Assembly: GCA_000004695.1 (NCBI GenBank)
Contig: CM000150.2
Span: 3,072,001 to 3,136,000, forward strand
DNA length: 64,000 nt
Direction of reading: 5' to 3'
Source: Dictyostelium discoideum
Taxonomy: Eukaryota
Shown here: positions 1 to 64,000 of the stretch, piece after piece
Layout: the number at the start of each line of letters is the position of its first letter
How positions within the stretch are numbered: the stretch's first letter is position 1
The notes under the pieces: model-generated
Told to the model about the DNA's origin: nothing
What the model saw: the letters and a program-made list of their open reading frames with translations, nothing else
Databases searched by the model: none
Made by a program: the position numbers and the translations under genes

Positions 1-419
1 TATCAATTGTAACACCTTCAACTATGATTCAACCAATTAATTTAAATACAACAGCAGCAACAACAACAACTTCAATAACAACCACATCAACATCATCAAC
101 AACAACAACAACAACAATTGATAATAATACAAATAGTAGTATTAGTAGTGGTAATGGTGATGATACTTCATCTTCATCTAGCGATGATGAAGATGATGAT
201 AGTGGTGATGGTTCAAATTCTGGTTCATCCTCATCATCGTCAGCAACAAAATCAAATCTTCCATTAGCTGATATATCTCAATTCTCTGGATGCAGATATG
301 ATTATGCAATGAGACCTAAATTTCATATCACTGAATTTGGTCCATGGTTGTTAACTGCTCATTCAAGTTATTTCCTTTCAAAAGAAGTTTTAAATTTTAT
401 TGGTTTAAATTTAAATTAA
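1..419 (+). CDS. C-terminal part of a DDHD-domain (PA-PLA1-like) protein, 5'-truncated by the window edge; tandem paralogue of the gene at 947..2455
   Basis: Reading frame is open from position 3 to the stop at 417-419. C-terminus ...CRYDYAMRPKFHITEFGPWLLTAHSSYF..FIGLN aligns with the C-terminus of the downstream gene (YRFDYAIKPTGIHISEYSPLLTAHSDYW..FIGNS). Upstream is an acidic/Ser-rich low-complexity linker, as in the paralogue. Confidence 0.5.
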   Translation, partial: SIVTPSTMIQPINLNTTAATTTTSITTTSTSSTTTTTTIDNNTNSSISSGNGDDTSSSSSDDEDDDSGDGSNSGSSSSSSATKSNLPLADISQFSGCRYDYAMRPKFHITEFGPWLLTAHSSYFLSKEVLNFIGLNLN

Positions 420-634
420 ATTTAATAATCCAAGTAGTAATAACAAGTAATAATAATAATAATGCAATCAAAAAGCAAATTTGCTTTAAATCTAATATTT
501 ATTTATATATATACATTCAATCTTATTTATTTATTTAATATAATTTTATTTAGTTTTATTTTTTAATTAAAAAAAAAATAATAAAAAAAATAAAAAATAA
601 AAAAAAGTATTCAAAAAAAAAAAAAAAAAGTATT

Positions 635-678
<44 letters not shown>

Positions 679-918
679 TATCTTTGGTGTGAAAAGATTT
701 GGGCGGGTGGGAAAAAAAACCGCTTTAGATATTTATTTTTTTTATTTATTTTTTTTTCAAAATGATGACCCAAGCAACACTGTTTTTTTAGTATTTTTTT
801 TATTTTTTTATAAATTTTTTTTTTTTTTTTTTTTTTATTTCTGTTTCTAATTTCGTATTTGGTTTTTTTTTAATCATAAAGTAAATTATATATTTATTCC
901 TACACACAGGAAAAAATC

Positions 919-946
<28 letters not shown>

Positions 947-950
<4 letters not shown>

Positions 951-2455
951 AGGCAAATAGTAATGGTGGTGGAAGTAGTAATTCATTTTTAGATTTGAAA
1001 AAAGAAGGAAATAGTTCAAATGGTGGCGAAAAAGTATTTGTTACAATCGGACAACATAAACTTGATTTAAAAATGAAAAGTGCTAGAACTTCAAATATTC
1101 CAGATTTACAAGATATATCAATTGAGCATCAACCACCACCTCCACCTTGTCCATATGATCATTTAGTTTTAGTTGTCCATGGTATTGGTAAAGTAAGTTA
1201 ATATAATTTTAATTTTAATTTATATTAATATAATTTTATTTTTATTTTTTTATTTTTTATTAATTTTTTTTTTTTTTTTTAACAATAATAGCATGATTCA
1301 GGATATTTTGAAATGATTGAAAAATTAAATAAAAAATTTGATAAAATGTTTGCATATGGTAGTAATTGTGGTATGAAAAGAGTTAAATTTATTGCAATTG
1401 AATGGCATTCAGTTATTAGAGAAGATTTAGGTACAATTATACAAGATGTAACACCAGCATCAACACATGCAAAATCATTACCAAAAGCAATTAGAGCAGC
1501 AATTGATGATAGTTTTATGGATTATGTTTTATTTAATGATTTTGAATTTTCAAAGAAAATCTATACCGAAGTTACAGATCAATTAAATAATCAATATATG
1601 GAATTCTTAAAAACTTATCCAGCATTCGATGGAAAAGTATCATTATATTCCCACAGTTTAGGTTCACTCATTTGTTATGACATTTTAACTAATCAACCAA
1701 CCGATGCATTATGTCAATCAGATGATCAAAGACAATTTGTAAAAGATGGTGATAGTAATATAGCAAGTTGGAAAAAATTTAGAGCATCTCAATTACATCA
1801 AGAGAAATTACAACATTTGGATGTAAATCCAATAAAAAGAGAATTCAAACATCCACATAGCTCAACTTTCTTACCATTGGTTTTTCAAACTTATAATTTA
1901 TTTACAACTGGTTCTCCAATTGGTATAATTTGTGGTTTACGTCGTTATAATCATTTTCCAATTCCTTCAGTTATTAATTGGTTTAACATTTACAATATTT
2001 GTGATCCAGTAGCTTATTTAATTGAACCATTAATTGATAAATCTTTTAAACAACTTCCAACTTATTTCCTCCCAAAATTTAGAACTGGTTCAAAAAAAAA
2101 AAGTAATAATAATGGTGATTCCTCTTCAGAAGATGAGTTGGAAAGTTTATTTATAAATAAAAGAGCTTCTTCAACTTTAACTGATGAGGTTAATGGTAAT
2201 AATTATAATAGTAATAATAGTAATGTAGATCAACCACCACCACAACAACAACAACAACAATCTCAACAATCTCAACAACAACCACAAAATCCAGACTCTT
2301 CAAAAGATGAAAAACCATTTTCAAACTATAGATTCGATTATGCAATTAAACCTACTGGTATTCATATTTCTGAATATTCACCTTTATTAACTGCTCATTC
2401 TGATTATTGGATGGCCGGTAATGTTTTATATTTCATCGGTAATAGTTTAAAATAA
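947..2455 (+). CDS. DDHD-domain phospholipase A1-like / serine-lipase protein (2 exons: 947..1192, 1292..2455; intron 1193..1291 GTAAGT..AG)
   Basis: Exon 1 ends ...LVLVVHGIGK followed by GTAAGT. Exon 2 is in phase after ..aataatAG and continues HDSGYFEMIEKL... A GxSxG lipase motif (LYSHSLGSL) and a DDHD-type motif (ICDPVAYLIEP) are present. C-terminal YRFDYA...LTAHSDYW is typical of the DDHD domain. Poly-Q/N linker from CAA/AAT repeats. Confidence 0.6.
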
Positions 2456-2691
2456 TTATGGAAATTTGTATTTTTAATAATAAAAAAAAAAAAAAAGAAA
2501 AATAAGATTTAAATTTAAATTTAAAAAAAAAAAATAATAATAATAATAATCTTTATTAAATATTATGCATAAACTGTATTAATGTTTGCATTTATTTTTC
2601 TTTTTTTTTTTTTTTTTTTTTCTTTTTTCTAAAAGAAATTTTACTTTTATACACTTGGGGGTTTCTTTTTTTTTTTTTTTTTTTTTTTTTT

Positions 2692-3105
2692 TTATCCAAA
2701 ACAAAAAAATCTTTTAAAAAAGGATTGTTTTTTAAAATCATTTCCATCATTTTGATCTAAAGAAATTATTGAATATCCATCCTTTTCAATATAATCAGCT
2801 TCATTTAAATCTTCATCTTTTGGTGACTCTAATTCCAGAATCTGATCTCTTTCCAATATTTTTAATTTTTCAGTTTCTTTTTCATTTTTATTATTTTCAT
2901 TTTTAATTTCATTTTCATCATCCACTATAATTGATGAAACTAATACCTCTTGTTTAAAATGAGTTTCTTGATTGGATATTATTACTGATTTATTATTAGA
3001 ATTTGTGAATATTACTTGATTAGCTAAAGGGATTTCATTTATATCATTTTCTTTATTTTTAAAATTATTGTTTTTATTATTTTTTTTTTTTAATTCCATT
3101 TTCAT
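2692..3105 (-). CDS. Small hypothetical protein (137 aa), partial paralogue of the N-terminal region of the Cu-ATPase at 6895..11055
   Basis: ORF contains IPLANQVIFTNSNNKSVIISNQ and GYSIISLDQNDGNDFKKQSF. The ATPase N-terminus has IPLFNQVIFTNSYNNSKVVLDDNQ and GSIVSLDMDSLNSAIIMEPNFQKDY. Two collinear matching blocks make a chance low-complexity match unlikely. Confidence 0.35.
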   Translation of the reverse strand: MKMELKKKNNKNNNFKNKENDINEIPLANQVIFTNSNNKSVIISNQETHFKQEVLVSSIIVDDENEIKNENNKNEKETEKLKILERDQILELESPKDEDLNEADYIEKDGYSIISLDQNDGNDFKKQSFFKRFFCFG

Positions 3106-3217
3106 TTTATTTTATTTTTTTTATTTTTTTTTCTTCTCCTTTATAACAATTATTATTATTTTTAATTAAATCAAACATTTTTTTTTTTTTATTTATCGAG
3201 TTTTTTTTTTTTCTTTC

Positions 3218-3248
<31 letters not shown>

Positions 3249-3848
3249 GTCCAAAATTAAATATAACTTTAAAAAAAATTATAACCCTTGTTTTTGATTA
3301 AATGTGACCACGTTGCACCTGTTTAATTATTTCGTTTTTTTTTTTTTTTTTTATTTTTTCAAGATTTCGTCATTTTTATTTTTTTAATCTAAAAAAACTA
3401 ATCGAAAAAAATAATTTCATTCTTTTTTTAATATTAATAAATTCTATTAATAAATTTTATTTTAGAAAAATATAATAATATAAATATTACTAAAATAGTT
3501 TTATTTTAATTTTTAATTTTTATTTCTTAATAGGTTTTGTTTTAATTTTATTTTCTTTTATTTATTTTTTTTTTTTTTTTTAATTATTTTTTATTATATA
3601 GTTGTTTAATTATTTTTAAAATTTTTTTTACATTTTTTTACTTAATTTAAATCTAGAAAAATAAAAAAGAAAATAAAAATCAAGAATTATGATTGTTTTT
3701 TTTTGTGTTTAAATTCTATGAATTATTTTCATAAAAAAATCTTTTTTTTTTTTTAAATTTTTATGACCCTCATAATTTTTTTTTATTTTTTTTTTTATTT
3801 TTTTTTTCCAACCAAATATAATAAATACAACTACATATACAATTAAAG

Positions 3849-3930
3849 ATGATGGAAGAAGAAGAAGATAATGAGTTAGATTTAAGTATACCAGTATGTT
3901 ATTAATTTATTAATTGATTCATTAATTGAT

Positions 3931-3981
<51 letters not shown>

Positions 3982-5228
3982 GGACTAATTTTTTTTTTTT
4001 TTTAAAAAAAAAGGTAAAATCATTATTAGAGGATATCTCATGTCCAATTTGTTTAAATTTTATAGAAGAATGCTCAACACTTAGTTGTGGTCACAATTTT
4101 TGTCACAAATGTGTTTCAGAATGTATAAATAGAAATCATAAATGTCCATTATGTAATAAAACAGCACTAAAAGAGAATATATATAGAAATCATCAATTTG
4201 AAAAAATTATAAAAATTATACGTATAGAAAAAGAAAAATCAAAAACTATTTATTATGATAATTTAATTTCTGGTGCATCAAATGGAAAAATAACAACAAC
4301 AACAACAACAAATAATAATAATAATAATAATAATAATAATTCAAATGATAAATTATTAAATATTAATGAAGATAATTCAAATTCATCACCAGTTGAACAA
4401 TTATTTAAAAAATATTTAAAATCATCATTAATTTCATTTGAAAGTCATTATCAAGATTTATCAAAACCCTATAATGATAATGTAAAGAAAATCAATTCTA
4501 AAATGCAAGAGAATATTGATAGAGTTAGTGCTAATACCAACACAGCATCAATGAGTGAAATATTAATTGACCAAATTAGAAAAGAGTATCAAATTAAACA
4601 AGATAAATTAAAAGAAGATTTTAAAATCTCAACCAATTATTTATTATCATCATTGGAAGATTATTTAAAGAAAGCGGCAGTACCACCATCATTTATCAAT
4701 ATTTATACAAGTATTATGATACCTGAACGTGATATAATATTTGATCATTGTTCATTTAAACCAACATCATGTCTATCGGATATTCGTGCAACTCTAGTTG
4801 AGAAACTTAATAATCGTGGTGACAAATTTCAATTCATTTCATTCAATGACGATTCTCATTTCGTAGCTTTAAAACCCACAAGTATGTTAATCGATGGTAG
4901 TGATAGTAATGAAATTAAACTAATCGATGAATTGAAACCACTTTACTTTTATCAAATTCCTCAAGGTTCAAAGATACAATTACGTGGTGGCATTCAATTA
5001 AAAGGTGATATACCAAAAGAATGTTTCAAAAAACTCTTTGTACCAGATCAAAATATGACTATGGATTATTATCGTTGTGAAGATTGTAAAGTAAATTGGA
5101 TTTGTAAAAATTGTTCAGAATTTTGTCATAAAGGTCATAAAATAGTTAGTTACATTTTAAATCATAAACCAGCTTATGGATGTTGTTATGATGAAAAATT
5201 TAAATGTTGTAAATTAATAAATAAATAA
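3849..5228 (+). CDS. RING-finger (C3HC4) protein, probable E3 ubiquitin ligase, with a C-terminal Cys/His-rich zinc-finger-like motif (2 exons: 3849..3893, 4014..5228)
   Basis: Exon 1 is ATG ATG GAA... (MMEEEEDNELDLSIP) followed by GTATGT at 3894. The acceptor is ..aaaaaaaaAG at 4012-4013. Exon 2 starts VKSLLEDISCPICLNFIEECSTLSCGHNFCHKCVSECINRNHKCPLCNK, a canonical RING. The frame is open to the stop at 5226-5228. The C-terminus has CEDCKVNWICKNCSEFCHKGHKIV. There is no internal Met before 4503, so exon 1 is needed for a start. Confidence 0.6.
3935..3980. repeat. (ATTT)n microsatellite inside the RING-gene intron
   Basis: atttatttatttattt... about 11 units, immediately before the region containing the acceptor. 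Confidence 0.8.
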
Positions 5229-5275
5229 ATTAAATTAATAAATTAAATTAATAAATTAAATTAATAAAAGTTTTT
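5226..5275. repeat. Triple tandem 13-mer (taaattaataaat)x3 in the 57-bp gap between convergent gene ends
   Basis: It starts at the RING-gene stop codon (5226-5228) and ends about 10 bp before the thiolase stop (5286-5288, minus strand). Confidence 0.6.
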
Positions 5276-5285
5276 TATTATTTTT

Positions 5286-6470
5286 TTATAATTTTGAAAT
5301 TGGTTTATATGAACAATTTTCAATAATTGTTGCAGTTGCTTGACCAAAACCAATACACATTGTTTGAAGTGCGTATTTTTTATTTGATCTTTCTAATTCA
5401 TTTACCATTTTAGTCATAAGAATACAACCAGTTGCACCTAATGGATGACCATGTGCGATTGCACCACCATTTGGATTAATTTTATCTAAATCAATATTTA
5501 ATTCCTTTTTCCAACCTAAAACTACAGATGCAAAGGCTTCATTAATTTCATATAGATCAATTTGATCTTTAGTGAGACCACTCTTTTCCAATGCTTTAAT
5601 AGTTGCTGGAATTGGACCTAATAGCATATATTCTGGATCAGAGCCAACTACTGTACAAGTTACAATACGAGCACGTGGTTTTAATCCTAATTTCTTAACT
5701 AAACGACCACTAACCAATAGGACAGCAGAAGCACCATCGCTGATTTGTGAAGCATTTGCAGCACTAATCTTACCATTTGGCTTGAATGGGGTTTTTAAAG
5801 TTGACATTTTCTTATAATCTACTGGAACACGAATACCTTCATCTTTATCAACAACTTTACCATCTTGAAGGGTGACTGGGATGATTTGGTCTTTGAAATA
5901 GCCTTTCTTTGTTGCGTTATCTGCTAATTCGTGAGATCTACCAGAGAATTTATCGATTTCATCTCTTGTTAAATTATATTTCTCTGCAATCATTTCAGAG
6001 GAAACACCTTGATGAAGTACTTTGAAATTAAAACCTTCTACAAATTTAGGATTATCTAATTGCCAATCACTGCCCATTGGTACTATACTCATCATTTCTA
6101 CACCACAGCCAATAACAATATCCATATCACCTGATCTAATTGCTTGCGAGCCAAAATGGATAGCTTGTTGACCTGATCCACACATTCTATTTAATTGAAC
6201 ACCTGGCACATTGATTGGTAATCCGGCTTTTAATGCTGCAAATCTTGCTATGTTTGCACCTTGTTCTCTTAATGGTGATACAACACCACAAATAACATCT
6301 TCAACTAATCCTCTATCAACATTTGGATTTCTTTTCATTAATTGGTCCAGTGTATATGATAATAAATCAATTGGTTGTATTGAATGTAATGATCCATTAC
6401 TATATCCTCTACCAATTGGTGTACGAATACAATCAACTATATAAACTTCATTTGTTGTTGTTGTAGTCAT
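5286..6470 (-). CDS. Thiolase (acetyl-CoA acetyltransferase / 3-ketoacyl-CoA thiolase) with C-terminal -SKL (PTS1-like)
   Basis: Uninterrupted 394-aa ORF, ATG at 6470..6468. Thiolase signatures are NRMCGSGQQAI (active-site Cys), NGGAIAHGHPLGATG and CIGFGQATATII. The C-terminus is ...YKPISKL. Confidence 0.9.
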   Translation of the reverse strand: MTTTTTNEVYIVDCIRTPIGRGYSNGSLHSIQPIDLLSYTLDQLMKRNPNVDRGLVEDVICGVVSPLREQGANIARFAALKAGLPINVPGVQLNRMCGSGQQAIHFGSQAIRSGDMDIVIGCGVEMMSIVPMGSDWQLDNPKFVEGFNFKVLHQGVSSEMIAEKYNLTRDEIDKFSGRSHELADNATKKGYFKDQIIPVTLQDGKVVDKDEGIRVPVDYKKMSTLKTPFKPNGKISAANASQISDGASAVLLVSGRLVKKLGLKPRARIVTCTVVGSDPEYMLLGPIPATIKALEKSGLTKDQIDLYEINEAFASVVLGWKKELNIDLDKINPNGGAIAHGHPLGATGCILMTKMVNELERSNKKYALQTMCIGFGQATATIIENCSYKPISKL

Positions 6471-6894
6471 TTTTATTTAATAAATTTTTTATGTGTATTA
6501 TTTTAATTTTTTTTTTTTTATTATTATTAAAAAAAAAAAATTAAATTTCAAAAAATAAAAAAAAAACAAAAATTTTAAAATAAAATTTAAAAAAAATAAA
6601 ATAAATATCTCATGTTGCCATTTTTTACCAAAATAAAAAATAAATCAATTCTTTACAAAAATTAATTAAAAACAAAAAATAAATTTGATTTTCTTTTTAC
6701 TATTATTTTTTTTTTTTTTTTTATTACCAAAAAAAAGTATAATTCATTTCATTTTAATTTTAATTTTGTTTTTTTAATAATAAAGCTAAAAGATCAAAGA
6801 AAACTTGGAAGAGGAGATTAAACAATTTTAGTTTGTCTTTTATTTTTTTTTTTTTATTTTTTTTATTTTTTTTTTTCCTTTAGAAGATAATCTT

Positions 6895-9800
6895 TTAATT
6901 CTTATTTTGATATTTATAGTTATTTAAAGTTAAAGAAAATAAAACTACTGGTAGTGAAGATAATAATTCAGATAAACCGGCCAAAGCAGGTGGAATTGTA
7001 AACCATGGATATAAAATACCACTTGAAAGAGGAATACCTAAAAGATTATAGATGAATGCCCAAAATAAATTAAATTTAATAGTTTTGAAAATTGATTTTG
7101 ATAAATCAAAACAAACCAAAATATCATTTAAATCATTTTTTAGTAATATAACACTTGATGATTCAATTGCAATATCTGTACCATTTGAAATTGAAATACC
7201 AATATCTGATTGAACCAAAGCTAATGAATCATTTACACCATCACCAACCATTACAACAATTGATTTATTTTTACCATTATTACTATTATTATCACTGCCA
7301 CTACAACCAACACTGGCACCATTAAAACCATCACCACCATCAGTACCACAACAATTATCTTCAGTTGTATTATAACCTTGTAATTTTCTAACGATATTGA
7401 ATTTATCAATTGGTAATGCTGAACCAATAATATTACCCGAATTAATATTTAATTGTTCACCAATTGATTGAGTTGCTCTTTTATTATCACCACTAACTAA
7501 CCAAACATCAATACCATTATTTTTTAATTTTGAAATTACTTTTTTTGCTTCTGGTTTCAATTTATCAGATAATGAAACTAATCCAATAATTTTCTCATTC
7601 ATTGATACTAAAATTACTGTTTTCCCTTGATTCTCTAATTTATCAATATCATTTTGAATCACTGAATTAATTATAACTTCCTTTGATTGACTTTTTGATA
7701 GTTGTGATGATGACGAAGAGCAACAACCTTTCTTACAATCACTACCATTGCTAATAGAAGTTGGTGGTGGTGCTGGACAACAACCTTTCTTACAATCACT
7801 GCTATTGCTAATAGAAGTTGGTGGTGGTGGTGGTAATGATGGACAACAACCTTTCTTACAATCACTACCATTGCCAGTAGAAATTGGTGGTGCTGCTGCT
7901 GCTGGACAACAACCTTTCTTACATTCACTGCCATTGCTAATAGAAGTTGGTGGTGGTGGTGGTGGTGGTAATGATAGACAACAACCTTTCTTACAATCAT
8001 CAGATTTTGAATTAATTAATTGACTTGATTGTAATGGTGATTGACAAGAATCAATTTTATTATTATTATTTGATAATTGTTCAACAATAAAAGATTGATT
8101 ACCAACCATAATTTTATTATTATTAATAAAAGAAATAATACCTTTTCCAGGATGAACTTCACTATTTGTTGGTTCTTGTAGTGCTTTTTCTAAAGTGAAT
8201 TGTTGAATTGCATATTGTTTAATTGATTTACCAATTAAATGTTCACTTGATAATTCAGCGGATGCAGTATAGAAAAAGAATTGTTTTGGTGAAATTGATT
8301 GATCATATATTGAGAAATGATTTATATCGATTTCACCAGTTGTTAAAGTACCAGTTTTATCAAATATGACCTTGTTGACTTTACTTGCCAATTCAATTAC
8401 TTGACCACCACCTTTGAATAGAATACCAAATTTCTTTGCACCAATTGCACTACCAACCATAATTGATGTTGGCGTTGCTAATGAGATCGCACAAGGACAT
8501 GAAATTACCATTAATGACATACTAATTTTAATTGCAAAAGTGAATGCTGATTGATTATCAGTGGCAATGACAACATTATAGTGAATTAAACAAAACCAAA
8601 CTATAAATGTAATTATTGAGCATATTAATATGGTTGGTACGAAATAAGATGCAACTAAATCTGCATAGTTTTGAAAGTTTGGTTTAATTGATTGACTCTC
8701 TTCAACCAATTTAATAATATTTGATAATGCTGTATCATTTGAATGTTTTGTAACTTTAATAATTAAACAACCCTTTTGATTCATTGTTCCACCAAAAACG
8801 TAATCATCAATTCTCTTATAGACATGATTTGCTTCACCAGTTATAATTGATTCATCAATATATCCACCATTACCTCTAATTATAATACCATCAGTTGGAA
8901 TCTTTGTAAATGGTAATACTTTTAAAATATCACCTTTTTCAATTAACTCTTTTTCAATCATTATTTCTTGTTCACTACCTACATCTTTATTATTATTATT
9001 TGATAATAGAATTGCATTTGATGAATCTAATTGTTTCATTTTTTCGACTAATACATTTGATGCTTTTGATTTTGCTAAGTGTTCTAAATATCTACCAAGA
9101 ATAATTAATGTTAAAAGTATAACACAAGTTTCAAAGAAAATTGGACCATTATAATTCAATGAGGAGAAATGATTTAAAATTAAATTAATTAGAGAATAAA
9201 AGTAAGCAATCGTACTACTTGTCATAACTAATAAATCCATACTACATTTTCTTGCATAAATCAAAGTTTTCCAAGCTGAAATATACAATGGTTTACCACA
9301 ATAAAATTGAATTGGTGTTGCAAATGATAATAATAATAAAATTGACATTGTAATACCTTTACCAATTTCAAATTCCATAACTTCTTTAACTGATTTAATA
9401 TTTGGAAAAATATATGAAATTAAAATTGTTGGTATAAATAATAAAATACAAAACATTAATAATGATTTTAAGTTATTATTATTATTATCTTTTGAATTAT
9501 TATTCTTATTATTGGAATTATTATTATTATTTAATTTTGTATTTGGTTGAATTTTAAAATTATCACCAAATATAAGTTGGATTTCTTTTAATAGATTACG
9601 TGGTCCAATTTTATCAGTATCATAAACAATTGTAAGTTTATCATTAACCGAACCAGATTCTTCGATAGCATCTAAAACACCATCAATTGATAATTTAATA
9701 TTTTCAATTAATTGATCATTTAATATTGTTGTTAATGTTGAAGTTGGTGATAATGATATGATTTCAATTGTAATTTGATTTGAATTTGATGATTGACCAT

Positions 9801-11055
9801 GAACTTGTTTACCAACAAATCCAATATTTTCAATAACTTGTAAGATTTGTTGTGGTTGTATAATCATTGGTGAATAATTAATCTTACATTTACCAGTGAA
9901 TAAACTAGTTTGAATTTCATTTACACCTGATAATGATTTCATTTTTTGTTCTAATGTAGTTACACAATCTGCACATGTCATACCTGAAATCATTAAATGT
10001 AATTCAACTTTTTCTAATGATTTTGATAATGTTGATGATTGAGATGATTTTATACCTGTTGAATTTTTAAAATTATTTGTTGTTGTTATTGGTAATAATT
10101 CAATTGATACATTATTATTTGTGGATAATCCTTTATTATCCCTTTCTTCTTGTTGTTCAATATCCACCTTATCTTCATTCAATTCACTATAGCCAACTTT
10201 AAATCCAAATGTTCCACAAGTTTTAGAAAACATTGTTGCAAAGATACGTTTCTTTCTTTGTTGATCACTATTGTAATCATTGTTATTGTCATCTGATGAT
10301 GAGGATGAACGCATAAAACTAAAGTTTGGTACTCCTACACTATAAGTTAAACAACAAACTTGTTTACAACAATCAACTTTACAGCAATGGCCTGTTACAC
10401 AAATGTTGCAACAGTATGTTTTGGTTGATTCTACTTGTTGTTTTGGTTGTTCAGTTGGACAACATCCCTTTTTACAACCAATATCATTGGTTTCAGTTGT
10501 TTTTGATGATGATGAGCAACATCCTTTTTTGCAACTACCTTTATCATCCTTGGTGATCATTTTTTCATCATCGGATGGAGTTGGACAACAACCTTTCTTA
10601 CAATTGTCATTGGATGTAGTTGTTGTAGTTGTTGTAGTTGTTGTTGTTACCACTGGTGAAGAAATGGTATAATCTTTTTGAAAGTTTGGCTCCATAATGA
10701 TGGCACTGTTTAAACTATCCATATCCAATGAAACAATTGACCCAACATTAGAATTTGATTTGTAATTTTTAGGAACACCATCATCATCATCTTCTTCTTC
10801 ATCCTCGTCTTTGTCCCTATCTTCATCATTGTTTGTTAATAATGATTTCTTTTCACCACAACATCCCTTTTCGCATTGTTTTTTTGTTTGTAATGTTGGT
10901 GGTGGTGATGGTGGTGTGATGAAAATTATATCATCTTGGTTATCATCTAAAACTACTTTTGAGTTATTATAACTATTGGTGAAGATAACTTGATTAAATA
11001 ATGGGATACCTTCATCATAATCATAATTATCATCTTCTCCTTTAAAGTCTCCCAT
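6895..11055 (-). CDS. P1B-type heavy-metal (copper)-transporting P-type ATPase with one HMA domain and multiple CxxGCC Cys-rich repeats
   Basis: Continuous ORF. The probable true start is MGDFKGEDD (ATG at 11055..11053; the upstream part of the ORF is poly-Lys from poly-A). HMA motif GMTCADCV (about 9965-9990). TM6 CPC (ISCPCAISLATP, about 8490). DKTGTLT (about 8345-8370). SEHLIG (SEHP-like N-domain motif). GDGVNDSLAL (about 7235-7250). N-terminal CEKGCC/CKKGCC x4 and an internal tandem CKKGCC-Pro-rich insert x5. Confidence 0.9.
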   Translation of the reverse strand: MGDFKGEDDNYDYDEGIPLFNQVIFTNSYNNSKVVLDDNQDDIIFITPPSPPPTLQTKKQCEKGCCGEKKSLLTNNDEDRDKDEDEEEDDDDGVPKNYKSNSNVGSIVSLDMDSLNSAIIMEPNFQKDYTISSPVVTTTTTTTTTTTSNDNCKKGCCPTPSDDEKMITKDDKGSCKKGCCSSSSKTTETNDIGCKKGCCPTEQPKQQVESTKTYCCNICVTGHCCKVDCCKQVCCLTYSVGVPNFSFMRSSSSSDDNNNDYNSDQQRKKRIFATMFSKTCGTFGFKVGYSELNEDKVDIEQQEERDNKGLSTNNNVSIELLPITTTNNFKNSTGIKSSQSSTLSKSLEKVELHLMISGMTCADCVTTLEQKMKSLSGVNEIQTSLFTGKCKINYSPMIIQPQQILQVIENIGFVGKQVHGQSSNSNQITIEIISLSPTSTLTTILNDQLIENIKLSIDGVLDAIEESGSVNDKLTIVYDTDKIGPRNLLKEIQLIFGDNFKIQPNTKLNNNNNSNNKNNNSKDNNNNNLKSLLMFCILLFIPTILISYIFPNIKSVKEVMEFEIGKGITMSILLLLSFATPIQFYCGKPLYISAWKTLIYARKCSMDLLVMTSSTIAYFYSLINLILNHFSSLNYNGPIFFETCVILLTLIILGRYLEHLAKSKASNVLVEKMKQLDSSNAILLSNNNNKDVGSEQEIMIEKELIEKGDILKVLPFTKIPTDGIIIRGNGGYIDESIITGEANHVYKRIDDYVFGGTMNQKGCLIIKVTKHSNDTALSNIIKLVEESQSIKPNFQNYADLVASYFVPTILICSIITFIVWFCLIHYNVVIATDNQSAFTFAIKISMSLMVISCPCAISLATPTSIMVGSAIGAKKFGILFKGGGQVIELASKVNKVIFDKTGTLTTGEIDINHFSIYDQSISPKQFFFYTASAELSSEHLIGKSIKQYAIQQFTLEKALQEPTNSEVHPGKGIISFINNNKIMVGNQSFIVEQLSNNNNKIDSCQSPLQSSQLINSKSDDCKKGCCLSLPPPPPPPTSISNGSECKKGCCPAAAAPPISTGNGSDCKKGCCPSLPPPPPTSISNSSDCKKGCCPAPPPTSISNGSDCKKGCCSSSSSQLSKSQSKEVIINSVIQNDIDKLENQGKTVILVSMNEKIIGLVSLSDKLKPEAKKVISKLKNNGIDVWLVSGDNKRATQSIGEQLNINSGNIIGSALPIDKFNIVRKLQGYNTTEDNCCGTDGGDGFNGASVGCSGSDNNSNNGKNKSIVVMVGDGVNDSLALVQSDIGISISNGTDIAIESSSVILLKNDLNDILVCFDLSKSIFKTIKFNLFWAFIYNLLGIPLSSGILYPWFTIPPALAGLSELLSSLPVVLFSLTLNNYKYQNKN
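7724..7995. repeat. Tandem coding repeat, 5 units of 57-72 bp (each encodes D/E-CKKGCC-P/A-rich-TSISNGS) within the ATPase CDS
   Basis: Repeated block caacaacctttcttacaatcactgccattgctaatagaagttggtggtgg... seen 5 times on the + strand. It translates on the minus strand to the CKKGCC...PPPP...TSISNGSD units. Confidence 0.85.
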
Positions 11056-11467
11056 TTTTTTTTTTTTTTTTTTTCTATTTCTATAAAAAAAAAAAAGTAT
11101 ACTTTTTTCTTTTTCTTTTTCTTTCTTTTTTTTTTTTTTTTTTCTTTTTTTTTTTAACACAGAACACTGATTATTATGGAGTCGATTTCTTTAATAATAA
11201 AAAAAAAAATAATAATAAAAAAAAAAAAGAAATTTTTAATCAAAAAATCTGAATTTTCCAAAAAAAAAAAAAATAAAATTTTTATGCGTTTATATTTAGT
11301 TTTTATTTTTAGTTGTGCCACGTTGGGAATTGCTTCTTTTTGGTGGTTATTTAATTATTTAAAAAAAAAAAAAAAAAAAAAAAACAATATTACAAATATA
11401 AAAGAATAATTGAAGTTATATTATAAAATAAATAGATATTAAATATCAAAAAAAAAAAAACCTAAAT

Positions 11468-11521
<54 letters not shown>

Positions 11522-11993
11522 TAAAATTATTAAATTCTGATTAGAAATAGAATTTTAATTTTTTTTGTTTTATTTTATTTATTTGTGAAATGTCAAGAAA
11601 AAAAAATAGATAAAATAAAAAAAATAAAAAAAGATCAAACCAAATCTTGGATTTAAACCCTGATAGTATTCATGTCACTGTCAGTTGTATAAATCAGTAT
11701 GATGCATCCATTGTTTCATATCTTTTACAACAAATGTGGTTATGTTATGGCCGTACAATATAAAAACAATATCAAAAAGTTGGAAACCATCTGAGAATTC
11801 AGAGTTCTAAGAAAGTGAAATGGTGGTAATTTAAAAAAAAAGAATTTAATTCCAGAATTAATTTAGGATTTAAAATTAAATTAAAGATGTAAAAACTTAT
11901 AAAAAAGATATTTTTTAAAAAATCTTTATTTTTATTGTTTTTTTTTTTTTTAAAATTGTAAGATATTTTTTTTTTTTTTTTTTTTTATTAATA

Positions 11994-13319
11994 TTAAAGT
12001 TTTGGAGAAGTTTTTTTATTATTATAAGAAATTGAACCAATAATCATTTCATCATTAACACCCCATGAATTTAAATCATTATAATTGGCACTACCATATG
12101 AACCCAATGATTCTAATAATGATTTTGTATTTTTAGAAACACCTAAACCTTTATCAATTTTAAATAACATTAAAAAATCATTAGTTTTTAATTGGCAATA
12201 TCTTTTACATGATAAAAGATTTGAGTTATTATTAACTTTACTACACCATTCATAAAATGGCATTTCTTTACAACCAAACTGTTTTTTTAATGTTGATTCG
12301 AATAGAGAATCAAATCTTTGCATTTCACCATTAATATTATAAATTGAAGTTAATTTTGATAATTGTGAATTTGAGGAATTCCAACATTTTTCATTTAGAA
12401 TTACATTCATAATATTTTTAGAAGCCCAAGTAATTGGAGAAACCAATACATTAATATCAAGTGTTGGATAGAAACCAATTTCATGACTTGACAAAAACAA
12501 TGTTTGAAATAAATCATGAGCACCAATACTTGTGTATGGATTAACGAATAAGACTGGTGATCTAATAATCATGGCAGGTATATTAAACTTATTGGAGGCA
12601 TTCATCAATAGATACTCTGATACGATTTTACTTTGAATATAACCACATGATTCCTTTTCAAGATTATCAATTAATGGTAATTGAACTTGTTCATTAAATT
12701 CTTCACCTTGTTTTAGCGTATGATTATTGAATACTGAAAATGAAGAAATAAATACCATTTTAATTGGTGGTTGAACACTAATTGAGAGTTTAATCATTTC
12801 TCTAATACCATTGACATTTATGGTTTTCATTTTTTCATAATTTGATTCCAAATTAATATTGGCGGCAGAGCTTATAATTAAATTTACATCATTGGCCAAA
12901 TCTGCATAGTCGAATATTGAAATCCCAAATTTTGGTTTTCTTAAATCCCCACCGACAACTTCAATCTTTAACAATTGATTTGGTGTGAGTTGATCATACA
13001 ATTTATGTTGTTTTAAATTATTTAAAATATCATCAACTGGGTTACCCAACTTCTTTTTATTTCTTAATAAACAATATACAATTGTACAATTTGGTAATTT
13101 TAATAAATAATAAAGTAAGTATGCACCAAGGAATCCAGTTGAACCAGTTAAAAACACTCTTTTTTCATCACCATCATAACTTTTATTTGGATTTTTGGTT
13201 TGATCACTTTTTAATGGTTTAAATGATGAATCCAAATTCATTTCATTTTTCCAATATTCAATTCTATCATATTTAATTGTTGCTGATGATGTAATTGTAT
13301 TAATTATATTATTATCCAT
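11994..13319 (-). CDS. Stand-alone NAD(P)-binding thioester-reductase/fatty-acyl-reductase-like protein; paralogue of the C-terminal R domain of the PKS at 26695..36214
   Basis: 441-aa ORF. Rossmann motif VFLTGSTGFLGAYLL. YIQSKIVSEYLL matches the PKS C-terminal [12 protein letters not shown]. Overall the domain is collinear with the PKS R domain ([14 protein letters not shown] ... ). Ends -PKL. Confidence 0.7.
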   Translation of the reverse strand: MDNNIINTITSSATIKYDRIEYWKNEMNLDSSFKPLKSDQTKNPNKSYDGDEKRVFLTGSTGFLGAYLLYYLLKLPNCTIVYCLLRNKKKLGNPVDDILNNLKQHKLYDQLTPNQLLKIEVVGGDLRKPKFGISIFDYADLANDVNLIISSAANINLESNYEKMKTINVNGIREMIKLSISVQPPIKMVFISSFSVFNNHTLKQGEEFNEQVQLPLIDNLEKESCGYIQSKIVSEYLLMNASNKFNIPAMIIRSPVLFVNPYTSIGAHDLFQTLFLSSHEIGFYPTLDINVLVSPITWASKNIMNVILNEKCWNSSNSQLSKLTSIYNINGEMQRFDSLFESTLKKQFGCKEMPFYEWCSKVNNNSNLLSCKRYCQLKTNDFLMLFKIDKGLGVSKNTKSLLESLGSYGSANYNDLNSWGVNDEMIIGSISYNNKKTSPKL

Positions 13320-14278
13320 ATTTTTTGGTTTTTTTTTTTGTTTGTTTTGGTTTTTTTTTTTTTGGTTTTGTAAAAGTTTAAAATAAAAAGATTTTTTAAT
13401 TTTAAATAATTTTTTTAAAATAAAAAAAAAAAAAAAAACAAAAAAAATAAAAAAATAAAAAAATAAAAATAATAAAAAAAAGATATTTTTGAAAAAGTTT
13501 TGTTTGTTTTTTTTTGTTAAATGACACGTGGCTATTAAAAAAAAAAAAAAAAAAATATTAATTGGATCACAAGATTTTAATGTGATTGAACTTTTTAATT
13601 AATTATTAATTTAAATGAAAGTGCAATTTAACTACTCATTAAAAAAAAAAAAAAAATTTCAAAGATTAAATAATTAAAAAAGATTTAAAAAGATTAAAAA
13701 AATAAAAAAAATTAAAATAATTAAAAAAATTAAAAAAATAAAATAAACTGTTTTCTGTTTTGGGGTTTGGTTTTAAACAGATTTAAAAAAATTTTAAAAA
13801 TTAATTTTTATTCAACCCCCAAAACTTTACCAATAGGAGCCCAATTTTAATTATTTTTTTAATCATATTAATTACTGTAGCTACATTTTTTTATCAATTT
13901 TTTTTTTTTTTATTTTAATTTTATTGTTAAATTAAAACAAGTTATATAAAAATAAAAAATGGGGAACGAGATTCAAATTCAAATCGACAATTATTCATCT
14001 ATAACCTTTAACATTTTAGTTTTTTTTTTTTTTTTTTTTTTTAATTAAATAATTTTTTCTTTATCTTTTGACCAAGCATCAAATTTAACGTTAAATTAAT
14101 AAAAAAAAAAAAAATAAAAATAATACTTTTAAATTTATTAATTGTTGTTATTTTATTTTATATCGTTTATTATTAATGTGAATGAATTAAATAGAGAAAA
14201 TTAAAATAAATATATTGATCAATTTGTTTCCTTCTATTTATTGTGTACTTCATAATATTAAAATAAAAAATCAATCAG

Positions 14279-14323
<45 letters not shown>

Positions 14324-14341
14324 TTCAATAAAAATAAAAAA

Positions 14342-14375
<34 letters not shown>

Positions 14376-14819
14376 AATCAAAAAAAAGAAATCGGTGAGA
14401 TAAATAAATTTCTAATTTAACTGAAATTTCAAAAAAAAAAATAAAAAAAATATAACAATTTGATTTGTTTTTTCATTTAATTTTATTATATTTTATTTTA
14501 TTTTATTTCATTTATTTTTTATTTTTTATTTTTATTTCTATTTTACCATATTTTATTTTTATTTCTATTTTACCATATTTTATTTTTACTTATAGATAAT
14601 CCAAGGTATTAAAAAAGTAATAAAAAAGAAAAATAAAAATAAAAAAAAAAAGTAAAACAAAAATAAAATAAAAAAACAATTATAACCTTTGGATTAAATT
14701 AAAAAAAAAAAAAATTTTATTTGAAAAAAAAAAATAAAAAAAAAAAAAATAAAAATTACATGATATCATGTAATTTTTCTATTGGAATTCCCTTTTATTC
14801 ATATAAAGATCTGAAAAAG

Positions 14820-14863
<44 letters not shown>

Positions 14864-15128
14864 TTTTAATTTTTTTTATTTTTATTTTTATTTTTATTTT
14901 TTTTTTTTTTTTTAATTCAATCCAACATAAATGTAATAATAGTTTCATTTTTAGTCAGGATACCACTGCATTTAAAAAATAATATTGAAATAAAAATAAA
15001 AATAAAAATAAAAAAAATAAAAGATCTATCCATGTTTGGCTATAATTATATATTTATATAATATAAAAATAAATAAAAAATAAAAATAAATAAATAATAA
15101 TAATAACTATAATAACAGTAATAATAAA

Positions 15129-17970
15129 ATGTATAATTTTTTTGATAGAATCAAAGCGCCTCTAGTAAGTATATTTTTTTTATATTATATAAATATCTTT
15201 TTTTTTTTTTTTTTTTATTTTTTTTTTTTTTCATCACCTATTTTTTTTTTTTTACTAATTATTTATTAATATTTTTAAAAATAAAAAAAAGTCGGAATAT
15301 AAAAGGTATGCAGCGAATCATAAGAAAGATGATGATTTTACAGATATTGAGGATAAAATAAATTGTGGACAATTTCCGAATGAATATGGTAGTAATGCAA
15401 TCGAGTTACCAAATTCACCTACATATAATAATAATAATAATAATAATAATGGTTCACCAAACGTTTTAAAACAATCTCAATATATAAGTTTTATAAATCC
15501 ATTATCATTACCATCATCATTGATACCACCACCACCAAATTATACATCACAACAAAATCTAAGTGATGTAATGAGTAATAATGGTGGTGGTAGTGGTGTT
15601 GGTGTTAGTAGTAGTAATAATAATTTAAATTTAAGAAATACGACAGTATCAATGACATCACCTAGAAATGTACCAATAGTTACATCACCTCGAAATATTA
15701 CAATCTCACCTACTGCAAATATAATTTCTGTACCTGCTGAAATTTCACAATGTAATGATGTACCGAATTCAATTGGTTCACCACCAATTGAAGTTGAGCA
15801 ATCACATTTAGTACCAAATAGCGAATTAAATAACAATAACAATAATAATAATAATAATAATGAAAATGTTGGTGAAGAAGATTTTCAATCATTAATGGAT
15901 CAATCGAATAAATTACAAATTCAAATGCAAATGTTAATGCAAAAAATGCAACAAATGCAACAATTGAAACAACAATTAAATTTAAAACATTCATCAGCCA
16001 CTAATATATATGTACCACCAAGACAAGTTAGAGTGTCTGGTCAAAAACCACCAATTAGACAAAGACAATTTCAAATGAGACCTCCACAACAATCTCAACA
16101 ACAATTTTTCGATTTACCAATTCAAGAGCATGAACATGATATACCCCATTCAAAAAGACAAGAATTTGAAGATTCATTAAGAAACACTACAACTGCAACA
16201 ACAAATTTTAATGAAATTGAAATGCAAAATTTAAACCAAACTTCAAGTAGATTTGGTAATAGTAATACATTTTATAATCCAAATTTTGTGAACCATAGTA
16301 GTGGCAGTTTAGATGAGTCAACCATAAATGTTGATTCACAATATCAACAACATGAAAAAGATAAAGATAATTCAAGTCAATTATCAAAAACTACAATGAC
16401 CACATTACCAATAGTTTCTCCACCACAAGTAAAAGGTGATGTGATTTTGAATATTGATGATGAAAATGGTAAAACCATTATTAGTACAACAACAGTAACA
16501 CCAACAACAAGTCCTCATGGTTTAGTTGGTGATGATTCTCCAACGACAACAACAATAAAAGGTGGAGAAAATGGTGGTTCACCATCAGTTGATGGTGGTG
16601 GTGGTGCTATAATTGATGGTAGATCAACAATTAAGATGGTAATACCAAAGATAAAATCAAAATTTAATAAAGAGAAAATGCAAAGATTTAAAAAAGGTGT
16701 ATTTCAAATATTGGCACCACCAACTCAAAATTTACCAGTTCATATAGTTGATCAAGAGTTGACAGAAAGTAAGGTGGTACCATTTTTAATGGAACTTGGA
16801 CGTGCTTTGACAATGTCTGGAGTGCCATCGAATAGATTAGAATTTGAGTTAACTTTAATTAGTACTACTTTTGGTATAGATGGTCATTTCTTTACAACAC
16901 CAACTGGTATTTTCTTTTCATTTGGTTCACCTCATTCAATTCTTTCACCATATACTCATTTCCTTAGAATCAATTCCACCGATTACAATATGGAACGTAT
17001 GGTTAGATTGGAGAGATTGGCCGATAAGGTTATCTATGGTGAAGTTAGTTGTGTTGAAGCATTGGAGAAGTTAAGAAAGATTCTAGCAAAGAAGCCATTG
17101 TACAATATCTATCTCACAACTTTTAGTTATATAATGTCATCATTCACCATTGCCTTCTTTTTCGATGTTGGCTGGGTCGAGGTTGGAGCTTGTTCAATCA
17201 TTGGATTCTATGTTGGCCTTTTATGTCTACTCTCGAGTAAAGTGTCTTTGGTTGGCAGAGTTTTGGAGGCCTTGTCATCTTGTGGTGGAGCAATCATTGC
17301 ATCGTTGTTCAATTGCTACATTTCGCCTATCCCCATATTTACAGTGACCCTGGGCGGCATCATATCGTTGTTGCCTGGTTTAGGCTTGACATTGGCCGTA
17401 GCGGAGATTTCAACTAGAAATCTGGTTAGTGGCACCTCAAGATTGGTTGGTGTTTTCTCTTGTTTATTGCAATTAACTTTTGGTATTGCGTTGGGTACGA
17501 AATTCTCAGAGGTAGTCATGCCAGTAAGAGACGAAGTTTTACCTGTAACTTTCCCTGATTGGGTAATGTTTATTGTAATTCCGTTCGCTGCCATTACATT
17601 TGGTGTTCAATTAAAAGTTCATTGGAGAGAATTTTGGGTTATCATCATCGCTAGTTACATTGGTGTAACCGTTGGTAATTGGGGTAGTAAATATTTTGGT
17701 GATGTTGGTGCTTTCTTTGGTTCAGCTGCAATTTGTGCTCTAGGTAACCTTTACTCAAGATTAACAAATATTTCTGCGGTCGTTCCAATTATGGCGGGTA
17801 TTATTTTACTGGTTCCTGGTAGTATGGGTGTTAAAGGTATCGTTTCAATCAGTGATGGTGATATTTCCGGAGGAATTGATTTCATTGGTGGTATGTTTAT
17901 GACTGCTGCAAGTTTAACAATGGGTTTATTGGTTGCAAATTTAATTATTGCTCCTCCAAAATCGTTCTAA
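15129..17970 (+). CDS. Polytopic membrane protein, putative ThrE/DUF1212-DUF3815-family (threonine/serine-exporter-like), with a long low-complexity N-terminal region (2 exons: 15129..15164, 15292..17970)
   Basis: Mini first exon ATG TAT AAT TTT TTT GAT AGA ATC AAA GCG CCT CTA followed by GTAAGT at 15165. The acceptor is ..aaaaaaaAG at 15290-15291 and is in frame with the long ORF. Before the first TM, the C-terminal half has a ThrE-like block (VVPFLMELGRALTMSGVPSNRLEFELTLISTTFGIDGHFFTTPTGIFFSFG). About 10 hydrophobic helices follow. Family assignment is from memory of motif patterns only. Confidence 0.45.
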
Positions 17971-18128
17971 AAAAAATAATAAAAAAAAAAAAATCTCTAA
18001 CATTTTAAAATTTATTCAATTATTTGTTTTAAATTTAATTTAATTATTGCTTCTCCAAAAATCATTCTTAAAAAAAAAAAAATAATAATAATAAAAAAAG
18101 AATAAAAATAATTTTCTTATCTGCAAAA

Positions 18129-18183
<55 letters not shown>

Positions 18184-18843
18184 TTTTATTAAATTTATTC
18201 AATTATTTGTTTTAAATTAAATTTCAAAGTTATTTATTTATATTAATTTAATTTAATTAATTTGCAGAAAGAAATAAAATTAATTATTTGAAAAGAAATT
18301 ATGAAAATAAAAAAAAAAAAAATAAAAAAAATCTTTTCCTTAAAGCGGAGGAATTTTGATTGTGGGGGTTGGTGTGTGAAAATTTAAAAAAAAAAATTCA
18401 AAAAAAAAAAAAATAAAAATAAAATGAAAATATGTTAAGGGGGTCGCGTTAAAAATAAAAAAATAAAATTAAAAAAAAAAAAGAGGCAACAAACCCACCA
18501 GCGCCACATAAAAAATTTTTTTTTTTTCGAAATTCGATGCACAATCTTTCGTGTCAAAACTTTTTTTTTTATTTTATTTTTTTTTATTTTTTTGACATTT
18601 TTTTACTTTTAATTGTTTTTTTTTTCTTAAATACTTTCACTACATAAAGGGCCGATTTTTTTGGATTTTCATTTTTTTTTTTTTGTTTTTTTTTTGTTTT
18701 TTTTTTTTTTTTTTTTTATTTTTATTTTTTATAAAAAAAAAAAAAATCCCACCAACACGCATGTCAAAAAGTGTACCAAAATAAAATTGAAAATAAACAA
18801 AAAAAAAAAAATTAAAAAATAAAAATAAAAAATAAAAATAAAA

Positions 18844-19928
<1,085 letters not shown>

Positions 19929-20116
19929 CGTTCCAGAGATTCAGACCGCAGATTTTTTTTTTTGCATTAAATTTGGAATCAACCCTGGAATTTTATTTTT
20001 TTTTTTTATTTTTTTATTTTTTTTTTTGTTTTTATTTTTTTTGATGGTGCGCAAACCATGTCATTCAAAATAAAATTTAAACAAGTTAAAAAAAAAAAAA
20101 AAAAAAAAGTTAAAAG

Positions 20117-20148
<32 letters not shown>

Positions 20149-20425
20149 AAAAAAAAAAGAAAAACCAAAAAACCAAAAAACCTAAAGGTACAATTCACCA
20201 AACCATAGTCGACATTGTGTAAACATTTAAGATATCTTTTCATTTTGATTTTTTTTTTTTATTTTATTTTATAAAATAAAAAAAATAAAATAAAATATTT
20301 TATTTTTTTTATTTTAAAGTAAAAAAAAAAAAAAAAAAAACTTAAAAGATAAATAATAATAATTTTTTTTTTTAAACCAAAAAAATTAAAAAATTAAAAA
20401 ATTAAAAAATAAAAAATAATTTGTA

Positions 20426-20456
<31 letters not shown>

Positions 20457-20702
20457 TAAAATCGTTATAATTAATTTCATTATTTTTTTATTTTTTTTTT
20501 TATTTCTTGTAAATAAAGATAAATAATTTTATTTTTTTTTATTATATTTTATTATTTATTTTAAAATTATTTTCTTTATTTTATTTTTTCCTATTAAATA
20601 AATTAATTAAAAAATAAATTAATTAAATAAAAAATAAAGAATTTAGTAAATAAAAAACAAACAAAAAAAAAAAAAAAAAGTGAAACAGTATATAAATAAT
20701 AA

Positions 20703-20898
20703 ATGGAATCATTATCTACAAATAATAAAATAGAAAATAATAATGATAATAAAAACAATATTGCAATATTAAATAGTAATAGTAGTAATAATACTAATAA
20801 TGCAGTTATAATAAATATTGATAAAATTGAAAAAGAAAAATTAACAGAATCTTCAAATTCAGTGGCTTCAAATATTGATGATAATAATAATAATAATA

Positions 20899-20934
<36 letters not shown>

Positions 20935-21698
20935 GAATAAAGGGATACGATTATAAACATAGAGATCAATATATTATTTCAAAAGTTAATGATCAATTTG
21001 ATACAAAATTACCAATTCAATTATCACCATTTATTGAAGAAAAAGAATTTAAAGAAATTATAGAATCAATTAATCAATTTAAATCATTAAAAGAAATAAA
21101 ATATAATAAAATAATATATGGACTTCTTGGCCTTTTTTTATTTTTTGTTTTATGTATGGGAATTAGTGGTTGGCGTAAAAAAATTGCCGTAATCATTATC
21201 TTAATAATTTTAATTATTCTTGATTTTGTTGTAATATTTATAATTTATTCTCAAGTTAAACAAACACATGTATGTTTTTTTTTTTATTTTATTTTTTTTT
21301 TATTTTATTTAATTATTATTTTTATTATTATTTTAAAAAATATTGAATGATTAATAAAATTTATATTTATGTATAAATAAAATAATTATTAGATTAAAAA
21401 AGAAATTGATAAACTTCATAAAGAAATTTCAAAAAAATATAAAGATAGAGGATTATATTTTAAATGTATTCTAATTACCAGCAATATAAAGAAAATTTAT
21501 AGATATTTACATGTTGTTCAAACTTCAATAGTTATATATTATCCAAAAAAAGAAATGGATGATAATAATAATAATAATAATAATAATAATATTAAAAATA
21601 GTGACAGTATTCTATTTAATAGTAGTGGTAGTAATATTAGTGGTTTTACAAGTAGTTATAGTAGTGCCATTAATAGTACCAACATTAATAAAATTTAA
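20703..21698 (+). CDS. Member B of the same small two-TM protein family (2 exons: 20703..21269, 21393..21698)
   Basis: Exon 1 is ...EEKEFKEIIESINQFK plus 2 TM, ending ...QVKQTH|GTATGT. Exon 2 (after ..attAG) is IKKEIDKLHKEISKKYKDRGLYFKCILI...IVIYYPKK... with stop TAA at 21696-21698. Confidence 0.5.
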
Positions 21699-21753
21699 CA
21701 CACCAAATATACTTTTGTGTTTAATTTTCTGAATTTTGTCAAAATTTGAATTT

Positions 21754-21788
<35 letters not shown>

Positions 21789-21872
21789 CCCTAGCAGTAA
21801 TTAAATTACCACCACCATAATAATAACATTTATATTAATATTAATAATAATAGTTTTTTATAAAAAAAAAAA

Positions 21873-22739
21873 ATGACATCTAATCATATTAAAAAACAAA
21901 TTGAAGATATAAAAAATTTAATTAAAAATAATATTGATATATTAATAAATGAAACTTATAAAAATCAACAAAATGAATGTAATAGTAATCTTTTAGAAAA
22001 GGAATTTATAAAAATAAATAATCAAACTTATAATAAATATGAAACTAGTTATAAAGAAGAATTAATACCTTTTATAAATGAAAAAGATTATATTGATACA
22101 ATTGAAATTATAAATGAATTTCCAGCAATGGCAAGAAAACAATTTTATAGATATGTTAAAACGGTTATTGGTATACATATTGGTGTTTTGGTTTTTTTAT
22201 TATTTTTTTTCATATCTAAATATGAAAAAATATTCTTTACATTATTAATACTTTATATTTTATCGGTTTTATTTTTTATACTTTGTTGTCTAATACAAAA
22301 AAAATTGGTATCTATTAAAATAAATATATATAAAATAAAATAAAAAAAAAAAAAACAATTTTTTGGCCTAAACCAAGAAATTGAATAATAAAAATTACTT
22401 TTTTTTTTTTTTTTTTAAACAGCACCCTTTATCCCAAACCCTAATATTTCTTTTTTTAAATTATTATGACGTTTTTTTATTATTTTTTTTTATTTTTTTT
22501 TTTTTATTTTTTATTTTTAATAGATAAATATTTTAATTAAAAATTATTTTCATATATTAAATGAAAAGTTTGAAAACTTGGGTTTGGTTTTTAAATGTGA
22601 GTGGATCCCCAAGCCTATAGAAAAGTCAAATGAAAAATTTATACAACAAGAAATAACAATTTTTTACCCACTTTTACCTCTAGAATCATTCATTGCAATA
22701 GATATTAATACTCTTGGTAATGATAGCGCCGATAATTAA
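21873..22739 (+). CDS. Member C of the same family (2 exons: 21873..22307, 22524..22739)
   Basis: Exon 1 is ...NEKDYIDTIEIINEF plus 2 TM, ending ...QKKL|GTATCT (weaker donor). Exon 2 (after ..ttaatAG) is INILIKNYFHILNEKFENLGLVFKCEWIP...ITIFYPLL... with stop at 22737-22739. The GL[YV]FKC and I.I[FY]YP motifs match members A and B. Confidence 0.4.
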
Positions 22740-22937
22740 AATGATGCTATAATGTCATCATAATTTTAATTTCATCATTTAACTAACAATTTGTTAATGT
22801 TGCCTACGCTCGATTAATTTGCCCTGTTGTTTTTTTTTTTTTTTTTTTTTTTTTAGGGATTAAAAAAAAAAACAATGGTTCTATAAATAAAAATTATTTT
22901 TAATTTTTACCAAATCAAAACGTTTTTTTAATTTTTA

Positions 22938-22988
<51 letters not shown>

Positions 22989-23539
22989 TTTTTTTGGTGA
23001 TTAAAAAGATTTTTTTTTTTTTTTTTTTTTACTAAAATTCGTCATATGTCGATATACCATTTTTTTTTTTTTTTTTCTTGTTTTTTTGAATTTTTGTCAA
23101 CACTGGTTTTTGTATAATAATTTGTCAATTTTCATAATTTGCTTAAATTTTTTTTTTTAAAATATCCCATGGGTTTTTAAATTGCGTTTGGTCAGATTTT
23201 TAAACGCAATTATTATTTATTATTTTATTTTTATTTTTTTTTATTTTTTTTTATTTTTTTTTTTTTTAATTTGTATAAAAAAAGACCGTCTTTTTTTTTT
23301 TTTTTTTTTTTATTTTCTCTAAATCAATCATACAAAATTCTCACTTAGCCCCAATAATTAAATTTAAATACCAAATTTTTTTTTTTTCTTCTCCAAGAAT
23401 ATCAATATTATATAAATAAATTATAAAATGGAACTTTTATTATTAAGAATTAAATTTGGTTTCCATTTACTCATTGAACAACCATTTTCAAATAGAATCA
23501 GCAAAATTAGATGCTCAAATAAAAATAACTAAATTATAT

Positions 23540-23577
<38 letters not shown>

Positions 23578-24056
23578 AAAAATATAAAAAAAAAAAAAAA
23601 AAAATATAACATATATAATCAAAATAATAGCTCTCGACAACAAGCCAAAATAAAAGTAATTCATAAGCTGAAATCAACTTGTTGTAACACTCAAAAAAAA
23701 AAAAAATAAAATAAAATAAAATACAAGTAATAAACGATTAATTTCGATTATATCAATCCAATATGTAAATAGCCCCAACCAAGAAACAATGAAAATAATT
23801 AAAAAGTGAAAAAAAAAAAAAATAATAAAAATTATAAAAAAATGATTTTATTACACACACATTCACAATACCCCTCCCCCCCCTTTTTTTTTTTTTTTTT
23901 TTTATATTTTACAACTTTATTATTATTATTTTTATTTTTATTTATTAATATTTTTTTTTTTTTACAACTCAATTTCATTTTATTTTATTTTATTTTATTT
24001 TTTTTTTTTTTTAATTTTTATTATTATTATTTTCATTTAATATATTTATAAATACA

Positions 24057-24885
24057 ATGTATAATAATAAATTAAATGGTTCAACAAGTAATTTAATTGA
24101 AAATGATATTGAAATATCAAATAATAATAATTGTATAAGAAATTCAATAATATTAAAAAAACATATTATCAGAAATAAATTTGATAATTCAATTTTTCCA
24201 AATCAATTAAATGGTATAATTAATGATATTGATTACCATCAAACTATTGAATCAATAAATAATTTTAAACCAAAGAGAACAAAACGTTTCAATATTTTAT
24301 TTTCAATTTCTTATATATTTACATTAATATTATTTTTTTTAGCATATATCTTTTTTCAAGATGATATGTTTTTTTTATTTTTTCCATTTTCATTAATTTT
24401 TTTATTTATTTGTAAATATGTTCATAGTATTAAATATGTAGTTGTAAGTTATTATTTTTATTATATAATTATATTTTAATTTAATTTTTTTTTTATTTAT
24501 AAATTAATTTATTTTATTTTATTTTATTTTATTTGGTTGGAAATAGATTGTAAATGAAATTGAAACTTTTCATGTTGGAATTAATGAAAGTTATGAAAAA
24601 TATTATAATGTAACATTTACTCCACATTTTCAAAAAACTAGTCATAGATGGATAATATTTGATATATTATCACCAGGAAATTACGTTATTGAACAAAATG
24701 AATTGGTCATTGAATATCCAGTTTCAAAAATTGTAAACTCGGCAATTCCAGAAAACATAAATGGTGCAAATGTTGTTGGTAGTACAAGTCTACAAAACTC
24801 TTCAACTTCACCTTTTAATAATCAACATCAAGAAATTAATGAACAAATGGAACAACAACAACCACCACAACAATCACAACAATAA
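24057..24885 (+). CDS. Member D of the same family (2 exons: 24057..24443, 24547..24885)
   Basis: Exon 1 is ...NDIDYHQTIESINNFK plus 2 TM, ending ...SIKYVV|GTAAGT. Exon 2 (after ..aaatAG) is IVNEIETFHVGINESYEKYYNVTF... with a C-terminal poly-Q and stop at 24883-24885. Confidence 0.5.
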
Positions 24886-24975
24886 TATTTAAATATTCAA
24901 AATACACACTCACACATTAAACAATAAAAATTAAATAAAAATAAAAATTATTTGATTTAAAAAAAAAAATTTATT

Positions 24976-26088
24976 TTAAGTACAATAAACATTTTGATAG
25001 AAAATTTCCTCAGAACCATCACCAAAGTATGCACTTCCGCTACTGGTGGCATGGTTACTATTACTATTACTTTCACTATTACTTGAACTTGTTGAACTTG
25101 TAATTATACTACCACCACTGGTGATACTTCTACCAGAATTACCAGAACCACTTGTACCAGAACCACTAGTTTCACCATTAATACTATTACTACTAGAACT
25201 GGAACCACTATAACCTGTTGAACCTGAATCGCTACTACTACTAGTGCTACTACTGGAGATATAATTTCCAGTTGCTTCTGATGAAGGGTAAACTTCATAT
25301 GATGAATTAAAGAATGGTGCATATCTATTACAATTTATTGACATATCTTGTGGTTGATTTTCCTTATAACCAAATGAATATGGAGTATTATTTGAACAGT
25401 AATAAACTGATTTATATAAATCATCTCTTTCATATAGCCATGTACCATTAATGAAATAATAAAAAATTAAAGCATTTGATGAATCATCAGTTGTGCATTG
25501 ATTTGGCATAAAACTAGTTACATATGAATTTGTTGGAATCAATGGTTCACCATTTGTTAATGTTACTTTATAGGAATATTCACTATCAATTTCACTACTA
25601 CTACTTGGATAATATGAATTACTATTAGATGCACTCCCAGATCCAGAACCACTTCCAGAACCAGATCCAGAACCAGATCCTGTACCAGATCCCGTATAAT
25701 ATGAATATGATCCACTACCACCACTACTATCATATGGATCTGTTAATTGATAATTTAAATTTAAATTACCAATCTCTAAATAAGGTAAACATGAATTTAT
25801 TTCTGTTTTTATTGGTGTTTTATTTAAATCTTGTGATTCGCAAACTTGCTCACCATTTGGACTTTTAAATGATTCAATAGATACTATATCCTTAAATACT
25901 TTGAAAACATAGTTATTTTGATAATCATATGTAATACATGTATCAATGACACTACTAAACCCGGTACCACTAACTGGACCACTACAATCACAGGATTTAT
26001 AAGGTATTAAGTTTAAAAATTGTACACCATTAACTAATTCAATCAATACACATAATGTTATGATAACTTTTATAATTATTTTCATCAT
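24976..26088 (-). CDS. Secreted/cell-surface Ser-Gly-Thr-rich protein with N-terminal signal peptide
   Basis: 370-aa ORF. N-terminus MMKIIIKVIITLCVLIELVNG is signal-peptide-like. About 14 spaced Cys, many N-glycosylation sequons, (GSGS)n and S/T-rich tracts. No recognisable enzymatic motif. Confidence 0.55.
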   Translation of the reverse strand: MMKIIIKVIITLCVLIELVNGVQFLNLIPYKSCDCSGPVSGTGFSSVIDTCITYDYQNNYVFKVFKDIVSIESFKSPNGEQVCESQDLNKTPIKTEINSCLPYLEIGNLNLNYQLTDPYDSSGGSGSYSYYTGSGTGSGSGSGSGSGSGSGSASNSNSYYPSSSSEIDSEYSYKVTLTNGEPLIPTNSYVTSFMPNQCTTDDSSNALIFYYFINGTWLYERDDLYKSVYYCSNNTPYSFGYKENQPQDMSINCNRYAPFFNSSYEVYPSSEATGNYISSSSTSSSSDSGSTGYSGSSSSSNSINGETSGSGTSGSGNSGRSITSGGSIITSSTSSSNSESNSNSNHATSSGSAYFGDGSEEIFYQNVYCT

Positions 26089-26694
26089 TTTATCATCATG
26101 ATGCTAAAACCAATAAAAAAAAAAAAAAAATAAAAAAATAAAAAATATAAAAAAAAAAAAAAGAAAATTCCTTTTCATTTTTTTTTTTTTTTTAATATCC
26201 AAAAAATCTTTTTTTTTTTTTTTTTTTTTTTAATTAAAAACAGTTTTCAAAAATTAGTAAAAAAATAAATAATCTCAAATTCTTTAAAGAAAGAGTAAAA
26301 CCAATCATTTAATTATTCAATTAAATTTCGAGGTTATAAATTTTTTTTTTTTTTAAATTTCGTTTTTTTTTTTTTTTTTTTTTTTTGATTTGCTGGAATA
26401 TCGCAAATTATTTTTGATTGGTCAAAAAAAAAAAAAAAAAGTAAAAAAAATTGTTTATTTGAAAAAAAAAAATAAAAAAATAAATTAAATAAAATAAAAT
26501 AAACCCAACTTTTGGAGAAATTGAACACTTAATAATCTTTATATTACCAAAACCAAAATATCCTAAATAATTTATTTTTATTTTTTTATTTTTTTATTTT
26601 TTTTTTTTATTTACTAAAGGAATTTTTTTAACGAAATAAAAAAAAAAAAATTAACAAACGATGGTTATCCTTTATTAATTTTTATATTAAAAAA

Positions 26695-29600
26695 ATGATT
26701 GAATCAACTTCGAATAAATCTAGAGATGTTGCTGTTATAGGTATGGATAGTCCTGATTTAGTATTTTTTTTTTTTTTTTAGTTTTTTTTATTTTTTTTAT
26801 TCAATTCTGAAATTTCATTTTTTCATTTTTCTATTTTTTTATTTTTTTATTTTTTATTTTAGGTATTGGTTTACGTTTACCAGGTGGATCGAATACACCA
26901 TTAGAATTATGGAATAATTTAATTAAAGGTATAGATGGTATTGTTGAAACTAAGGAGCGTTGGAGTGATACTTTCTCAGAGATGGGAGAGGTTTCAAGTA
27001 AATATGCAGGTTTAATAGATTTCGATCAATGGATGTCGTTTGACCCTTTACATTTCGCTATTAACCCATCAGATGCCAAAGAAATTGACCCTCAACAAAA
27101 AATTTTATTAAAAACTACTTGGGAAGCTTTCGAAGATGCACAAATTGATCCATTATCACTAAGAGGTAGTGATACTTCTGTATATGTCGGTGCATCTTCA
27201 ATGGATTACGCAAGTATCAATACTGATCCAAATAAACAACCAATTAATTGTTTTAATGTTAATCTAAGTGGTGTATCAAATCGTATTTCATATTGTTATG
27301 ATTTAAGGTAATTAAACATGGGGTGTTAATGATGAAATGATTATTGGTTCAATTTCTAATAATAATAAAAAAACATCTTCAAAACTTTAATATATATAAC
27401 TTTAATAAAAAAAAAAAAATTCTAATATATTATTTTATTTTAAGAGGTACTTCATTAACTATTGATACAGCATGTTCAAGCTCATTGAATGCTGTTCATT
27501 TAGGTTATGAGTCAATTGTTAATGGAAAGTCAGATTACTCAATAGTTGGTGGTGTTAATTTTATAATTAGTAAGTAAATATATATTTATTTAAAATTATT
27601 TAATATTTAATATTTAATATTCAAAAATTTGTAAGATTATTAATTAAATAATTTTATTATTTTAGATCCACAACAATCAAGAGCATTCAAATATGCAATG
27701 GTTACAAGTAAAACTGGTAAATGCAAAGCATTTGATGAATCAGCTGATGGTTTTGTTCGTTCAGAGGGGGCAGTAGTTTTAATTTTAAAGAGTTTATCAA
27801 AATCTATTGAAGATGGTAATCAAATTTATTCAATAATTAAGGGTAGTAGTTCAAATGTTGATGGTACTTTAAATAAAACAAATTATTTTGCACCTTCAAA
27901 AGTTTCACAATCAAATAATATGCAAAAGGCATTCGATTCTACAAATGGTGAATTAACACCAAATGATATTAGTTTCTTTGAACTTCATGGTACAGGTATA
28001 GTATATTTTTTTATAATAATTATTATTATTTCTTTAGTTGTTTTTGTGGTGGTGGTGGTACACATATATAAATTGATTTCTAATATTTATTTATTTATTG
28101 TTTTATTTTATAAAAAAAACAAAAAAGGTACACAAATTGGTGATCCAATTGAAGTTGAAGCAGTATCAACCTTATTTAAAGATATTAAAACTAAAGAATC
28201 ACCATTATTAATTGGTTCAATTAAATCAAATATTGGTCATTTAGAACCAGCAAGTGGAGTTGCATCATTAGCAAAAGTTTGTTTAATGTTAAAAAATAGA
28301 GAATTTGTAAAGAATATTCATTTTGAAACACCAAATCCAAATATTAAATTTGATGAATGGAAAGTTAAAGTTTGTACACAGAATACACCATTTCCAACTA
28401 TTCGTGGAAAACCAATTTCAATTGCAATTAATAGTTTTGGTATTACAGGTTCAAATGCTTGTCTATTATTATCAGAATATTTAAAAACCAATATAACTAC
28501 AACAAATGATCAATTAGAACCATCGACAACAAGTTATTTAATACCATTAAGTTCAAGTTCAAAAAAATCATTAGAGCTTTACAAGAATGAATTAACAAAT
28601 AATATTGAAACATTTTCAAAATCAATTGAATTTAAAGATTTTATAAGTTATCATATAAATTCAAAGGCAATAAAATTAGCATCAAGATCAGTTTTAATGG
28701 TAAAGGATTGGGATGAATTAAAATCAAGTTTAAATTTAAATGAACCATTAATTTATTCAAGTAAAGGTAATAAATCAGGAAATATAATGAAAGATAATAA
28801 TAAGAATCCAATATTAGTTTTTGTATTTTGTGGTATTGGTGGACAATGGAATCAAATGGGTAAACAGCTTTATGAAACCAGTAAAGTGTTTAAACAATCA
28901 ATAGATGAAATCGATCAAATCTTTAATAGACTATTTGGTTATTCAATTTTAAAGAAATTAAGATCAATTAGTGATGATGATTCAAAAGGAATTAATGAAT
29001 TTATAACCTCTCAACCATCAATATTCATGCTTCAAGTATCATTGTTTGAATTTTATAAGAGTTGGGGAATTAATCCATCGATTAATGTTGGTCATAGTTT
29101 TGGTGAAATTTCATCTGCTTGTTGTTCAGGAATGCTTGATTTGGAAACTGCATGTTTCATAGTTTATAAAAGATCAATTATTCAAACTAAAACCATTGGT
29201 AGTGGTGGAATGTTAGTCATTGGTTTAAGTGAAGATGAATATAAAAAACAATATCAATCTCAATATCCATTGATAGAAATTAGTTGTTTTAATTCACCAT
29301 CATCAATTGTAATTAGTGGTAGTGAACTGGATTTAACCACAATTACAAGTTCACTTAAAGAAAAGAATATTTTCACCTATTTATTAGGCTCACCTGCAGC
29401 ACTTCATTCATCAAAACAAAAGGTTATCAAAGATGATATTTTAACTCAACTTAAAGATATTAAATTCAAACAACCAACAATTAAAACCTTTTCAACTGTC
29501 ACAACAAATTTATTTGATAATTCAACAACACCATTCGATAGTAATTATATTTTTTCAAATATTAGAAAACCAGTATCATTTGAAAAAACAATTAAAAACA

Positions 29601-32600
29601 TCTTTAATCATATTGAAACTAATGATCTTGGAAGTAATGTAATCTTTTTAGAATTATCACCACTTCCAACATTAACTAATTATATCAAAGAAATGATACC
29701 ACAAAATTCAAATTACTTTTACATTGATGATGAATCAATTACAATTTTGACATCATTAAATAAAAAAAAATCAATTGATGAATTACAAGAAATTAAATCA
29801 ACAATTTCACAAATTTATTGTTCTGGTTATAATGTTAACTTTAAATCACAATTAACAACAACAACAACAACAACTTTTGGTAATTTAATAATTGATAGTA
29901 ATAAAATTGTTAAAGGTTTTACGTCTTATTATTTACCACGTTATCAATGGGATGAATCAAATTATTTTAAAGTTGGTAGAATTTCAAAACAAATTTCACA
30001 AGGTCCAACAGCGACTCAATTAGGTTATCGTAATGATGTATCACCATTTATGTCATACACATCATACATCGATATTAAAGAGGAACCATTTAAATTTCTA
30101 AAGTGTCATCAATCACGTGGTAGAAATTTATTCCCAGGAAATGCATACTTGGAGAATGTTTTAAAAGTATTTCCAGATCAAGATTTAACATTTCATTTAA
30201 TTGAATATAGATCACCATTGATATTAAAAGAAGGTATTAAACATATTATCTCTACAAATATTTATCCCAGTGCAAAGAATGAATATAGAGTTACCTTTCA
30301 TTATAAAGATAGTTTCGATAAATGGATTTTAGGTTGTTCAGCTAGATTCTCTGTATTAAAACATAATAGTGATTTAGAGAATCAAAAGATTGATGTAGAA
30401 TCATTAAAGGCTAAATGTAATTGGACAACAATTAAAAGGAAGGAATTTTATGAAGTATTAAAAACAAACACATCATTGGCACTCACTGGTCAATTTCAAT
30501 GTATTGAAGAAGCATACTATGGTTATAATTGCTGTTTAGCTAAAATATCAATGAATGAAACTTTAACAAAACTATCACAATACGATAATGAATTATTTTT
30601 AAATGCTTGTACAATCGATGGTGGTTTCCAACTATTAGGTTTATTTAGAGATAATCCAGATACTTTTGTTATGGATAGAGTTGAACTACTTAGATTCTAT
30701 GCTTCAAATATTCCAAAATCTTCAAAGTTTAGAGAAAATTATCCATTCATTTATACCTATACCGAATTTATTAGTCAAATTGGTAATTCAGTATATGCAA
30801 ATATTAATACATTCTTACCTGATGGTACATTATTATTTAATACTCCTGTTGTTTGTTACTCTTCAATTTCAACTGATATAAAAAATCAATTGTCAATTGA
30901 AAATCCAAATCATCAATTATACTCTACAGTTCTTCAATCACTAGAATCACCATTGTCAGTCACTACCCAAAATGCAATCATTGATGAGAAATTATTCTTA
31001 TCATTTTTACCAACCCCAGTTGCAAATATTAGAAAAGCATTTACAACCTGTATCTTTTCAAATATAAAGAAAATTTATCAATCAATTACACCAGCTAAAA
31101 TTAATACTTCAACTGTTGATTCCCTAATCGATAGTTATTTTAAAATTTGTGAAACTGATAATATTGAAAAAAGAAAATTAGGTGAAACATTATTTAATGC
31201 TTTAAAATTAAATTATTCAATTATTGAATATAGTTCTCAAGCTAAATTAATTAAATTATTATCAACAAATCAAATTGAAATAATGAATAAAATTACAACC
31301 CATTTATTAAATGAAACAAAACCAACAACAAACACTACTGAAACCACACCTGTTAGTAGTAGTCAAAAATTACCTGAACAAATTCAATTAATTGAAAATA
31401 TTATTACAAAATCAGTTTTACCATTAGTTAATGAAAAGATTGTATTTAGAATTTTAGAAATTTCATCAGGTATCGGTCAATTATCAAAGATTATAGTTAC
31501 AAGATTGAATGAGTTATTACAACAAAATCCTTTAGCAGAAATTGATATTGAATTAACATTTACCGATAGAGAAGATATTACATTAATTAAAGAGAAATTA
31601 ACAACATTACTTTATTCAACATCATCGACAGCCGATATAAATAGTAAAGATCTTTCATCACGTAAAACTAGTTTAATTTTTACTCAATTGGATTTAAATG
31701 ATAAAGATTTAATTTCATCAAAAACCATTTATCCATCCTATTATGATATTATAGTTTTAAATGGTTTGGATGGTATTAAAGATTTAAATCAATCAATTGA
31801 AACTATTTATCAAATTCTTAATCCAAATGGTTATTTCATAATGATTGATACTTTATTTAAAGCTAATAAAAGTGATTTAAAAAACTATGAATTATATCAA
31901 CAATGGTTATCTTTCAATTATTTTGATTCAACTAAAGATTTAGATTCTTGGAAAAAGTTATTAACTCAAGATTTTAAATTAATTAATTTCACTGCTACTT
32001 CAAGTCAACCATGGGTAATTTTATGTCAAAAACCTAGATTTTTCGAAACAGTTTCAACTGAGAATCCAATCTCTACAACTCTTAGTTGCTATGATCAAGT
32101 TATTATTTTCGGTACAATTGATAATATCAATGAATCAAAAGCACTATCAAAATTAATGGATGTTAATGATAGAGGTACCGATATTTATTGTATAAAGACT
32201 TTGGATGAATTTGAAACTCATGTCAAAGAGACACCATTAACTGATGAATCGGTTATAGTTTATGTGAATACAATCAATCAAGTATTCATTTCATTCATTT
32301 CCTATTCATTAGAATATATCAAAATCAATCAACATTTATTAAGAACCAATTGTAACGCCAAACATGTATTGTTAACTAGAAGTGCATTCATTGAAACTAC
32401 CAATACATTGGTAAGTGCAACAGTTGGAGCTTTTAGATACTTTTGTGAATTCTCTCAATTGGATTTATATTTAATGGATTTTGATGATTCAATCTATTTA
32501 AAATCTATGCAATTCATAAATGTAACCCATGAAATGACAAATCCAAATAAACACTACCAAAGGGAATTCATTTTTAGAGGTGATAAAGTTTACTATGAAA

Positions 32601-35600
32601 GAGTTACTCAAGAGACAAACTTAAAATTAAAATTAAAATCAACATCATACATATCCGAGCCAACTCAACTATATGCAAAATTAGGTCAAAACTTACAATA
32701 TCAATTGAAACCATTTGAAAATAAAATTCCTGAAGGATTCATTGAAGTTAAAGTATTGGCAAGTGGTATCAATTTCAAAGATAATTTAGTTTATCGCCGT
32801 TTGGTACCAAATGAAGCTGTGAACCATACTGGTAATTCAAATGATCCAGAATTTGGTTATGAATGTTCTGGTATTGTATCAAGAGTAGGCGATGGTGTTA
32901 CAAAATTCAAAGTTGGTGATGAAGTGGTTGGTTTAGGTTTCAATTGTACAGGTTCATTTGTAACTTTAGAACAATTTAGATTTGTATTAAAACCAAAGAA
33001 TCTTACTCATGTTGAAGCAGCTTCAATTCCAGTGGTTTATTTAACATCATATTATAGTTTATTCGTTGCTGGTTATCTTAGTATTGAAAAGAAAGAATCT
33101 GTACTAATTCATGGTGGAACAGGTGGTATTGGTTTAGCATGTATTAATCTTTTAAAAGCAAAAGGTTTCAAAGGTTATTTATTCGTTACTGTTGGTTCAA
33201 AAGAAAAAGAAAATTTCCTTCGTGTTACCTATGGTAACTTTATCACTGGTATCTATTCAAGTCAAAATACAGATTACCTTTTAGAAATCAAGAAAAAGAT
33301 ACAACAACTCACTGGAAATAATTTAATTTTTAAACAATTTGGTGTTGCTAAAATGGGTATTGATTTAATTATAAATACATTATCAAATGAATTTATGGAT
33401 GCAAATTTCAATTCATTATGTCAAGGTGGTAGAATTATTGATCTTTCTGTGACTCACATGAATAGTCAAGATACTACTGATTTTAGAAAATTCCGTTATT
33501 GTATCAGTTATTCAAGTGTTGAATTACTTTTAAATGGTTTCGAAAGAAATAAATTAATACTTCAAGAGGTTATGGATATGTTTGTAAATGAAAATTTAGC
33601 ATTACTACCAATTAAAGAATATTCAGTTAAAGATATTAAAGAAGCTATTGAATTCATCGCTGAAAGAAAACATATTGGTAAAATTGTTGTTAATCATGAA
33701 AACTATGATTTAATTTCACAAACTCTTGTTAGCAATGATAATGAATTCTATAAAGACTTTTTAATTCCAAAAGCAAACTATAGAATAAGTGCAGATTGTA
33801 ATTTGGGTAAAACCGTTTTATTAACTGGTCAACTTGGTCTTAGTTTATCAATTATCAAATGGATTATTGCTTTTAATAATTTAGAACAACCAGTTGAAAA
33901 TATATTAGTACTATCATTATCACCTATCAAATATGAATTGGAACATATGATTTGTTATTGTAAACATGTTAATAATCAAATTAAAATAATATTTAAACAA
34001 GTGGATATCTCTGATATGTGTGCATTGGATGATGCAATTGGTGAAATTTATAAAGAAAATGAAAATTTACCATTGGTATCTTCAATTTTCCATAATGCAT
34101 TTGCACCATCGGAATGTGACGCATTGGATATTGATGAAGATCATTTGAGGATATCTCATTCAGCCAAAACTATGGGTATGATAAATTTGAATTCCCTTTC
34201 AACTGGTATTTGGTCAGAGTCTATAAAGAACTTTGTATTGTCATCATCTATAACAAGTATTCTTGGAAGTCAACGTCAATGTGGTTATATTAGTGCAAAT
34301 TGTATCATTGATGCAGTCTCAAGATTAAGAGCATCAGAAGGTTTACCATGTACTTCAATTAACTGGGGTGTACTTGGTACTGGTTTCGTTTCAAGAAATG
34401 AAAGTGTTTCAAAGTTATTTGAATATCAAGGTTTCATTCCAATCTCTATGGATATGTTAATTGGTACATTGGATTTATTCTTACAAAATTCTGGTAAATT
34501 AAATAACAAAATAGTTGCCTCATTTAATTATAATAATGTTAGTGCAGCATTTAGAAATCATCATCTATCCTATAAATTAAATTACTTTTTAAATCCAGTC
34601 TATTCAAAAGGTTCAACTTTTGATGATAATGAATTATCAATTAGAGATGATATTTTAGAGAAATTCTCTGAATATCTATCAACTGAAAAATCAAAATTAA
34701 GTTTAGATATCAAATTAATAGATTATGGTAGTAGTTCAATTATGCTTGTTGAATTAAAGAATTATTTAGATAAAACTTATACACCAAACATTTTATCGAT
34801 TGCACAACTTCAAAATGTAACAATCAATCAATTAATTCAAGCAGTAATTCAAGCAGTTTCAAAATTAAAAAAACCAACAACAAATCAACAATCTCAGCAA
34901 CCAATTATTTCAAACATTAAATGGGAGGATGAGATTGCATTAGATCCAACCATTAAACCAACTCAACAAATAATTGATACCTATAAAAATGAAATGACTC
35001 AACTTTACAAAAATAATAATAATAAAACAAGTTTGGGAGGTTTACAAGTACTATTAACTGGTCCATGTACATTTTCAGGTACTCATATACTTTCAAATCT
35101 TTTATTATCTTCAAAAACAAAAGTGATTCATTGTTTATTACCAATGGAAACTCCAGAGCAAGTAATGTGTACAATCATTGATAATTTCAAAGCTCAAGGT
35201 TTATATGATCAATTGAATTTAGCAAATGTATTATCAAAGATTAAACCAATTGCTGCAGATTTTACAAGACCAATATTTGGATTGGATACTGATGATTATA
35301 TTGAACTTTCAAAAAAGATTGATATAGTCATTAATGCAGCATCAAATACAACCAAACATTATTGTGCTCATATTTCCTATGAAGATACAAATAAAGAGTA
35401 TTTACATGGTGTCTCACATTTACTTAGATTTGCATCAAGTGAAAAGCTAAAGAGGGTCGTTCAAATCTCAACATTGGGACGTTATTCTGATTTACAAAGA
35501 AATTCTTTAGACGAATACTATTTCCCAGAGGTCGATTTCTCATTCATTTCCGATCAAAATCAGTTAGTATCAGGTTATATTCAATCAAAGATTGTGGCAG

Positions 35601-36214
35601 AGTATCATCTTAAACAAGCTTCAAATCGTGGTATTCCATGTTTAATAGTTCGTACTCCATTTACCTTCCCTGGAAATAATGGTATTGGTAGAGAAGCTGA
35701 TTTCACTCAACTACTTCTCCAAAGTTGTTATACATTAAATTGTTATCCAACTGAATCACATATTCAACTCTACACTGCACCTGTAACTTGGTATGCAAAG
35801 AATATTACATTAATGGCTGTTGGTAGTGATATTTCACAAGATGGTTGTTGGGATACAATCAACACATCTCCAATTGAAAACCTTTTATGTTTTAATCTTT
35901 TCGGAGGTGGCTTTGATTTTGGTGATTTATTGGTTGATATTTCAAAAGATTTATCTTGGAAAGAAGTCCCATTCGAAACTTTGGTTAAAAAAGCTGCTGT
36001 AAATGAAACTGAGTGTTGTAAAAGATTGGCTTCATTCGTTTTAAAGAAAAAAGGTGATTTCTTAAAAAATTTAGGTGTTATCCCTGGTAATTTCACCGTC
36101 AATGAAAATCTCAAAAATTATTTAACCTTAAATAACTCATTTGATGGTTGGTTAGTTACAAAACAATTAGTCTATAATCATTTATCTTATGTTTTTAAAA
36201 AGAAAGTTTTTTAA
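26695..36214 (+). CDS. Fully reducing type I polyketide synthase, KS-AT-DH-cMT-ER-KR-ACP-R (5 exons: 26695..26740, 26863..27307, 27445..27569, 27666..27995, 28128..36214)
   Basis: Exon junctions restore canonical KS sequence: DVAVI|G|IGLRLPGG (donor GTATGG 26741, acceptor 26861-62); ...CYDLR|[18 protein letters not shown] (donor GTAATT 27308, acceptor 27443-44); ...GGVNFII|NPQQSRAF (donor GTAAGT 27570, acceptor 27664-65); ...ELHGTG|[11 protein letters not shown] (donor GTATAG 27996, acceptor 28126-27). AT GHSFGE about 29100. [13 protein letters not shown] about 30110. c[11 protein letters not shown] about 31470. [12 protein letters not shown] about 33110. [11 protein letters not shown] about 33820. 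[11 protein letters not shown] about 34730. R domain [12 protein letters not shown] about 35060 ... [10 protein letters not shown]. Confidence 0.9.
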
Positions 36215-36235
36215 TTAAAAAATAATAATATTAAT

Positions 36236-36280
<45 letters not shown>

Positions 36281-36622
36281 TAAAAAGATAAAAATAAAAT
36301 TTAAAACCAATTATAAATAAATCATTAATAATAAAACAAACATTAAACTCTTTTATTTTAAAAAAAAATATATAAATATCTTTAACTTTTTTTTATTGAA
36401 CTAATTAATTTCCAGTTGATGTTGGTTTTTTTTTTTTTTTTTTTTTTTTTCTAAGACGAATTTTTAAAAAATAAACAAAAATGGATGATTACAGGTATGT
36501 CGACATTTTTTTTAATATCATAGTTCTATTTCCCCCAATTTCACCATCGAAAGTTATTGGAATAATTTTTTAAATGATAAAAAAAAAAAAAAAATGTTTG
36601 AAAAAACAAATCTAAGATTGAA

Positions 36623-36653
<31 letters not shown>

Positions 36654-36989
36654 ATTTGGTAAAACTCAATCTGCATTAGATCTATAATATTCAATTATGG
36701 AGAATTAATTTTTTTATTTTAAATGTCTTTTAATATATACATAACAATTTTATTGGCAATTTTATTGGAATGGTAATGGCGTTGAAATATATATATTTTT
36801 TTTTTTCTTTATTGTAAAATAATTATTAATCACTATTTGAATAAAAAAAAAAAAAAAAAAAATAATAAAAAAAAAACAAATAATACTATTTAAAAATGTA
36901 ACTTTATTATTTATTACTTTTTTTTATAAACATATTAAACAAATAGAAAAAAATAATCACTAATATATTTTACATATATTATATTTTTT

Positions 36990-37025
<36 letters not shown>

Positions 37026-37106
37026 TTTAGTTTGTTTTGTGTGTGTAAACAAATATATTCATAATTTTTCTTTATTTTTCTTTTTTTTTCTTTTTTTTTT
37101 TAAGAA

Positions 37107-37977
37107 ATGATTGAAAGTGATATAGAAAAATTATCAATCCCTTCATCATCAAAAAATGAAAGTGATAAAACCTATTTATTAAAAAACCAAATCTCAAACC
37201 TATATAATCAAAATAATTTAACTAATGAAATTGTATTAATTGAAAGAGGTCAAGATGGTAAATACTCAACAATAATGCCAAAGAAATTAGAAAATTTATT
37301 TTCAACTCAAGAGTATATTTATTTAATAAATAGAATTAATAATTATAAATCCTCTTCTAAATCATTTTATATTTCAATGATAATTTTTCAATCATTATTA
37401 TTTTTAATTACTGTTTCACTCTCATTTTACTTCCTTATAGTTGGTAATAAGTTATATGGTTTAGGTTTTTTCTTATTATTTCTGTCTGTCCTTTCTTTAA
37501 TAGGAGCCACTGCAACTTATTTTAAAAAAACAAATGACGTAAGAATTGTTATTTTATTAACTTTAATAAATAATAAAATAAATAATAAAATAAAAAAATA
37601 TATTAACCATTTTTTTAAAAAAAAAAAATAATAAACAAATAAAAAAATAGTATATCGATGAAATGCAAGAATTTTTCAAAACACTTTGTTCAAATTATAT
37701 TATTAAATCAGTTAAATTCCATGGTAAATTTAAAAAGATTGGATGTGAATCATTGTATATTATTGTTAATAGTCATATATTTATTGAATTTCCAAAATCT
37801 GTCAACGAGAATAGTCCAGTATTAAATCAAAAAGTACCATTATATAGTCATTATAACTATGGAACATCTGATCAACAATACTATAATACCAACAACAACA
37901 TTTCAAATATTATTCCATTAAATAGTTGTTCACAATCACAAACCATTGAAAAAGAAAATCAAAATGAATTATTATAA
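37107..37977 (+). CDS. Member E of the small two-TM protein family (2 exons: 37107..37538, 37651..37977)
   Basis: Exon 1 is ...STQEYIYLINRINNYK plus 2 TM, ending ...KKTND|GTAAGA. Exon 2 (after ..aaaatAG) is YIDEMQEFFKTLCSNYIIKSVKFHGKFKKIGCESLYIIVN... Family motif and intron position are the same as in the array at 18.8-24.9 kb. Confidence 0.45.
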
Positions 37978-38004
37978 TGAATTATTATAATTACCATTTA
38001 CTAT

Positions 38005-38035
<31 letters not shown>

Positions 38036-38200
38036 GAAAAAAAATTAAAATAAATATACATACACACACATACATACCAATTTTAAAACAAAACTATTGT
38101 AGTTATTTTTTAATAAATAGAAATAAATATAATTATATTTTTTTTATTTTTTTTTTTTTTTTTTTTTTTAAAGAGAAAATAAATACTATTTGACTCCTCT

Positions 38201-39553
<1,353 letters not shown>

Positions 39554-39623
39554 ATTATAACTTAATTGAACTTTTTCATTATTATTACTATTGGTTGTTG
39601 ATGAATCATTTACCTCTATTAAT

Positions 39624-39694
<71 letters not shown>

Positions 39695-40631
39695 TGTCAG
39701 GGTTTGTGTTAAATGAAAAAAATAAAATAAAATTTAATAAAAATAACATACCTATTCCCGATCCCATTTTTTATATATTTATATCTATTATTATTATTAT
39801 TACTTTTATTTGTGTTTTTTATTATTTTTTTTTTTTCAATAGTTTTGTTACTTTTATTATTTTTTTTTTTTTTTATTAATGATTACAAAGAAAAAAAAAA
39901 AAATCTGGGTCAAAAAATCTAAAAAAATTGTACAAGTGTGCAAAAATTATTTTGTGTATCGTGTATAAGTAAAAAAAAAAAAAAAAAAAATTAAACTAGT
40001 TTTTATTTTTATTTTTTTATTTTATTTTATTTTTTTTATTTAATTAAATAAAAAGAAATTATTTGAAGAAGTTGGCAACTGAAAAAAGGAAAAATAAAAA
40101 AAAAAAATAAAAATTTAAAATAAAAAAAGAATTTTTTTTTTTTAAAATTTTTTTTTTTTTTTTAGATATTTTTGAAATGGAATTTTCGTTTCCCGCTTCA
40201 AAGAGAAAATTCTAAAATCTGTTAAAAAATAGGAGACGTCAACCCGTTTTGATCTTTTTTTATTTATTAAACAATAATTTTTTATAATTCTTTTTAAACA
40301 AACAATACTTTTATAATCCAAAAAATTATTTTGTTTAATTGTTATTATTTTTGTTTAAGCAATTTTTTTTATTTTTTTTTTTAATTTTTTTTTTCTTTTT
40401 TATTTTTATTTATTTATTTTTTTTTTTTTTGACCATGTGTTTGTGATTATTTGTTAAAAATTGATTGCAAAAATTAATTTAAAAGAAAAAACTGCAGTGT
40501 TTTTAAACACAGAGGCTGTGCCAATGTAAGTTTTTTTTTTTTTTTTTTATTTTTACAATAAAATTGTGAATATTTTTTTTTTTAGATTTTTTAGATTTTT
40601 TTTTATATTATAATAAAATACCAAAATTTAA

Positions 40632-41076
40632 ATGGAGAAGCAAATAAAGAATGAAAAATTATTTTGGTCAGTTTATAAAAATAAATTTTTAAATGGAATA
40701 ATTTTTAAAAGATCAGAATTTAAATTTTCAGCATATACATACAATGAAATGAATAGTGTTGAGTGGATGATAAAAAATAAACATTTTTCATTATTAAAAG
40801 AAAAGATTATTAGAAATGATAGAAATTTAAATTTTTTTTTAAAGTGTCCATCCCGAATGAAACCAATTAAATGTCAACAAGAAATTTTCAAACATTACAA
40901 AAACGATACAGAATTATTTTCAAATTTATTCAAATATTATAAAGATGACAAATATCTATCACAATTAAATTTAAAAGATTTAGAAAATCATTCAATTGAT
41001 TATGATAATGTAGCATTATTTAAAGTTTTAATAAATGAATTAGGATATTGCTTAGATAATGATAATAATAATAATA

Positions 41077-41158
<82 letters not shown>

Positions 41159-42887
41159 TGATGATAATGATGACGATGATGTTGGTAATACTATGAAAAT
41201 ATTTTACAAATCTATTTATTCTGGGTCATTTGAAATTGCAACTTTTTATATAATTATAATAATAATAATAATAATTATTTTAAAAATCAAAATAAAATAT
41301 GGATTGATACCAATTGGATATAAAAAGTGATCCGAAATTATAATGAAAAAGGTTGATTTCTATTATTCAATAATTTCAAAAGCAATTCCAAAATTTTCAA
41401 AAAGTGATGATAGAGGCGTTGTAATTAAGGATTTGTCAAATCCAGTATTATTTTCAATATCAATTCATTCTTGTCAATTATCATTCATTATAAAATGTTG
41501 TAAAACAATATCATTATTATTATTGATAAATGAACAATCAGAACAATTCAAATATTCAAAAAATGATATCATTGAAATTGAACAATTAAAACAATATGAA
41601 ATTCCAGATTTAATATTTACAAAAGATGAATTAAATTTTAAAATTCAATCATTTGCTTTTAAAAATACAATAGTTCAAAGATTATATAAAATGGTATTAT
41701 TATTTTCAGATTCTTCAAGTCATTCAAATATTGCATTTTATCAAATTAAATACTATGGAGAAATTAATAATAAAATTTATACACATATTTTTAAACCTCA
41801 AAGTTTTGGTTATTATATTAGTGGATTTAAAGATTACAAAACTAATTTATTAAATGAATATTTATTTGAATATTGTAGATATGATAGAAATGAAAGAATC
41901 ATACCATTCTTTAAAGATGCAATCAAAGAAATATTAAATCCATCAATTGATAAATCATTAAAACCAACTAAAAATTTATTAATTAATTATGCAATAATTT
42001 TAAATGATTTGGAAATTTTAGAAATGGTTTATAATAAATTATTCAATATTAAAGGTGATGGTGATGGTGATGATGATCATGGCAATGATAATAATATCAT
42101 TTTATTAGATGAAGTTTATTATAGAAAGGATGTTAAAATATTTGATTTCTATATTAATAAATTATCAGAACAACATAGATTACAAATATTGGATAGAATT
42201 GGTGAGAATTATACATTATCTACTCATTTTAAAAATAATTATCCAATTTATTATAAAAATGCATTACCTCATTATAACCATCCATATCAAGACCAATTGT
42301 ATGTATCAAGATTTTTAACTGAAAATTATAAAGATGTACCAATAAATAACAAACATTTTAAAAACAAATTTGACATTACAAAAAAGTTTCCATTCATAAT
42401 TCACAGAAGTTTATTCATTGATTTTAAATTACCACCATCTAAATTAACATATTTAAATGAAAATGGAACTGAAATTGAATATGAAATTCCACCATACACA
42501 TTACACCAAAATGGTTTTTTATCGGGTATAGCTCATCAATTAAATTGGATTTTAAAATATAGAAATAAAGATATTGAAGATGGGACATTAATAATTACAT
42601 ATGATTTTATATTATTAACTCAATATTTTAGAAATAATATTGAAGAAACCATTTTAAATGATATCAATTCATATTTTAATCAAAAACATGTTAGTCCAAA
42701 AATTTTAAATTTTCTATTAGAAGAAATCGCCAAAAGAGGTGATATTGAAACAATTGAATTCTTAATTAACCAATTTAAAAATAATCAACAATTTTTAAAT
42801 CATATAATTAATCATTCAAAATCAATTTCATTAACAACACCAATTAACCAAATTGATTTTTATAATTATTTAAGTAATAAAAATTAA
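40632..42887 (+). pseudogene. Disrupted copy (in-frame TGA plus internal deletion/degeneration) of a paralogous gene family whose intact copy is 44884..47058
   Basis: ORFs 40632..41330 and 41343..42887 are in the same frame, separated by a single TGA. The N-terminus MEKQIKNEKLFWSVYKNKFLNGIIFKRSEFKF... and the C-terminal two-thirds are collinear with the intact copy. About 22 aa (QPNIKSKYNKEFIFTNSEEVYN) are missing, and the preceding segment is replaced by poly-Ile/low-complexity sequence. The intervening 25 nt is too short for an intron. This could alternatively be a sequencing error or a read-through gene. Confidence 0.45.
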
Positions 42888-43229
42888 TTTTTATTTTTTT
42901 TTTCAATTCAATTTATTTTTTCATTCACCAAACAAAATAAATTTTAAACTATTTATTATTATAATATTATTATAATATTATTTATTTATTTATTTTTAAT
43001 AATAACTAAAAAAATAAATAAAAAAAATTGATTTTTTTTTTTTTTATTTTTAGGTCGTGGTACCACAGTGGGTTCTAAGTGTTGTAAATAAATGGTCAAC
43101 CACAGTTTTTTTTTTTTTTTTCGAAAATAGAAAAATGTTGAACAACATAAATTATAATTTTTTATTTATTTTTTAAAAATTAATTTTTTTTTTCTTTTAA
43201 ACCTTTTTTTGACCGTTTTATTACTCTTT

Positions 43230-44310
43230 CCGATCCAATATTTGAATTGTTTAAAGATGACAATGAATTTTAATACAATTTATTTAAAAATTATAAAGAT
43301 AATCAATATATTTCCAATTTGACATTATCAGATTTAGAAAAATTTTCACAAAAAAATGATAATGTTGCATTATTACAAATATTATTAGAAAAATCAAAAG
43401 ACTATATCAATTTAAAAATTTTTTATAAATTCGTATGTAGTGGTGCAATAAATTCATCAACCTATTTATACAATAATTATTTTAAAGACTATTTCATTAA
43501 TAATCAACCTCAATCAACAAATAAATTATGGTATGAGGCAATTGGGTATAGTCAAATTTAAATCCAAAACTTCACTATGGGAAAAGAAATTTTTGTATTA
43601 AGAAAATTATAATAAAAAAGTTGAATTTTATTTAAATATCATTTCAAAATAAATTCCACCATTTTCAAAACATTTAAATATTAATCCTAAAATTAAATTA
43701 CAAATGACTCATTTGGGTAACCCAATCATATTTGATTTATCAATTCTTAAATTAAATTTAATTCAATTAATTATTAACTGTAAGACAATGTCATTATTAT
43801 TATCATCACCAACTGAACAACCAGAATTCAATTATTCAAAGAATGATATTATTGAAATGGAAGAATTAAAGCAATTGGAAAATCAATTCACAAATAGTGA
43901 ATAAATAGTAAAGTATCATCATTTAGTTATAAAAATGAAAAAGTTAAAATATTATTTAAAATGATGTTACCATTCTGTGGTAATATGCAATATGATCATA
44001 CAAGAATGGGTGAAATACCAGAAAGTAATTCAGTTTTGTTTTATCAAATGAAATATTATGGTGAAATTAATGATGTTTCAAAAAAAGAAAATTTAACTAG
44101 TAGTTTTGGATATTATGATAGATATTTTAAAAAGATATTTTTATTTTCAAAATTATTATACATGTCCTTTAAAATATTGTTTGAATGAAAGAAGAGTTAT
44201 ACCATTCTTTAAAGATGCAATTAAAGATATAATAGATATATCAATAGAAAGCAATTTAAAAATTGAGAGAAAAACTTTAATTCTTTGGATGATATTAAAA
44301 TAAACCAAAT
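43230..44310 (+). pseudogene. Frameshifted, N-terminally truncated fragment of the same gene family
   Basis: Three short ORFs in different frames match consecutive parts of the intact copy: LSDLEKFSQKNDNVALLQ...LWYEAIGY; GNPIIFDLSI...CKTMSLLLSSPTEQPEFNYSKNDIIEMEELKQ; FYQMKYYGEIN...ERRVIPFFKDAIKDI. There are stops and frameshifts between them, and no region equivalent to the first 70 aa. Confidence 0.6.
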
Positions 44311-44883
44311 AAAAAAAAGTGTTTTAGAATAATTAATAATAATAAAAGAAATAATAATAATATTGATTTAAATTTTCAACAAAATCTTTATGATTTTCAA
44401 GCATGAATTTATTTGTTGTATAATCTGGTATATATTTACACTTTTTATTTGTATCAAAATGGAATTTGTAATGTAAAATTGACTTTTTATAATCAATTGG
44501 ATAACTATTCTTGAAGTTGGATCCAACTCATCATTGTAACAATTTTCATGTAAAATAAGTTCATCACCAACATCTTTTTTGTTACGTTTATTACTATTGT
44601 ATAATTGATTATAAACCATTTGTAAAATTTCAAAATCATTTATAAAGATTGCAAAATCAATTAAGTTAAAATAATTAGTGTGTATTATTTTTAACTTTTT
44701 CTTTTTCTTGGTTTTTTTTTTTTTTTTTTTAGTTTTATTTTCAAAGCCTATGCTAAAACAATAAAATAAATAAATTTAGAGAAAAATCACTGAATTTTTT
44801 TTTTTTTTTTTTTTTAATTTTTTTTATTATAATTTTTTTAATAATTTTTTTTTTTTATAACCATTATTATTTTAAAAATTAAA

Positions 44884-47058
44884 ATGGAAAAACAAAATGA
44901 AAATTTATTTTGGTCAGTTTTTAGAAATAAATTTTTAAATAGATTAATTTTTAAAAGTTCAGAATTTAAATTTGGAGTTTATACATACTATGAAATGAAT
45001 AATGTTGGTTGGATGATAAATCATAAACATTTTTCATTACTAAAAGAAAAGATTATCAGAAATGATAGAAATCTAAATTTTTTTAATCACAACAATGATT
45101 TGTGTAGTAAATATCCAATATTTAAATATTTCAAACAAGACACAGAATTATTTTCAAAATTACTCGAAAATTTCAAAGATGAAAAATCACTTTCCCAATT
45201 GACTTTTTCAAATTTTGAACTTTTAGCACTCAAAAATGATAATGTAGCCATGTTATCAGTTATAATTAACCAATTCAAACATTATTCGGAATTAGAAACA
45301 TTCTATAAAGTTATTAATATTGGATCTATAGAAATTGCAACTTATTTATTTAATAATTATTTTCAAGATATTCTATTAAAAGAACAACCAGAATCAATCA
45401 ATACATTATGGAATGAAGCAATTGGATATCAACCAAATATAAAATCAAAATATAATAAAGAGTTTATTTTTACAAATAGTGAAGAAGTTTATAATAAAAA
45501 AGTTGAATTTTATATAACAAATATTTCAAAGGTGATACCACCATTTTCATTGAATTCATATACCAACTCACCTACTCCAATAGAAATCAATCAGTATGGG
45601 AATCCAACACTATTTGGTATATCAATTTATGAACTTAGTTTAAAAAGAATAATTAAATGTTGTAAAACAATATCATTTTTATTATCAGCAAATGAACAAC
45701 CAGAATTTCAATATTCAAAAAATGATATCATTGAAATGGAACAATTAAAACAATATGAAATTCCAGATTTAATATTTACAAATAGTGAACTAAATTCAAA
45801 AATGCAATCATTTAGTTTTAAAAATACAATAGTTCAAAGATTGTATGAAATGGTATTATTATTTTCAGATTCTCCAGGTCTCTATAAACCATCAATTGCA
45901 AATATTGCATTTTATCAAATGAAATACCATGAAGTGTTCAATAATAAAGATTATAACAGAATATTCAACCCTCAAAGTTTTGGTTATTTTATTGGTGTAT
46001 GTAGTAATACACCTGGTCTATTTTTATTAAATAATATATTTGAATATTGTAGAAATGATAGAGATGAAAGAATTATTCCCTACTTTAAAGATGTAATTAA
46101 AGAAATAGTAGGTTCACCAATAGATAAATCATTAAAACCAACTAATAATTTATTGACAATTAAAAGTATATTAATAAGATATGCAATCATTTTAAATGAT
46201 ATAGAAATCATTAAAATGTTATACGACAAGTTATCAATTAGTTCATTAGATTGTATTACTTTAGTTAGAGGTATAGGTTCTGGAATTGAAAATATTAATT
46301 TTGATGTTAAAATATTCGATTTCTTTTTTTATAAATTAACAGAGAGAGAGAGATTAAATATAATCAATATCATTATCCAAAATTATCAACTAATAAACTA
46401 TTTCAAGAATAATTATCCAATCGATTATAAAAAGTCTGTTTTAAATTACAAATTCCCATCAAAAAATAATAATTATTTACCAAGATTTTTGTGTGAGAAT
46501 TATAAAGATTTTGTAAATAAAGAGAATGAAATTAAATCAAGATTTCAAGATTTTATTTTTAGAAGGGTATTTTTTGGTTACAAATTACCAATCGTTTTTA
46601 CTTTCCCAAATAATGAAGGTATTGAAGTTGAACTTAAAATCTGTCCATATAGACTTTATAACTATAAGATGGTGTCATCAGTTGCCCCTCAATTAAATTG
46701 GATCCTACAATATAGAAGTCAAGATATTAAAGATGGAACATTACAAATCACATATGATAAAATATTAATAACTCAATATCTTAGAAATAATATTGAAGAA
46801 ACCATTTTAAATGATAATAATAATTCATATTATCAACAAGAAAGTGTGACTCCTTCAATATTAAACCATTTATTAGAAGAAATCGCCAAAAGAGGTGATA
46901 TTAAAACAATTGAATTCTTAATTGATCAATTTAAAAATAATAAACCATTTTTAGATCATACAATAAATCATTCAAAATCTTTTTCATTGACAAACAACCA
47001 AATTGAAATTTATAATTATTTGGATAACAAAAATTTATTAAATAAATTCATTTATTAA
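44884..47058 (+). CDS. Intact member (724 aa) of a hypothetical protein family present in three copies in this window
   Basis: Single long ORF MEKQNENLFWSVFRNKFLNRLIFKSSEFKF.... It is collinear with 40632..42887 and the 43230..44310 fragment. No recognisable catalytic motif. The C-terminus has conserved ...LLEEIAKRGDI[EK]TIEFLI[ND]QFKNN. Confidence 0.65.
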   Translation: MEKQNENLFWSVFRNKFLNRLIFKSSEFKFGVYTYYEMNNVGWMINHKHFSLLKEKIIRNDRNLNFFNHNNDLCSKYPIFKYFKQDTELFSKLLENFKDEKSLSQLTFSNFELLALKNDNVAMLSVIINQFKHYSELETFYKVINIGSIEIATYLFNNYFQDILLKEQPESINTLWNEAIGYQPNIKSKYNKEFIFTNSEEVYNKKVEFYITNISKVIPPFSLNSYTNSPTPIEINQYGNPTLFGISIYELSLKRIIKCCKTISFLLSANEQPEFQYSKNDIIEMEQLKQYEIPDLIFTNSELNSKMQSFSFKNTIVQRLYEMVLLFSDSPGLYKPSIANIAFYQMKYHEVFNNKDYNRIFNPQSFGYFIGVCSNTPGLFLLNNIFEYCRNDRDERIIPYFKDVIKEIVGSPIDKSLKPTNNLLTIKSILIRYAIILNDIEIIKMLYDKLSISSLDCITLVRGIGSGIENINFDVKIFDFFFYKLTERERLNIINIIIQNYQLINYFKNNYPIDYKKSVLNYKFPSKNNNYLPRFLCENYKDFVNKENEIKSRFQDFIFRRVFFGYKLPIVFTFPNNEGIEVELKICPYRLYNYKMVSSVAPQLNWILQYRSQDIKDGTLQITYDKILITQYLRNNIEETILNDNNNSYYQQESVTPSILNHLLEEIAKRGDIKTIEFLIDQFKNNKPFLDHTINHSKSFSLTNNQIEIYNYLDNKNLLNKFIY

Positions 47059-47126
47059 TTGTAAAAGTAAAAAAGTTTATTCAACTATTTTATTATTTTA
47101 TTTAAGTATTTATAATATTTTTATAT

Positions 47127-50124
47127 TTATTTTTTTTCAGATTGTAGAATACCTCTGATATCAGTATTTATCCAACCTCTTTGTTTTACTTGCGAGGCTT
47201 CATTATCTGACCACATGCAAACTCTACCAGTAATATCACCAGTATAGAATTTTTGTTGATCATTTGTTAAAAATATTGAAGTTATAGCTGTTGAATGTGA
47301 TTGAGAGTTTGAAAAAGTTGCTCTAAGAATAATTACATTTTTGAATTTTAATTTGTTGTTATTTGTTGAAGGAATTTGAGTTGCATTATTATTATTATTG
47401 TTATTATTATTATTATTATTATTTGAATTATTATTATCAGGTAATAATCTTGTTTCTAAACCCCAAACTTTAACTTTACCATCTCTGTGACCTGTTAATA
47501 ATACATTTTCACCTAACCACTCAGGACCTTTTGACCAAATACAACAAGTGATTTGATCATTAGCGATTTGTGAAGTTTTATAGTTGATAAGTAATTCACC
47601 ATTGACGGTATAAACAGATATTGTTGTACCAGAGCAAACTACAATTTCACCAGTTGTATCATGAATACCAATACAAGAGATTGGACCTTCATGAGCATCT
47701 AAACTACGGACATAACAAAGTCTATTTAAATCCCAAATGATACAAGTACGATCATCAGAACCACTTACGATGATAGAATAAGGACGAGAGGCGGATACAC
47801 AAGTGATTGAACCAGTATGACCTGATAGTCTCTTGGCCAAGGAGAATCTCTTGAGATTGTAAACACAGATTAAACTATCACTACCACCACTTACACAAAT
47901 ACGACCATCTTCAGTGGCTGTTAAACAAGTTAATGGACCATCGTGATGATCCTCTAAAACTTTGATCTTATCACCAGTGTTGTAACGAATTGAGCCATCA
48001 GGTAAACCCCATAACATATATTTTGAGTGATTTGGTGGTAAGAGTACCTTATTGAAACCGACACAAGTTGCACGATCATTGATTAAACGAATTTGACCAA
48101 CTGGTTCACCGATATCCTTTATGAAATTACCAGTTAACGCTTTTGCGTAGAATGGTAAACCCATTAAGGTGGCATTACGTTTTGGATGTGGTTTATCAAA
48201 GAGTTGTTTTGGAGTTTGACCAAAGTTATTAATTTGAGCAATGGTTGCAGCCTTTTCAACGGGATCAGAGATTGCATCAATATTTACGGCACCTTCATAA
48301 GTTAGATAATAGAAAACATTCAAAGAGTCATCGGCTGCTTTACCTTGTTGACGATAACCAAAGATTAAATCGATCCATTCATGAAGATGTTCAGAGACAT
48401 AATCGGATTCCAATGCTTTACGATGAAGTTTAATGAATTCCTGTGGCGAACCTTTTGCCCATGGTGGTAAGATAATATCATCGATTGGTTCACCGCCTTG
48501 TTTTGTACCGAAATTGAATTTATTATTATTTACCAAAAATTCATCCAAATAATAGAATTCAGGAATTAACTCCATTACCACACCAGTACTTCCTTGTGAT
48601 GATGATGCCCAAGCCTCAGTGATTGAACTAAACAAACGATCAGGTTGATCCCATCTGCCACCTTGAAGTTTAAGGAAATGTTGAGTGAATGGTTCTAAAC
48701 GAATTAAATAATAAAGTACGATAGCGGCTGAACTATAATGTGTACCATAATGGAATTTTGGTACTTTATGGCCATGTTCATTTGGTTCTTGATCATCCCA
48801 ATTCTCGAAACGTTCTCTAAACTTTTGAGCTCTACTCTCTTCTAAGGCACCCATTGGTTTTGAGAGATCACGATAAACCTTTGGATCATCAATATCCAAT
48901 TCTTCACTTTCATAGTCACTCAATACCCAAGGAAAAACTGGATACTGTGTTAAATCATTATAGGAACGACCTGCCAAAGTGTTCAAATGCATTAGATATT
49001 GGAAATTTGAGATTTGGCCTTGTTGCCATTTCAATGTTAATGGTGATTTTCTCCAAATCGAAGTGAAACGATCTCTAACGCCACGACCTCCTCCACCACC
49101 ATGATGATCATCATTGTCGTCATTACCAGTTTGACCACCAGTAATACCTTGTGCATCACCACCAATTGTATTATGAGAGGATACATTATTGACCAAGGTA
49201 TGATAAACTTCATCACGGGTTGGTTCATCACGATAGACTACAAGATTGTTTCTACCATCGGTTGAAAAGATTTCCAATGCAACTTGTCTTAAAAGGTATC
49301 TTCTCTTTAAGACATCACGGATATCTTCATAAGCCCATTTCAAAAAGTAATGAATGATCTTCTTTTTCATTGGTAAAACAGTGCCCTCTGGTAGCCATTC
49401 AGAGTTTATCTTTTCTTCAACTTCACTAATATCACCAGTGTTTTCATCCTTATAATAACCATCGAAAATATACATATAAACTGGACAGAAAATTAAAATA
49501 CCTTCAATCTTATCCATACCATCAACACTACCACAATTGTACATAATACCATTTAAACGTGGATCTTTTCTCATTGCATCCTTTAAATAACTTTGATCAT
49601 ATGGATCTAATAATCTAATGAATGCTTGAGTTTCATCTTCACTTGTTGTTTGATTATTTGTTGATGTTTCTTCATCAACTTCATTTGTATTACCTGTTGT
49701 TGTTGTTGCTACTGATGATTGAGTAGTTGGTGTTGAAGTTGTTGTTGTTGTTGTTGTTTGAGTTGATGGTGGAGGTGGTGATAATGTTGTACTAGCACTA
49801 GTTAAAGAAGAATTTTCTTCAGAAATTGTAGATGAATTATCATTAAACAATTCAGAAGATGATGGATTACGTGATAATTGACCCTCGACTGTTGATGATT
49901 GTAATTTTGGTGATTTAAATACATCTTCACTTGATGATTGTACTGGTGAAGTTGGTGGTGTTATTTCATTTGATGATAGTTCTGGACTACTAACTTTAAT
50001 TTGAGATGATGATTGTTGTGGAGTTGTAGTTGTTGTAGTATTAGATGATGATGATGATGTTGATTGATTCATATTATTAGCATTATTATTATTATTTGCA
50101 TTTTGTGAAGTTGATTTTGTAATT

Positions 50125-50183
<59 letters not shown>

Positions 50184-53100
50184 TGTAATTGAAGAAGTAT
50201 TAGTTGAAGAAGTAATAACTTGATTAGTTGATAATAAATCAAATTTCCAATATGAAGATTCCAATAGATTAGCTTCTTCAGTACCAACGATATTCATATA
50301 AGTTTCAGAATCTGCAGAACATGGAATTGGTAATAAAGAGTTATTTTGTTCATCAAAAGAAGGTGGAACATAAGGATAATTCTTATAGAAATTATAGTTC
50401 TTTTCCATTTTCTTTCTCATACGATATGGACCTTCAGTTGAATCCAATTTCCATTTATCAAGAGGATGAGGTTCAGAAGGACCCCAAACAGCACGTTCTC
50501 TTGTGATTTGAGCTCTCATATTTTCCCATTGAATTGCATTGAATTTTTGTTTATCACTTTCCAATTGTTTAATTTTCTTACGACGATCACTTTCACTACG
50601 AACGAAATATTGAGCTTTCTTGGTGATATGTTTAGATTTCTCTTCTTGATGAGATTGATCCTTACGATCTTGACGTTGTTTCTTTGAGAGTCTTTCAGTT
50701 CTACGTGATTTCAAAGATGGTAATGTATGTTCTGAAGAATGTTTCTTTTCATTATTTTTAAAGGATAAATGTTGTTTCTTTGGATTCTCTTCAAATACTT
50801 GAGTTATGGTTTGAATATTATCATTAATCCAAAGTTTAAATTCATCATTATTGAAAGCACCATTACCCGAAGTATTACGTAATAATTCAAAGCCTGGTTT
50901 CAAATCAATGATTTCACTTTGACGTTGATTTGAACCACTTGAAACTTTTAATTGTAGTACCGTGGCAAGCGACTCAATATATGATGAAGTTTTCAATGAT
51001 AGTAATAGCCTCCAAAGTTTAATTGAATTATCTACATGTTCATGCTGATCGCTAATTACCAACTTGTACAATGGATAACAAAAAGCATTCATAAAATCTG
51101 AATCCAAATTATTCTCTGAAAAGATAATTCTTTGATGATTTATAATATGATTTGCAACAAAAGATAAATCAGTATCAGTGGTATGATTGATTAAATATAG
51201 AATGATACGATTTAAACTCTTGTATAGAGATTGAACTGTTTTTTGAAGACCAACTCTATCGGCCTCCAATTTCTCTAAAATCTTTACAATGAATAAAAAG
51301 ATTCTCTTTGCAATGATGATTTTATTATTCTTTACCAATTGATCCAAGTTTACTCTATCGACCAACATTGAAGATAACTTTATGAGATTGGAATGAACAC
51401 GTTCATTATCAAAGAACTCGGTCTTGGTGATATTGGTTTCAACGACATACATTAAATCAAGTAAAATTCTTGAATGATATAAAATAAACTCTTCATCTGT
51501 TGCTGTTGTTGGTGCACCCTCTAATACCATCTCAATGATACTAATTGCCTTTGAAGTTTTTCTCATTGCTGATAACATAATTTGACAAAGGAATTTAACT
51601 ACTAAATCCAATACTCTATCTTTGATACCATTGGTTTGACCTGTACTATTATAAAGTGGTGGTAAATTAATTTTACCATTTGGGAATAGAATTGAAATTA
51701 ACTCTTCAACCATTGGTTGACTATAACATTCTTGTTGGAAATATTGATTCTCATGAAAGAGATAAATGAAATAAGTTAACATTGTATATTGTAAATTTGA
51801 CGATTCTTCTGGTGTTGCAAATTGTGATATCTTTAATTCTGGTAACATTTCATCATATAAATTAAAATTAATTGGTTGATTATCACCAACACTAACACCA
51901 CCACCACCACCACCACCACCACCACCCAAAGCACCATTCAATTTTGAGTCATCATCCATACCAGTAACTCTGTTATGTAAACTTGAACCATTTGGTGTAT
52001 TTGTAACACTATCATCACCACCAGTACCTAAATTTTTAGATTGGAATGGACTTGATTGAATACTCATTCTATTCTTTTTCTTTAAAGCTGCTTGTTGAGC
52101 ATCAGTTGCACCTGTACTATTTTCATCGATTGCACCTGTTGTAACTGCAAATTCTAAAGTTTTCTCTTCAAATTTATTCCATAAATTACCAAATTTAGTT
52201 ATAGTTGAAGCTAATCCACTAGTTGGTGTATTATTATTATTATTACTATTACTACTATTAACTAATGTTGATGATGAAGATGATGATGATATATTTGATG
52301 AAATTGAAGAAGATGAAACTGATCTTGAAATTGTTTGAAAAGTTGATAATGGTGAATTACTATTGTCATTATTATTAATACTATTATTTATATTTACATT
52401 TGAAATTAATGAAGATAATAATTCATCATTGTCTAAACCTTGATTTGCATTTTGAAGTTCTTGTTGTTTTTGTTCTAAATATTGATAATTATCTTCATAA
52501 GATCTTTTAATTAGGGAAAGTATTAATTGAGCAGCTTCGATACAATATAAACTCTTTTCAAAAGGAGTAAAAATTCTTAAGAGTTCATGGAATACAATGG
52601 TTGTACCACCAGCACCACCAGAACTACTTGATAAATCTAAATCTACCAATAATTTTGGATCGCCACCCAAAAGTAAATGTAATAAACATAGATAGATCTC
52701 TTGATGACCTGATAAAGATGGTAATACCTTTTCCAATAGTTTGAAACCACTCTTTTTGATAAAGGTTGAACAATAGTCGTATTTATATAAAAAGAAGATA
52801 CAAGTCACACGTAAAGCCAATGAAACTGTCAATGGTGGTAAATTTTCATCAATGAAAAAGAAACACCAATACGATGATACTCTTCTAAAGATTGCTGCAG
52901 TCTCTTGAGTTTGACAATTTGAAACAACCTTTAAGAATGTATAAAATACATGATTAACCAATTGAATGGTTGCAGTATTTGATAATTCCATAGTTGCTAA
53001 TTTACTACGATGAATTGATTTTCTTCTAGAGGATGTCGATGAAGTAGAGGATGATGACGATGATGATGATGGGGTTGGTATATCTTTATGAAGATGTGAA

Positions 53101-54603
53101 ATTAAGAAAGCAGATATTTGTCTAATATCATCTTCAATTAAACCACCATAGGATAGTATATTATAAAGTACATTGATTACCGAGGAAGCAACCGATTCAG
53201 GTAATGGCTCTTCATTTGTTGAAGATGAAAGTATATCGAAAATCTCTTGAATTACATTAACCTTTCTAAGACTATCAATATTGAAACGACGTTGAATATT
53301 ATTTACGATTAAACTATTGTAACCATTAATAACATGACGTTGTAATGCGGGTGTTGTTAATCTCCAAATATCCCAATTCATCATAATATACTTACAAGCA
53401 TTCCAATTGGCAACCGTACCCTCTTGTGGTGCTCTAGAGGTGATTGTTGTTGAACAATTACCATTGATACCAATTAAATCAAATAATAACTCTAAAATAT
53501 TACTATTGAAAAGACCAAGTGATGCTTTCTTTTTCAAGACCCAAGCCAAAAGTTCATAACCATTAATTTGTGACATTTCATGAGTATTGGTTGGATGATA
53601 TTGAATTAAACCAACTAATAAACCTAATGAATCGAATAAAGTCTCTTCAGAATTTGCCTTCTCTAATAATAACAAAGAAATTGGCATACCACCAATCTTT
53701 TTAATACTATCTGCAACTTTATTTCTTCTAAATGCTTCAACACTTCCAATTAATACACCTCTTAATTTTGTAGTTAAATCCGCTTGATTTATAATTTCAA
53801 CTCTACCTTCTAAATCTTTCTTTGAGTTTGAACCACCACTATTATTGTTATTATTATTATTATTTTGTAAACCTGTTAAATTTGGACTTGTACCATTTGG
53901 ACTTGAAAAAACATTTAAAGCAACACCATGATTTTGTGAAAGCTCATTAATTATACCATTGAATATTTCATTGTATACAACTTTACTACTATTATTTGTA
54001 CGAATTAATTTATTTGATGCACATAAACCAACGAGGATCTTATTCTCATCGATTTGCATTGAAACCTTTGCTAAATTCAAAGGACCCAATTGATCACCAT
54101 AATCTAAATCTTTGATTGCCATTAAATTTGCTGAATTTACAATTTCATAAGTTTGATAAGGTGAGAAACGACCCTTGAAATTACTTGCATAGTTTGGACC
54201 TAAAAAGTAAATAGTATTGATATGTTTTGCACCCAAAGAATCCTCCAATAAATAAAATGTACCAATTCTCCAAATTGAATCGGTTGGGAATCTATTTTGA
54301 TTTGAAACACCAATATCACAAATTAACATTGAACCAGAAGTGATTTGAGCAGGATATTGTGCTTTCGTAGCTGTATATTTTAAGAAACCATCAACAAACA
54401 ATTTAAAATCTGTACCACCTAATAATCTTCTTGCATGAACTATACCAATATGATACCATTTACCTTCAACAAACTTGTAAGATGGTATTTCAATTACATA
54501 CTTTGAACTATTAATTATATTAACCGTTATAATACCATTTTTTAAATAAATATAAAGTGATGATTTTTTATCATCTGAATAAATATGTACTAAATCAATT
54601 TGA

Positions 54604-54640
<37 letters not shown>

Positions 54641-56034
54641 TATTACTATTATTACTATTATTACTACTATTATTATTATTATTATTATTATTTACAGTTG
54701 GAAATTTATCAATATATAACCAAAACATAATTGTATAACCATTTGTTGGTGGCCAAGCTCTTTCAGTTATTGGTACACGAATATAACCAAATGGTATTTT
54801 TGATAAATTAAATTCGAAATAGGGTGGAGTTGGTGGTGATTTTGCCATTGATGATAAAATTTTTAAGAGTACTTCTGGTGAATGTTCAGGTTGTAATAAT
54901 TTTACAAATTGACGTAACTCTGAACCTGATAAACAATTTGCACCAACAGTTTGAATTAATGACAATAACAATGGTTGTAATGGGTCATTAGCATTTGATA
55001 AATTTGAAGGGAATCTACTCAAGATCCAATCTGGAATTGATAATTTCGATAGGGCCTCTTGATTATATCTACCGTATTCAGCCATTTTATTAATTCTACT
55101 TATGATTTGTAATCTGAAATCTTTATTCTCAATATGTGGTATAATGTCAAGTATCACATTAAAAGACTCGACATTATTAATGATCATTTGATTTGAGATT
55201 TGATCGGATGCATTTAAATTCTCTGTAACCATATCGAATATGAAATCAACAACTGATTTTGAAAACTCTGTACCCAATACACCAGTCATAATCAAACAAG
55301 ACGAAAATGTTTTGTAACCAATTTGTTGCTCGAAATTCTCTCTATTAATGACATTACCACAAAGTGCACTCGTTGTACATCTACAAATCGATTCAATCAA
55401 TTCCAATTTCTCCATATCCCAATTTCTTGAATCTTTTCGGTTTGGAGAGAATGATGACTCTAAACTAATGAAAACACTAATAATCGATACGAATCCACCA
55501 TGTTCTCTAAATGAATCTCTTGCATGCTTTGATATATTAAATAGTTTTCTAGTTGCATTCAATATATCACTCTTCATTGGATAATTCTCTTTGTTTACAC
55601 TTGTCAATACTTTAATTAATCCATCAAACTCTTTTTGTGTTGGTTCTGGGTCATACTTTATTAATTGTTGTAAAATTCTTAATGATTTACCTCTAACACT
55701 TGAATATGGTAAAAATCTTAATAATATATTAAATATTGAACTAAAAGTAATAAAAATAAATATATTAATATCTATCTATAAAATTTAATATGATTGATTA
55801 TTTAAAAAAAAAAAAAACTTACAAACTTCTAATTAATGAAATATTATCAGGATTTTCAGAAATTAAAATGAATAAACTATCTAATAAAATTTGAAATGAT
55901 TCAACTTTAATAATTGAATTTAAGGCTTGATCATTAGAATCGGCTTCTTTTTCACCATTGCCTGTCATACATGGTACAATTGGTCCATTACTACCACTAC
56001 CATTTTCTTCATTATTATTATCGTTATTATTATT

Positions 56035-56106
<72 letters not shown>

Positions 56107-57922
56107 TTCATCATCATCATCTATTTTTTTACTATTATTTAATCTTATTATATCTTGAGCAATAACATCAATTACTTTTACTAAAATATCCAATAAACCA
56201 GTCTCTCTAAAAATATGCTTATATCTAAATTCAAAATTAACTAATGTAGTTATCAATTGATTTATCATTTCTAATGTATAAAAAGATGGATTCTCTCCAA
56301 CTAATAAACTAAATGTACTTAATTCTTGAAATGGTACACAATTTAAAACTGTAACTACAAAACAAACAATTTTCATAACATGATACTATTAATTTATTTA
56401 AAAAAAAATAAAAATAAAAATAAAAAAAAAATAAAAAATAAAAAAAAAATTAAATAATTAATTAATAAACAAAAATATATAAAGAATAATGATTAAATAT
56501 AAAAAAATATACCTTTAAACCATTACTTAATGATTCATATTCTTGAATAAATTTAGTTAATGTACTTGTATGTTGAAGTAAAATGAAATTTACTGTATTT
56601 GAAGAATAAACTGATAAAATTCTATCTAAAATTTTAACTCTATTCTCTTCATAATTTGATTTTAAAAAGTATCTTTCTAAAACTTTAAATGCATTACCAT
56701 TCTTTGAAATATAATTTTGATCTAATAATAAAAATTATAAAATTATTAATAATTTTTTTTTTTTTTTTTTTTTTAAATTTTCAAAAAAAAAAAAAAAAGA
56801 CTTACTTGAAATTTCTTTTATATTATTAATTGAAGTTTGATATGGTACTGAAGAATTTTCAACTGGTAAACTAACATTACCATAACCAATATAAACTAAA
56901 GAACAAATTGAATCTAATAATTGTTCGAATAAAGCTGGTTTATCTTTTGAAGATTCTAAACGAAATAAAGAATCCACTAAAAATGTATAACCATCATTAC
57001 GTTGAAATTCATCCAATAGAATAGTTGATTTCTTTGAGGATTCACTCAAGATCTTTATGATGATTCTACAAAGTGTTACATAGGATTCTGGTGTAAACAT
57101 ATAGTAGTTTGTAAGATCCTTTATAATGTTTGCAATGACACGTTTCGAGTTTATATATGTGATGGTAGGTGGATACAAATCGGTCAATTCTAAACCGAAT
57201 GAGCCAATCTTTGCACGCAATGGTCTATGAGAGGGCGGGCATTCGTTGGACATTAAAGCAAACAATGTCGAGAGAGTATCTGTTTTTTGTAGTTCCTCAA
57301 TGGCCGATTTCTGTTTAGAGAGGAAACAAAGTGTACGAATCAATTTCTCTTCAATGATCCCTTTAGTTGTCTCCATCATTGTTGTATAGGGTACCAAAAA
57401 GAAGTACTGTAAACAACGCACCAACATCGAGGGTATGGAGGCCTCTGCCATGGCTTCGGCGCATGATGTATTCGATTCCGATAGAATCTCAATGGAATAT
57501 AGTAATTCGAAACCTGATACTTGTCCACTTGTGGTTGAAAAGAATTTATAAATCTCTTTGGCTATCGTCTCTTTAATGAGTTGTGGTGGTTGTGGTGGTT
57601 GTTGAGGTGAGTTGGCTTGTTTCATTATCTCATTGATATCTTTAACTAATCTACGTGAAATTGCAAATGAAAATGATTTAGAATTATTTCCAAAGATATC
57701 TACCATTGGACTCTTTGTATCAATTTTCTTATCTTCGTATAAACCAATGAAATAGGGTAAAAGTTTATTCAATCTCATAACTTTATCCTTATCTGATTTA
57801 CTTGATAAAAATTCTTGCCATAATAATTTTAATTTTTGTGCTGTTGCTTGTGATCTAATAACTTCAACTTCACTCCCTATCATTATTGTCCAAACATTTA
57901 TATTTGATTCAATAATATTACT

Positions 57923-57953
<31 letters not shown>

Positions 57954-58108
57954 TTATTATTATTATTACTGTTGATGCTGCTAGATTCCTCCGTTGCACT
58001 ACTATATTTTCTAACTGGTGATGAGAATGAACTTGTAGAATTTGAAGATGTTGTCGATCCAATTGGGGATGATACTGATCTTGGTGAAAGTGGTTGTTGT
58101 GGTTGTGG

Positions 58109-58187
<79 letters not shown>

Positions 58188-58279
58188 GGTGGTTGGTGAG
58201 GTGGATGACCTGGTGAATGTGGTACTTGAGGGGTTGGATCCTCTGAGGTACCTATTAAGTCTTTGAACCTCCTGAACAT
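47127..58279 (-). CDS. lvsA: BEACH-domain/WD40 giant protein, LvsA-like (4 exons on minus strand: 58279..56806, 56721..56513, 56385..55823, 55740..47127)
   Basis: Exon A starts MFRRFKDLIGTS... (polyQ from (CAA)n) and ends ...KEIS plus a|GTAAGT. Exon B is NQNYISKNGNAFKVLERYF...SNGLK|GTATAT. Exon C (after ..ttaatAG) is YHVMKIVCFVV...NISLIRS plus tt|GTAAGT. Exon D (after ..ttttAG) is FSIFNILLRFLP...LTSVNKENYPMKSD..., in frame with the 2826-codon ORF. BEACH motifs are present ([31 protein letters not shown]...). C-terminal WD40 repeats. Summed exons give 3619 codons, which matches my recollection of Dictyostelium LvsA length (408 kDa). The symbol is tentative. Confidence 0.8.
58094..58190. repeat. 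(CAA/TTG)n coding microsatellite (poly-Gln) in exon A of the BEACH gene
   Basis: About 32 consecutive ttg triplets on the + strand. They encode QQQ... on the minus strand in frame with MFRRFKDLIG... Confidence 0.85.
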
Positions 58280-59010
58280 ATTTTTCTGTTCAATTTATCT
58301 TTTATTTTTTTATTTTTTTATTTATTTTTTTATTTATTTATTTATTTATTTTTTTATATGAATTTTTAATTTAAATATATTTATATATTAGTGTGCGCTA
58401 TTAAAGAGAAAAAAAAAAAAAAAAAAAAAATTTTATTATTTATTTGAATATTGAGTGTATGTTTGAATATTGAATGTGGGTGTTGAATATATATATATAT
58501 ATATATTTTTTTTTTTTTGTTTTTTTTTTTTTATATAATTTAATTAAAATATTTATTTATTTATTTTTTTTTTTATTTTTTAATTATTATTTTTTTTATA
58601 AATTATAATGACTATTGTAAAGTTTAATAAATATAAATATATAAGGAATGTGATTTTATGAACGAACGAATGAATAAATAAATAAATACAATTGATATGA
58701 CACACAATGATAATACACAAAAAAAAAAAAAAAAAAAAATTAAAAAAAAAAAAAAATTTTAATTTTTTATTAATTTTTTTTTTCACATTTTGAAAAAATC
58801 GAACCAAATAAAAAAAAAAATTAAAAAAATTAAAAAAATGTACCTGGTTTGATTACTTTTTTTTGCGAAGAAAAAAACTACAAATGCCTTCACCCCAAAC
58901 ATTTTTGTAGCTTATTCCATAGACAACAATAATAAAAATAAAAAAAAAAAAAAAAAAAAAAAAATAAAAAATAATAAAAAAAAAAATAATAATAATAATA
59001 ATAATAATAA

Positions 59011-59100
<90 letters not shown>

Positions 59101-59274
59101 TTGAATAGATATGAATGCCGCTCTCAGAGTTATACCTTTGTGTTTTATATATATATATCTCTCCCCTTTAATTTTTATTGATTAAATTTAAAACACATCA
59201 ATAAAGTTTCTCAATCAATCTCATGGCAATTGATTTTACAAATTAATTTTGTTGGTTTTACAACTTTTCTTTTT

Positions 59275-59337
<63 letters not shown>

Positions 59338-59495
59338 TTGATTTTACAACTTTTTCATACTTTTTTTTTTTTTTTTTTTCATTTAATTTTGTTGATTTTT
59401 CAAATTTTATTTTTATTTTTCCTTTTTTTTTTTTTTAATTAATTAAAAAAATTATTAAGATAAAAATAATAAAATAAACAAAATAAAATAAAATA

Positions 59496-59550
59496 TAATA
59501 AAAATAAAAATAAAAATAAAAATAAAAATAAAAATAAAAATAAAAATAAA
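59496..59550. repeat. (AAAAAT)n simple repeat immediately upstream of the ATG at 59550
   Basis: aaaataaaaataaaaataaaaat... about 9 units. Confidence 0.7.
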
Positions 59551-62161
59551 TGGATATTGTTAATGAAAGATATAATAAAAAAATTGAACAAAATGAAAAT
59601 GATAAAAATAATGAACAATTAAATGAAATTATAAAATTAGTAAGTGACATTTGTAAAGCTAATAATATTGAACAATTGGAATCATTTGTTCAAAACAATG
59701 ACAAAGAAGGATTCTTTAAAAAATTATTCACAATGATCACTTTACCAGATGGAGATTTACACGAAACCTACAATGATATATCATGGGAATTGGTTCATTC
59801 ATTAGTTCAATCACTTAATCAAAGTTCAGCAGATTGGGATATCAAAAACCACACTTTAATAAATTCAACTTGTAAAAATATTTTAAATGTAAATAAAATA
59901 AAAAAATAAAAAATAAAAAAAAAAAAAAAAAATAAAATAAAAAAAAAAAACCTAACTTCAACTTTTTAATTTAATTTTAGATTATTGATTGGATATCAAA
60001 TAATTGTAGTGCAAGAGAATTTTTATTAATTGCACAAGAATTTGATGGATCATCATTTATTAGTTTAACATTGTTCACTAAAATATCAATGATTGTATTC
60101 ACAAAGAATGCATTAAAAAGAATACCAACTGAAAAAAGATTTAATTTTTTAAAATCTATTTTACCCCCACTTTTAAAAATTTTAGAAGTTGAAAATATTG
60201 AAATAAAAAAAGATGATGATGAAGATAATGAAAATATTAATAATTTCACCAATGATGAAAGTGATGATGATGATGATGATGGTAGTGATGATGATGATGA
60301 TAGTGATGATGATGTTGATGATGAAAATAAAAGAAAGAAACAACCAATTAAAATTATTGGACCAGATGTTGAACAAGAATTACAACAAAAGAATACTGAG
60401 AATGATACGAAATGGGAATACCCATTATCATGTATATTGGATTTCATTTATAGTTTTGCATTAGATTTGAAAGCACAAGATACAAATGATGATCCAAATT
60501 CTGGTATTTCAACACCTAGAGCAATCAATAGAACAGCTGGTTCGGACCAAATCACTTTTTATGATAAACCAAATACACCAATCGCTCAACAACAACATTT
60601 ATTCCTTTTCTATTTAGTAAAGATCCTTTCGATGGAATCAATTTTAAATCCACCACAATCATTACTTTGTAATGGTACAATGCCATTGTTGGGTGTCATT
60701 GGTGAATGTTTATCATTAATTGGTGCATCAACATCCTATATCTTGGGTACCGATTCAAGATTTCGTCTAAAAAAGAGAGAGATTGAATTAGAAGATATGT
60801 ACTATGATGAAGGTTTAGATGAAGATGATTTTCAAAATGATCAAGATTTAAATTTAAATGATCCAAATAAAGTTAGAAATAAATTAAAATCAAAAAAATT
60901 AAATTCAAATTCAAATCAATCATCTGCAAATACAAGTAAAGATATTGGTGATGATGATGATGATAATAATAGTGAATCAGATTATTCATCATCATCATCA
61001 TATGAATCAGAGGGAGAGGAAGAAGAGGAAGAAAAAGATGATGGATTTGGTGAAGATGAATATTCATCAATTGATAAATTATTTGATTTAGATTTACCAT
61101 ATAGTGGTATTGGTCATTATTTATTTTTATTAATATTGAAACCAACTGATCAATTTAGATTACCATCATTACAATCTATTCATTCGATTCTAATGGATAA
61201 TTTACCATATTTAATTAGTTTACTTCAATGTAAATCATATAGAATTGGATTTAAAGCTATTCAAATTTTATCATTTCTTCAAAAGAGATTAAAAGTTGGC
61301 TCAATCGATATAAATCAAGAATTTTGTAAGAATCCAATCATTGAAGATAGCATTCAAGAGATAATGTTAAAAGCAACTGAACAACATGGTGGTAATTTAA
61401 AGAATGCAATTGAACAATCGAAATTGGAAAAAGAGAAAAGACACAAATGGATACACGATCAATCGACAACTTGTATAGAACGAAATTACCATTTCCTTCA
61501 ATTGATTGAGTCGATCATTGGTTTCATGGTTAGATGTCCAGTTCAACAGATGAGATCTTTCACCTATAGGGTATTGATGTTATTGATTGGCCAAGTGTTA
61601 ACACCATCTACAAAATTCAATATTTTGTATAACTTGATTGGCACCTGTATATTCCCTTCGTTCACTGGGCTGCTAATTCACATCTTTAAGGAGGAGATTA
61701 ACAAAGCTTGGTCCTCTACGATCGTCGATGAAAGATGTTACTTTGTATCCCCGAAAATTCTAGATGTTGTAACAATTCCAATTCAAACCGGTGGTAATCT
61801 AATGGAAAGAATGGATTCAATAATGAATGGTCTAAACATGTATAGATTCTTGTTAATCAGAGACAAAGGTACCAATCATACTGGAATTTGGAGTAAATCA
61901 AAAATTCAAGGTTCAAGAGAAACTTGTTTCTATCCATTAAGAAAAGATCTATTAGATGTTCAATCACAATTTAGAGCTTCCTCTCAAGGTGATGAAAAAG
62001 CAATGGAAAAAGTTTTAAGTGGTGTCTCAAAAATGGGTGTAAATGACCTTTCAAAAGATGATATTAAAAATGCTTCAACATTGGTTTGTTATCATATTGA
62101 TATGGCTTTAGATGTTATAACTAGAATTTTAGAATTACAAGATACTTTAATTAAAGATTAA
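59550..62161 (+). CDS. Hypothetical acidic protein (2 exons: 59550..59888, 59981..62161), about 839 aa
   Basis: Exon 1 is MDIVNERYNKKIEQ...STCKNILN|GTAAAT. Exon 2 (after ..aattttAG) is IIDWISNNCSAREFLLIAQEFDGSSFISLTLFTKISMIVF..., in frame with the long ORF. Note the track start 'M' at 60071 is TTG. Poly-Asp/Ser acidic tracts. No recognised domain. Confidence 0.5.
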
Positions 62162-62582
62162 ATTTTGGAGGAAAAAAAAAAAAAAAAAAAAAAACTTAAA
62201 TTTTGGAGGAAAAAAAAAGAAAAGAAAAAAAAAAAAGAAATGTAAAAATAAAATTAAAAAAAAATAAATTAAATAAATAAAATGAAAAAAAAATATTTAC
62301 CTTACAATTTTAATTATCAAAAACATCCAATTGGGGGAAATTGTATTTTTTAATAAAAAATGAAAAAAATGAAAAAAAAAAAAAAAAATAAAAAAAAAAG
62401 TCACAAAGTCCATTAAATAAAAAAAAAACAAAATGACTTTAAGACTTTTTTTTTTACACTCATAAATCTTTCTCCCTTTAAAACATTTCGAAATTATTCA
62501 TTGAGCATTGGCAGAAAATTAAATAAAAAAAAGTTATCGGTTTTTAAAAAAACCTGGTAAATGAGTGAAGAAGGGTTTTGTA

Positions 62583-62614
<32 letters not shown>

Positions 62615-62655
62615 AAATTAAAAAAAAAAAGAAAAAGAAATTATTTGAAACAAGT

Positions 62656-62709
<54 letters not shown>

Positions 62710-63028
62710 AAAAATAGAAAAAAAAAAAAATTTAAAAAAAAAAAAAAAAATTTAATCGCGGTGTAACAAATAAAAAGTAAAATAAATTATTCTGTATTCT
62801 ATTAATATCAAAGTTATTTTTAGTTTAGTTTTTTTTTTTTGAATCCTAAGAAAATTTAATAAAAAATTAAAAATAAAAAAATAAATTCAATTTTGGTAAG
62901 GTGTTTCTGTGCTTTGTTTTTTTTTTTTTTTGTGTGTGTGTGTGTTTATTTTTAAAAGAAAATAATCTTATTTAATTTCAAATAACAACATTTTTTAAAA
63001 ATAATTTTAAAATTAATTTTAAAATTGG

Positions 63029-63060
<32 letters not shown>

Positions 63061-63634
63061 GTAATTTTTAAAACAATTCTAATTAAAGATATAGTTTGGT
63101 AAATAAACAAAACAAGCATATTTATAAACATATATATATTTATATAAATAAAAAATACTATTCATGAATAGTAAATAGTTGTATGTGTGTAAATAATTAT
63201 TACTTTATTTTATTTTGTTTTTTTTTTTTTTTTTTTTTTTTTCTAAAAATAATTTTATTTTTTTTTTAATTTTTATTTATTACTTTTATTTTTATTTTTA
63301 TTTTTATTTTTATTTTTATTTTTATTTTAATTTTATTTTGTACTATTTTGTAAAAGATAAAACCACCAATAGAGAAACAGATAATTATATTAATTAAATA
63401 AACACACACACACACTCACACACACACTCATGTGTGTTTGGATTTTTTTTCATATTACGCAACAGAATCAGTAGTAATGGGAGTATAAATGGAGGTGTGG
63501 TAGTGTAAAAAATAAAAGTATTATTTATAGTAATACTAAAATATTAAACATAAAATAGTTAAAATAATTAAAATAATTCCATCCAAAAACTATTATTATA
63601 ATAATAATAATAAATAATAACTTGGGTATTTAAA

Positions 63635-63692
<58 letters not shown>

Positions 63693-64000
63693 AAAAAAAA
63701 AAATGTTTTATTTAATCAAATATTTAAAATAGTTATTTTTAATTGGGGTTATCAGTTTACTCGGGGAAGAAATCAAATTTATTTTTTTTAATTTATTTTA
63801 ATTTTAATTTATTTTAAAATTTTTTTTTTTATTTTTTTTTTATTTTTTTATTTTATTTTTTTTTTTTTAAAAAACCACCACTTTGGGTACAAGAAAAAAA
63901 ATAAAAAAATAAAAAAAAACATTTGGCAAAAGAAAAATATTAATATTAATTGTAAAATATTAAGTTATTCATTTTATCTTTTTATTTTATTTGTTTTTAA

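Follow-up and report, generated by a model that had tools for sequence, protein, structure and literature searches.

microProteins are small paralogues that retain an interaction element of a larger, multi-domain protein and can act through it; described examples include LITTLE ZIPPER, miP1a/b, and the Id proteins (PMC5381583, PMC7584889). P-type ATPases have small regulators too: PacL, from mycobacteria, is encoded close to the gene for its pump (PMC13043812). Within a copper pump itself, residues 1–63 of human ATP7B (F37AFDNVGYE45) control Cu-ATPase trafficking and serve as a sorting or retention determinant, as stated in PMC3308323, which cites Braiterman et al. (2009). In Dictyostelium, the Cu-ATPase gene named atp3 has been linked to the handling of copper while cells phagocytose bacteria (PMC5758549). 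Here we describe DDB_G0269586, a small D. discoideum gene near atp3 whose product is, on statistically sound sequence grounds, homologous to the extreme N-terminal tail of the pump. We propose that it may be a young partial duplicate of atp3 that mimics motifs of the pump tail.

At 137 aa, the DDB_G0269586 product (hereafter the small protein) falls within the size range of microProteins (about 20 kDa or less). It is related to part of the larger, multi-domain atp3, lacks the metal-binding, catalytic, and transport domains of that pump, and is probably a partial duplicate of it; like a microProtein, it may engage its ancestor’s partners. It differs from the described examples in keeping a pair of linear motifs without a confident fold rather than a folded interaction or dimerisation domain, in having a membrane transporter rather than a transcription factor as its putative ancestor, and in carrying a novel C-terminal tail. 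Phospholamban, sarcolipin, FXYD proteins, yeast Pmp1/2, and PacL are peptides that cross the membrane once and show no sequence relationship to the pumps they regulate. The small protein may, like them, serve one particular P-type ATPase, but it has no transmembrane segment (maximum 19-residue Kyte-Doolittle mean 0.5, longest hydrophobic run 4) and is a paralogue of the pump’s own cytosolic tail. The likeness to the ATP7B peptide is one of position: the first block shared with the small protein also lies at the extreme N-terminus of atp3, upstream of the metal-binding units. That block reads IPL[FAI]NQVIFT rather than anything like FAFDNVGYE, however, and the two pumps show a loose F-[DN]-[NQ]-V-x-[YF] resemblance by eye but no demonstrable sequence homology there. 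The ATP7B peptide is not known to have a free-standing paralogue. Nor is the small ORF a P1B/HMA module: Pfam identified no domain in it, HMA included, and C135 is its sole Cys, with no CxxC, CKKGCC, or C.KGCC, in line with a first-pass annotation of the sequence that described the ORF as lacking Cys motifs.

The window that we analysed is a 64 kb stretch of chromosome 1 of D. discoideum AX4, and the features discussed here are collected in Table 1. The first ATG of atp3, at 11055 (MGDFKGE...), agrees with the database protein P0008. Its product has the hallmarks of a P1B-type heavy-metal ATPase, with Pfam matches to PF00122 E1-E2_ATPase (E=1e-41), PF00702 Hydrolase, and PF00403 HMA, a CPC at residue 853, and DKTGT at residue 899. 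It carries nine C.KGCC motifs and GMTCADC, and block 1 precedes both the first C.KGCC (residue 61) and the HMA domain (residue 358). Single-sequence AF2 modelling of residues 1–420 gave an uninformative pLDDT of 34.

Table 1. Coordinates, within the 64 kb window, of the small gene, atp3, and the sequence elements that they share or that flank them.
Feature	Position	Strand	Evidence
DDB_G0269586 CDS (137 aa + stop), single exon	2692..3105	-	ORF; exact match XP_646093/Q55DN8
Small-protein C-terminal tail KKQSFFK[RK]FFCFG, basic/aromatic with one Cys, putative peripheral membrane anchor	2695..2733	-	Invariant in all orthologues
Small-protein block 2, residues 109–117, DGYSIISLD, common to atp3 tail	2755..2781	-	Profile match, spacing
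Small-protein block 1, residues 22–43, INEIPLANQVIFTNSNNKSVII, common to atp3 tail	2977..3042	-	BLASTP, hhalign
Conserved non-coding element (GCAACGTGGTCACA...AAAGGTTAT...AAAGTTATATTTAATTTTGGAC), ~140–210 bp 5′ of small ORF ATG	3243..3316	-	Four-species alignment
atp3 (DDB_G0269590), P1B-type Cu-ATPase, 1386 aa, paralogue and putative donor of the motifs	6895..11055	-	Pfam; identical to P0008
atp3 tail block 2/repeat B, residues 101–121, NSNVGSIVSLDMDSLNSAIIM	10693..10755	-	Profile and repeat tests
atp3 tail repeat A, residues 28–48, SYNNSKVVLDDNQDDIIFITP, repeated internally as block 2	10912..10974	-	hhalign
atp3 tail block 1, residues 14–35, DEGIPLFNQVIFTNSYNNSKVV	10951..11016	-	BLASTP, six-frame scan, hhalign
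CAACGTGG, ~265 bp 5′ of atp3 ATG, copy of upstream-element core	11318..11325	-	Motif scan

DDB_G0269586 is annotated as a hypothetical gene, and our literature search found it mentioned in no paper. The first-pass annotation had described a stand-alone small ORF on the same strand as the ATPase, and both points were borne out: the frame is 137 codons long, and both ORFs lie on the minus strand. A run of 137 open codons would arise by chance at the local intergenic composition with a probability of ~7e-6. The ORF is 20% GC against 11–12% in its flanks, and both its GC content and its GC by codon position are coding-like. Orthologues are annotated in five other Dictyostelium assemblies and range from 125 to 139 aa. 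In all three other Dictyostelium loci examined, the ORF is intact and syntenic, within a conserved gene order of ATPase-thiolase-RING/B-box-small ORF-DDHD. Extension of the ORF by splicing was rejected: the stop is conserved, poly(A) comes directly after it, and the convergent DDHD gene has its 3′ end 237 bp away. An upstream ‘exon’ annotated in D. dimigraforme proved to be a conserved non-coding element that a stop closes in AX4. We conclude that DDB_G0269586 genuinely encodes a protein and that its distribution is lineage-restricted.

The small ORF is under purifying selection. Its dN/dS is 0.23–0.47, and Fisher tests of synonymous versus non-synonymous change gave p values from 0.03 to 4e-7. 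At dS values of up to 0.6–0.7, no genome shows a broken frame, and the orthologues differ in length by whole codons only. Stop codons make up 8.3% of codons in the flanking DNA, so that 125–139 open codons would be very unlikely to persist neutrally in several lineages. The protein nevertheless changes quickly, at a pace matched by the pump tail: the small protein and atp3 residues 1–135 are, respectively, 65% and 62% identical to their D. firmibasis counterparts, and each is 77% identical to its D. citrinum counterpart. The thiolase, for comparison, is 96–97% identical. Although the small protein and the atp3 tail diverge equally fast, the blocks that they share are invariant in both families.

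Transcription of DDB_G0269586 in AX4 is at background level in one large dataset, making the gene nearly silent there. In the RNA-seq data of Rosengarten et al. (2015), it drew 0–1 raw reads per sample across 38 filter-development samples and 0–7 across 29 suspension samples, and it is excluded from the 8,040 genes called expressed at that study’s threshold of 30 reads; atp3 drew 10–657 reads. The first-pass annotation had held that a lack of transcription would count against its proposal, and with all counts below the 30-read threshold, the data come close to that outcome while still including up to seven reads in a sample. The gene’s ID does not appear in the supplementary text of Singh 2017, Schilde 2016, Lamrabet 2020, or Hanna 2019, a search that took in tables on bacterial exposure and Mycobacterium marinum infection.

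Background counts over 67 samples are what would be expected if DDB_G0269586 were a decaying or never-functional duplicate, an unexpressed relic of a partial duplication whose apparent conservation reflects nothing more than the close kinship of the species compared. Such a relic would also fit a protein without a domain or confident structure, its low-complexity, N/K/E-rich composition, and its fast divergence (65% identity to D. firmibasis). The coding sequence does not behave like one, however: dN/dS is significantly below 1, and the frame has stayed open with in-frame length changes at dS up to 0.6–0.7 beside flanks in which 8.3% of codons are stops, where 125–139 open codons would be unlikely to survive neutrally. 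Conservation also falls in discrete blocks bearing synonymous changes, and a conserved upstream element has been retained. Taken with the near-silence of the gene, this evidence leaves a relic improbable in our estimation.

The homology between the small ORF and the Cu-ATPase N-terminus, proposed in the first-pass annotation, stood up to alignment against shuffled controls. In block 1, residues 25–43 of the small protein (IPLANQVIFTNSNNKSVII, 2977–3033) align with residues 17–35 of the ATPase (IPLFNQVIFTNSYNNSKVV, 10951–11007), with 13 of 19 residues identical and E=2e-5 in composition-adjusted BLASTP. Comparing profiles of six small proteins and four ATPase tails, hhalign returned a probability of 94% and E=1.1e-7 over 19 columns. 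Sequence comparison thus indicates that block 1 (IPLxNQVIFTNS) is clearly homologous in the two proteins. Block 2 pairs SIISLD (2755–2772) with SIVSLD (10723–10740); it spans just six columns and is marginal alone (E=0.033), but it is the best local match once block 1 is removed, and its score was reached by one of 300 column shuffles. The gap between the blocks is 80–91 residues in small proteins and 80–89 in ATPase tails, and a gapped local alignment across both scored 115, against 61.7 ± 9.1 for shuffled sequences, none of which (0/2000) reached 115.

Both blocks are kept in both orthologue families. IPL.[ND]QVIFTN is invariant in six of six small-protein sequences, with synonymous codon changes, as is DGYSI[IV]SLD in the small-protein orthologues; on the pump side, block 1 is kept in the D. 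firmibasis, D. citrinum, and D. purpureum orthologues, and GSIVS[LI]DMD is kept in atp3 orthologues. The two collinear blocks first noticed hold together with their spacing, apart from a trailing ‘F[QK]K’ that is unconserved in ATPase orthologues. The shared region had been put at approximately 150 aa, and this proved too generous: recognisable similarity covers ~27 residues inside a ~100-residue span, the linker between the blocks has diverged past recognition, and the invariant small-protein segments HFKQE, VSSII, and ILEL have no counterpart in the ATPase. A third collinear block, pairing KKQSFFKRFF with atp3 RKKRIFATMFSKTCGTFGF (the fourth BLASTP HSP), was rejected because 64 of 200 shuffles matched or exceeded its score, and an apparent internal repeat in the small protein, SVIISNQETHFKQE versus SIISLDQNDGNDFKKQ, was non-significant (14/150 shuffles).

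Two low-complexity proteins encoded by AT-rich DNA might resemble each other by chance or composition. Both are rich in N, D, E, and K, Dictyostelium codon bias inflates similarity, and block 2 is a mere six residues with E=0.033 alone. Yet the likeness survives composition adjustment (BLASTP E=2e-5) and profile comparison (hhalign E=1e-7), the scores were reached by 0/2000 residue shuffles and 1/300 column shuffles, and the two motifs, scanned for in six frames across the 64 kb window, occur at these two loci alone, kept at the same spacing in both orthologue families. These controls effectively refute an origin by chance.

The distribution of the two families bears on which gave rise to the other. 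A profile search of 5.8e9 proteins recovered the small protein only in the D. discoideum/citrinum/dimigraforme/firmibasis clade. An exhaustive phmmer search over 1.84e9 representatives found the atp3 tail only in D. purpureum and the D. discoideum cluster, which confines the tail family to group-4 Dictyostelium. The presence of the tail motif in the D. purpureum ATPase, with the small ORF detected only in the discoideum–firmibasis clade, favours partial duplication of the 5′ end of atp3, and we infer that the small gene was most likely born by partial duplication of the nearby atp3 5′ coding end, corresponding to about the first 110 residues of the pump. The partial duplication suggested at first is in this respect upheld as homology, and the direction from ATPase to small ORF is favoured but unproven, as is its date, because the evidence for absence in D. 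purpureum covers only its annotated proteins and a single 24 kb locus.

The opposite direction, in which an older small gene gave its own 5′ part to atp3 by exon capture or fusion and so supplied the pump with its N-terminal tail, draws on the fact that the atp3 tail is itself limited to group-4 Dictyostelium, and on the ease with which annotation misses small ORFs, which makes absence from the D. purpureum proteins weak evidence. Against it, D. purpureum carries the tail in its ATPase with no small-protein homologue in its annotated proteome and no small ORF in the 24 kb around atp3, a locus that is not syntenic. The atp3 tail also contains an internal repeat, which suggests local elaboration within the pump: repeat A and repeat B matched at E=5.8e-4 in hhalign, a score that one of 150 shuffles reached, and the repeat is obvious in D. 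purpureum atp3 (VVLDDDQDDILYIQP / VTLDLDQEDIVFIQAEP). We consider the opposite direction distinctly improbable.

The small protein is probably disordered, judging from a low-confidence model. AF2 on a six-sequence alignment gave a pLDDT of 41, mostly coil with no folded domain and a marginal predicted beta-hairpin (residues 30–34/40–44). A PDB sequence search with the small protein returned only a compositionally biased match to PrsA (E=0.004), and a search with the ATPase tail returned none. The small protein had been described as keeping an N-terminal module of the pump, possibly one for targeting or interaction; what is left is two short linear motifs and no domain, and a targeting or interaction role is putative.

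No part of the small protein is better conserved than the C-terminal tail, whose codons show synonymous changes among orthologues. This tail has no significant counterpart in atp3, the similarity to RKKRIFATMF being non-significant. The last 15 residues have a net charge of +3 and six Phe, and the remainder of the protein is net -10; with their one Cys, these residues recall the MARCKS effector domain and polybasic tails with an acylated Cys, although the MARCKS effector domain is much longer and a membrane role for the small-protein tail is putative. The helical moment of 0.22 indicates no clean amphipathic helix, and the Cys stands at -3 (...FFCFG) rather than at the -4 needed for a CaaX box, so that peripheral anchoring of the small protein to a membrane through this tail is a conjecture.

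Upstream of the small ORF, a conserved element lies at -194 to -215 in four of four species. It is non-coding in AX4, where an in-frame stop follows it, and we presume it to be a promoter or 5′UTR element; it had no Rfam match at E<=1, and a role as an ncRNA was rejected on that basis. Its core has two matches in the 64 kb against 0.16 expected, the other copy being the one 5′ of atp3. We rejected CAACGTGG as a shared promoter element, as the atp3 copy is variant in D. citrinum and absent in D. firmibasis and D. purpureum.

The reading that we consider best, at a probability of roughly 0.4, is that DDB_G0269586 is a young partial duplicate of atp3 whose product acts as a membrane-held mimic of the pump’s tail motifs and modulates atp3. 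In outline, a copy of the 5′ end of atp3 would have shed the HMA domain, the Cys-rich repeats that bind metal, and the pump itself, while keeping two motifs of beta-strand type, IPLxNQVIFT and SI[IV]SLD followed by acidic residues, at their ancestral spacing of ~85 residues. The small protein would then have gained the basic, aromatic, Cys-bearing C-terminus, which may hold it on the cytosolic face of a membrane. Displayed there much as they are on the pump, the two motifs could bind a partner of the atp3 tail; candidates are a factor for sorting or retention and one of the pump’s own cytosolic domains. Acting much like a microProtein or decoy, the small protein might thereby modulate how atp3 is trafficked or regulated, or compete with those processes.

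Shared ancestry does not require a shared function, and the small protein might work in a pathway unrelated to the pump, with its motifs serving as generic docking sites for another partner. Its most conserved element, the C-terminal tail, is a novelty with no relation to atp3, its invariant HFKQE, VSSII, and ILEL segments are without ATPase counterparts, the expression profiles of the two genes are strongly different, and its upstream element is only weakly mirrored at atp3. Set against this are the motifs and spacing kept in both families while the linker was erased, for which a common binding partner or geometry is the simplest account, and the continued linkage of the two genes within 8 kb in four species. 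An independent function seems to us unlikely, though it deserves serious weight.

If the product is a tail mimic that modulates atp3, the near-silence of the gene during axenic growth and development would imply conditional expression. A more specific version, which we regard as quite improbable, is that a conditionally expressed, membrane-tethered mimic of a sorting peptide at the atp3 N-terminus titrates a trafficking or retention partner of the pump, or docks on the pump, and that this governs whether the Cu-ATPase reaches phagosomes or the plasma membrane when the cells feed on bacteria or face metal stress. If true, no ‘tail-mimic’ microProtein regulator of a P-type ATPase would precede it, and it would point to the sorting signal of a protist copper pump. 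If a partner is shared, the microProtein concept would reach beyond transcription factors and folded domains to membrane transporters and linear motifs, IPLxNQVIFT and the SI[IV]SLD-acidic motif would mark a functional sorting or regulatory signal of the pump, and the small protein would be a natural competitor reagent for probing it. The importance of a gene almost untranscribed in standard laboratory conditions may be small or limited to particular conditions. Whatever its function, the locus would offer a clean, datable gene birth by partial duplication, with the copy 8 kb from its likely parent, its motifs kept, its linker lost to divergence, and its new C-terminus drawn from AT-rich sequence.

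By inspection, strand-plus-acidic patterns resembling SUMO-interacting motifs (SIMs), in which three to four V/I/L residues in a row are flanked by Ser or acidic residues, can be picked out in both proteins, as IISLDQND and IIVDDENE in the small protein and as VVLDDNQDD and IVSLDMDS in atp3; Dictyostelium proteins rich in D, E, and N often contain patterns of this sort.

The small ORF matches exactly the D. discoideum AX4 protein XP_646093 / Q55DN8, which sits on the 4.92 Mb contig of chromosome 1 and is annotated 'hypothetical protein DDB_G0269586', and the product of the large ORF is identical to P0008, the 1386-aa atp3 protein in the database. Along the minus strand of this very AT-rich window (GC ~22%), atp3 is followed by the thiolase gene, the RING/B-box gene, the small ORF and the DDHD gene. 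Exon 1 of the RING/B-box gene lies at ~3855-3900 on the + strand, its first intron begins GTATGTT, and a perfect (AAATAAAT)n-type microsatellite at ~3925-3985 occupies most of that intron.

Features of the atp3–DDB_G0269586 region, in window coordinates
Feature	Position	Strand	Basis or remark
DDHD-domain gene, convergent with the small ORF	1313-2455	+	gene order
DDB_G0269586 small ORF, 137 aa	2692-3105	-	exact match to XP_646093 / Q55DN8
Conserved non-coding element, ~75 bp, ACGT core	3243-3316	-	four-species conservation
CAACGTGG, two copies	11318-11325 and 3308-3315	- (gene strand)	only 2 across the 64 kb; 0.16 expected
RING/B-box gene, divergently oriented	~3855-5228	+	gene order
Thiolase gene	5286-6470	-	gene order
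atp3 large ORF	6895-11055	-	Pfam HMA, E1-E2 ATPase and HAD-hydrolase domains
atp3 internal C.KGCC array (residues ~1021-1112)	~7770-8000	-	Cys-rich repeats

The first-pass annotation had described two collinear blocks shared by the small ORF and the ATPase N-terminus. Block 1 pairs small-protein residues 25-43 (IPLANQVIFTNSNNKSVII) with ATPase residues 17-35 (IPLFNQVIFTNSYNNSKVV), with 13/19 identities (composition-adjusted BLASTP, E=2e-5), and profile-profile comparison of six small proteins with four ATPase tails recovered it over 19 columns (probability 94%, E=1.1e-7). When both blocks are chained in one gapped local alignment the score is 115, which none of 2000 shuffles of the small protein attained (61.7 +/- 9.1), and a six-frame scan of the whole 64 kb confined both motifs to these two loci. 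Block 2 is short, SIISLD in the small protein and SIVSLD in the ATPase, and when block 1 was deleted from both alignments it was the top local match, with E=0.033 on its own and a score equalled by 1/300 column shuffles. What makes it convincing is its position, as the distance from the start of block 1 to that of block 2 is alike in the two families (87, 80, 91 and 83 residues in four small proteins; 89, 80, 87 and 80 in four ATPase tails). The longer block 2 pattern first proposed held only in part, since ATPase orthologues do not keep its final 'F[QK]K'. The small ORF was correctly said to lack Cys motifs: its sole Cys is C135, and atp3 carries nine C.KGCC motifs plus GMTCADC and CPC.

A word-indexed search with the small protein returned five cluster representatives from other assemblies, namely a second D. 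discoideum isolate (96% identity), D. cf. discoideum, D. citrinum, D. dimigraforme and D. firmibasis (60-65% identical); AX4's own protein and that of a third D. discoideum isolate fall in the first cluster as well. Across the three other-species loci examined, the order ATPase, thiolase, RING gene, small ORF, DDHD gene is retained in 3/3, and in each the ORF is an intact single exon of 125-138 codons with the same stop. Pairwise Nei-Gojobori dN/dS is 0.23-0.47 (dS <=0.71), the synonymous excess is significant (Fisher p 0.03 to 4e-7), and the invariant blocks themselves contain synonymous differences such as ATC/ATT, GTA/GTG and GGA/GGC/GGG. In the flanking intergenic DNA 8.3% of codons are stops, and at that rate the chance survival of 137 open codons has p ~7e-6. 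GC is 20% in the small ORF versus 11-12% in its flanks, and by codon position it is 0.35 at position 1, equal to atp3, and 0.10 at position 3. From these sequence comparisons we conclude that the small ORF genuinely codes for protein and is under purifying selection, and we put the probability that DDB_G0269586 is a real gene homologous to the atp3 tail at about 85%.

Expression tells a different story, and this is the main point of tension for DDB_G0269586. The first-pass annotation had named transcription as a check and its absence as evidence against the ORF. The supplementary raw counts from Rosengarten et al. 2015 (PMC4403905) give the gene 0-1 uniquely mapped reads per sample in 38 filter-development samples and 0-7 in 29 suspension samples, where atp3 has 10-104 and 62-657; it falls under the 30-read filter and is missing from the 8,040 expressed genes. 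Faint reads are thus present, at a level close to the refuting outcome, and the gene is essentially silent in AX4 during axenic growth and development. Such near-silence conflicts with the selection signature, unless the gene is expressed only under particular conditions (bacterial prey, metal stress, the sexual cycle or wild strains). The review PMC5758549 states, citing Hao et al. 2016, that bacterial ingestion raises atp3 expression. DDB_G0269586 is absent from the supplementary text of bacterial-exposure and M. marinum infection studies, whose tables may be incomplete or hold differentially expressed genes only.

In the pump, block 1 (EGIPLFNQVIFT) is conserved in the D. firmibasis and D. 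citrinum orthologues, and block 2 (DGVPK.Y....GSIVS[LI]DMD) in these and in D. dimigraforme, whose partial atp3 locus covers block 2 alone. With atp3 residues 1-135 as query, exhaustive phmmer over 1.84 billion representative proteins recovered only its own cluster and D. purpureum XP_003290625, indicating a tail specific to group-4 Dictyostelium; two further matches were discarded as repeat or low-complexity proteins, and at this sensitivity the tail was not detected in atp1 or atp2. A word-indexed search of 5.8 billion proteins with residues 1-136 returned no match, not even atp3 itself, which calls for caution over word-indexed negatives with low-complexity Dictyostelium queries. The D. purpureum tail reads DEGIPLVNHVIFTSNLGNRVVLDDDQDDILYIQP ... 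GSKVTLDLDQEDIVFIQAEP, showing that the strand-plus-acidic segment after block 1 is repeated within the tail as block 2 (profile test on four tails, E=5.8e-4, 1/150 shuffles); an analogous repeat in the small protein was not significant (14/150 shuffles). The annotated D. purpureum atp3 is N-terminally truncated, and an upstream in-frame Met (MSNPNDQPYPYK...) adds 32 residues. The C.KGCC repeats of atp3 occur in two places, the N-terminal region (residues 61-199) and a proline-rich tandem array in the cytosolic ATP-binding region after DKTGT. The internal array has five copies in AX4, six in D. firmibasis, four in D. citrinum, two in D. dimigraforme and none in D. purpureum; P1B ATPases do not usually carry a metal-binding-like array within their catalytic loop.

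D. purpureum atp3 has the tail motif, the small protein was confined to the D. discoideum/citrinum/dimigraforme/firmibasis clade in profile searching of 5.8 billion proteins (the database covers D. purpureum proteins, from the provenance of protein P0010), and no small-ORF homologue was found in 24 kb around D. purpureum atp3. Together these favour, within the D. discoideum lineage, a partial duplication that copied the 5' end of atp3, and by these comparisons the small gene probably derives from atp3; the first-pass annotation had proposed a partial gene duplication. The direction is the inferred part, because annotation easily misses short ORFs and the searches covered annotated proteins and the 24 kb locus. 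That locus (GL871171.1, 12232-36324) is not syntenic with the D. discoideum clade, its atp3 being flanked by TOR kinase and Pex14 genes rather than NAD-binding reductase and thiolase genes. The AX4 block 1 codons differ at 7/33 nucleotides, four of them synonymous third positions, which marks an old duplication with selection keeping both copies, not a recent conversion.

The small protein diverges about as the tail does, with 65% identity to D. firmibasis and 77% to D. citrinum (atp3 residues 1-135, 62% and 77%), among slower neighbours (thiolase, 96-97%; the pump from the HMA domain onward, 83-88%). Its invariant clusters are IPL.[ND]QVIFTN, HFKQE, VSSII, ILEL, DGYSI[IV]SLD and, most strikingly, the last 13 residues, KKQSFFK[RK]FFCFG. 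Fast divergence around invariant blocks suggests a protein with little structure in which constraint falls on short motifs. AlphaFold2 with a six-sequence alignment gave a mean pLDDT of 41, a marginal hairpin at block 1 (strands 30-34 and 40-44), one short helix and otherwise coil; the model is low-confidence and the alignment shallow, so disorder is predicted only as likely. Pfam yielded no domain, the PDB no credible relative, and no TM segment was found (maximum 19-residue hydropathy 0.5). The body has a net charge of -10, and the last 15 residues carry +3, six Phe and the only Cys. Pairing this C-terminus with the conserved atp3 segment RKKRIFATMFSKTCGTFGF as a third collinear block was at chance level (64/200 shuffles), marking the C-terminal tail as a novelty.

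DDB_G0269586 thus encodes a conserved acidic protein, probably disordered, with two strand-type linear motifs spaced as in the pump's N-terminal cytosolic tail and a new basic, aromatic and Cys-bearing C-terminus. This C-terminus, in which a Cys at -3 rules out a CaaX box, might act as a peripheral membrane anchor through electrostatic and aromatic insertion, possibly with S-acylation. Anchoring would place the motifs at the membrane surface, like the pump, where the small protein could share a partner with the atp3 tail, competing with or modulating pump sorting or autoregulation. We offer such mimicry of the tail tentatively, by analogy with two precedents: PMC3308323 reports that copper-dependent sorting of human ATP7B is governed by its first 63 residues and by a nine-residue motif that they contain, and microProteins are small paralogues acting via a larger relative's retained interaction element (PMC5381583, PMC7584889). 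The ATP7B peptide would be a positional and functional analogue of the atp3 tail motif, not a demonstrable homologue. The small gene resembles microProteins in size and relatedness but no defined interaction domain was recognised in it; it is not a metal-binding or ATPase fragment, having no HMA domain or Cys motifs, and is unlike the phospholamban, FXYD, Pmp1 and PacL regulators in lacking a TM helix. We would class it as a young gene from partial duplication, a microProtein-like partial paralogue. The segments IISLDQND, IIVDDENE, VVLDDNQDD and IVSLDMDS look like motifs of the SIM type (a hydrophobic strand plus acidic residues), whose binding is by beta-strand addition; this reading is only a lead. 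No paper in the literature searched names DDB_G0269586, and its kinship with atp3 appears undescribed there beyond the existing 'hypothetical' annotation. The gene offers a handle on the tail of a little-studied pump, and its importance may be modest, as it is lineage-restricted and barely expressed in the laboratory.

Upstream of the small ORF, 194-215 bp 5' of its ATG in 4/4 species, lies an element of the pattern GC[AT]ACGTGGT[CT][AT]CA...AAAGGTTAT...AAAGTTATATTTA[AT]TTTTGGA (equivalents at L001 ~9786, L002 ~9804 and L003 ~10004 in the other-species loci). It is embedded in unalignable AT-rich intergenic DNA common with the divergent RING/B-box gene, has no match in Rfam and is probably a promoter or 5'UTR element. 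One copy of CAACGTGG precedes the small ORF by ~205 bp, and the other precedes atp3 by ~265 bp. Co-regulation or promoter co-duplication of the two genes is a weak possibility, because D. citrinum has a variant, AACGTTGCA, of the atp3-side copy, and D. firmibasis and D. purpureum have none.

The three D. discoideum-labelled assemblies differ by ~6 substitutions and a 3-residue indel in the 137-aa protein (96% identity; 134 aa in P0007), and none of the differences of the database proteins P0001 and P0007 from the AX4 protein touches a conserved block. Within one species this much variation seems high, and it suggests fast linker evolution or cryptic species among the isolates. An additional 163-aa gene is annotated in D. 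dimigraforme (L003:8218-9416, +), separating the small ORF from the RING/B-box gene, with no such call in the D. firmibasis or D. citrinum annotation. The two-exon model of the D. dimigraforme small protein P0004 (L003:10001-10575), starting MQRGFNLITAKGYKVIFIFGQKK, was rejected: the first 'exon' is the conserved non-coding element, whose AX4 equivalent has an in-frame stop, and the true ORF is a single exon of 125 aa starting MELKKKK at L003:10198.

Follow-up and report, generated by a model that had tools for sequence, protein, structure and literature searches.

What is a tandem array of cysteine-rich repeats doing inside the catalytic part of a heavy-metal pump? The question is raised by a gene in a 64-kb window of Dictyostelium discoideum DNA (64,000 nucleotides, the whole stretch analysed), in which this gene and all of its features described below lie on the minus strand. 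The open reading frame extends over 6895..11160 with the annotated ATG at 11055, and the single-exon CDS (6895..11055, stop codon included) encodes a P1B-type ATPase of 1386 aa; it matches XP_646096.2 / Q55DN5 ("P-type ATPase") of D. discoideum AX4 with 100% identity. The gene itself is already annotated; the tandem array in its N-domain loop has not been described before. A search for 'CKKGCC' in indexed papers found nothing, and in Dictyostelium only ATP7A has been studied (PMC5770829). Poly-Asn and poly-Thr tracts are also present in the gene.

Q55DN5 has the marks of a P1B-type P-type ATPase in its motifs, domains and fold. We located TGE at aa 739, the transmembrane CPC metal site (aa 853-855; 8491..8499), the DKTGT phosphorylation motif (aa 899-903; 8347..8361), the SEH of an SEHP-like N-domain motif, SEHL in this protein (aa 937-939; 8239..8247), GKG at aa 970-972, the N-domain VGN strand (aa 984-986; 8098..8106) and the GDGVND hinge motif (aa 1271-1276; 7228..7245). 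The catalytic residues of DKTGT and GDGxND, together with H939, G970/G972 and G985, are invariant. Pfam detected PF00122 (E1-E2_ATPase, E=1e-41), PF00702 (HAD Hydrolase, E=2e-20) and a single HMA domain with GMTCADC (aa 354-413; 9817..9996; E=2e-10), the one classical HMA that the preliminary description had reported, and TIGR01525 scored 497 bits against a cut-off of 346. AlphaFold2 modelled aa 520-1386 with a mean pLDDT of 70.6, and the best Foldseek matches of the model were ATP7B (7si6, E=2e-44), OsHMA4 and LpCopA. The protein is best explained as a catalytically intact P1B heavy-metal pump, putatively of the eukaryotic PCA1-like subgroup.

That subgroup bears on the name Cu-ATPase, which the preliminary description had used and which now looks uncertain: the Cu-ATPase model TIGR01511 is passed (456.9 bits, cut-off 397), but TM8 reads ELLSS and the protein falls in a Glu-type clade with PCA1-like fungal pumps. 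TIGR01512 (Cd/IB2) stays below its cut-off (286.9 against 313.5 bits). The fungal PCA1-like protein P0010 scores likewise on both models, so TIGR01511 cannot separate Cu pumps from PCA1-like ones. The N-x6-YN-x4-P signature of TM7 is present (NLFWAFIYNLLGIP, YN at aa 1336-1337). The M-xx-SS of P1B-1 in TM8 is not matched, the segment being AGLSELLSS with Glu1363 (6967..6969) in the place where MxxSS has the Cu(I)-ligand Met; the Met and Ser of MxxSS matter for Cu(I) transport (PMC4285229). Every dictyostelid orthologue keeps the Glu, as do fungal PCA1-like proteins, and the relatives examined have Met at this position in 122 cases and Glu in 23. When 158 core sequences were placed in an NJ tree, calculated without bootstrap and leaving out S. 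cerevisiae Pca1 itself, one bipartition of 26 sequences, all of them Glu-type, joined the dictyostelids with the four fungal HMA_PCA1 proteins. The PCA1-like traits found are this grouping and a long Cys-rich N-terminal extension; PF24534 (HMA_PCA1) gave a weak match over aa 345-530 (E=0.029; 14.5 bits, below the cut-off of 24.5), unlike in the fungal P0010, where it is found at E=2e-23. The CPC of the metal-site helix, the YN of TM7 and the replacement of Met by Glu in TM8 are best explained as traits of the subgroup. Judged by its sequence, Q55DN5 is not a canonical Cu(I) ATPase and groups with PCA1-like proteins.

A C..GCC regular expression returned exactly nine motifs in Q55DN5, four N-terminal and five in the tandem array, the same count as first described. 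When the residues of the protein were shuffled 20,000 times, at least one motif arose in 107 of the shuffles and the maximum was 2; since the shuffles never exceeded 2, nine motifs are not explained by chance. At the DNA level, back-translated TGYAARAARGGNTGYTGY gave 8 matches in the 64-kb window, all within this gene, with 0 expected. The N-terminal motifs are CEKGCC at aa 61-66 (10858..10875) and CKKGCC at aa 152-157 (10585..10602), aa 175-180 (10516..10533) and aa 194-199 (10459..10476). They are followed by a conserved Cys cluster, YCCNICVTGHCCKVDCCKQVCCLT (aa 214-237; 10345..10416), whose pattern occurs in 7 of the 8 dictyostelid species examined, with a diverged version in H. album. In total, aa 1-350 contain 22 Cys.

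The four N-terminal C[EK]KGCC motifs listed in the preliminary description are nothing unusual in the clade to which this protein belongs. When the other dictyostelid ATPases were searched for the unit, it was found N-terminally in all orthologues, repeated 4-11 times, and the N-domain array was absent. The eight species together have 46 N-terminal CxxGCC motifs, of which 38 read exactly CKKGCC; the linkers around them defy alignment. Motifs of the CKKGCC type also occur in fungal proteins with Pfam HMA_PCA1. This distribution marks the N-terminal CKKGCC array as an old, conserved feature of the clade.

The five further motifs lie in a D. discoideum-specific insert of ~128 aa (aa 1000-1127; 7675..8058), for which the VGN strand is directly upstream and which separates the N-domain helices 987-1001 and 1131-1142. 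Within it, the five-unit tandem array [DE]CKKGCC-(P/A-rich)-TSISNGS (7720..7995) has its cores at 7978-7995, 7906-7923, 7843-7860, 7777-7794 and 7720-7737, with CKKGCC at aa 1021, 1045, 1066, 1088 and 1107. The units measure 72, 63, 66 and 57 nt and are followed by a terminal core, in agreement with the 57-72 bp periodicity first noticed, and Tandem Repeats Finder gave a period of 63-66 nt with 3.6-3.9 copies and 80% matches over 7721-7999. As had been proposed, the array has the SEHP-like motif on one side and GDGxND on the other (SEH(L) at 937, GDGVND at 1271), and it lies inside the N domain: the alignment with OsHMA4 (8q73) places query 990 at residue 735 and query 1123 at residue 736, and 0 of 13 homologues from other species have the insert in the alignment. 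The insert contains 16 Cys, 21 Pro and 28 Ser. AlphaFold2 gave it a pLDDT of 26-37 without secondary structure and its flanks a pLDDT of 74-92; the insert is predicted to be disordered in a well-folded N-domain core. A second, smaller insert precedes GDGVND in the P domain (aa 1230-1262; 7270..7368; ...EDNCCGTDGG...VGCSG...; pLDDT <50), and its Cys are found only in D. discoideum.

Repeats of this kind could be an annotation artefact, lying in an unrecognised intron or arising from an assembly error, but we found nothing in favour of this and give it next to no chance. The insert has a GC content of 0.385, well above that of the CDS (0.28) and of intergenic DNA (0.11-0.16), and no GTAAGT-like donor was found in the insert region. 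The frame is preserved in four independent assemblies with differing unit numbers, where the between-strain indels (63-nt and 54-nt) are all in frame, and the gene models are identical across two independent assemblies. The insert is evidently coding and not an intron, as the preliminary description had expected.

The expansion had also been described as recent, and this is borne out by its distribution. Seven other dictyostelids (D. purpureum, T. lacteum, P. violaceum, C. fasciculata, A. subglobosum, H. album and one EukProt species) do without the insert, and it is therefore not essential to the pump. The distance from DKTGT to GDG is 200-223 aa in all other dictyostelids, and its median over 160 relatives is 212.5, as against 372 aa in the 5-unit alleles of D. 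discoideum and 410-411 in the 7-unit alleles. The comparison of repeat number between strains, which had been suggested as a check, shows a difference: the unit number is 5 or 7 in the four D. discoideum assemblies, and the array is a recent, polymorphic, strain-variable expansion. The 7-unit alleles have also lost N-terminal motif 3 through recombination with motif 4, an unequal-crossover deletion.

How the array arose can be outlined conditionally. Members of the subgroup carry cytosolic N-terminal arrays of the three-thiol CKKGCC with variable linkers, and in the D. discoideum lineage the motif would also have taken hold in a permissive loop on the protein surface, between two N-domain helices. 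The source of the insert unit was possibly the N-terminal motif at aa 152, which shares its codons with the insert units and lies in a region (10582-10604) of 23 nt identical to them; the evidence for this donor, which may be the right one, is that 23-nt identity. Expansion through slippage or unequal crossing-over would then have produced a coding minisatellite whose number of units, 5 or 7, differs between strains. D. discoideum is reportedly notoriously prone to coding repeat expansion.

The same observations allow a neutral reading, in which a neutral or near-neutral coding minisatellite, one among the many in-frame repeat expansions of D. discoideum, is tolerated in a disordered surface loop and its CKKGCC content is a historical accident. 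In 9 of 12 units the 18-nt core shows no synonymous difference, and since the identity extends to synonymous sites, recency or concerted evolution alone can explain their conservation, with selection unneeded. The 5 versus 7 units between strains, the absence of the insert from all other dictyostelids and the poly-Asn and poly-Thr tracts of the same gene fit as well, and one core has already lost a Cys (Ser replaces the first Cys of one insert unit in one strain). However, the repeated unit is a three-Cys motif that is strongly conserved N-terminally throughout Dictyostelia and in fungi, 23 of the 24 cores in the four assemblies are intact despite changing linkers, and fifteen free cytosolic thiols would be expected to bind soft metals, selected or not. 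We consider the neutral or near-neutral reading rather unlikely.

We lean towards reading Q55DN5 as a PCA1-like pump in which the recent N-domain CKKGCC array would provide auxiliary thiolate sites for metal binding or sensing. On the structural model the insert would be a disordered, Pro/Ser-spaced string of ~15 thiols, and the fold of the N domain would be unaffected by it. The Cys-rich N-terminus of Pca1 and the di-Cys tails of HMA2/HMA4 suggest that the insert would most likely bind soft metals (Cu(I), Cd(II), Zn(II)) reversibly, and the bound metal could give extra local buffering or hand-off capacity, or make the behaviour of the N domain metal-responsive. The metal sink or sensor role first suggested for the CKKGCC repeats is plausible on the same analogies, from which we infer both metal binding and any regulatory effect of the insert. 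The role of the array would probably be auxiliary rather than essential.

Two other uses of these cysteines have to be weighed against metal binding. Vicinal Cys beside basic residues in disordered cytosolic segments resemble the palmitoylation clusters of SNAP-25, CSP and GAP-43, and the lysine-flanked Cys triplets might likewise be S-acylation (palmitoylation) sites that anchor the pump in particular membranes or direct its sorting to them; the long flexible loop of the AlphaFold2 model could reach the membrane. We think this very unlikely, as a lipid-anchored N domain would be expected to hamper the large movements of the P-type cycle, and the similar Cys-rich region of Pca1 binds Cd and Cu (PMC10654040, PMC5909057). 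The high local thiol density might also suit a redox-sensitive element whose reversible disulfides signal oxidative stress and adjust the activity or stability of the pump, and the authors of the PcaA study speculated on an antioxidant role for its N-terminal Cys-rich region (PMC5909057). Such an element seems extremely unlikely here, where the heavy-metal pump context and the conservation alongside the HMA and CPC metal sites point to metals.

Among known systems, the fungal PCA1-like pumps (A. fumigatus PcaA, Colletotrichum P0010/P0011, Phialocephala P0013) and S. cerevisiae Pca1 likewise have one HMA after a long Cys-rich N-terminus. The PCA1-like matches, on which the comparison of motifs and TM8 is based, repeat C[KN]KGCC as Q55DN5 does, and have in common with it SCPCAI in the CPC helix and AGL[SG]E..S.LPV, with its Glu, in TM8. 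They differ in that none of those examined has an N-domain insert of any kind, and DKTGT and GDG are 195-206 aa apart. In the N-terminal Cys-rich region of Pca1, Cd binding masks a degron and Cu is sequestered (PMC10654040, PMC5909057, PMC11050377), and this N-terminus works as a sensor or sink (PMC10654040, PMC5909057).

Like the insert, the disordered cytosolic extensions of the Arabidopsis P1B pumps HMA2 and HMA4 contain repeated vicinal-Cys motifs. There are 6 di-Cys motifs in HMA2 and 13 in HMA4, with numbers that vary between close species; the motifs form multiple nanomolar metal sites, for Zn in HMA4, and are required for full function (PMC6255694). These are P1B-2 Zn/Cd pumps, however, in which the motifs are C-terminal, not within the catalytic domain, and consist of CC without a Pro-rich spacer, whereas the motif of Q55DN5 is CxxxCC.

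Metallothioneins are, like the insert, short, Cys-rich and aromatic-poor with vicinal Cys, and metal-thiolate sites would be expected in both. Classical metallothioneins contain about 30% Cys. The insert differs in having 16 Cys in 128 residues (12.5%) and long Pro/Ser spacers and in being part of an enzyme domain, and a Pfam search of it matched no family even at E<=10; we rejected the assignment to metallothioneins.

The N-domain insert of ATP7A/ATP7B, also in eukaryotic P1B pumps, is likewise long, flexible and lineage-variable. It lies between beta3 and beta4, is dispensable for ATP binding and is thought to be regulatory (PMC3308323). It precedes the VxIGN strand and is neither Cys-rich nor tandemly repeated, while the insert of Q55DN5 follows the VGN strand. 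In alignment A1 the insert of the ATP7-like P0005 comes before VIIGN and the Dictyostelium insert after IMVGNQSFIVEQ; as this alignment and the AlphaFold2 model put the site after the VGN strand and between two helices, we rejected identity of the two inserts.

A parallel in position is a set of undescribed metagenomic Glu-type P1B ATPases (P0081 and P0168-P0171; L002), which share AGLSELLSS in TM8 with Q55DN5 and have repeated di-Cys inserts (DSCCK.., VDSCCS.., GGCSSKK) in the same N-domain loop, after VGK.SF. It is conceivable, though unlikely, that the array is a built-in metal switch, convergent in these Glu-type pumps (at least two origins) and tuned by the 5- and 7-unit alleles. In that event Cu(I)/Cd(II) loading of the ~15 thiols would compact the loop and alter N-domain dynamics or contacts with the N-terminal Cys/HMA, and so link ATP turnover or protein stability directly to the metal load of the cytosol. 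The metagenomic inserts are 150-300 aa long, with a repeat unit much longer than the CKKGCC unit and unrelated to it in sequence, and in P0170 and P0171 DKTGT is immediately followed by a second insert rich in CC. Independent di-Cys repeats at the identical loop in an unrelated lineage are hard to square with pure neutrality and argue for a function of the insert.

The gene lies on the minus strand as an uninterrupted ORF at 6895..11160 with its annotated ATG start at 11055, and its product of 1386 aa is 100% identical to D. discoideum AX4 XP_646096.2 (UniProt Q55DN5), whose existing annotation reads "P-type ATPase" and nothing further. Upstream of this ATG the mechanical ORF runs on into an A-rich tract whose translation would be Lys-rich and of low complexity (window 11056-11160); database models begin at 11055, and this stretch is non-coding, 5' UTR or promoter. 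Pfam recognizes a single HMA (heavy-metal-associated) domain at aa 354-413, an E1-E2_ATPase domain at aa 695-875 and a HAD hydrolase domain in two pieces, and assigns no family to the N-terminal 350 aa or to an insert at aa 1000-1127 (window 7675-8058). The core carries TGE (aa 739), CPC (aa 853), DKTGT (aa 899), SEH(L) (aa 937) and GDGVND (aa 1271), and the classical catalytic residues all fall in invariant columns of a 15-sequence alignment, so the pump looks functional. The Pro of the SEHP motif (aa 937-940, window 8236-8247) is not kept in the dictyostelid clade, where D. discoideum has SEHL, D. purpureum SEHH and C. fasciculata SEHV; the His does not vary.

A motif scan found exactly nine C..GCC motifs in the protein: CEKGCC at aa 61, CKKGCC at aa 152, 175 and 194, and a further five CKKGCC in the insert array at aa 1021, 1045, 1066, 1088 and 1107. 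When the residues of the protein were shuffled, at least one motif was obtained in 107 of 20,000 shuffles and the maximum was two. The back-translated pattern has 8 matches in the 64-kb window against an expectation of 0, and 8/8 are within this gene. Tandem Repeats Finder reported a period of 63-66 nt at window 7721-7999, the array units measuring 72, 63, 66 and 57 nt. The preliminary description of nine CxxGCC motifs, five of them in tandem inside the N (nucleotide-binding) domain, is thus borne out in every detail. A literature search for 'CKKGCC' found no paper, and searches on Dictyostelium cadmium handling, P-type ATPases and metallothionein turned up nothing on this gene in particular.

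The position of the array was determined by alignment to pumps of known structure and by modelling. Residues 735 and 736 of rice HMA4 (8q73) pair by phmmer with query residues 990 and 1123, and about 130 residues of the query are therefore simply extra. In the 15-sequence alignment the insert is placed after IMVGNQSFIVEQ, where two sequences, both from D. discoideum, are the only ones with residues; by either comparison the array is an insertion, as had been proposed. ATP7 pumps have a known N-domain insert between beta3 and beta4 that is dispensable for ATP binding (PMC3308323), and in P0005, a vertebrate ATP7-type protein, it occurs earlier, ahead of the VIIGN strand. Identity with the ATP7A/B insert site was rejected, the alignment placing the Dictyostelium insert after rather than before that strand.

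An AlphaFold2 model of aa 520-1386, for which the 15-sequence alignment was the input, has a mean pLDDT of 70.6, and its closest structures are ATP7B, OsHMA4 and LpCopA. The model has N-domain helices at 987-1001 and 1131-1142; between them aa 1000-1127 have pLDDT 26-37 and no secondary structure, with neighbouring blocks at 74-92, and from this low-confidence stretch the array is predicted to be a disordered excursion from the loop joining the two helices. Its thiols comprise five three-thiol motifs and one extra Cys, spaced by Pro and Ser. A second low-confidence insert, aa 1230-1262 (window 7270-7368), lies in the P domain directly before GDGVND (…EDNCCGTDGGDGFNGASVGCSG…). It contains CC and another Cys, all specific to D. 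discoideum; the D. purpureum insert at this site is shorter and Cys-free, and most relatives have none.

We considered whether the repeats might lie in an unrecognized intron. GC content is 0.385 in the insert versus 0.28 in the CDS and 0.11-0.16 in flanking intergenic DNA, no GTAAGT-like donor was found in the insert, and the reading frame is kept in 4 independent D. discoideum assemblies despite differing unit numbers. On these grounds the intron hypothesis, named in the preliminary description as a way to refute the finding, was rejected and the array taken as coding; for practical purposes both an intron and an artefact are excluded.

Motif distribution was read from full-length relatives, with orthologues recovered from all major dictyostelid groups (D. 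purpureum, Tieghemostelium lacteum, Polysphondylium violaceum, Cavenderia fasciculata, Acytostelium subglobosum, Heterostelium album and one EukProt species). Each of the dictyostelid orthologues carries 4-11 CxxGCC motifs at its N-terminus; the motifs are therefore no oddity of this protein, and 38 of the 46 found over 8 species are exactly CKKGCC. The linkers between them are non-alignable across species, with lineage-specific tandem expansion in H. album and T. lacteum; conservation of the motif across such linkers indicates long-term purifying selection on CKKGCC itself. In 7 of the 8 species the motifs are followed by a CC-rich cluster, YCCxxCxxGxCCKxxCCxxxCCLT, which has diverged in H. 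album. In D. discoideum this cluster (aa 214-237, window 10345-10416) is YCCNICVTGHCCKVDCCKQVCCLT, comes after the N-terminal CKKGCC array and matches no Pfam family.

The label "Cu-ATPase" proved to be an assumption. At TM8 the dictyostelid proteins and fungal proteins with the Pfam HMA_PCA1 domain have AGL[SG]E..S.LPV, in contrast to AMAxSSVSVV in canonical Cu(I) pumps, and in D. discoideum (AGLSELLSS) Glu1363 (window 6967-6969) occupies the position of the MxxSS Met, a residue among those reported to be important for Cu(I) transport (PMC4285229). The two groups also share SCPCAI in the CPC helix, and the fungal N-termini repeat C[KN]KGCC and CKKECC. At this TM8 position Met is present in 122 of the relatives examined and Glu in 23. 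A neighbour-joining tree of 158 core sequences, built with no bootstrap, has one bipartition of 26 sequences, all Glu-type, that includes the dictyostelids, the fungal HMA_PCA1 proteins and metagenomic proteins; one aberrant Glu sequence falls outside it. With the NCBIfam models the protein passes the Cu-ATPase cut-off and falls short of the Cd-ATPase one, and because a fungal PCA1-like protein scores likewise, the Cu-ATPase model is non-discriminating. We conclude that this is a P1B pump of the PCA1-like, Glu-type kind, with a substrate not readable from sequence; standard signatures do not predict the ion specificity of this subgroup. Three Cu-type P-ATPases are mentioned in the Dictyostelium literature, of which ATP7A alone has been studied (PMC5770829).

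The insert is young and polymorphic. The distance from DKTGT to GDGxND is 200-223 aa in all seven other dictyostelid species and has a median of 212.5 aa over 160 relatives; it is 372 aa in AX4 and 410-411 aa in two other D. discoideum assemblies. AX4 and ACTFIT have 5 units, ACTFIR and ACTFIW 7. The ACTFIR locus (L001) is syntenic, with the same thiolase and NAD-binding protein neighbours, and relative to AX4 its array has two in-frame indels, 63 and 54 nt long. Its N-terminal array has a 57-nt deletion whose junction is a chimera of the motif 175 and 194 cores, the signature left by unequal crossing-over of one motif core with another. One N-terminal motif is missing from the 7-unit alleles (window 10459-10533 compared with L001), the junction reading TGC AAA AAA GGA TGT TGT CCA….

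Comparison of the 12 cores of two strains at the DNA level showed that 9 are TGTAAGAAAGGTTGTTGT, identical including synonymous sites. In both strains TGC closes the terminal core, and in one core AGT (Ser) stands in place of the first Cys. Linker differences are chiefly CCA/GCA slippage plus a few point changes. The near-identical cores and the 5 versus 7 units between assemblies agree with the recent expansion proposed in the preliminary description, the interpretation of which is thus supported in part: the intradomain array and its recent growth stand, the copper label is uncertain, and the N-terminal motifs are usual for the clade. A (CCA)n-type trinucleotide run at window 51890-51926 matches the Pro-codon run of the insert and is apparently a simple repeat unrelated to it. 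A stretch of 23 nt (ATTGTAAGAAAGGTTGTTGTCCA) is identical between the insert units and the aa 152 motif (window 10582-10604), and a further match is 29 nt at 93% identity; the other N-terminal motifs use different synonymous codons. These matches are compatible with ectopic copying from the aa 152 unit and are a lead only, being too short to prove it. The probability of an identical codon choice by chance we estimate, from rough D. discoideum codon frequencies, at about one in five.

The identity of the cores at synonymous sites also means that selection on the insert is not demonstrable from these data, and the main rival explanation is accordingly that the array is a tolerated neutral minisatellite. 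Against pure neutrality weigh its renewed use of a motif conserved in the family and the di-Cys inserts that occur independently at the same loop. The metagenomic Glu-type protein P0081, flagged by its long DKTGT-GDG distance, has a CC-rich insert (DDCCKP, KPCCKP, DSCCSA) straight after VGKRSFV, in the same N-domain loop, and its metagenomic relatives P0168-P0171 have inserts of 150-300 aa there with repeated di-Cys units, P0170 and P0171 having a further CC-rich insert just after DKTGT. Because seven dictyostelid species are without the insert, independent gain in D. discoideum and the metagenomic lineage is the parsimonious reading. P0169 comes from a 199-kb JGI metagenome contig; in L002, a 5.9-kb locus from a 199-kb JGI contig, the ATPase is an apparently intronless 4884-nt ORF (L002:501-5384) with neighbour genes about 50 nt away. 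Three Met-type proteins, P0007 (from Linnemannia, a Mortierella-like fungus), P0116 and P0128, have a CxCxxCxC cluster, in its longer form CxCxxCxCxxCxC, in a later N-domain hairpin, and P0125, likewise a Met-type eukaryotic Cu-ATPase, has a Cys-rich stretch just before GDGxND. Cys-rich inserts thus recur in the catalytic domains of eukaryotic P1B pumps; we found no literature describing them.

In yeast Pca1, Cd bound by the Cys-rich N-terminus masks a degron, and the same segment sequesters Cu independently of pumping (PMC10654040, PMC11050377, PMC5909057); in the HMA4 tail the di-Cys motifs form multiple nanomolar Zn sites and are required for function (PMC6255694). These analogies make reversible binding of soft metals the most likely activity of the array. 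It could add buffering or hand-off capacity close to the pump or, alternatively, make the N domain metal-responsive. Palmitoylation of the Cys triplets and redox sensing by the insert thiols are minor alternatives. The role of the array is probably auxiliary, because sister species lack the insert and a Cys-to-Ser change is tolerated in one core. If it binds metal, D. purpureum (0 units) and D. discoideum (5 and 7) provide a natural allelic series for following how disordered thiol repeats tune a metal pump, and the loop a permissive site, of functional interest, for engineered insertions. The poorly characterised Glu-type (PCA1-like) subgroup bears on how amoebae handle Cu, Zn and Cd in bacterial predation.

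The gene was already annotated, and the clade has long had the N-terminal repeats. What is genuinely new is a copy-number-polymorphic array of thiol repeats inside the N domain, recently expanded and with a convergent counterpart in a different lineage. These comparisons show an array generated and resized by repeat recombination, using a motif under selection elsewhere in the family and leaving the N domain intact. P1B pumps are known to carry regulatory metal-binding modules at their termini, as HMA domains, as the Cys-rich N-terminus of Pca1 and as the di-Cys tail of HMA4; in contrast to the Pca1 segment and the HMA4 motifs, the D. discoideum array lies inside the N domain, and the same kind of module is thus found within the ATP-binding domain, young and copy-number-polymorphic, in a genetically tractable organism.

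Follow-up and report, generated by a model that had tools for sequence, protein, structure and literature searches.

The 64,000-nucleotide window of Dictyostelium discoideum DNA analyzed here contains a gene for a free-standing thioester reductase (hereafter, free R). In our main reading, which we give about an even chance of being correct, its product is an NADPH-dependent thioester reductase (TR) of the PKS/NRPS type that arose recently as a partial copy of a Pks21-like polyketide synthase (PKS) and that would be located in peroxisomes, where it would reduce free acyl-CoAs. The fold, motifs, ancestry, purifying selection, and targeting-tripeptide conservation of free R were computed. The 441-aa ORF that an earlier note on this DNA had placed at 11994–13319 is real and lies on the minus strand, and its translation is an exact sequence match to DDB_G0269592 (Q55DN4, XP_646097.1) of D. 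discoideum AX4. This gene is annotated only as “hypothetical,” and our literature search for DDB_G0269592 found no paper that names it. The same window contains a PKS whose large ORF extends over 27698–36214 (orthologs: P0176, P0177, and P0178). The reductase was correctly described as a separate gene about 14 kb from this PKS: the distance from the 5′ end of the R gene (13319) to the PKS start codon (26695) is 13.4 kb, and the genes point away from each other and are separated by several unrelated ones. The features are summarized in Table 1.

Table 1. Positions of the features discussed in the text, numbered from the first letter of the window.
Feature	Position	Strand	Description
Free-standing thioester reductase CDS	11994..13319	-	Complete, single-exon, ATG-to-stop ORF, 441 aa
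Rossmann motif TGSTGFLG (residues 58–65)	13125..13148	-	Canonical nucleotide-binding motif
CLLR (residues 83–86)	13062..13073	-	Arg nearly invariant in R domains
Ser192-Ser193	12741..12746	-	Ser/Thr position of SDR catalytic triad; S192 invariant in alignment A2; aligns with MxaA ST
YxxxK (Y227-I-Q-S-K231)	12627..12641	-	Y227 and K231 invariant in alignment A2; aligned to MxaA GYAQSK
C-terminal extension KKTSPKL (residues 435–441)	11997..12017	-	PTS1-like tripeptide PKL at 11997–12005
Thiolase	5286..6470	-	Thiolase_N and Thiolase_C (Pfam domains); C-terminus -ISKL
Multi-exon highly reducing PKS (KS-AT-...-ER-KR-ACP-R)	26695..36214	+	Pfam domains; start codon and first introns located
Terminal R domain of PKS	34922..36211	+	Collinear with free R; PF07993, 2e-30; TIGR01746, 120 bits
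Atypical nucleotide-binding motif [10 protein letters not shown] of PKS R	35051..35080	+	Sequence comparison
HCLLPME (Arg to Pro) in PKS R	35129–35149	+	Arg of CLxR motif lost (CLLP)
77-nt copy of R gene 3′ end	27317..27393	+	In PKS intron; 3 mismatches; source 11991–12067 (-)

Free R matched the family model PF07993 (NAD_binding_4) with an E-value of 6.8e-44 and 150.4 bits (cutoff, 20.1), and TIGR01746 with an E-value of 6.9e-46 and 157 bits, which is under the curated 213-bit cutoff, i.e., it passes the Pfam threshold and fails the strict NCBIfam threshold. The best sequence match in the PDB was the R domain of MxaA (4.4e-21). The AF2 model (pTM 0.81), in which several surface segments, including residues 198–221 and 387–417, are of low confidence, had this same domain as its best PDB match in Foldseek (E 1.8e-21, TM 0.81). 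All of the top 26 PDB matches in Foldseek were R/TR domains, with alignments of about 400–450 columns including gaps, and a Streptomyces PKS TR and CAR R domains also ranked ahead of the FAR-type DPW. The C-terminal half of free R aligned with R-domain subdomains, and no match to the FAR “Sterile” domain PF03015 was found on free R at E ≤ 0.01. According to the model, free R is a full-length R/TR domain with a two-subdomain fold that includes the R-specific C-terminal substrate-binding subdomain. Its identification as a FAR, an epimerase/dehydratase, or Lys2 was ruled out by the domain content and the fold ranking. In alignment A2, G59 and G65 of the Rossmann motif are invariant, and T58, T61, and G62 are nearly invariant. 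By analogy with R-domain structures, the Arg of CLLR presumably binds the 2′-phosphate of NADPH, and the GDL motif is also kept. With TGSTGFLG, CLLR, GDL, S192, Y227, and K231 all present, free R is predicted to be catalytically competent in our best explanation, which as a whole we regard as evenly balanced.

Among the known systems, MxaA R (from the myxalamid PKS-NRPS; 4U7W/4W4T) is the best match in both sequence and fold, and shares with free R the two subdomains, TGxxGxxG, and S/T-Y-K. The other solved R domains to which free R can be likened are the S. coelicolor PKS TR (8V1X), the CAR R domain (5MSO), and the Mtb Nrp R domain (4DQV). However, all these domains are parts of bacterial megasynthases that act on tethered substrates and have ∼20–30% identity to free R, which is eukaryotic, stand-alone, and, as predicted below, organelle-tagged. 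Bacterial stand-alone “thioester reductase-like” SDRs (∼390–440 aa; e.g., P0046, P0053, and P0061) and the proteins named “thioester reductase-like protein” by JGI (P0008–P0012) are also single-domain proteins of similar length, but the stand-alone proteins of this kind are only 24–33% identical to free R, whose place in the trees is within the clade of dictyostelid PKS TR domains and not with these proteins.

The best non-orthologous matches of free R were the TR domains of dictyostelid PKSs. Its nearest relatives were the TR domains of Pks21 (DDB_G0282029) and of comparable PKSs whose genes lie elsewhere, at up to 345 bits and 43–47% identity across the full domain, the ACP–R linker and C-terminal subdomain included. 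In comparison, the identity to the TR domain of the neighboring PKS was 29% (139 bits). The collinearity with that domain claimed in the earlier note was reproduced by BLASTP (free R 23–436 against PKS ORF 2409–2835), and the E-value of 5e-39 places the similarity far beyond chance. A word-indexed search gave no matches when only the PKS R segment was used as the query, but this was a sensitivity artifact, because the full PKS query and an exhaustive HMMER search succeeded. In bootstrapped NJ trees (300 replicates), free R grouped with the Pks21-like TRs in 99% of replicates, and the neighboring PKS TR fell into a separate subfamily with a support of 100%. The more specific suggestion that free R is a paralogue of the neighboring PKS reductase is thus not upheld, because its closest kin are the Pks21-like TR domains encoded elsewhere. 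These have the same NADPH and catalytic motifs as free R, which differs from them in having no KS, AT, KR, or ACP and in adding a 6–7-residue SKL/PKL extension that is found in no full-length PKS. A C-terminal TR domain is carried by 19 of the 40 DdPKSs (PMC12828403).

The ORF of free R begins at the ACP–R linker, retains the linker motif EYWKNEMNLD and a complete C-terminal subdomain, and encodes no carrier protein (ACP/PCP) ahead of the R domain. The 2.3 kb upstream of the ORF contained no remnants of ACP or KR coding sequence, and free R is therefore a stand-alone homologue and not a synthase domain. Furthermore, tblastn with four PKSs as queries detected no KS, AT, KR, or ACP relics in positions 11000–15600 besides the R ORF itself, and an origin by in-situ decay of a whole PKS was rejected because there were no PKS relics around this ORF. 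We propose that the 3′ TR-coding end of a Pks21-like PKS alone would have been copied, starting exactly at the ACP–R linker, in a recent duplication that would date to the ancestor of the D. discoideum species complex, and that the copied TR would then have been lengthened at its C-terminus by a short extension with SKL (PKL in AX4) at its end.

This extension is absent from the PKS TR domains, which end in ...INYIFKN or ...YVFKKKVF. The AX4 protein does terminate in -SPKL, as had been noted, and the description of PKL as a non-canonical PTS1-like ending holds for AX4, which lies outside the strict pattern [S/A/C]-[K/R/H]-[L/M]. It does not describe the gene as a whole: -PKL is shared by AX4 and D. 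cf. discoideum, whereas two further D. discoideum isolates have the canonical -SKL, as do D. firmibasis, D. citrinum, and D. dimigraforme. KKTS[S/P]KL is conserved in all nine orthologous sequences, with synonymous changes at each of the three tripeptide codons (Ser, Lys, and Leu) and an S439P polymorphism that alters the tripeptide. The last 12 residues of free R contain two Lys and no Asp or Glu, and the last four have low pLDDT in the model and are probably flexible. In the ∼115 dictyostelid PKS-type proteins collected, the only other PTS1-like end was in DICPUDRAFT_148651 of D. purpureum, and the full-length PKSs in this set were without PTS1 ends. In Dictyostelium, -SKL suffices for peroxisomal import (PMC7375469, PMC13256971), and in plants, PKL> is an established weaker PTS1 that is enhanced by a basic upstream context (PMC9542071; PMC3355810). 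The conserved ending suggests that the C-terminal tripeptide of free R is very probably a PTS1, through which the protein would be imported into the peroxisomal matrix via the PTS1/Pex5 route. The weaker -PKL is the form carried by AX4 itself, an observation that counts against a peroxisomal location.

In the main reading, free R would reduce acyl-CoA thioesters to aldehydes, and possibly on to alcohols. Because free R lacks a carrier protein of its own, it would most likely act on free acyl-CoAs through their phosphopantetheine thioester, and fatty-acyl or other acyl thioesters are our best guess for the substrate. We infer the localization, substrate class, chain length, and two- versus four-electron transfer of free R. 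Against this reading, docking onto a carrier protein is the norm for R domains, which can be poorly active on acyl-CoA. CpFAS1-R of Cryptosporidium FAS1 is an R domain that, when excised from its synthase, reduces free acyl-CoAs with NADPH, although its performance on acyl-CoA is poor (K50, 0.91 mM; kcat, ∼4.6 per min) (PMC2995488). Unlike free R, it is an engineered fragment with no targeting signal, and the sequence similarity between the two is only distant. FARAT, a FAR-DHAPAT fusion ending in -SKL, resembles free R in its NAD_binding_4 superfamily, its PTS1, and its predicted peroxisomal location, and the acyl-CoA-to-alcohol chemistry of FARAT and the FAR type is analogous to that predicted for free R. 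In contrast to FAR-type enzymes, free R has no Sterile domain and is of PKS-derived lineage, and the FAR-type DPW ranked below all R domains. FARAT has been characterized experimentally, whereas free R is known here by sequence and model. The peroxisomal fatty-alcohol supply of Dictyostelium has already been assigned to FARAT, and this counts against the main reading.

We consider it unlikely that free R is instead a carrier-dependent reductase for another synthase, i.e., one that serves a Pks21-like PKS or a peroxisomal carrier protein and not free acyl-CoA. Its linker and complete C-terminal subdomain are typical of carrier-dependent R domains, and the AT-ACP-R protein of D. purpureum, DICPUDRAFT_148651, ends in -SKSKL, which implies that predicted peroxisomal carrier chemistry exists in the genus. 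However, no carrier protein is encoded at the R locus, the full-length PKSs have no PTS1 ends, and the D. purpureum protein was sister to free R in 0 of the 300 bootstraps. The latter protein is also a truncated PKS derivative with an intact TR and a canonical PTS1, but it keeps the AT and ACP and is not syntenic with free R. On the basis of its position in the trees and this lack of synteny, it was rejected as the ancestral form of free R, and its SKL appears to be an independent acquisition. A broader proposal, tentative and in our view rather doubtful, is that dictyostelids repeatedly excised the PKS release module and sent it to peroxisomes (as R-SKL and, independently, as AT-ACP-R-SKL in D. 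purpureum), giving a carrier-independent acyl-CoA reductase. If this is true, there would be a second, FARAT-independent source of fatty aldehyde or alcohol, or a peroxisomal tailoring of polyketide-derived acyl-CoAs, and it could explain the ∼13% of ether lipid (MDG) that fatA-null cells retain. This residual MDG was tentatively ascribed by its authors to “one of the many polyketide synthases.”

It also seems quite unlikely that the same fold supports another chemistry, with free R as an extended-SDR aldehyde/ketone reductase or a non-redox R*-type enzyme acting on a peroxisomal non-thioester metabolite. Extended SDRs are functionally plastic, some stand-alone reductases of NRPS pathways reduce aldehydes, and Epimerase and 3Beta_HSD gave weak Pfam matches on free R. 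However, the strongest sequence and fold matches were all thioester reductases, and Tyr227, Lys231, and the glycine motif, together with the other NADPH motifs, are intact, unlike in the R* (Dieckmann cyclase-type) domains.

The R domain of the neighboring PKS is different in its motifs. GYIQSKIV[S/A]EY is common to both proteins, as the earlier note reported, but GxxGxxG, which was also listed as shared, is not: free R has TGSTGFLG, and PKS R has TGPCTFSG, in which the middle Gly is replaced by Thr. PKS R also has CLLP, in which the Arg of CLxR is lost, and AADF instead of GDL, plus a 4-residue insertion. The Rossmann and CLxR motifs of free R therefore have no intact counterpart there ([12 protein letters not shown]). 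Despite the lost cofactor-motif residues, PKS R retains the catalytic Tyr and Lys, and the atypical motifs are kept in the orthologs of D. cf. discoideum, D. citrinum, and D. purpureum. Judging from these substitutions, the PKS terminal domain is atypical and possibly NADPH-independent. Free R could then be a trans-acting release reductase for this PKS, performing the missing redox step either in the cytosol or prior to import. The replacement of the canonical TGxxGxxG and CLxR by TGPCTFSG and CLLP, out to D. purpureum, speaks for such a role, as do the 13-kb distance between the genes and the conservation of their arrangement in D. cf. discoideum and D. citrinum (locus tags 000708/000701 and 007272/007260). 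Nevertheless, we regard it as very unlikely. D. purpureum has the PKS ortholog (73% identity), and free R was not found there; D. firmibasis and D. dimigraforme have free R, and no PKS ortholog with >50% identity occurs among their annotated proteins. Additionally, the R gene sits in a different gene neighborhood in D. firmibasis, several unrelated genes separate it from the PKS in D. discoideum, and free R belongs to another TR subfamily and has a conserved predicted PTS1, whereas the PKS ends in -KKKVF. The earlier suggestion of action in trans on a PKS is therefore disfavored for the neighboring PKS by the mismatched species distributions and by the peroxisomal tag of free R.

Besides D. 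cf. discoideum and two other D. discoideum isolates, homology searches identified orthologs of free R in three further species, D. firmibasis, D. citrinum, and D. dimigraforme, and found none outside four group-4 species. The ORF is intact in four species. On this distribution, the gene is young and restricted to the D. discoideum complex. A gene limited to a few close species cannot serve a core function, and this also counts against the main reading. The dN/dS among the four species was 0.12–0.18 at a dS of ∼0.5, which, together with the intact ORFs, indicates a functional gene under purifying selection. Thus, it is highly improbable that free R is an evolutionary by-product, i.e., a young partial duplicate of little or no function with a fortuitous SKL-like end, as its very narrow taxonomic range, the many truncated PKS fragments in Dictyostelium genomes (P0022, P0025, P0026, P0029, and P0031), and the S439P polymorphism in the tripeptide might suggest, because this selection acts on intact ORFs, all catalytic residues are retained, and the tripeptide is upheld through synonymous changes.

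If the main reading holds, a natural megasynthase release domain would have been turned into a soluble organelle-targeted enzyme in a very short evolutionary time, and a PKS-derived enzyme would be added to the Dictyostelium peroxisome. The “hypothetical protein” DDB_G0269592 would become a predicted peroxisomal thioester reductase and a specific candidate for the FARAT-independent supply of ether-lipid precursors. It is predicted to be a modest variant of a well-known enzyme type. As a small (441 aa), natural, stand-alone TR that may accept CoA thioesters, it would also be of interest for aldehyde and alcohol engineering.

Several other features of the window were also analyzed. The thiolase that had been described as neighboring and ending in SKL does end in -ISKL and is a probable peroxisomal neighbor of the R gene, but it is not adjacent, because a 1421-aa Cu-ATPase ORF intervenes. 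Synteny of the R, Cu-ATPase, and thiolase genes is seen in D. dimigraforme and D. cf. discoideum and not in D. firmibasis; with the Cu-ATPase in between and the synteny lost in D. firmibasis, an operon-like functional link between the R gene and the thiolase is unsupported. The giant ORF at 47127–55607 on the minus strand was rejected as a second PKS, because it encodes a BEACH/WD40 protein that does not resemble the R protein. The 77-nt copy in the PKS intron holds the last 24 codons, the stop codon, and the first 3′ bases of the R gene, and the orthologous PKS introns of D. citrinum and D. cf. discoideum lack it. Since its reading frame does not match that of the PKS exon and it is absent in these relatives, it was rejected as an ancient link between the R gene and the PKS or as an alternative PKS exon; from this sequence comparison, it is a recent insertion specific to D. 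discoideum.

The translation of the stand-alone reductase gene, referred to here as free R, is identical to XP_646097.1 of Dictyostelium discoideum AX4 ("hypothetical protein DDB_G0269592"), which UniProt names "Thioester reductase (TE) domain-containing protein" (Q55DN4). A literature search returned no mention of DDB_G0269592 or Q55DN4. The DNA of the window is very AT-rich, with a GC content of about 0.14–0.35. As the earlier note had described, free R is a separate protein that is collinear with the C-terminal thioester reductase (TR) domain of the neighbouring polyketide synthase (PKS): BLASTP aligned its residues 23–436 with residues 2409–2835 of the PKS ORF at 29% identity (E = 5e-39). 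One of the two motifs said to be shared, GYIQSKIV, is present in both, but the glycine motif is not, since TGSTGFLG in free R is replaced by TGPCTFSG in the PKS. Apart from this motif the earlier observation was largely correct, and its interpretation was partly right.

Coordinates of the free R gene, the neighbouring PKS and other features in the window
Feature	Position	Strand	Remarks
Thiolase	5286-6470	minus	C-terminus -ISKL
Cu-type P-type ATPase ORF	6895-11160	minus	1421 aa
Source of the intronic copy	11991-12067	minus	3′ end of the R gene
Free R ORF	11994-13319	minus	ATG to stop, 441 aa, single-exon gene model
Free R C-terminal tripeptide	11997-12005	minus	AX4 ends -SPKL
PKS start codon	26695	plus	short introns after it
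Inverted copy of R gene 3′ end	27317-27393	plus	77 nt, near-exact, 3 mismatches; inside PKS intron
Main PKS ORF	27698-36214	plus	highly reducing PKS; KS (in part encoded by upstream exons), AT, ER, KR, ACP, NAD_binding_4
Stretch interrupting KS	~27998-28126	plus	hydrophobic, low complexity (...FYKKNKK)
Atypical residues of PKS TR	35051-35080, 35129-35149	plus	TGPCTF[S/M]G; CL[L/M]P (Arg to Pro) vs expected CLxR
Giant ORF	47127-55607		rejected as a PKS; encodes a BEACH/WD40 protein

In a Pfam search, free R matched NAD_binding_4 at 6.8e-44, other extended-SDR families matched weakly, and no FAR "Sterile" domain was found. The best NCBIfam model was TIGR01746 (thioester-reductase domain), with a score of 157 bits that is significant yet below the curated 213-bit cutoff, followed by the R-domain portions of Lys2, MxcG and CAR. 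The nearest solved structure by sequence was the MxaA R domain (4.4e-21), in an alignment spanning TGxTGFLG, the S-T position and GYxQSK. An AlphaFold2 model built from a 17-sequence alignment had a pTM of 0.81 and a mean pLDDT of 73.7 (80–95 in the core; low at the termini and in two loops). When this model was compared with the PDB using Foldseek, MxaA R was again the top match (E = 1.8e-21, TM 0.81), the S. coelicolor PKS TR, the CAR R domains and Mtb Nrp R came next, and the FAR-type enzyme DPW and sugar-nucleotide SDRs ranked lower. G59, G65, S192, Y227 and K231 of free R are invariant in the alignment, and T58, T61, G62 and R86 are nearly so. Taken together, the family, the modelled fold and the conserved residues indicate that free R holds everything needed by a working NADPH-dependent R domain.

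The earlier note regarded free R as a paralogue of the reductase of this particular PKS, but closer relatives were found elsewhere. An exhaustive HMMER search with free R collected 8453 relatives. Beyond the orthologue cluster, dictyostelid PKSs supplied the best matches through their C-terminal TR domains. These belong to a D. cf. discoideum protein of 1272 aa (47% identity, 345 bits), a D. firmibasis PKS of 2973 aa (46%), Pks21 (DDB_G0282029; 43%, 295 bits), and PKSs of D. purpureum (38%) and Acytostelium (34%). The neighbouring PKS scored only 139 bits. In a neighbour-joining (NJ) tree of 35 TR sequences with 300 bootstraps, free R clustered with the Pks21-like subfamily and a related one in 99% of replicates, and the TR of the neighbouring PKS formed a separate subfamily with its D. 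purpureum orthologue in 100%. A TR of this kind is found in 19 of the 40 D. discoideum PKSs (PMC12828403). The HMMER ranking and the NJ subfamilies indicate that free R, judged by its sequence, is a paralogue of PKS reductases generally and was not copied from the adjacent gene.

Only D. cf. discoideum, D. firmibasis, D. citrinum and D. dimigraforme yielded orthologues of free R (83–92% identity), and identity fell to ~30% in the next matches; D. purpureum and more distant dictyostelids yielded PKS-embedded TR domains only. Across four species, pairwise dN/dS was 0.12–0.18 and dS was 0.2–0.64 (about 0.5 between species), and the ORF was intact in all species compared. The PKS homology starts at the ACP-R linker (EYWKNEMNLD), close to the ORF start, and tblastn detected no KS, AT, KR or ACP relics flanking the gene. 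In the simplest history, the TR-coding 3′ end alone of a Pks21-like gene would have been duplicated in the ancestor of the D. discoideum complex, and the copy would then have been retained under selection. Other TR-bearing truncated PKS-derived proteins or fragments of the free R subfamily occur in Dictyostelium assemblies (P0022, P0025, P0026, P0029 and P0031, of 1272, 1221, 659, 222 and 290 aa, respectively), a pattern suggesting that PKS genes of this clade are often duplicated in part or decay.

The TR domain of Pks21 stops at ...NHINYIFKN, and free R runs on past the PKS TR ends with ...SISYNNKKTS-[S/P]-KL. The C-terminal endings of free R and the thiolase are as the earlier note had read them. 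In D. firmibasis, D. dimigraforme and both assemblies of D. citrinum, free R ends in SKL, as it does in two D. discoideum isolates other than AX4 (P0020 and P0021, with 8–9 amino acid differences from AX4); AX4 and two "cf. discoideum" assemblies have PKL, so residue 439 is an S/P polymorphism within the species. The codons of the tripeptide vary by species (Ser TCC/TCA, Lys AAA/AAG, Leu CTT/TTA) and the 3′ flanks of the orthologues are unalignable, which argues that the tripeptide itself is under selection. With SKL in the orthologues and these synonymous codons, the ending is better supported as a peroxisomal import signal (PTS1) than the earlier note could know. The ending -SKL functions as a PTS1 in Dictyostelium, where RFP-SKL serves as the standard marker of peroxisomes and both FARAT (the FAR-DHAPAT fusion encoded by fatA) and an alkyl-DHAP reductase depend on SKL ends (PMC7375469, PMC13256971). 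In plants PKL> is well established as a PTS1, albeit a weak one, and a neutral upstream context does not abolish it (PMC9542071); many peroxisomal proteins of plants are listed with this ending (PMC3355810), and in diplonemids it is annotated as a PTS1 (PMC9512073). Upstream of the tripeptide, free R has two lysines and no acidic residue; its N-terminus is acidic, and no hydrophobic segment pointing to another destination was found in its sequence. Peroxisomal targeting of free R is likely because of the conserved tripeptide, the PTS1 precedents, the basic upstream residues and the lack of a rival signal, and we infer it also for the AX4 -PKL allele.

Among 290 collected TR/PKS proteins, PTS1-like ends were confined to the free R orthologues, a single protein from D. 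purpureum and three unrelated matches. The D. purpureum protein, DICPUDRAFT_148651 (GL870972.1; L006 10001-12600), is an AT-ACP-R protein that ends in -SKSKL and has no other PKS domains (no KS, DH, ER or KR). In its annotated model the glycine-motif region (IFLTGASGYLG) is mistakenly removed by splicing, although the DNA carries this region whole and in frame. Since it is not sister to free R in the NJ tree (300 bootstraps), a PTS1 was apparently added twice, independently, to truncated PKS derivatives. Thioester reductases are well known as an enzyme type; as far as our searches show, no earlier description exists of a PKS-derived TR that is naturally free-standing and bears a conserved peroxisomal tag.

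Free R would enter the peroxisome folded, via the PTS1 route, and the thioesters encountered there would be acyl-CoAs instead of acyl-ACPs. CoA, too, carries the phosphopantetheine thioester that R domains recognise. The excised R domain of CpFAS1 reduces very-long-chain acyl-CoAs with NADPH, though slowly (PMC2995488). Given the shared thioester and this precedent, the most economical model is that free R would reduce peroxisomal acyl-CoAs with NADPH to aldehydes or alcohols. FARAT has been assigned as the peroxisomal fatty-alcohol source for ether lipids, and ~13% of the ether lipid MDG remains in fatA-null cells, which the authors tentatively credit to a PKS (PMC7375469). Free R is a concrete candidate for this FARAT-independent residual activity.

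The TR domain of the neighbouring PKS carries, besides the residues listed in the table, AADF instead of GDL and a KHYC insertion, with the S/T-Y-K triad kept; its atypical features are conserved over the orthologues (P0176, P0177 and P0178), out to D. purpureum. NADPH binding by this domain may be abnormal, which puts the product release chemistry of the PKS in question, and the non-canonical cofactor residues favour the earlier proposal that free R could act in trans on the PKS. Nevertheless, a dedicated partnership is improbable, because the two genes are not matched in their species distribution: D. purpureum has a PKS orthologue at 73% identity and lacks free R, whereas D. firmibasis and D. 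dimigraforme both have free R, and their annotated proteins include no PKS orthologue with >50% identity. Moreover, the D. firmibasis R gene is surrounded by unrelated genes, the two reductases fall into different TR subfamilies, and the predicted compartments of free R and the PKS differ. Synteny across this interval (R, ThrE-family gene, small genes, CfaA-family gene, PKS and BEACH gene) extends to D. citrinum and D. cf. discoideum. In the 2838-aa PKS ORF, the low-complexity stretch that breaks the KS domain after ELHGTG is almost certainly an in-frame unspliced intron, and this mechanical ORF is therefore not the true protein. An R domain of the neighbouring-PKS subfamily also occupies residues 8–403 of P0030 (eukprot gene1551-1963_t, 1745 aa), followed by unrelated sequence; it represents a further R domain that is free or N-terminal, or else a gene model that has been fused.

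The intronic copy covers the last 24 codons, the stop codon and the first 3′ bases of the R gene, and reads ...KKTSSKL-stop in a frame other than that of the PKS exon. Immediately upstream, the source and the copy share a 9-nt microhomology (ATGATTTAA). The copy was not found in the orthologous PKS intron of D. citrinum or D. cf. discoideum, which indicates a recent insertion specific to D. discoideum proper, perhaps derived from an SKL allele and conceivably a templated repair patch; it is uninformative on the function of free R.

The order of the R gene, Cu-ATPase and thiolase is kept in D. dimigraforme and D. cf. discoideum but not in D. firmibasis, and this comparison gave no evidence of a functional link between the thiolase and the R gene. 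The ATPase ORF, as mechanically called, opens with a GTG that precedes a poly-Lys run, and an internal ATG (MGDFKGEDD...) is therefore the probable true start. The ORF has many copies of a Cys-rich C-K-K-G-C-C motif, sited N-terminally and within an internal proline-rich repeat block (...DCKKGCCPxxPPP...), an unusual architecture that appears metal-binding-like.

Follow-up and report, generated by a model that had tools for sequence, protein, structure and literature searches.

The locus at positions 26695-36214 on the forward strand of the window (the whole 64,000-nt stretch of DNA that was analysed) is pks2 of Dictyostelium discoideum. The spliced product of 3010 amino acids is 100% identical, residue for residue, to the annotated Pks2 (DDB_G0270572) of D. 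discoideum AX4, which has the database entries UniProt Q55DM7, XP_646104.1 and P0121 ('Probable polyketide synthase 2'). The encoded protein is very probably a type I polyketide or fatty-acid-like synthase that works iteratively and is fully reducing; it is specified by five exons and organised as KS-AT-DH-MT(inactive)-ER-KR-ACP-R. pks2 is an ordinary gene that is already known and has been present in databases from the genome publication onward, and the main value of the analysis is that raw Dictyostelium sequence suffices for recovering correct splice sites and domain order.

The window has a GC content of about 22% and its top protein matches are from Dictyostelium. An earlier reading of the DNA, made without database searches (the sequence-only reading), had guessed that the gene is one of the dictyostelid pks genes, and comparison with the catalogued genes proved this guess exact. 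Full-length orthologues of Pks2 are present in D. cf. discoideum (97% identity), D. citrinum (91%) and D. purpureum (73%). The D. purpureum protein 153779 is paired with pks2 by InParanoid (PMC3188802, Table S6), and Pks2 is one of four PKSs having a D. purpureum orthologue (PMC3188802). The same paper reports, second-hand, a 'cheater' phenotype upon mutation of pks2, a claim that originates from Santorelli et al. 2008. This link, together with the conservation across group-4 dictyostelids, makes Pks2 a reasonable candidate for product discovery. A full-text literature search for DDB_G0270572 found no paper. The name 'pks2' in PMC3171403 denotes the mycobacterial PKS2, and the text matches in PMC12625978, where pks5, 7, 24 and 25 were studied by untargeted metabolomics, belong to pks24, pks25 and pks28.

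The five exons are separated by four short, AT-rich introns with GT..AG borders, all of which lie within the KS domain (Table 1), and the GC content of the introns is 6-16% compared to 27-33% for the exons. The spliced coding sequence of 9033 nt has one stop, which is terminal, and contains HGTGTQIGDP and the other KS motifs quoted in the sequence-only reading in intact form, bearing out its claim that these motifs are restored by splicing. The Pfam KS model gives one unbroken alignment across the first three junctions (aa 10-251, model positions 2-251), and the fourth junction is spanned by Ketoacyl-synt_C (aa 260-382). The GT..AG joins and this unbroken alignment confirm the earlier proposal that the KS domain of a type I PKS is interrupted by four short introns. 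For the third intron, 27569|GTAAGT is the sole fitting donor; exon ends at 27570, 27571 or 27572, or an acceptor at 27447, either break the frame or, in the case of 27572, preserve it but lack a GT donor. Intron 4 is in frame and free of stops, and for this reason the supplied ORF (27698..36214) runs through it. The read-through would insert 44 residues, and that this insert is spurious had been recognised correctly. The boundaries given at the time, 28005..28127, were exact at the right edge, but the left edge was placed 9 nt too far to the right and is at 27996; position 28005 offers no GT, and an intron starting there would disrupt both the reading frame and the HGTGTQ motif.

All four intron positions are kept in D. 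citrinum. D. purpureum has intron 3 at the identical position and an intron 4 codons downstream of the position of intron 4, and has no intron at the positions of introns 1 and 2. No hidden in-frame introns were found in exon 5 when species-specific insertions and low-GC windows were examined. Support for the splice sites comes from sequence logic, database annotation and conservation. It has also to be considered that the gene is decaying or mis-annotated, with only the ORF 27698-36214 being real and the upstream 'exons' being chance matches. The mechanical ORF list indeed shows the long ORF alone. However, this ORF by itself would be without the KS active-site Cys, and the pieces join at canonical sites into an unbroken KS match. 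Furthermore, the orthologues in three species cover the full length, and the KS domain has a dN/dS of 0.08 relative to D. citrinum, compared to 0.12 over the entire protein. A decayed or mis-annotated locus is therefore extremely unlikely.

Table 1. Coordinates of the pks2 exons, introns and domains and of a nearby reductase gene, in positions of the window
Feature	Position	Strand	Details
Stand-alone thioester reductase DDB_G0269592	11994-13319	-	TGSTGFLG, YCLLR, YIQSK; 13 kb upstream of pks2
Exon 1	26695..26740	+	ATG; aa 1-15 and first base of codon 16
Intron 1	26741..26862	+	122 nt, GTATGG..TTTTAG, 13% GC; splits VAVIG|IGLRLPGG
Exon 2	26863..27307	+	N-terminal part of KS
Intron 2	27308..27444	+	137 nt, GTAATT..TTTAAG, 15% GC; splits after YDLR
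Exon 3	27445..27569	+	carries KS active-site Cys in DTACSSS
Intron 3	27570..27665	+	96 nt, GTAAGT..TTTTAG, 6% GC; splits VNFII|NPQQS
Exon 4	27666..27995	+	last part of KS N-terminal domain, first part of Ketoacyl-synt_C, to HGTG
Intron 4	27996..28127	+	132 nt, GTATAG..AAAAAG, 16% GC; splits HGTG|TQIGDP
Exon 5	28128..36214	+	8087 nt including TAA; rest of KS, AT, DH, MT-like, ER, KR, ACP, R
KS	26722..28327 (aa 10-382, split by four introns)	+	ketoacyl-synt E 4e-69, Ketoacyl-synt_C E 9e-29
AT	28817..29722 (aa 546-847)	+	Acyl_transf_1 E 3e-47
DH region	29999..30916 (aa ~940-1245)	+	HxxxGxxxxP aa 976-985; DGGFQ (DxxxQ) aa 1146-1150
MT-like domain, probably inactive	31382..31990 (aa 1401-1603)	+	between DH and ER
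ER	32741..33691 (aa 1854-2170)	+	ADH_N, ADH_zinc_N_2; GGxGG-type nucleotide motif
KR	33812..34375 (aa 2211-2398)	+	Pfam KR E 3e-24; Lys, Ser, Tyr and Asn positions conserved
ACP	34622..34891 (aa 2481-2570)	+	ACP_SdgA_C E 8e-27
R domain	35042..36211 (aa 2621-3010)	+	NAD_binding_4 E 2e-30

A Pfam search combined with motifs gives the domain order KS-AT-DH-(MT-like)-ER-KR-ACP-R, as the sequence-only reading had stated. Matches to KS, AT, ER, KR, ACP and NAD_binding_4 are each above their own cut-off; the predicted reductase was found, but the predicted cMT has no Pfam match above threshold. Motifs were checked in an alignment of 73 dictyostelid PKSs, and the catalytic motifs are intact in KS, AT, DH, ER, KR and ACP of Pks2. 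The Cys-His-His residues of KS are present in DTACSSS, HGTGT and NIGH, and the AT active site reads GHSFGE (aa 637-642), keeping the serine of GHSxGE. The DH region scores 20 bits with Pfam PKS_DH_N, under the cut-off of 27, and both of its motifs are conserved across paralogues. ER has a dN/dS of 0.05. The glycine motif of KR, TGQLGLSL, is a family-typical variant. The attachment motif of ACP is YGSSSI compared to YGADS in paralogues, with Asp replaced by Ser before the attachment Ser.

The segment between DH and ER had been read as a cMT, with a possibly methylated product, but a working cMT is not supported. The Pks2 'cMT' is probably a degenerate relic, and C-methylation is unlikely because the segment gives no Pfam match above threshold, is devoid of the His-Glu dyad, has lost parts of the lid and shows faster evolution than the other domains. 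A Pfam scan of the full-length protein detected no methyltransferase family at E <= 0.01. The isolated segment was rescanned with Pfam at E <= 10 and reached 17.9 bits for Methyltransf_12, 16.5 for Methyltransf_31 and 15.6 for Methyltransf_23, against cut-offs of 30, 27 and 27, respectively. It was then scanned with an HMM derived from paralogue MT domains, and its score of 117 bits identifies it as a true homologue. The 37 sequences in this profile all have the His and Glu, since they were selected for both. In PKS C-methyltransferases the His-Glu dyad assists methyl transfer (PMC9821293). The catalytic His is absent from Pks2 (NGLDGIK), its place being taken by Asp in the HMMER alignment to CurJ and by Gly in MAFFT, and the Glu is replaced by Asp (IMIDTL), at a 26-residue spacing in the CurJ alignment. 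In SAM motif I (LEISSGIG), the first Gly of E/D-x-G-x-G-x-G is changed to Ser. In addition, a conserved lid segment (QSLFENGxLDxFY) and an RKDRC segment are deleted in Pks2.

An active C-methyltransferase, and with it a methyl-branched reduced polyketide as the product of Pks2, is very unlikely when these losses are set against the evidence in its favor. The latter consists of the homology to the paralogue MT domains, the resemblance of the predicted model to the C-MT structures of the citrinin PKS and PsoF, and a D. purpureum orthologue with a better motif I (IEIGCGIG) that scores 25 bits on Methyltransf_23. The structural resemblance concerns a model of moderate quality (pLDDT 72), whose best PDB matches, 5MPT and 6KJG, are weak (TM 0.40-0.48). 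Some purifying selection persists in the MT-like domain (dN/dS 0.23-0.28), but this is the highest value of all domains and comparable to that of the linkers. Moreover, every Pfam MT score is below threshold, the dyad His is missing, Asp stands in place of Glu and the first Gly of motif I is lost. The paralogue-profile sequences have both dyad residues, having been chosen for them. Predictions of the Pks2 product should not assume C-methylation.

The C-terminal reductase that had been proposed is present: in addition to the NAD_binding_4 match (106 bits, cut-off 20), the domain matches the R domain of MxaA at E 9e-15 and its fold best fits terminal thioester reductases. The predicted model (pLDDT 82) has a two-subdomain reductase fold following the carrier domain, and each of its top 29 Foldseek matches in the PDB is a terminal R domain from a PKS, an NRPS or a carboxylic acid reductase. 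The catalytic Thr, Tyr and Lys are kept in ISTLG (35465-35479) and YIQSK (35576-35590), and ISTLG and GYIQSK align with VSTVS and GYAQSK of MxaA. Variant residues are found in TGPCTFSG (35057-35080) and HCLLP (35129-35143), where the middle Gly of TGxxGxxG is replaced by Thr (T2630) and the conserved Arg at the end of β-strand 2 by Pro (P2654). Both changes, with the first motif in the form TGPC[TS]FxG, are fixed in all seven Pks2 orthologues, including that of D. purpureum, and both canonical features are found in 38 of the 40 other dictyostelid R domains. Due to the departure from TGxxGxxG and the Arg to Pro change, release that depends on NADPH is not assured; that the Pks2 R domain frees its chain reductively, as an aldehyde or alcohol, is plausible but equally uncertain. 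With a cofactor site that is atypical yet conserved, reductive off-loading is to be treated as a hypothesis.

Alternatively, the R domain of Pks2 may not be a conventional NADPH-dependent reductase, and may use another cofactor or have a non-reductive or structural role, with release perhaps occurring in trans, for example by DDB_G0269592. The two fixed substitutions point in this direction, as do the lower NAD_binding_4 score (106 bits compared to 177 for a paralogue) and the location nearby of this stand-alone R protein with canonical motifs. Nevertheless, such an unconventional domain is unlikely given the intact Thr/Tyr/Lys catalytic residues, the complete two-subdomain fold kept by the model and the strong constraint under purifying selection (dN/dS 0.12 and 0.06). 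Known non-redox R* domains, the Dieckmann cyclases, have lost the Tyr. For release in trans, nothing functional ties DDB_G0269592 to Pks2, and a tblastn search for a stand-alone R around the orthologues of D. citrinum and D. purpureum, up to a distance of 6 kb, found only the R domain of the PKS itself. The fixed, lineage-specific loss of two NADPH-binding determinants with retention of Tyr and Lys makes a variant chain release possible, in which the domain might use a different cofactor, work without hydride transfer or cooperate with DDB_G0269592, and Pks2 might then make a developmental signal; this proposal is rather improbable.

The surroundings of pks2 include a CfaA/B/C-family gene, Erf4-like ORFs and a BEACH protein; no tailoring enzymes of a biosynthetic cluster were found among the neighbours. 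The two Erf4-like ORFs that flank pks2 have no detectable relation to each other. A tRNA scan found none.

As a conventional reducing synthase, Pks2 would load malonyl units via AT and extend the chain iteratively on KS and ACP, with each β-keto group presumably being reduced through KR, DH and ER. The expected outcome is an acyl chain that is largely saturated and unmethylated. The R domain would then release this chain, which is bound to ACP as a thioester, to yield an aldehyde or alcohol, hydride transfer being the most likely mechanism, although the atypical cofactor site (middle Gly to Thr, Arg to Pro) renders both the cofactor and the reductive nature of this release only putative. Iterative programming, including chain length and skipped reductions, is not readable from sequence.

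The five-exon model of the annotated D. discoideum Pks2 matches the reconstruction presented here, with no difference seen. The general layout, in which a thioester reductase closes a reducing PKS, is common to about half of the 40 PKSs of D. discoideum. According to PMC12828403, 21 of these 40 have an off-loading enzyme after the ACP, of which two are chalcone synthases and the rest, approximately 19, are 'most likely' thioester reductases. R-terminated paralogues, such as Pks45 and DDB_G0271530, have the KS-AT-DH-MT-ER-KR-ACP-R layout in common with Pks2 and are 38-48% identical to it over the full length. Compared to the dictyostelid paralogues, the Pks2 orthologues alone pair an intact Tyr and Lys in the R domain with loss of the middle Gly and the Arg. 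Outside the dictyostelids, the best matches to the R domain, in sequence as well as in structure, are that of the myxalamid PKS-NRPS MxaA (PDB 4U7W/4W4T) and a PKS thioreductase of S. coelicolor (8V1X; sequence match at E 2e-13), with Foldseek E 5e-21 and TM 0.71-0.77. Their catalytic motifs, vST and GYxQSKxVAE, also occur in Pks2, to which they are about 20% identical. However, LLTGATGFLG and CLVR of MxaA correspond to the TGPCTFSG-type variant and CLLP of Pks2.

The best PDB match to the MT-like domain is the CurJ C-MT (5THY, E 0.0015) by sequence, and the citrinin PKS CMeT (5MPT) and PsoF (6KJG) by fold; a class I MT core with a helical lid is common to all of these and Pks2. The His-Glu dyad of C-MTs, kept by many paralogues, is Asp or Gly and Asp in Pks2. 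A possible parallel is the inactive MT-like domain of the animal fatty acid synthase, an insert with an MT fold in the KR structural subdomain that persists although its catalytic residues are gone. For such cases in FAS-like synthases, the comparison figure of PMC12828403 has the label 'MT0, inactive MT'.

The window has a GC content of about 22%, rising to about 27-33% in coding stretches. For the interval of pks2, the mechanical ORF list gives a 2838-codon ORF (27698..36214, + strand) preceded by two shorter ORFs on the same strand. Reading of the DNA together with junction testing resolves the gene into five exons, separated by introns of 122, 137, 96 and 132 nt that are all GT..AG and have a GC content of 6-16%. 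The spliced CDS of 9033 nt carries its sole stop at the end, and exon 5 shows no sign of a concealed in-frame intron. The KS Pfam model forms one unbroken alignment over junctions 1-3, while Ketoacyl-synt_C covers junction 4. The five-exon PKS gene with four KS introns proposed in the sequence-only reading is thereby recovered, including its three quoted KS motifs. The only error in that gene structure concerns where intron 4 begins, put at 28005 instead of 27996 (a 9-nt correction); its right edge at 28127 is correct. Intron 4 is stop-free and its length is a multiple of three, so the long ORF reads through it and gains 44 extra hydrophobic residues between HGTG and TQIGDP, as had been suspected. 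The splice junctions are predicted from sequence logic, conservation and public annotation.

Features of pks2, of its product Pks2 and of the surrounding genes (nt, window positions; aa, Pks2 residues)
Feature	Position	Strand	Basis or remark
DDHD-domain protein	1313-2455 nt	+	
Thiolase	5286-6470 nt	-	E 4e-64
Heavy-metal P-type ATPase	6895-11160 nt	-	HMA + E1-E2 ATPase
DDB_G0269592 (Q55DN4)	11994-13319 nt	-	NAD_binding_4, E 7e-44
ThrE-family protein	15520-17970 nt	+	
Erf4-like ORF	20703-21350 nt	+	sub-threshold match
CfaA/B/C-family gene	24976-26088 nt	-	CfaA_B_C, E 3e-29
pks2 exon 1	26695-26740 nt	+	junction testing
pks2 exon 2	26863-27307 nt	+	junction testing
pks2 exon 3	27445-27569 nt	+	junction testing
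pks2 exon 4	27666-27995 nt	+	junction testing
pks2 exon 5	28128-36214 nt	+	junction testing
KS	10-382 aa, extension to 475		Pfam
AT	546-847 aa		Pfam
DH	963-1040 aa		Pfam, weak N-terminal match under cut-off
MT-like region	1401-1603 aa		
ER	1854-2170 aa		Pfam
KR	2211-2398 aa		Pfam
ACP	2481-2570 aa		Pfam
ACP attachment motif YGSSSI	2515-2520 aa (34724-34741 nt)		
R domain	2621-3010 aa		
NAD_binding_4	2625-2873 aa		Pfam, E 2e-30
Erf4-like ORF	37107-37631 nt	+	sub-threshold match
BEACH/PH_BEACH/WD40 ORF	47127-55607 nt	-	2826 aa; Beach domain E 5e-126

In the protein search all best matches of the product are from Dictyostelium. The database cluster matched best, with 97% identity to the sequence representing it, includes a 3010-aa protein of D. 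discoideum AX4, DDB_G0270572 ('Probable polyketide synthase 2'; XP_646104.1, Q55DM7). Comparison with catalogued dictyostelid pks genes, which the sequence-only reading had proposed, shows the spliced translation and this protein to be the same at every residue; public annotation thus already covers the gene, the four introns and the product. Modelling has been applied to all 40 D. discoideum PKSs, and in 21 of them an off-loading enzyme follows the ACP, two being chalcone synthases and the others 'most likely monomeric thioester reductases'; Pks2 was placed with Pks22, 23, 44 and 45 for its AT/ACP contact (PMC12828403). Interest in pks2 is low, since the gene was known before and its architecture is widespread among D. 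discoideum PKSs. D. discoideum and D. purpureum are reported to share just four orthologous PKS pairs, among them 'Dd3/Dp12', in which, according to Table S6, DDB_G0270572 (3010 aa) is Dd3 and protein 153779 (2973 aa) is Dp12 (PMC3188802). This pair corresponds to pks2 and the D. purpureum orthologue compared here. A passage of the same paper, citing Santorelli et al. 2008, states that 'mutation of Dd3 causes a cheater phenotype' (PMC3188802). The literature searched on Pks2 assigns it no product.

Two orthologous loci were compared, that of D. citrinum at 91% identity and that of D. purpureum at 73%, with exons solved against the annotated proteins. In D. citrinum all four introns recur at identical codon positions but differ in length (196, 104, 89 and 111 nt), whereas the D. 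purpureum gene (6001-15321 of its locus, L001) has six introns compared to four in pks2. Intron 3 (VNFII|NPQQS) is the sole exact positional match in D. purpureum; its intron near HGTGTQ is displaced four codons downstream relative to intron 4, the coding sequence runs on without introns 1 and 2, and extra introns occur at aa 105, 422, 643 and 2073. These gene structures point to intron turnover between the D. discoideum and D. purpureum orthologues.

An alignment that covers 73 dictyostelid PKSs shows these residues and motifs retained in Pks2: Cys/His/His of KS, GHSxGE of AT, HxxxGxxxxP and DxxxQ of DH, the nucleotide motif of ER, Lys/Ser/Tyr/Asn of KR and the serine of ACP. At the ACP attachment motif most other aligned PKSs have YGADS, but D. 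discoideum and D. citrinum share YGSSSI (GSSS versus GADS) and D. purpureum has YGASS, the Asp preceding the phosphopantetheinyl Ser having been lost in the Pks2 lineage.

The domain order KS-AT-DH-cMT-ER-KR-ACP-R of the sequence-only reading is largely upheld by Pfam, but its cMT was too generous. No methyltransferase family matches full-length Pks2 at E <= 0.01 in Pfam. With the isolated segment, three such families match at the same place with 15.6-17.9 bits, well below the cut-offs of 27-30, compared to 48.6 bits for the paralogue DDB_G0271530. The region scores 117 bits with a profile of 37 paralogue MT domains, and it matches the CurJ C-MT from the PDB (E 0.0015). Its AlphaFold model is of moderate confidence (pLDDT 72), and the best PDB fold matches are the citrinin-PKS CMeT and the PsoF C-MT (TM 0.40-0.48). 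Despite its low Pfam scores, the region is thus a true homologue. Methyl transfer by PKS C-MTs is assisted by a His-Glu dyad (PMC9821293). Aligned with CurJ, Pks2 has Asp both at the His of this dyad and at the Glu, 26 residues on, while MAFFT places a Gly opposite the His, which is missing in either alignment. Motif I reads LEISSGIG, and QSLFENGxLDxFY (lid) and RKDRC, both conserved in paralogues bearing the His and Glu, are deleted. Compared with D. citrinum, dN/dS is 0.23-0.28 in the MT-like region, 0.12 in whole Pks2 and 0.17-0.31 in linkers. From these sequence features it is concluded that the Pks2 MT is probably structural and inactive, which speaks against the suggested methylation; the loss of MT chemistry is common to the whole Pks2/Pks45-like clade.

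No tailoring genes flank pks2. The divergent upstream neighbour belongs to the counting-factor-associated CfaA/B/C family and recurs in the same arrangement in D. citrinum (locus L002, 4167-5282), but not in D. purpureum, where the neighbours of the orthologue differ. The two flanking ORFs with sub-threshold Erf4 / Golgin subfamily A member 7 matches have no detectable similarity to each other (BLASTP E 0.024). The downstream BEACH ORF, possibly extending to 55819-56376, does not encode a PKS; besides it and pks2, the window has no giant ORF. Among the DDHD, thiolase, ATPase and ThrE genes upstream, none is an obvious polyketide tailoring enzyme. DDB_G0269592, 13 kb upstream, is a free-standing 441-aa thioester reductase with fully canonical motifs (TGSTGFLG, YCLLR, YIQSK), and it also carries the conserved ACP-R linker motif. 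It shares 29% identity with the Pks2 R domain and 41-44% with R domains from other clades of PKSs. Nothing beyond proximity connects it to Pks2, and it has no free-standing counterpart within 6 kb of the D. citrinum and D. purpureum orthologues. Among the top hits from D. firmibasis, no R-terminated protein is closer than 39% identity to Pks2, the best being a 2519-aa paralogue without R domain; the orthologue may therefore be missing or unannotated there.

The C-terminal reductase stands on the NAD_binding_4 match, a sequence match to the myxalamid terminal reductase MxaA (E 9e-15) and the R-type fold of the model. Further solved-structure matches are a Streptomyces PKS thioreductase and an archaeal NRPS reductase. 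When the AlphaFold model of aa 2600-3010 (pLDDT 82, pTM 0.86) is compared with the PDB, the first 29 matches are all terminal reductases, from PKSs, NRPSs or carboxylic acid reductases. With dN/dS of 0.12 in the Rossmann part and 0.06 in the C-terminal subdomain, the R domain is as constrained as the remainder of the protein. The catalytic ST...YxxxK residues are intact, in line with the proposed reductive release, but the claim was slightly overconfident given two substitutions: TGxxGxxG reads TGPCTFSG, with the middle Gly replaced by Thr, and the Arg ending beta-strand 2 is replaced by Pro. By analogy with Rossmann folds in general, the two positions would be in contact with the pyrophosphate and 2'-phosphate of NADPH. 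Reductive release is the best single guess, offered as a hypothesis. Only the atypical, conserved cofactor site is mildly novel. Both substitutions occur in all seven Pks2 orthologues examined, including that of D. purpureum, whereas 38 of the other 40 dictyostelid R domains are canonical at both sites and the remaining two also lack a catalytic residue; at the end of beta-strand 2, where Pks2 has Pro, the paralogues (YCLxR) and MxaA (CLVR) have Arg.

Follow-up and report, generated by a model that had tools for sequence, protein, structure and literature searches.

Among the described systems closest to the locus analysed here is the tgr locus (PMC12745789), an example of birth-and-death evolution in tandem gene families of Dictyostelium. 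Both show local duplication, pseudogene fragments, copy-number differences among isolates, gene conversion, and raised dN/dS. The present array, three paralogous copies that we call A, B, and C, is nevertheless far smaller (2 to 4 copies), and it has no copy C dN/dS window above 1, no sign of hypermutation, and no known recognition role.

At the protein level, the closest comparison is with a superfamily that includes DDB_G0284967 (Q54NV7, "Ankyrin repeat protein"), DDB_G0289685 (Q54H63, "Ankyrin repeat-containing protein"), DDB_G0295705, and D. purpureum DICPUDRAFT_74905, proteins of similar length (675 to 935 aa). The A/B/C family and the superfamily have in common an N-terminal module (LFWxVFRNKYL...W.I.N...LLK.KI.R), which is followed by helical hairpin repeats. 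Identity to copy C is only 16 to 29%. To our knowledge, no member of the superfamily has been studied experimentally.

The locus is ordinary birth-and-death, with routine tandem paralogues and lineage-specific pseudogenes. In detail, we consider it very probable that the A/B/C array is old and that C is intact, A carries a recent T6-to-T5 frameshift, B is long dead, and an in-frame TGA seen in copy A comes from reference errors.

Organization of the locus

The window is the whole 64-kb stretch of Dictyostelium discoideum AX4 chromosome 1 that was analysed. The genomes with which it was compared came from PMC12745789, which reports de novo assemblies from Nanopore plus Illumina reads, AX2-214 among them. 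L001 is an independent lab-lineage assembly; from its near-identity to the window and from PMC12745789, we infer that it is AX2-214. L002 carries the intact 725-aa copy B of wild isolate ACTFIW. The features of the locus are as follows.

40632..42887, plus strand: copy A (tblastn), apparently a recent pseudogene, at most a truncated gene of 245 aa, in the AX4/AX2 lab lineage
41056..41168, plus strand: (AAT)n microsatellite, a poly-Asn tract in copy A (Tandem Repeats Finder; three-way DNA alignment)
41244..41248, plus strand: T5 homopolymer, putative disabling lesion of copy A (T6 to T5, -1 frameshift; window and L001 versus four genomes)
41310..41435, plus strand: probable AX4 reference error cluster (window versus L001 versus ACTFIW)
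43216..44282, plus strand: copy B plus-strand remnant (blastn versus L002 7718-8798, 92% identity)
44363..44664, minus strand: copy B inverted remnant (blastn versus L002, tblastn, and HMM)
44884..47058, plus strand: copy C, intact single-exon gene DDB_G0269606, 724 aa (exact XP_646109 match)

The product of copy C matches XP_646109 (DDB_G0269606, Q55DM2) exactly. With this 724-aa product as the query, tblastn found copy A at 40632-42884 (50% identity over 717 residues, E=0) and plus-strand pieces of copy B at 43235-44297 in alternating frames. The similarity of copy B to DDB_G0269606 lies in pieces totalling residues ~78 to 549 (joint E of 1e-55), together with minus-strand pieces. These searches bear out the general picture drawn in the first-pass annotation, namely, three same-strand copies in less than 6.5 kb, one of them intact and two decayed. 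No further family pieces were found in the 64-kb window with a family HMM in all six frames, and a tRNA scan found no tRNA genes in it.

The three copies sit between a UAA-family transporter gene and a gene for a 3,619-aa BEACH protein, which, judged from its length and synteny, is probably lvsA. The same transporter and lvsA flanks were found at five of the six loci (L001, L002, L003, L005, and L006); at L004, lvsA is present, and the fetched DNA stops short of the transporter side.

Probable reference errors in copy A

Copy A had been described as interrupted by a single in-frame TGA at 41328-41330, with a 22-aa deletion and a replaced segment. The window and L001 differ at seven positions in copy A, all inside 126 bp, and at all seven L001 is identical to ACTFIW. 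Four of them are extra bases in the window at 41310, 41322, 41334, and 41346, exactly 12 bp apart and absent from L001 and ACTFIW; the other three are window miscalls at 41382, 41429, and 41435, where both L001 and ACTFIW differ from the window. The remaining differences between the window and L001 over 22 kb all fall in intergenic low-complexity DNA and consist of homopolymer-length changes and three single-base substitutions in or beside homopolymer runs. Judged from these comparisons, the cluster at 41310-41435 probably represents errors in the AX4 reference.

The TGA exists because of the extra base at 41322, and with that base lacking in L001 and ACTFIW, the claim of a genuine nonsense codon falls. 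The extra bases add a net +4, which together with the real -1 described below restores the frame of copy A in the window. What had been read as a replaced segment would be ancestral sequence, translated out of frame between the real T6-to-T5 deletion and the spurious bases; the corrected translation, IDTIGYKSDPNYNEKVDFYY, fits the A orthologues, that of D. citrinum included. Nor does the 22-aa deletion reflect decay, since a short segment at this place characterizes the A clade as a whole, the intact wild-isolate and D. citrinum orthologues among them.

Taken literally, the window gives a copy A that is in frame apart from one genuine nonsense TGA (41328) and a deleted or replaced segment, and the tblastn alignment of A with C does stay in one frame, broken by one stop. 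We regard this as highly improbable. Base 41322 and the three others spaced with it are missing from both comparison genomes, removal of the four restores a peptide conserved as far as D. citrinum, and the regular spacing and the clustering of the three miscalls suggest a technical origin, not mutation; the A clade, moreover, shares the shorter segment. An intron over the TGA was also considered and rejected, as the orthologues are single-exon and the stop vanishes in the independent assembly.

A probable frameshift in copy A

At 41244-41248, the window and L001 read CAACTTTTTATATAA, and L002, L003, L005, and L006 read CAACTTTTTTATATAA. The resulting 1-bp deletion, T6 to T5, is the sole lesion common to both lab assemblies in copy A. 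In L001, copy A comprises codons 1 to 203 and a 42-aa out-of-frame tail, followed by a 549-codon open frame; when one T is restored, it becomes a 750-aa open reading frame with zero stops. Intact orthologues are found in ACTFIW (709 aa), ACTFIR (717 aa), ACTFIY (733 aa), and D. citrinum (702 aa). In a three-way DNA alignment, the microsatellite of copy A exceeds that of ACTFIW by 84 bp (28 codons), with the frame kept.

The difference between T5 and T6 is one of homopolymer length, the feature most error-prone for Nanopore sequencing, and the site lies 62 bp from the poor stretch of the Sanger reference.

On the strength of the assemblies compared, copy A appears to be a pseudogene of recent origin, frameshifted in the AX4/AX2 lab lineage. 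The first-pass annotation had allowed that the TGA might prove to be a sequencing error and copy A full-length; the TGA is indeed an error, but copy A is still not full-length. Both assemblies could be wrong alike at T5, the Sanger reference and the assembly based on Nanopore reads having erred independently, in which case the real lab strain would have an intact, working copy A. In favour of this, the reference demonstrably fails 62 bp downstream, undercalled homopolymers are a typical Nanopore error, and copy A has no other lesion and a dN/dS versus ACTFIW that is not clearly neutral (0.59, from 36 nonsynonymous and 13 synonymous changes). However, T5 was obtained with two different technologies, and Illumina reads were also used for the new assemblies (PMC12745789). 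The same pipeline gave T6 in the four other assemblies, indicating that it can resolve the run here. We therefore consider shared error at T5 unlikely.

Useful expression of copy A despite the frameshift, whether with the lesion spliced out as part of an intron or as an N-terminal protein of 245 aa with the conserved module, is very unlikely. The annotation of the AX2-type assembly has a 799-aa multi-exon gene running from A into B, and the truncated reading frame keeps residues 1 to 203, including the N-terminal module of the superfamily. However, the 799-aa model must be an artefact of gene prediction, since it passes the stop of A and enters the dead B fragment. Every intact orthologue has a single exon (gene length = 3 × aa + 3), and by inspection the GT...AG pairs around the lesion all remove conserved sequence.

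Structure of copy B

Copy B had been recorded as a frameshifted, 5'-truncated fragment at 43230..44310. It is both frameshifted and 5'-truncated, but the damage is greater, and a part of its 3' region that lies inverted, on the minus strand, had been missed; its extent in the window is 43216-44664. The plus-strand remnant corresponds to codons ~70 to 430 of the intact 725-aa copy B of ACTFIW. A 5' deletion of ~530 bp has removed the promoter and the first 69 codons (L002 7186-7718 has no counterpart by blastn). The remnant carries -1 frameshifts at codons 182, 198, and 300, a +1 frameshift at codon 374, and TAA stops at codons 88 and 215, and its substitutions by codon position are 0.057/0.048/0.077.

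The inverted remnant corresponds to codons ~428 to 559, with a ~97-bp internal deletion, and the last ~170 codons are lost. In blastn, window 44363-44515 matched L002 9188-9036 (94.8%) and window 44521-44664 matched L002 8939-8793 (94.6%); window 44278-44362 matched inverted L002 9883-9791 weakly. The minus-strand pieces were also recovered as minus-frame matches by tblastn and by the HMM (E of 8e-15 and 4e-13). A search for inverted repeats at the inversion breakpoints returned AT-rich low-complexity matches only, with no clean mechanism. With its multiple lesions and its promoter and start codon lost, copy B is, as far as its sequence indicates, a pseudogene.

Age of the duplications and selection

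A, B, and C form separate clades, each with 100% bootstrap support, and the A and C clades each include a syntenic orthologue from D. citrinum, with a dS to that species of 0.38 to 0.52. These results run against the earlier view of the locus as a snapshot of duplication and subsequent pseudogenisation. That the copies are recent duplicates, redundant when new and made different by rapid decay, is hardly credible. The tandem arrangement on one strand and the 50% identity would fit such an origin, but the syntenic orthologues with their between-species dS and the fully supported paralogue clades do not, and the dN/dS of intact A and C (about 0.4) argues that they have been maintained by selection.

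The state of the copies differs among isolates. In ACTFIW, A, B, and C are all intact. In ACTFIR, A is intact and B is dead through +1, -10 bp, and -1 changes and a TAA, with zero lesions in common with AX4. ACTFIZ has two copy B genes, and copy B is absent from ACTFIY and D. citrinum. Copy C has an intact orthologue in each of the six genomes. Taken together, the trees and lesions point to old duplications and to loss that is recent and lineage-specific.

The dN/dS was ~0.4 for A and C, 0.71 to 0.73 for B, and 1.11 between the two copy B genes of ACTFIZ. For copy C it ranged from 0.34 to 0.50, compared to 0.05 to 0.11 for lvsA at similar dS. Purifying selection on the intact copies is weak (dN/dS of about 0.4 versus about 0.1 for lvsA). 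No sign of positive selection was found in copy C, in which no 40-codon window had a pN/pS above 0.77, and there was no sign of hypermutation (dS of 0.08 versus 0.066 for lvsA).

A different account would make the A/B/C array, and maybe the wider superfamily with the N-terminal module, conflict-driven, through bacterial prey, endosymbionts, or social conflict; the losses, duplications, and relaxed or diversifying selection would then amount to an adaptive presence/absence polymorphism among interfertile D. discoideum isolates rather than neutral decay. We think this improbable. The figures relevant to such an account are the dN/dS of 0.7 for B and of 1.1 between the young B duplicates.

Copy C and its protein family

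The product of copy C is predicted to be an all-helical repeat protein (AlphaFold model with pLDDT of 83.9 and pTM of 0.77), in which some stretches are ankyrin-like. Foldseek found no significant match of the model in the PDB, and phmmer found nothing for copy C among PDB sequences. A family profile gave weak ankyrin matches only against the PDB, and a DARPin consensus probe was likewise weak (E of 0.0065 at 6% probability). In Pfam, copy C matched no family at E≤1, its isolated N- and C-terminal parts matched none at E≤10, and a search with all three copies returned nothing, leaving the A/B/C clade without a Pfam ankyrin match.

The family had been called unrecognised. This holds for copy C in Pfam, but a profile search links the A/B/C family to about 30 group-4 Dictyostelium proteins (E from 1e-63 to 5e-4). 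UniProt labels two of the superfamily members as ankyrin-repeat proteins, and one member matches Ank_2 at 4.6e-15. Ank models matched 3 of 31 superfamily members at E≤0.1; P0039 is shown above the cut-off and P0019 (21.9 bits) below it. In hhalign, A1 aligned to P0039 with 96% probability over residues 7 to 131; the alignment stops near the start of the Ank_2-scoring stretch of P0039 (98 to 153) and shares only ~20 residues with it. The superfamily is confined to group-4 Dictyostelium and fast-evolving, and the A/B/C family is cytosolic. In the literature library that was searched, the gene IDs of copy C and the superfamily were not mentioned in any paper.

An F-box in the conserved N-terminal module was considered and rejected: hhalign against the Skp2 F-box/LRR gave no N-terminal alignment, and there was no Pfam F-box match.

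We infer that the protein is a protein-protein interaction scaffold, with a conserved N-terminal module followed by more variable ankyrin-like repeats.

History and implications of the locus

In the NC4-derived lab lineage (AX4/AX2), copy C is intact, and copy A was probably disabled recently by a 1-bp deletion in the T6 run, with no other lesion. Copy B appears long dead, having lost its promoter and first 69 codons and gathered four frameshifts and two stops; its 3' part, about 1.1 kb, was inverted and later partly deleted. A local cluster of AX4 reference errors would account for the apparent TGA and replaced segment. The paralogues may be partly redundant or dispensable, which would explain the repeated loss of copies.

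The probable error cluster in the widely used AX4 reference, which mimics a nonsense codon and masks a real frameshift, is relevant to annotating or editing the locus. The orphan AX4 gene DDB_G0269606 is now placed in a fast-evolving superfamily of helical-repeat proteins. Copies A and B are polymorphic, apparently dead in AX4/AX2 and intact in ACTFIW, and may serve as natural knock-outs for functional study.

Composition of the locus and its neighbors

The window has a GC content of 17 to 30% and also contains poly-Asn tracts and a giant BEACH-domain open reading frame (ORF). The gene at 44884-47058 encodes a 724-aa protein identical to XP_646109 (DDB_G0269606; Q55DM2) of D. discoideum AX4, bearing out the intact gene of the first-pass annotation. 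That annotation's broader description of a three-copy family was also largely right, as judged by tblastn with the copy C protein and by a family HMM. In the tblastn search, copy A (40632-42884) aligned in one frame with 50% identity and a single stop, while copy B was split into four plus-strand pieces whose frames alternate (43235-44297) and two minus-strand pieces (44664-44602 and 44515-44363; residues 430 to 549). The HMM, run on six frames of the 64 kb, confirmed the same pieces (E values of 1e-13 to 1e-15) and found no family pieces beyond copies A, B, and C.

40632-42887, plus strand, copy A
43216-44664, copy B remnants
44884-47058, plus strand, copy C, DDB_G0269606

The minus-strand gene just downstream of copy C encodes 3,619 aa in related loci, and from its length and synteny we infer that it encodes the BEACH protein LvsA. 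Upstream of the array lies a UAA-family transporter gene. An (ATA)60 microsatellite (38915-39095) lies between its exon-like ORFs at 38201-38641 and 39098-39553 (minus strand), presumably within an intron.

Probable reference errors and probable disabling lesion of copy A

Genomes for comparison were taken from work published in 2025 (PMC12745789), in which wild group-4 isolates and laboratory strain AX2-214 were assembled de novo from Nanopore and Illumina data. The locus designated L001, a contig of GCA_054883475.1, encodes a C protein identical to that of the window and, given its near-identity to AX4, very probably represents AX2-214. Over 22 kb it is 99.66% identical to the window. Outside copy A, all differences fall in intergenic low-complexity DNA and are homopolymer-length changes plus three single-base substitutions in or next to homopolymer runs. 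A poly-A tract at 39628-39690 (63 nt) is 45 nt shorter in L001, and the remaining differences lie at 36628, 36795, 36992, 38012, 39860, 40383, and 44711.

Within copy A, all differences form one cluster: extra window bases at 41310, 41322, 41334, and 41346, spaced by exactly 12 bp, and substitutions at 41382, 41429, and 41435. L001 and the wild isolate ACTFIW (L002) read alike at 7/7 of these positions, and the corrected translation (IDTIGYKSDPNYNEKVDFYY) agrees with A orthologues out to D. citrinum. We conclude from these alignments that the seven positions are likely errors in the AX4 reference. The in-frame TGA previously taken as the lesion of copy A arises from aGTGAt read out of frame downstream of the spurious A at 41322, a base missing from L001 and ACTFIW. 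The window does read as one frame with a single stop, but that stop is an artefact of the reference.

Both the window and L001 have a run of five T's at 41244-41248 (CAACTTTTTATATAA), where ACTFIW, ACTFIR, ACTFIY, and D. citrinum (4/4) have six, and the shorter run is highly likely to be real. Corrected copy A comprises a 245-aa ORF (203 native residues and an out-of-frame tail) and an open frame of 549 codons with its first ATG 151 codons in. Restoring one T yields a clean 750-aa ORF, and copy A therefore carries exactly one disabling lesion. In the reference, adding the spurious +4 to this real -1 gives +3, which is why the copy had seemed to stay in frame but to contain a "replaced segment." The A clade as a whole has the 22-aa deletion relative to copy C that was previously attributed to decay. 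All other indels relative to ACTFIW are in frame: (AAT)n is longer by 84 bp and by 12 bp, and there are two further insertions (+12 and +15 bp). The dN/dS of repaired copy A against ACTFIW is 0.59, versus 0.38 to 0.46 among intact A copies, which would fit a recent inactivation. In the publicly available annotation of the AX2-type assembly, copy A and the first copy B ORF are joined into a 799-aa multi-exon gene (L001 5753-8678); this fusion is a gene-prediction artefact.

Anatomy of copy B

Copy B was compared with the intact 725-aa B gene of ACTFIW (L002 7512-9689).

Copy B pieces in the window and their counterparts in L002
43216-44282; 7718-8798; same orientation; 92% identity
44278-44362; 9883-9791; inverted; weak match
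44363-44515; 9188-9036; inverted; 94.8% identity
44521-44664; 8939-8793; inverted; 94.6% identity

There is no counterpart in the window of L002 7186-7718 (the promoter and first 69 codons) or 9188-9791 (the last ~170 codons). In the simplest history, an inversion of ~1.1 kb (L002 8793-9883) would have been followed by internal deletions, with a separate 5' deletion. No clean inverted repeat was found at the inversion breakpoints; inverted (AAT)n/(ATT)n tracts lie on either side of intact B. The frameshifts and 5' truncation reported for this copy were both seen, but it extends to 44664 through minus-strand pieces that had been missed. In the plus-strand part, indels shift the frame by -1 at codons 182, 198, and 300 and by +1 at codon 374, and TAA stops occur at codons 88 and 215. 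By codon position, substitutions are near even (0.057/0.048/0.077), and copy B appears to be long dead.

Copies across genomes and age of the array

State of copies A, B, and C in each genome
AX4 and L001 (laboratory lineage): A, frameshift; B, fragmented and partly inverted; C, intact
ACTFIW: A, intact (709 aa); B, intact (725 aa); C, intact (720 aa)
ACTFIR: A, intact; B, dead; C, intact
ACTFIZ (cf. discoideum): A, present; B, two copies; C, intact
ACTFIY: A, intact; B, absent; C, intact
D. citrinum: A, intact; B, absent; C, intact

ACTFIR copy B has lost one base in an A7 run and a further 10 bp, gained a C, and acquired a TAA at codon 122. AX4 has none of these lesions, indicating that B was inactivated independently in each. 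The gene model ACTFIR_004632 (P0010; 661 aa) similarly is an artefact, as it splices round the real frameshifts of this copy. In D. citrinum, a ~55-codon fragment of the family C terminus (L006 12361-12522; 65% identity) between copy C and lvsA is a remnant of an additional copy with no AX4 counterpart.

A neighbor-joining tree resolved clades A, B, and C with 100% bootstrap support each. Because clades A and C each contain a D. citrinum orthologue, the duplications are older than the discoideum/citrinum split (dS of ~0.3 to 0.5), and the earlier reading of a recent duplication is wrong.

Selection and gene conversion

dN/dS by gene
C orthologues: 0.34-0.50 (closest pair, ACTFIW-ACTFIR, 0.21)
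Intact A orthologues: 0.38-0.46
B of ACTFIW versus ACTFIZ: 0.71-0.73
Two B copies of ACTFIZ: 1.11
Adjacent lvsA exon: 0.05-0.11

No 40-codon window of copy C exceeded a pN/pS of 0.77. The AX4-ACTFIW dS of the family (0.083) is comparable to that of lvsA (0.066). The large lvsA exon (47127-55607, minus strand; also in L002 to L006) gave this dS of 0.066 between AX4 and the D. discoideum-labelled ACTFIW and ACTFIR, which seems high within one species and is in keeping with the reported genetic divergence of tropical isolates from AX4 (PMC12745789). In ACTFIZ, B2 and C (L004 7367-9619 and 10001-12184) are 91 to 98% identical over the 3' ~400 nt, against 82 to 88% in other genomes, which points to local gene conversion between these neighboring paralogues.

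Protein family and fold

Copy C alone had no Pfam match at an E value of ≤1 and no PDB sequence match. A family profile searched against 1.84 billion representatives gave 34 matches, most of 675 to 935 aa, and all named matches whose source was looked up are from group-4 Dictyostelium (the D. discoideum clade, D. citrinum, D. firmibasis, and D. purpureum). Superfamily members in AX4 include DDB_G0284967, DDB_G0289685, and DDB_G0295705, the first two labelled ankyrin-repeat proteins in UniProt. The most conserved part common to the superfamily is an N-terminal module (residues ~3 to 65). By hhalign, the family aligned with the distant member P0039 at 96% probability over residues 7 to 131, up to the start of the P0039 stretch that scores as Ank_2 (4.6e-15). 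AlphaFold, with a 31-sequence alignment, gave a confident all-helical hairpin-repeat model (pLDDT, 83.9; pTM, 0.77), for which Foldseek found no significant match in the PDB. A DARPin probe matched the family weakly, and an F-box probe was negative. In our reading, the copy C protein is built of helical repeats that have diverged strongly and include ankyrin-like stretches; it probably serves as a scaffold for protein interactions and is formally no more than a candidate ankyrin family member. This locus is a case of ordinary birth-and-death evolution in an old three-gene tandem array of a lineage-restricted family.
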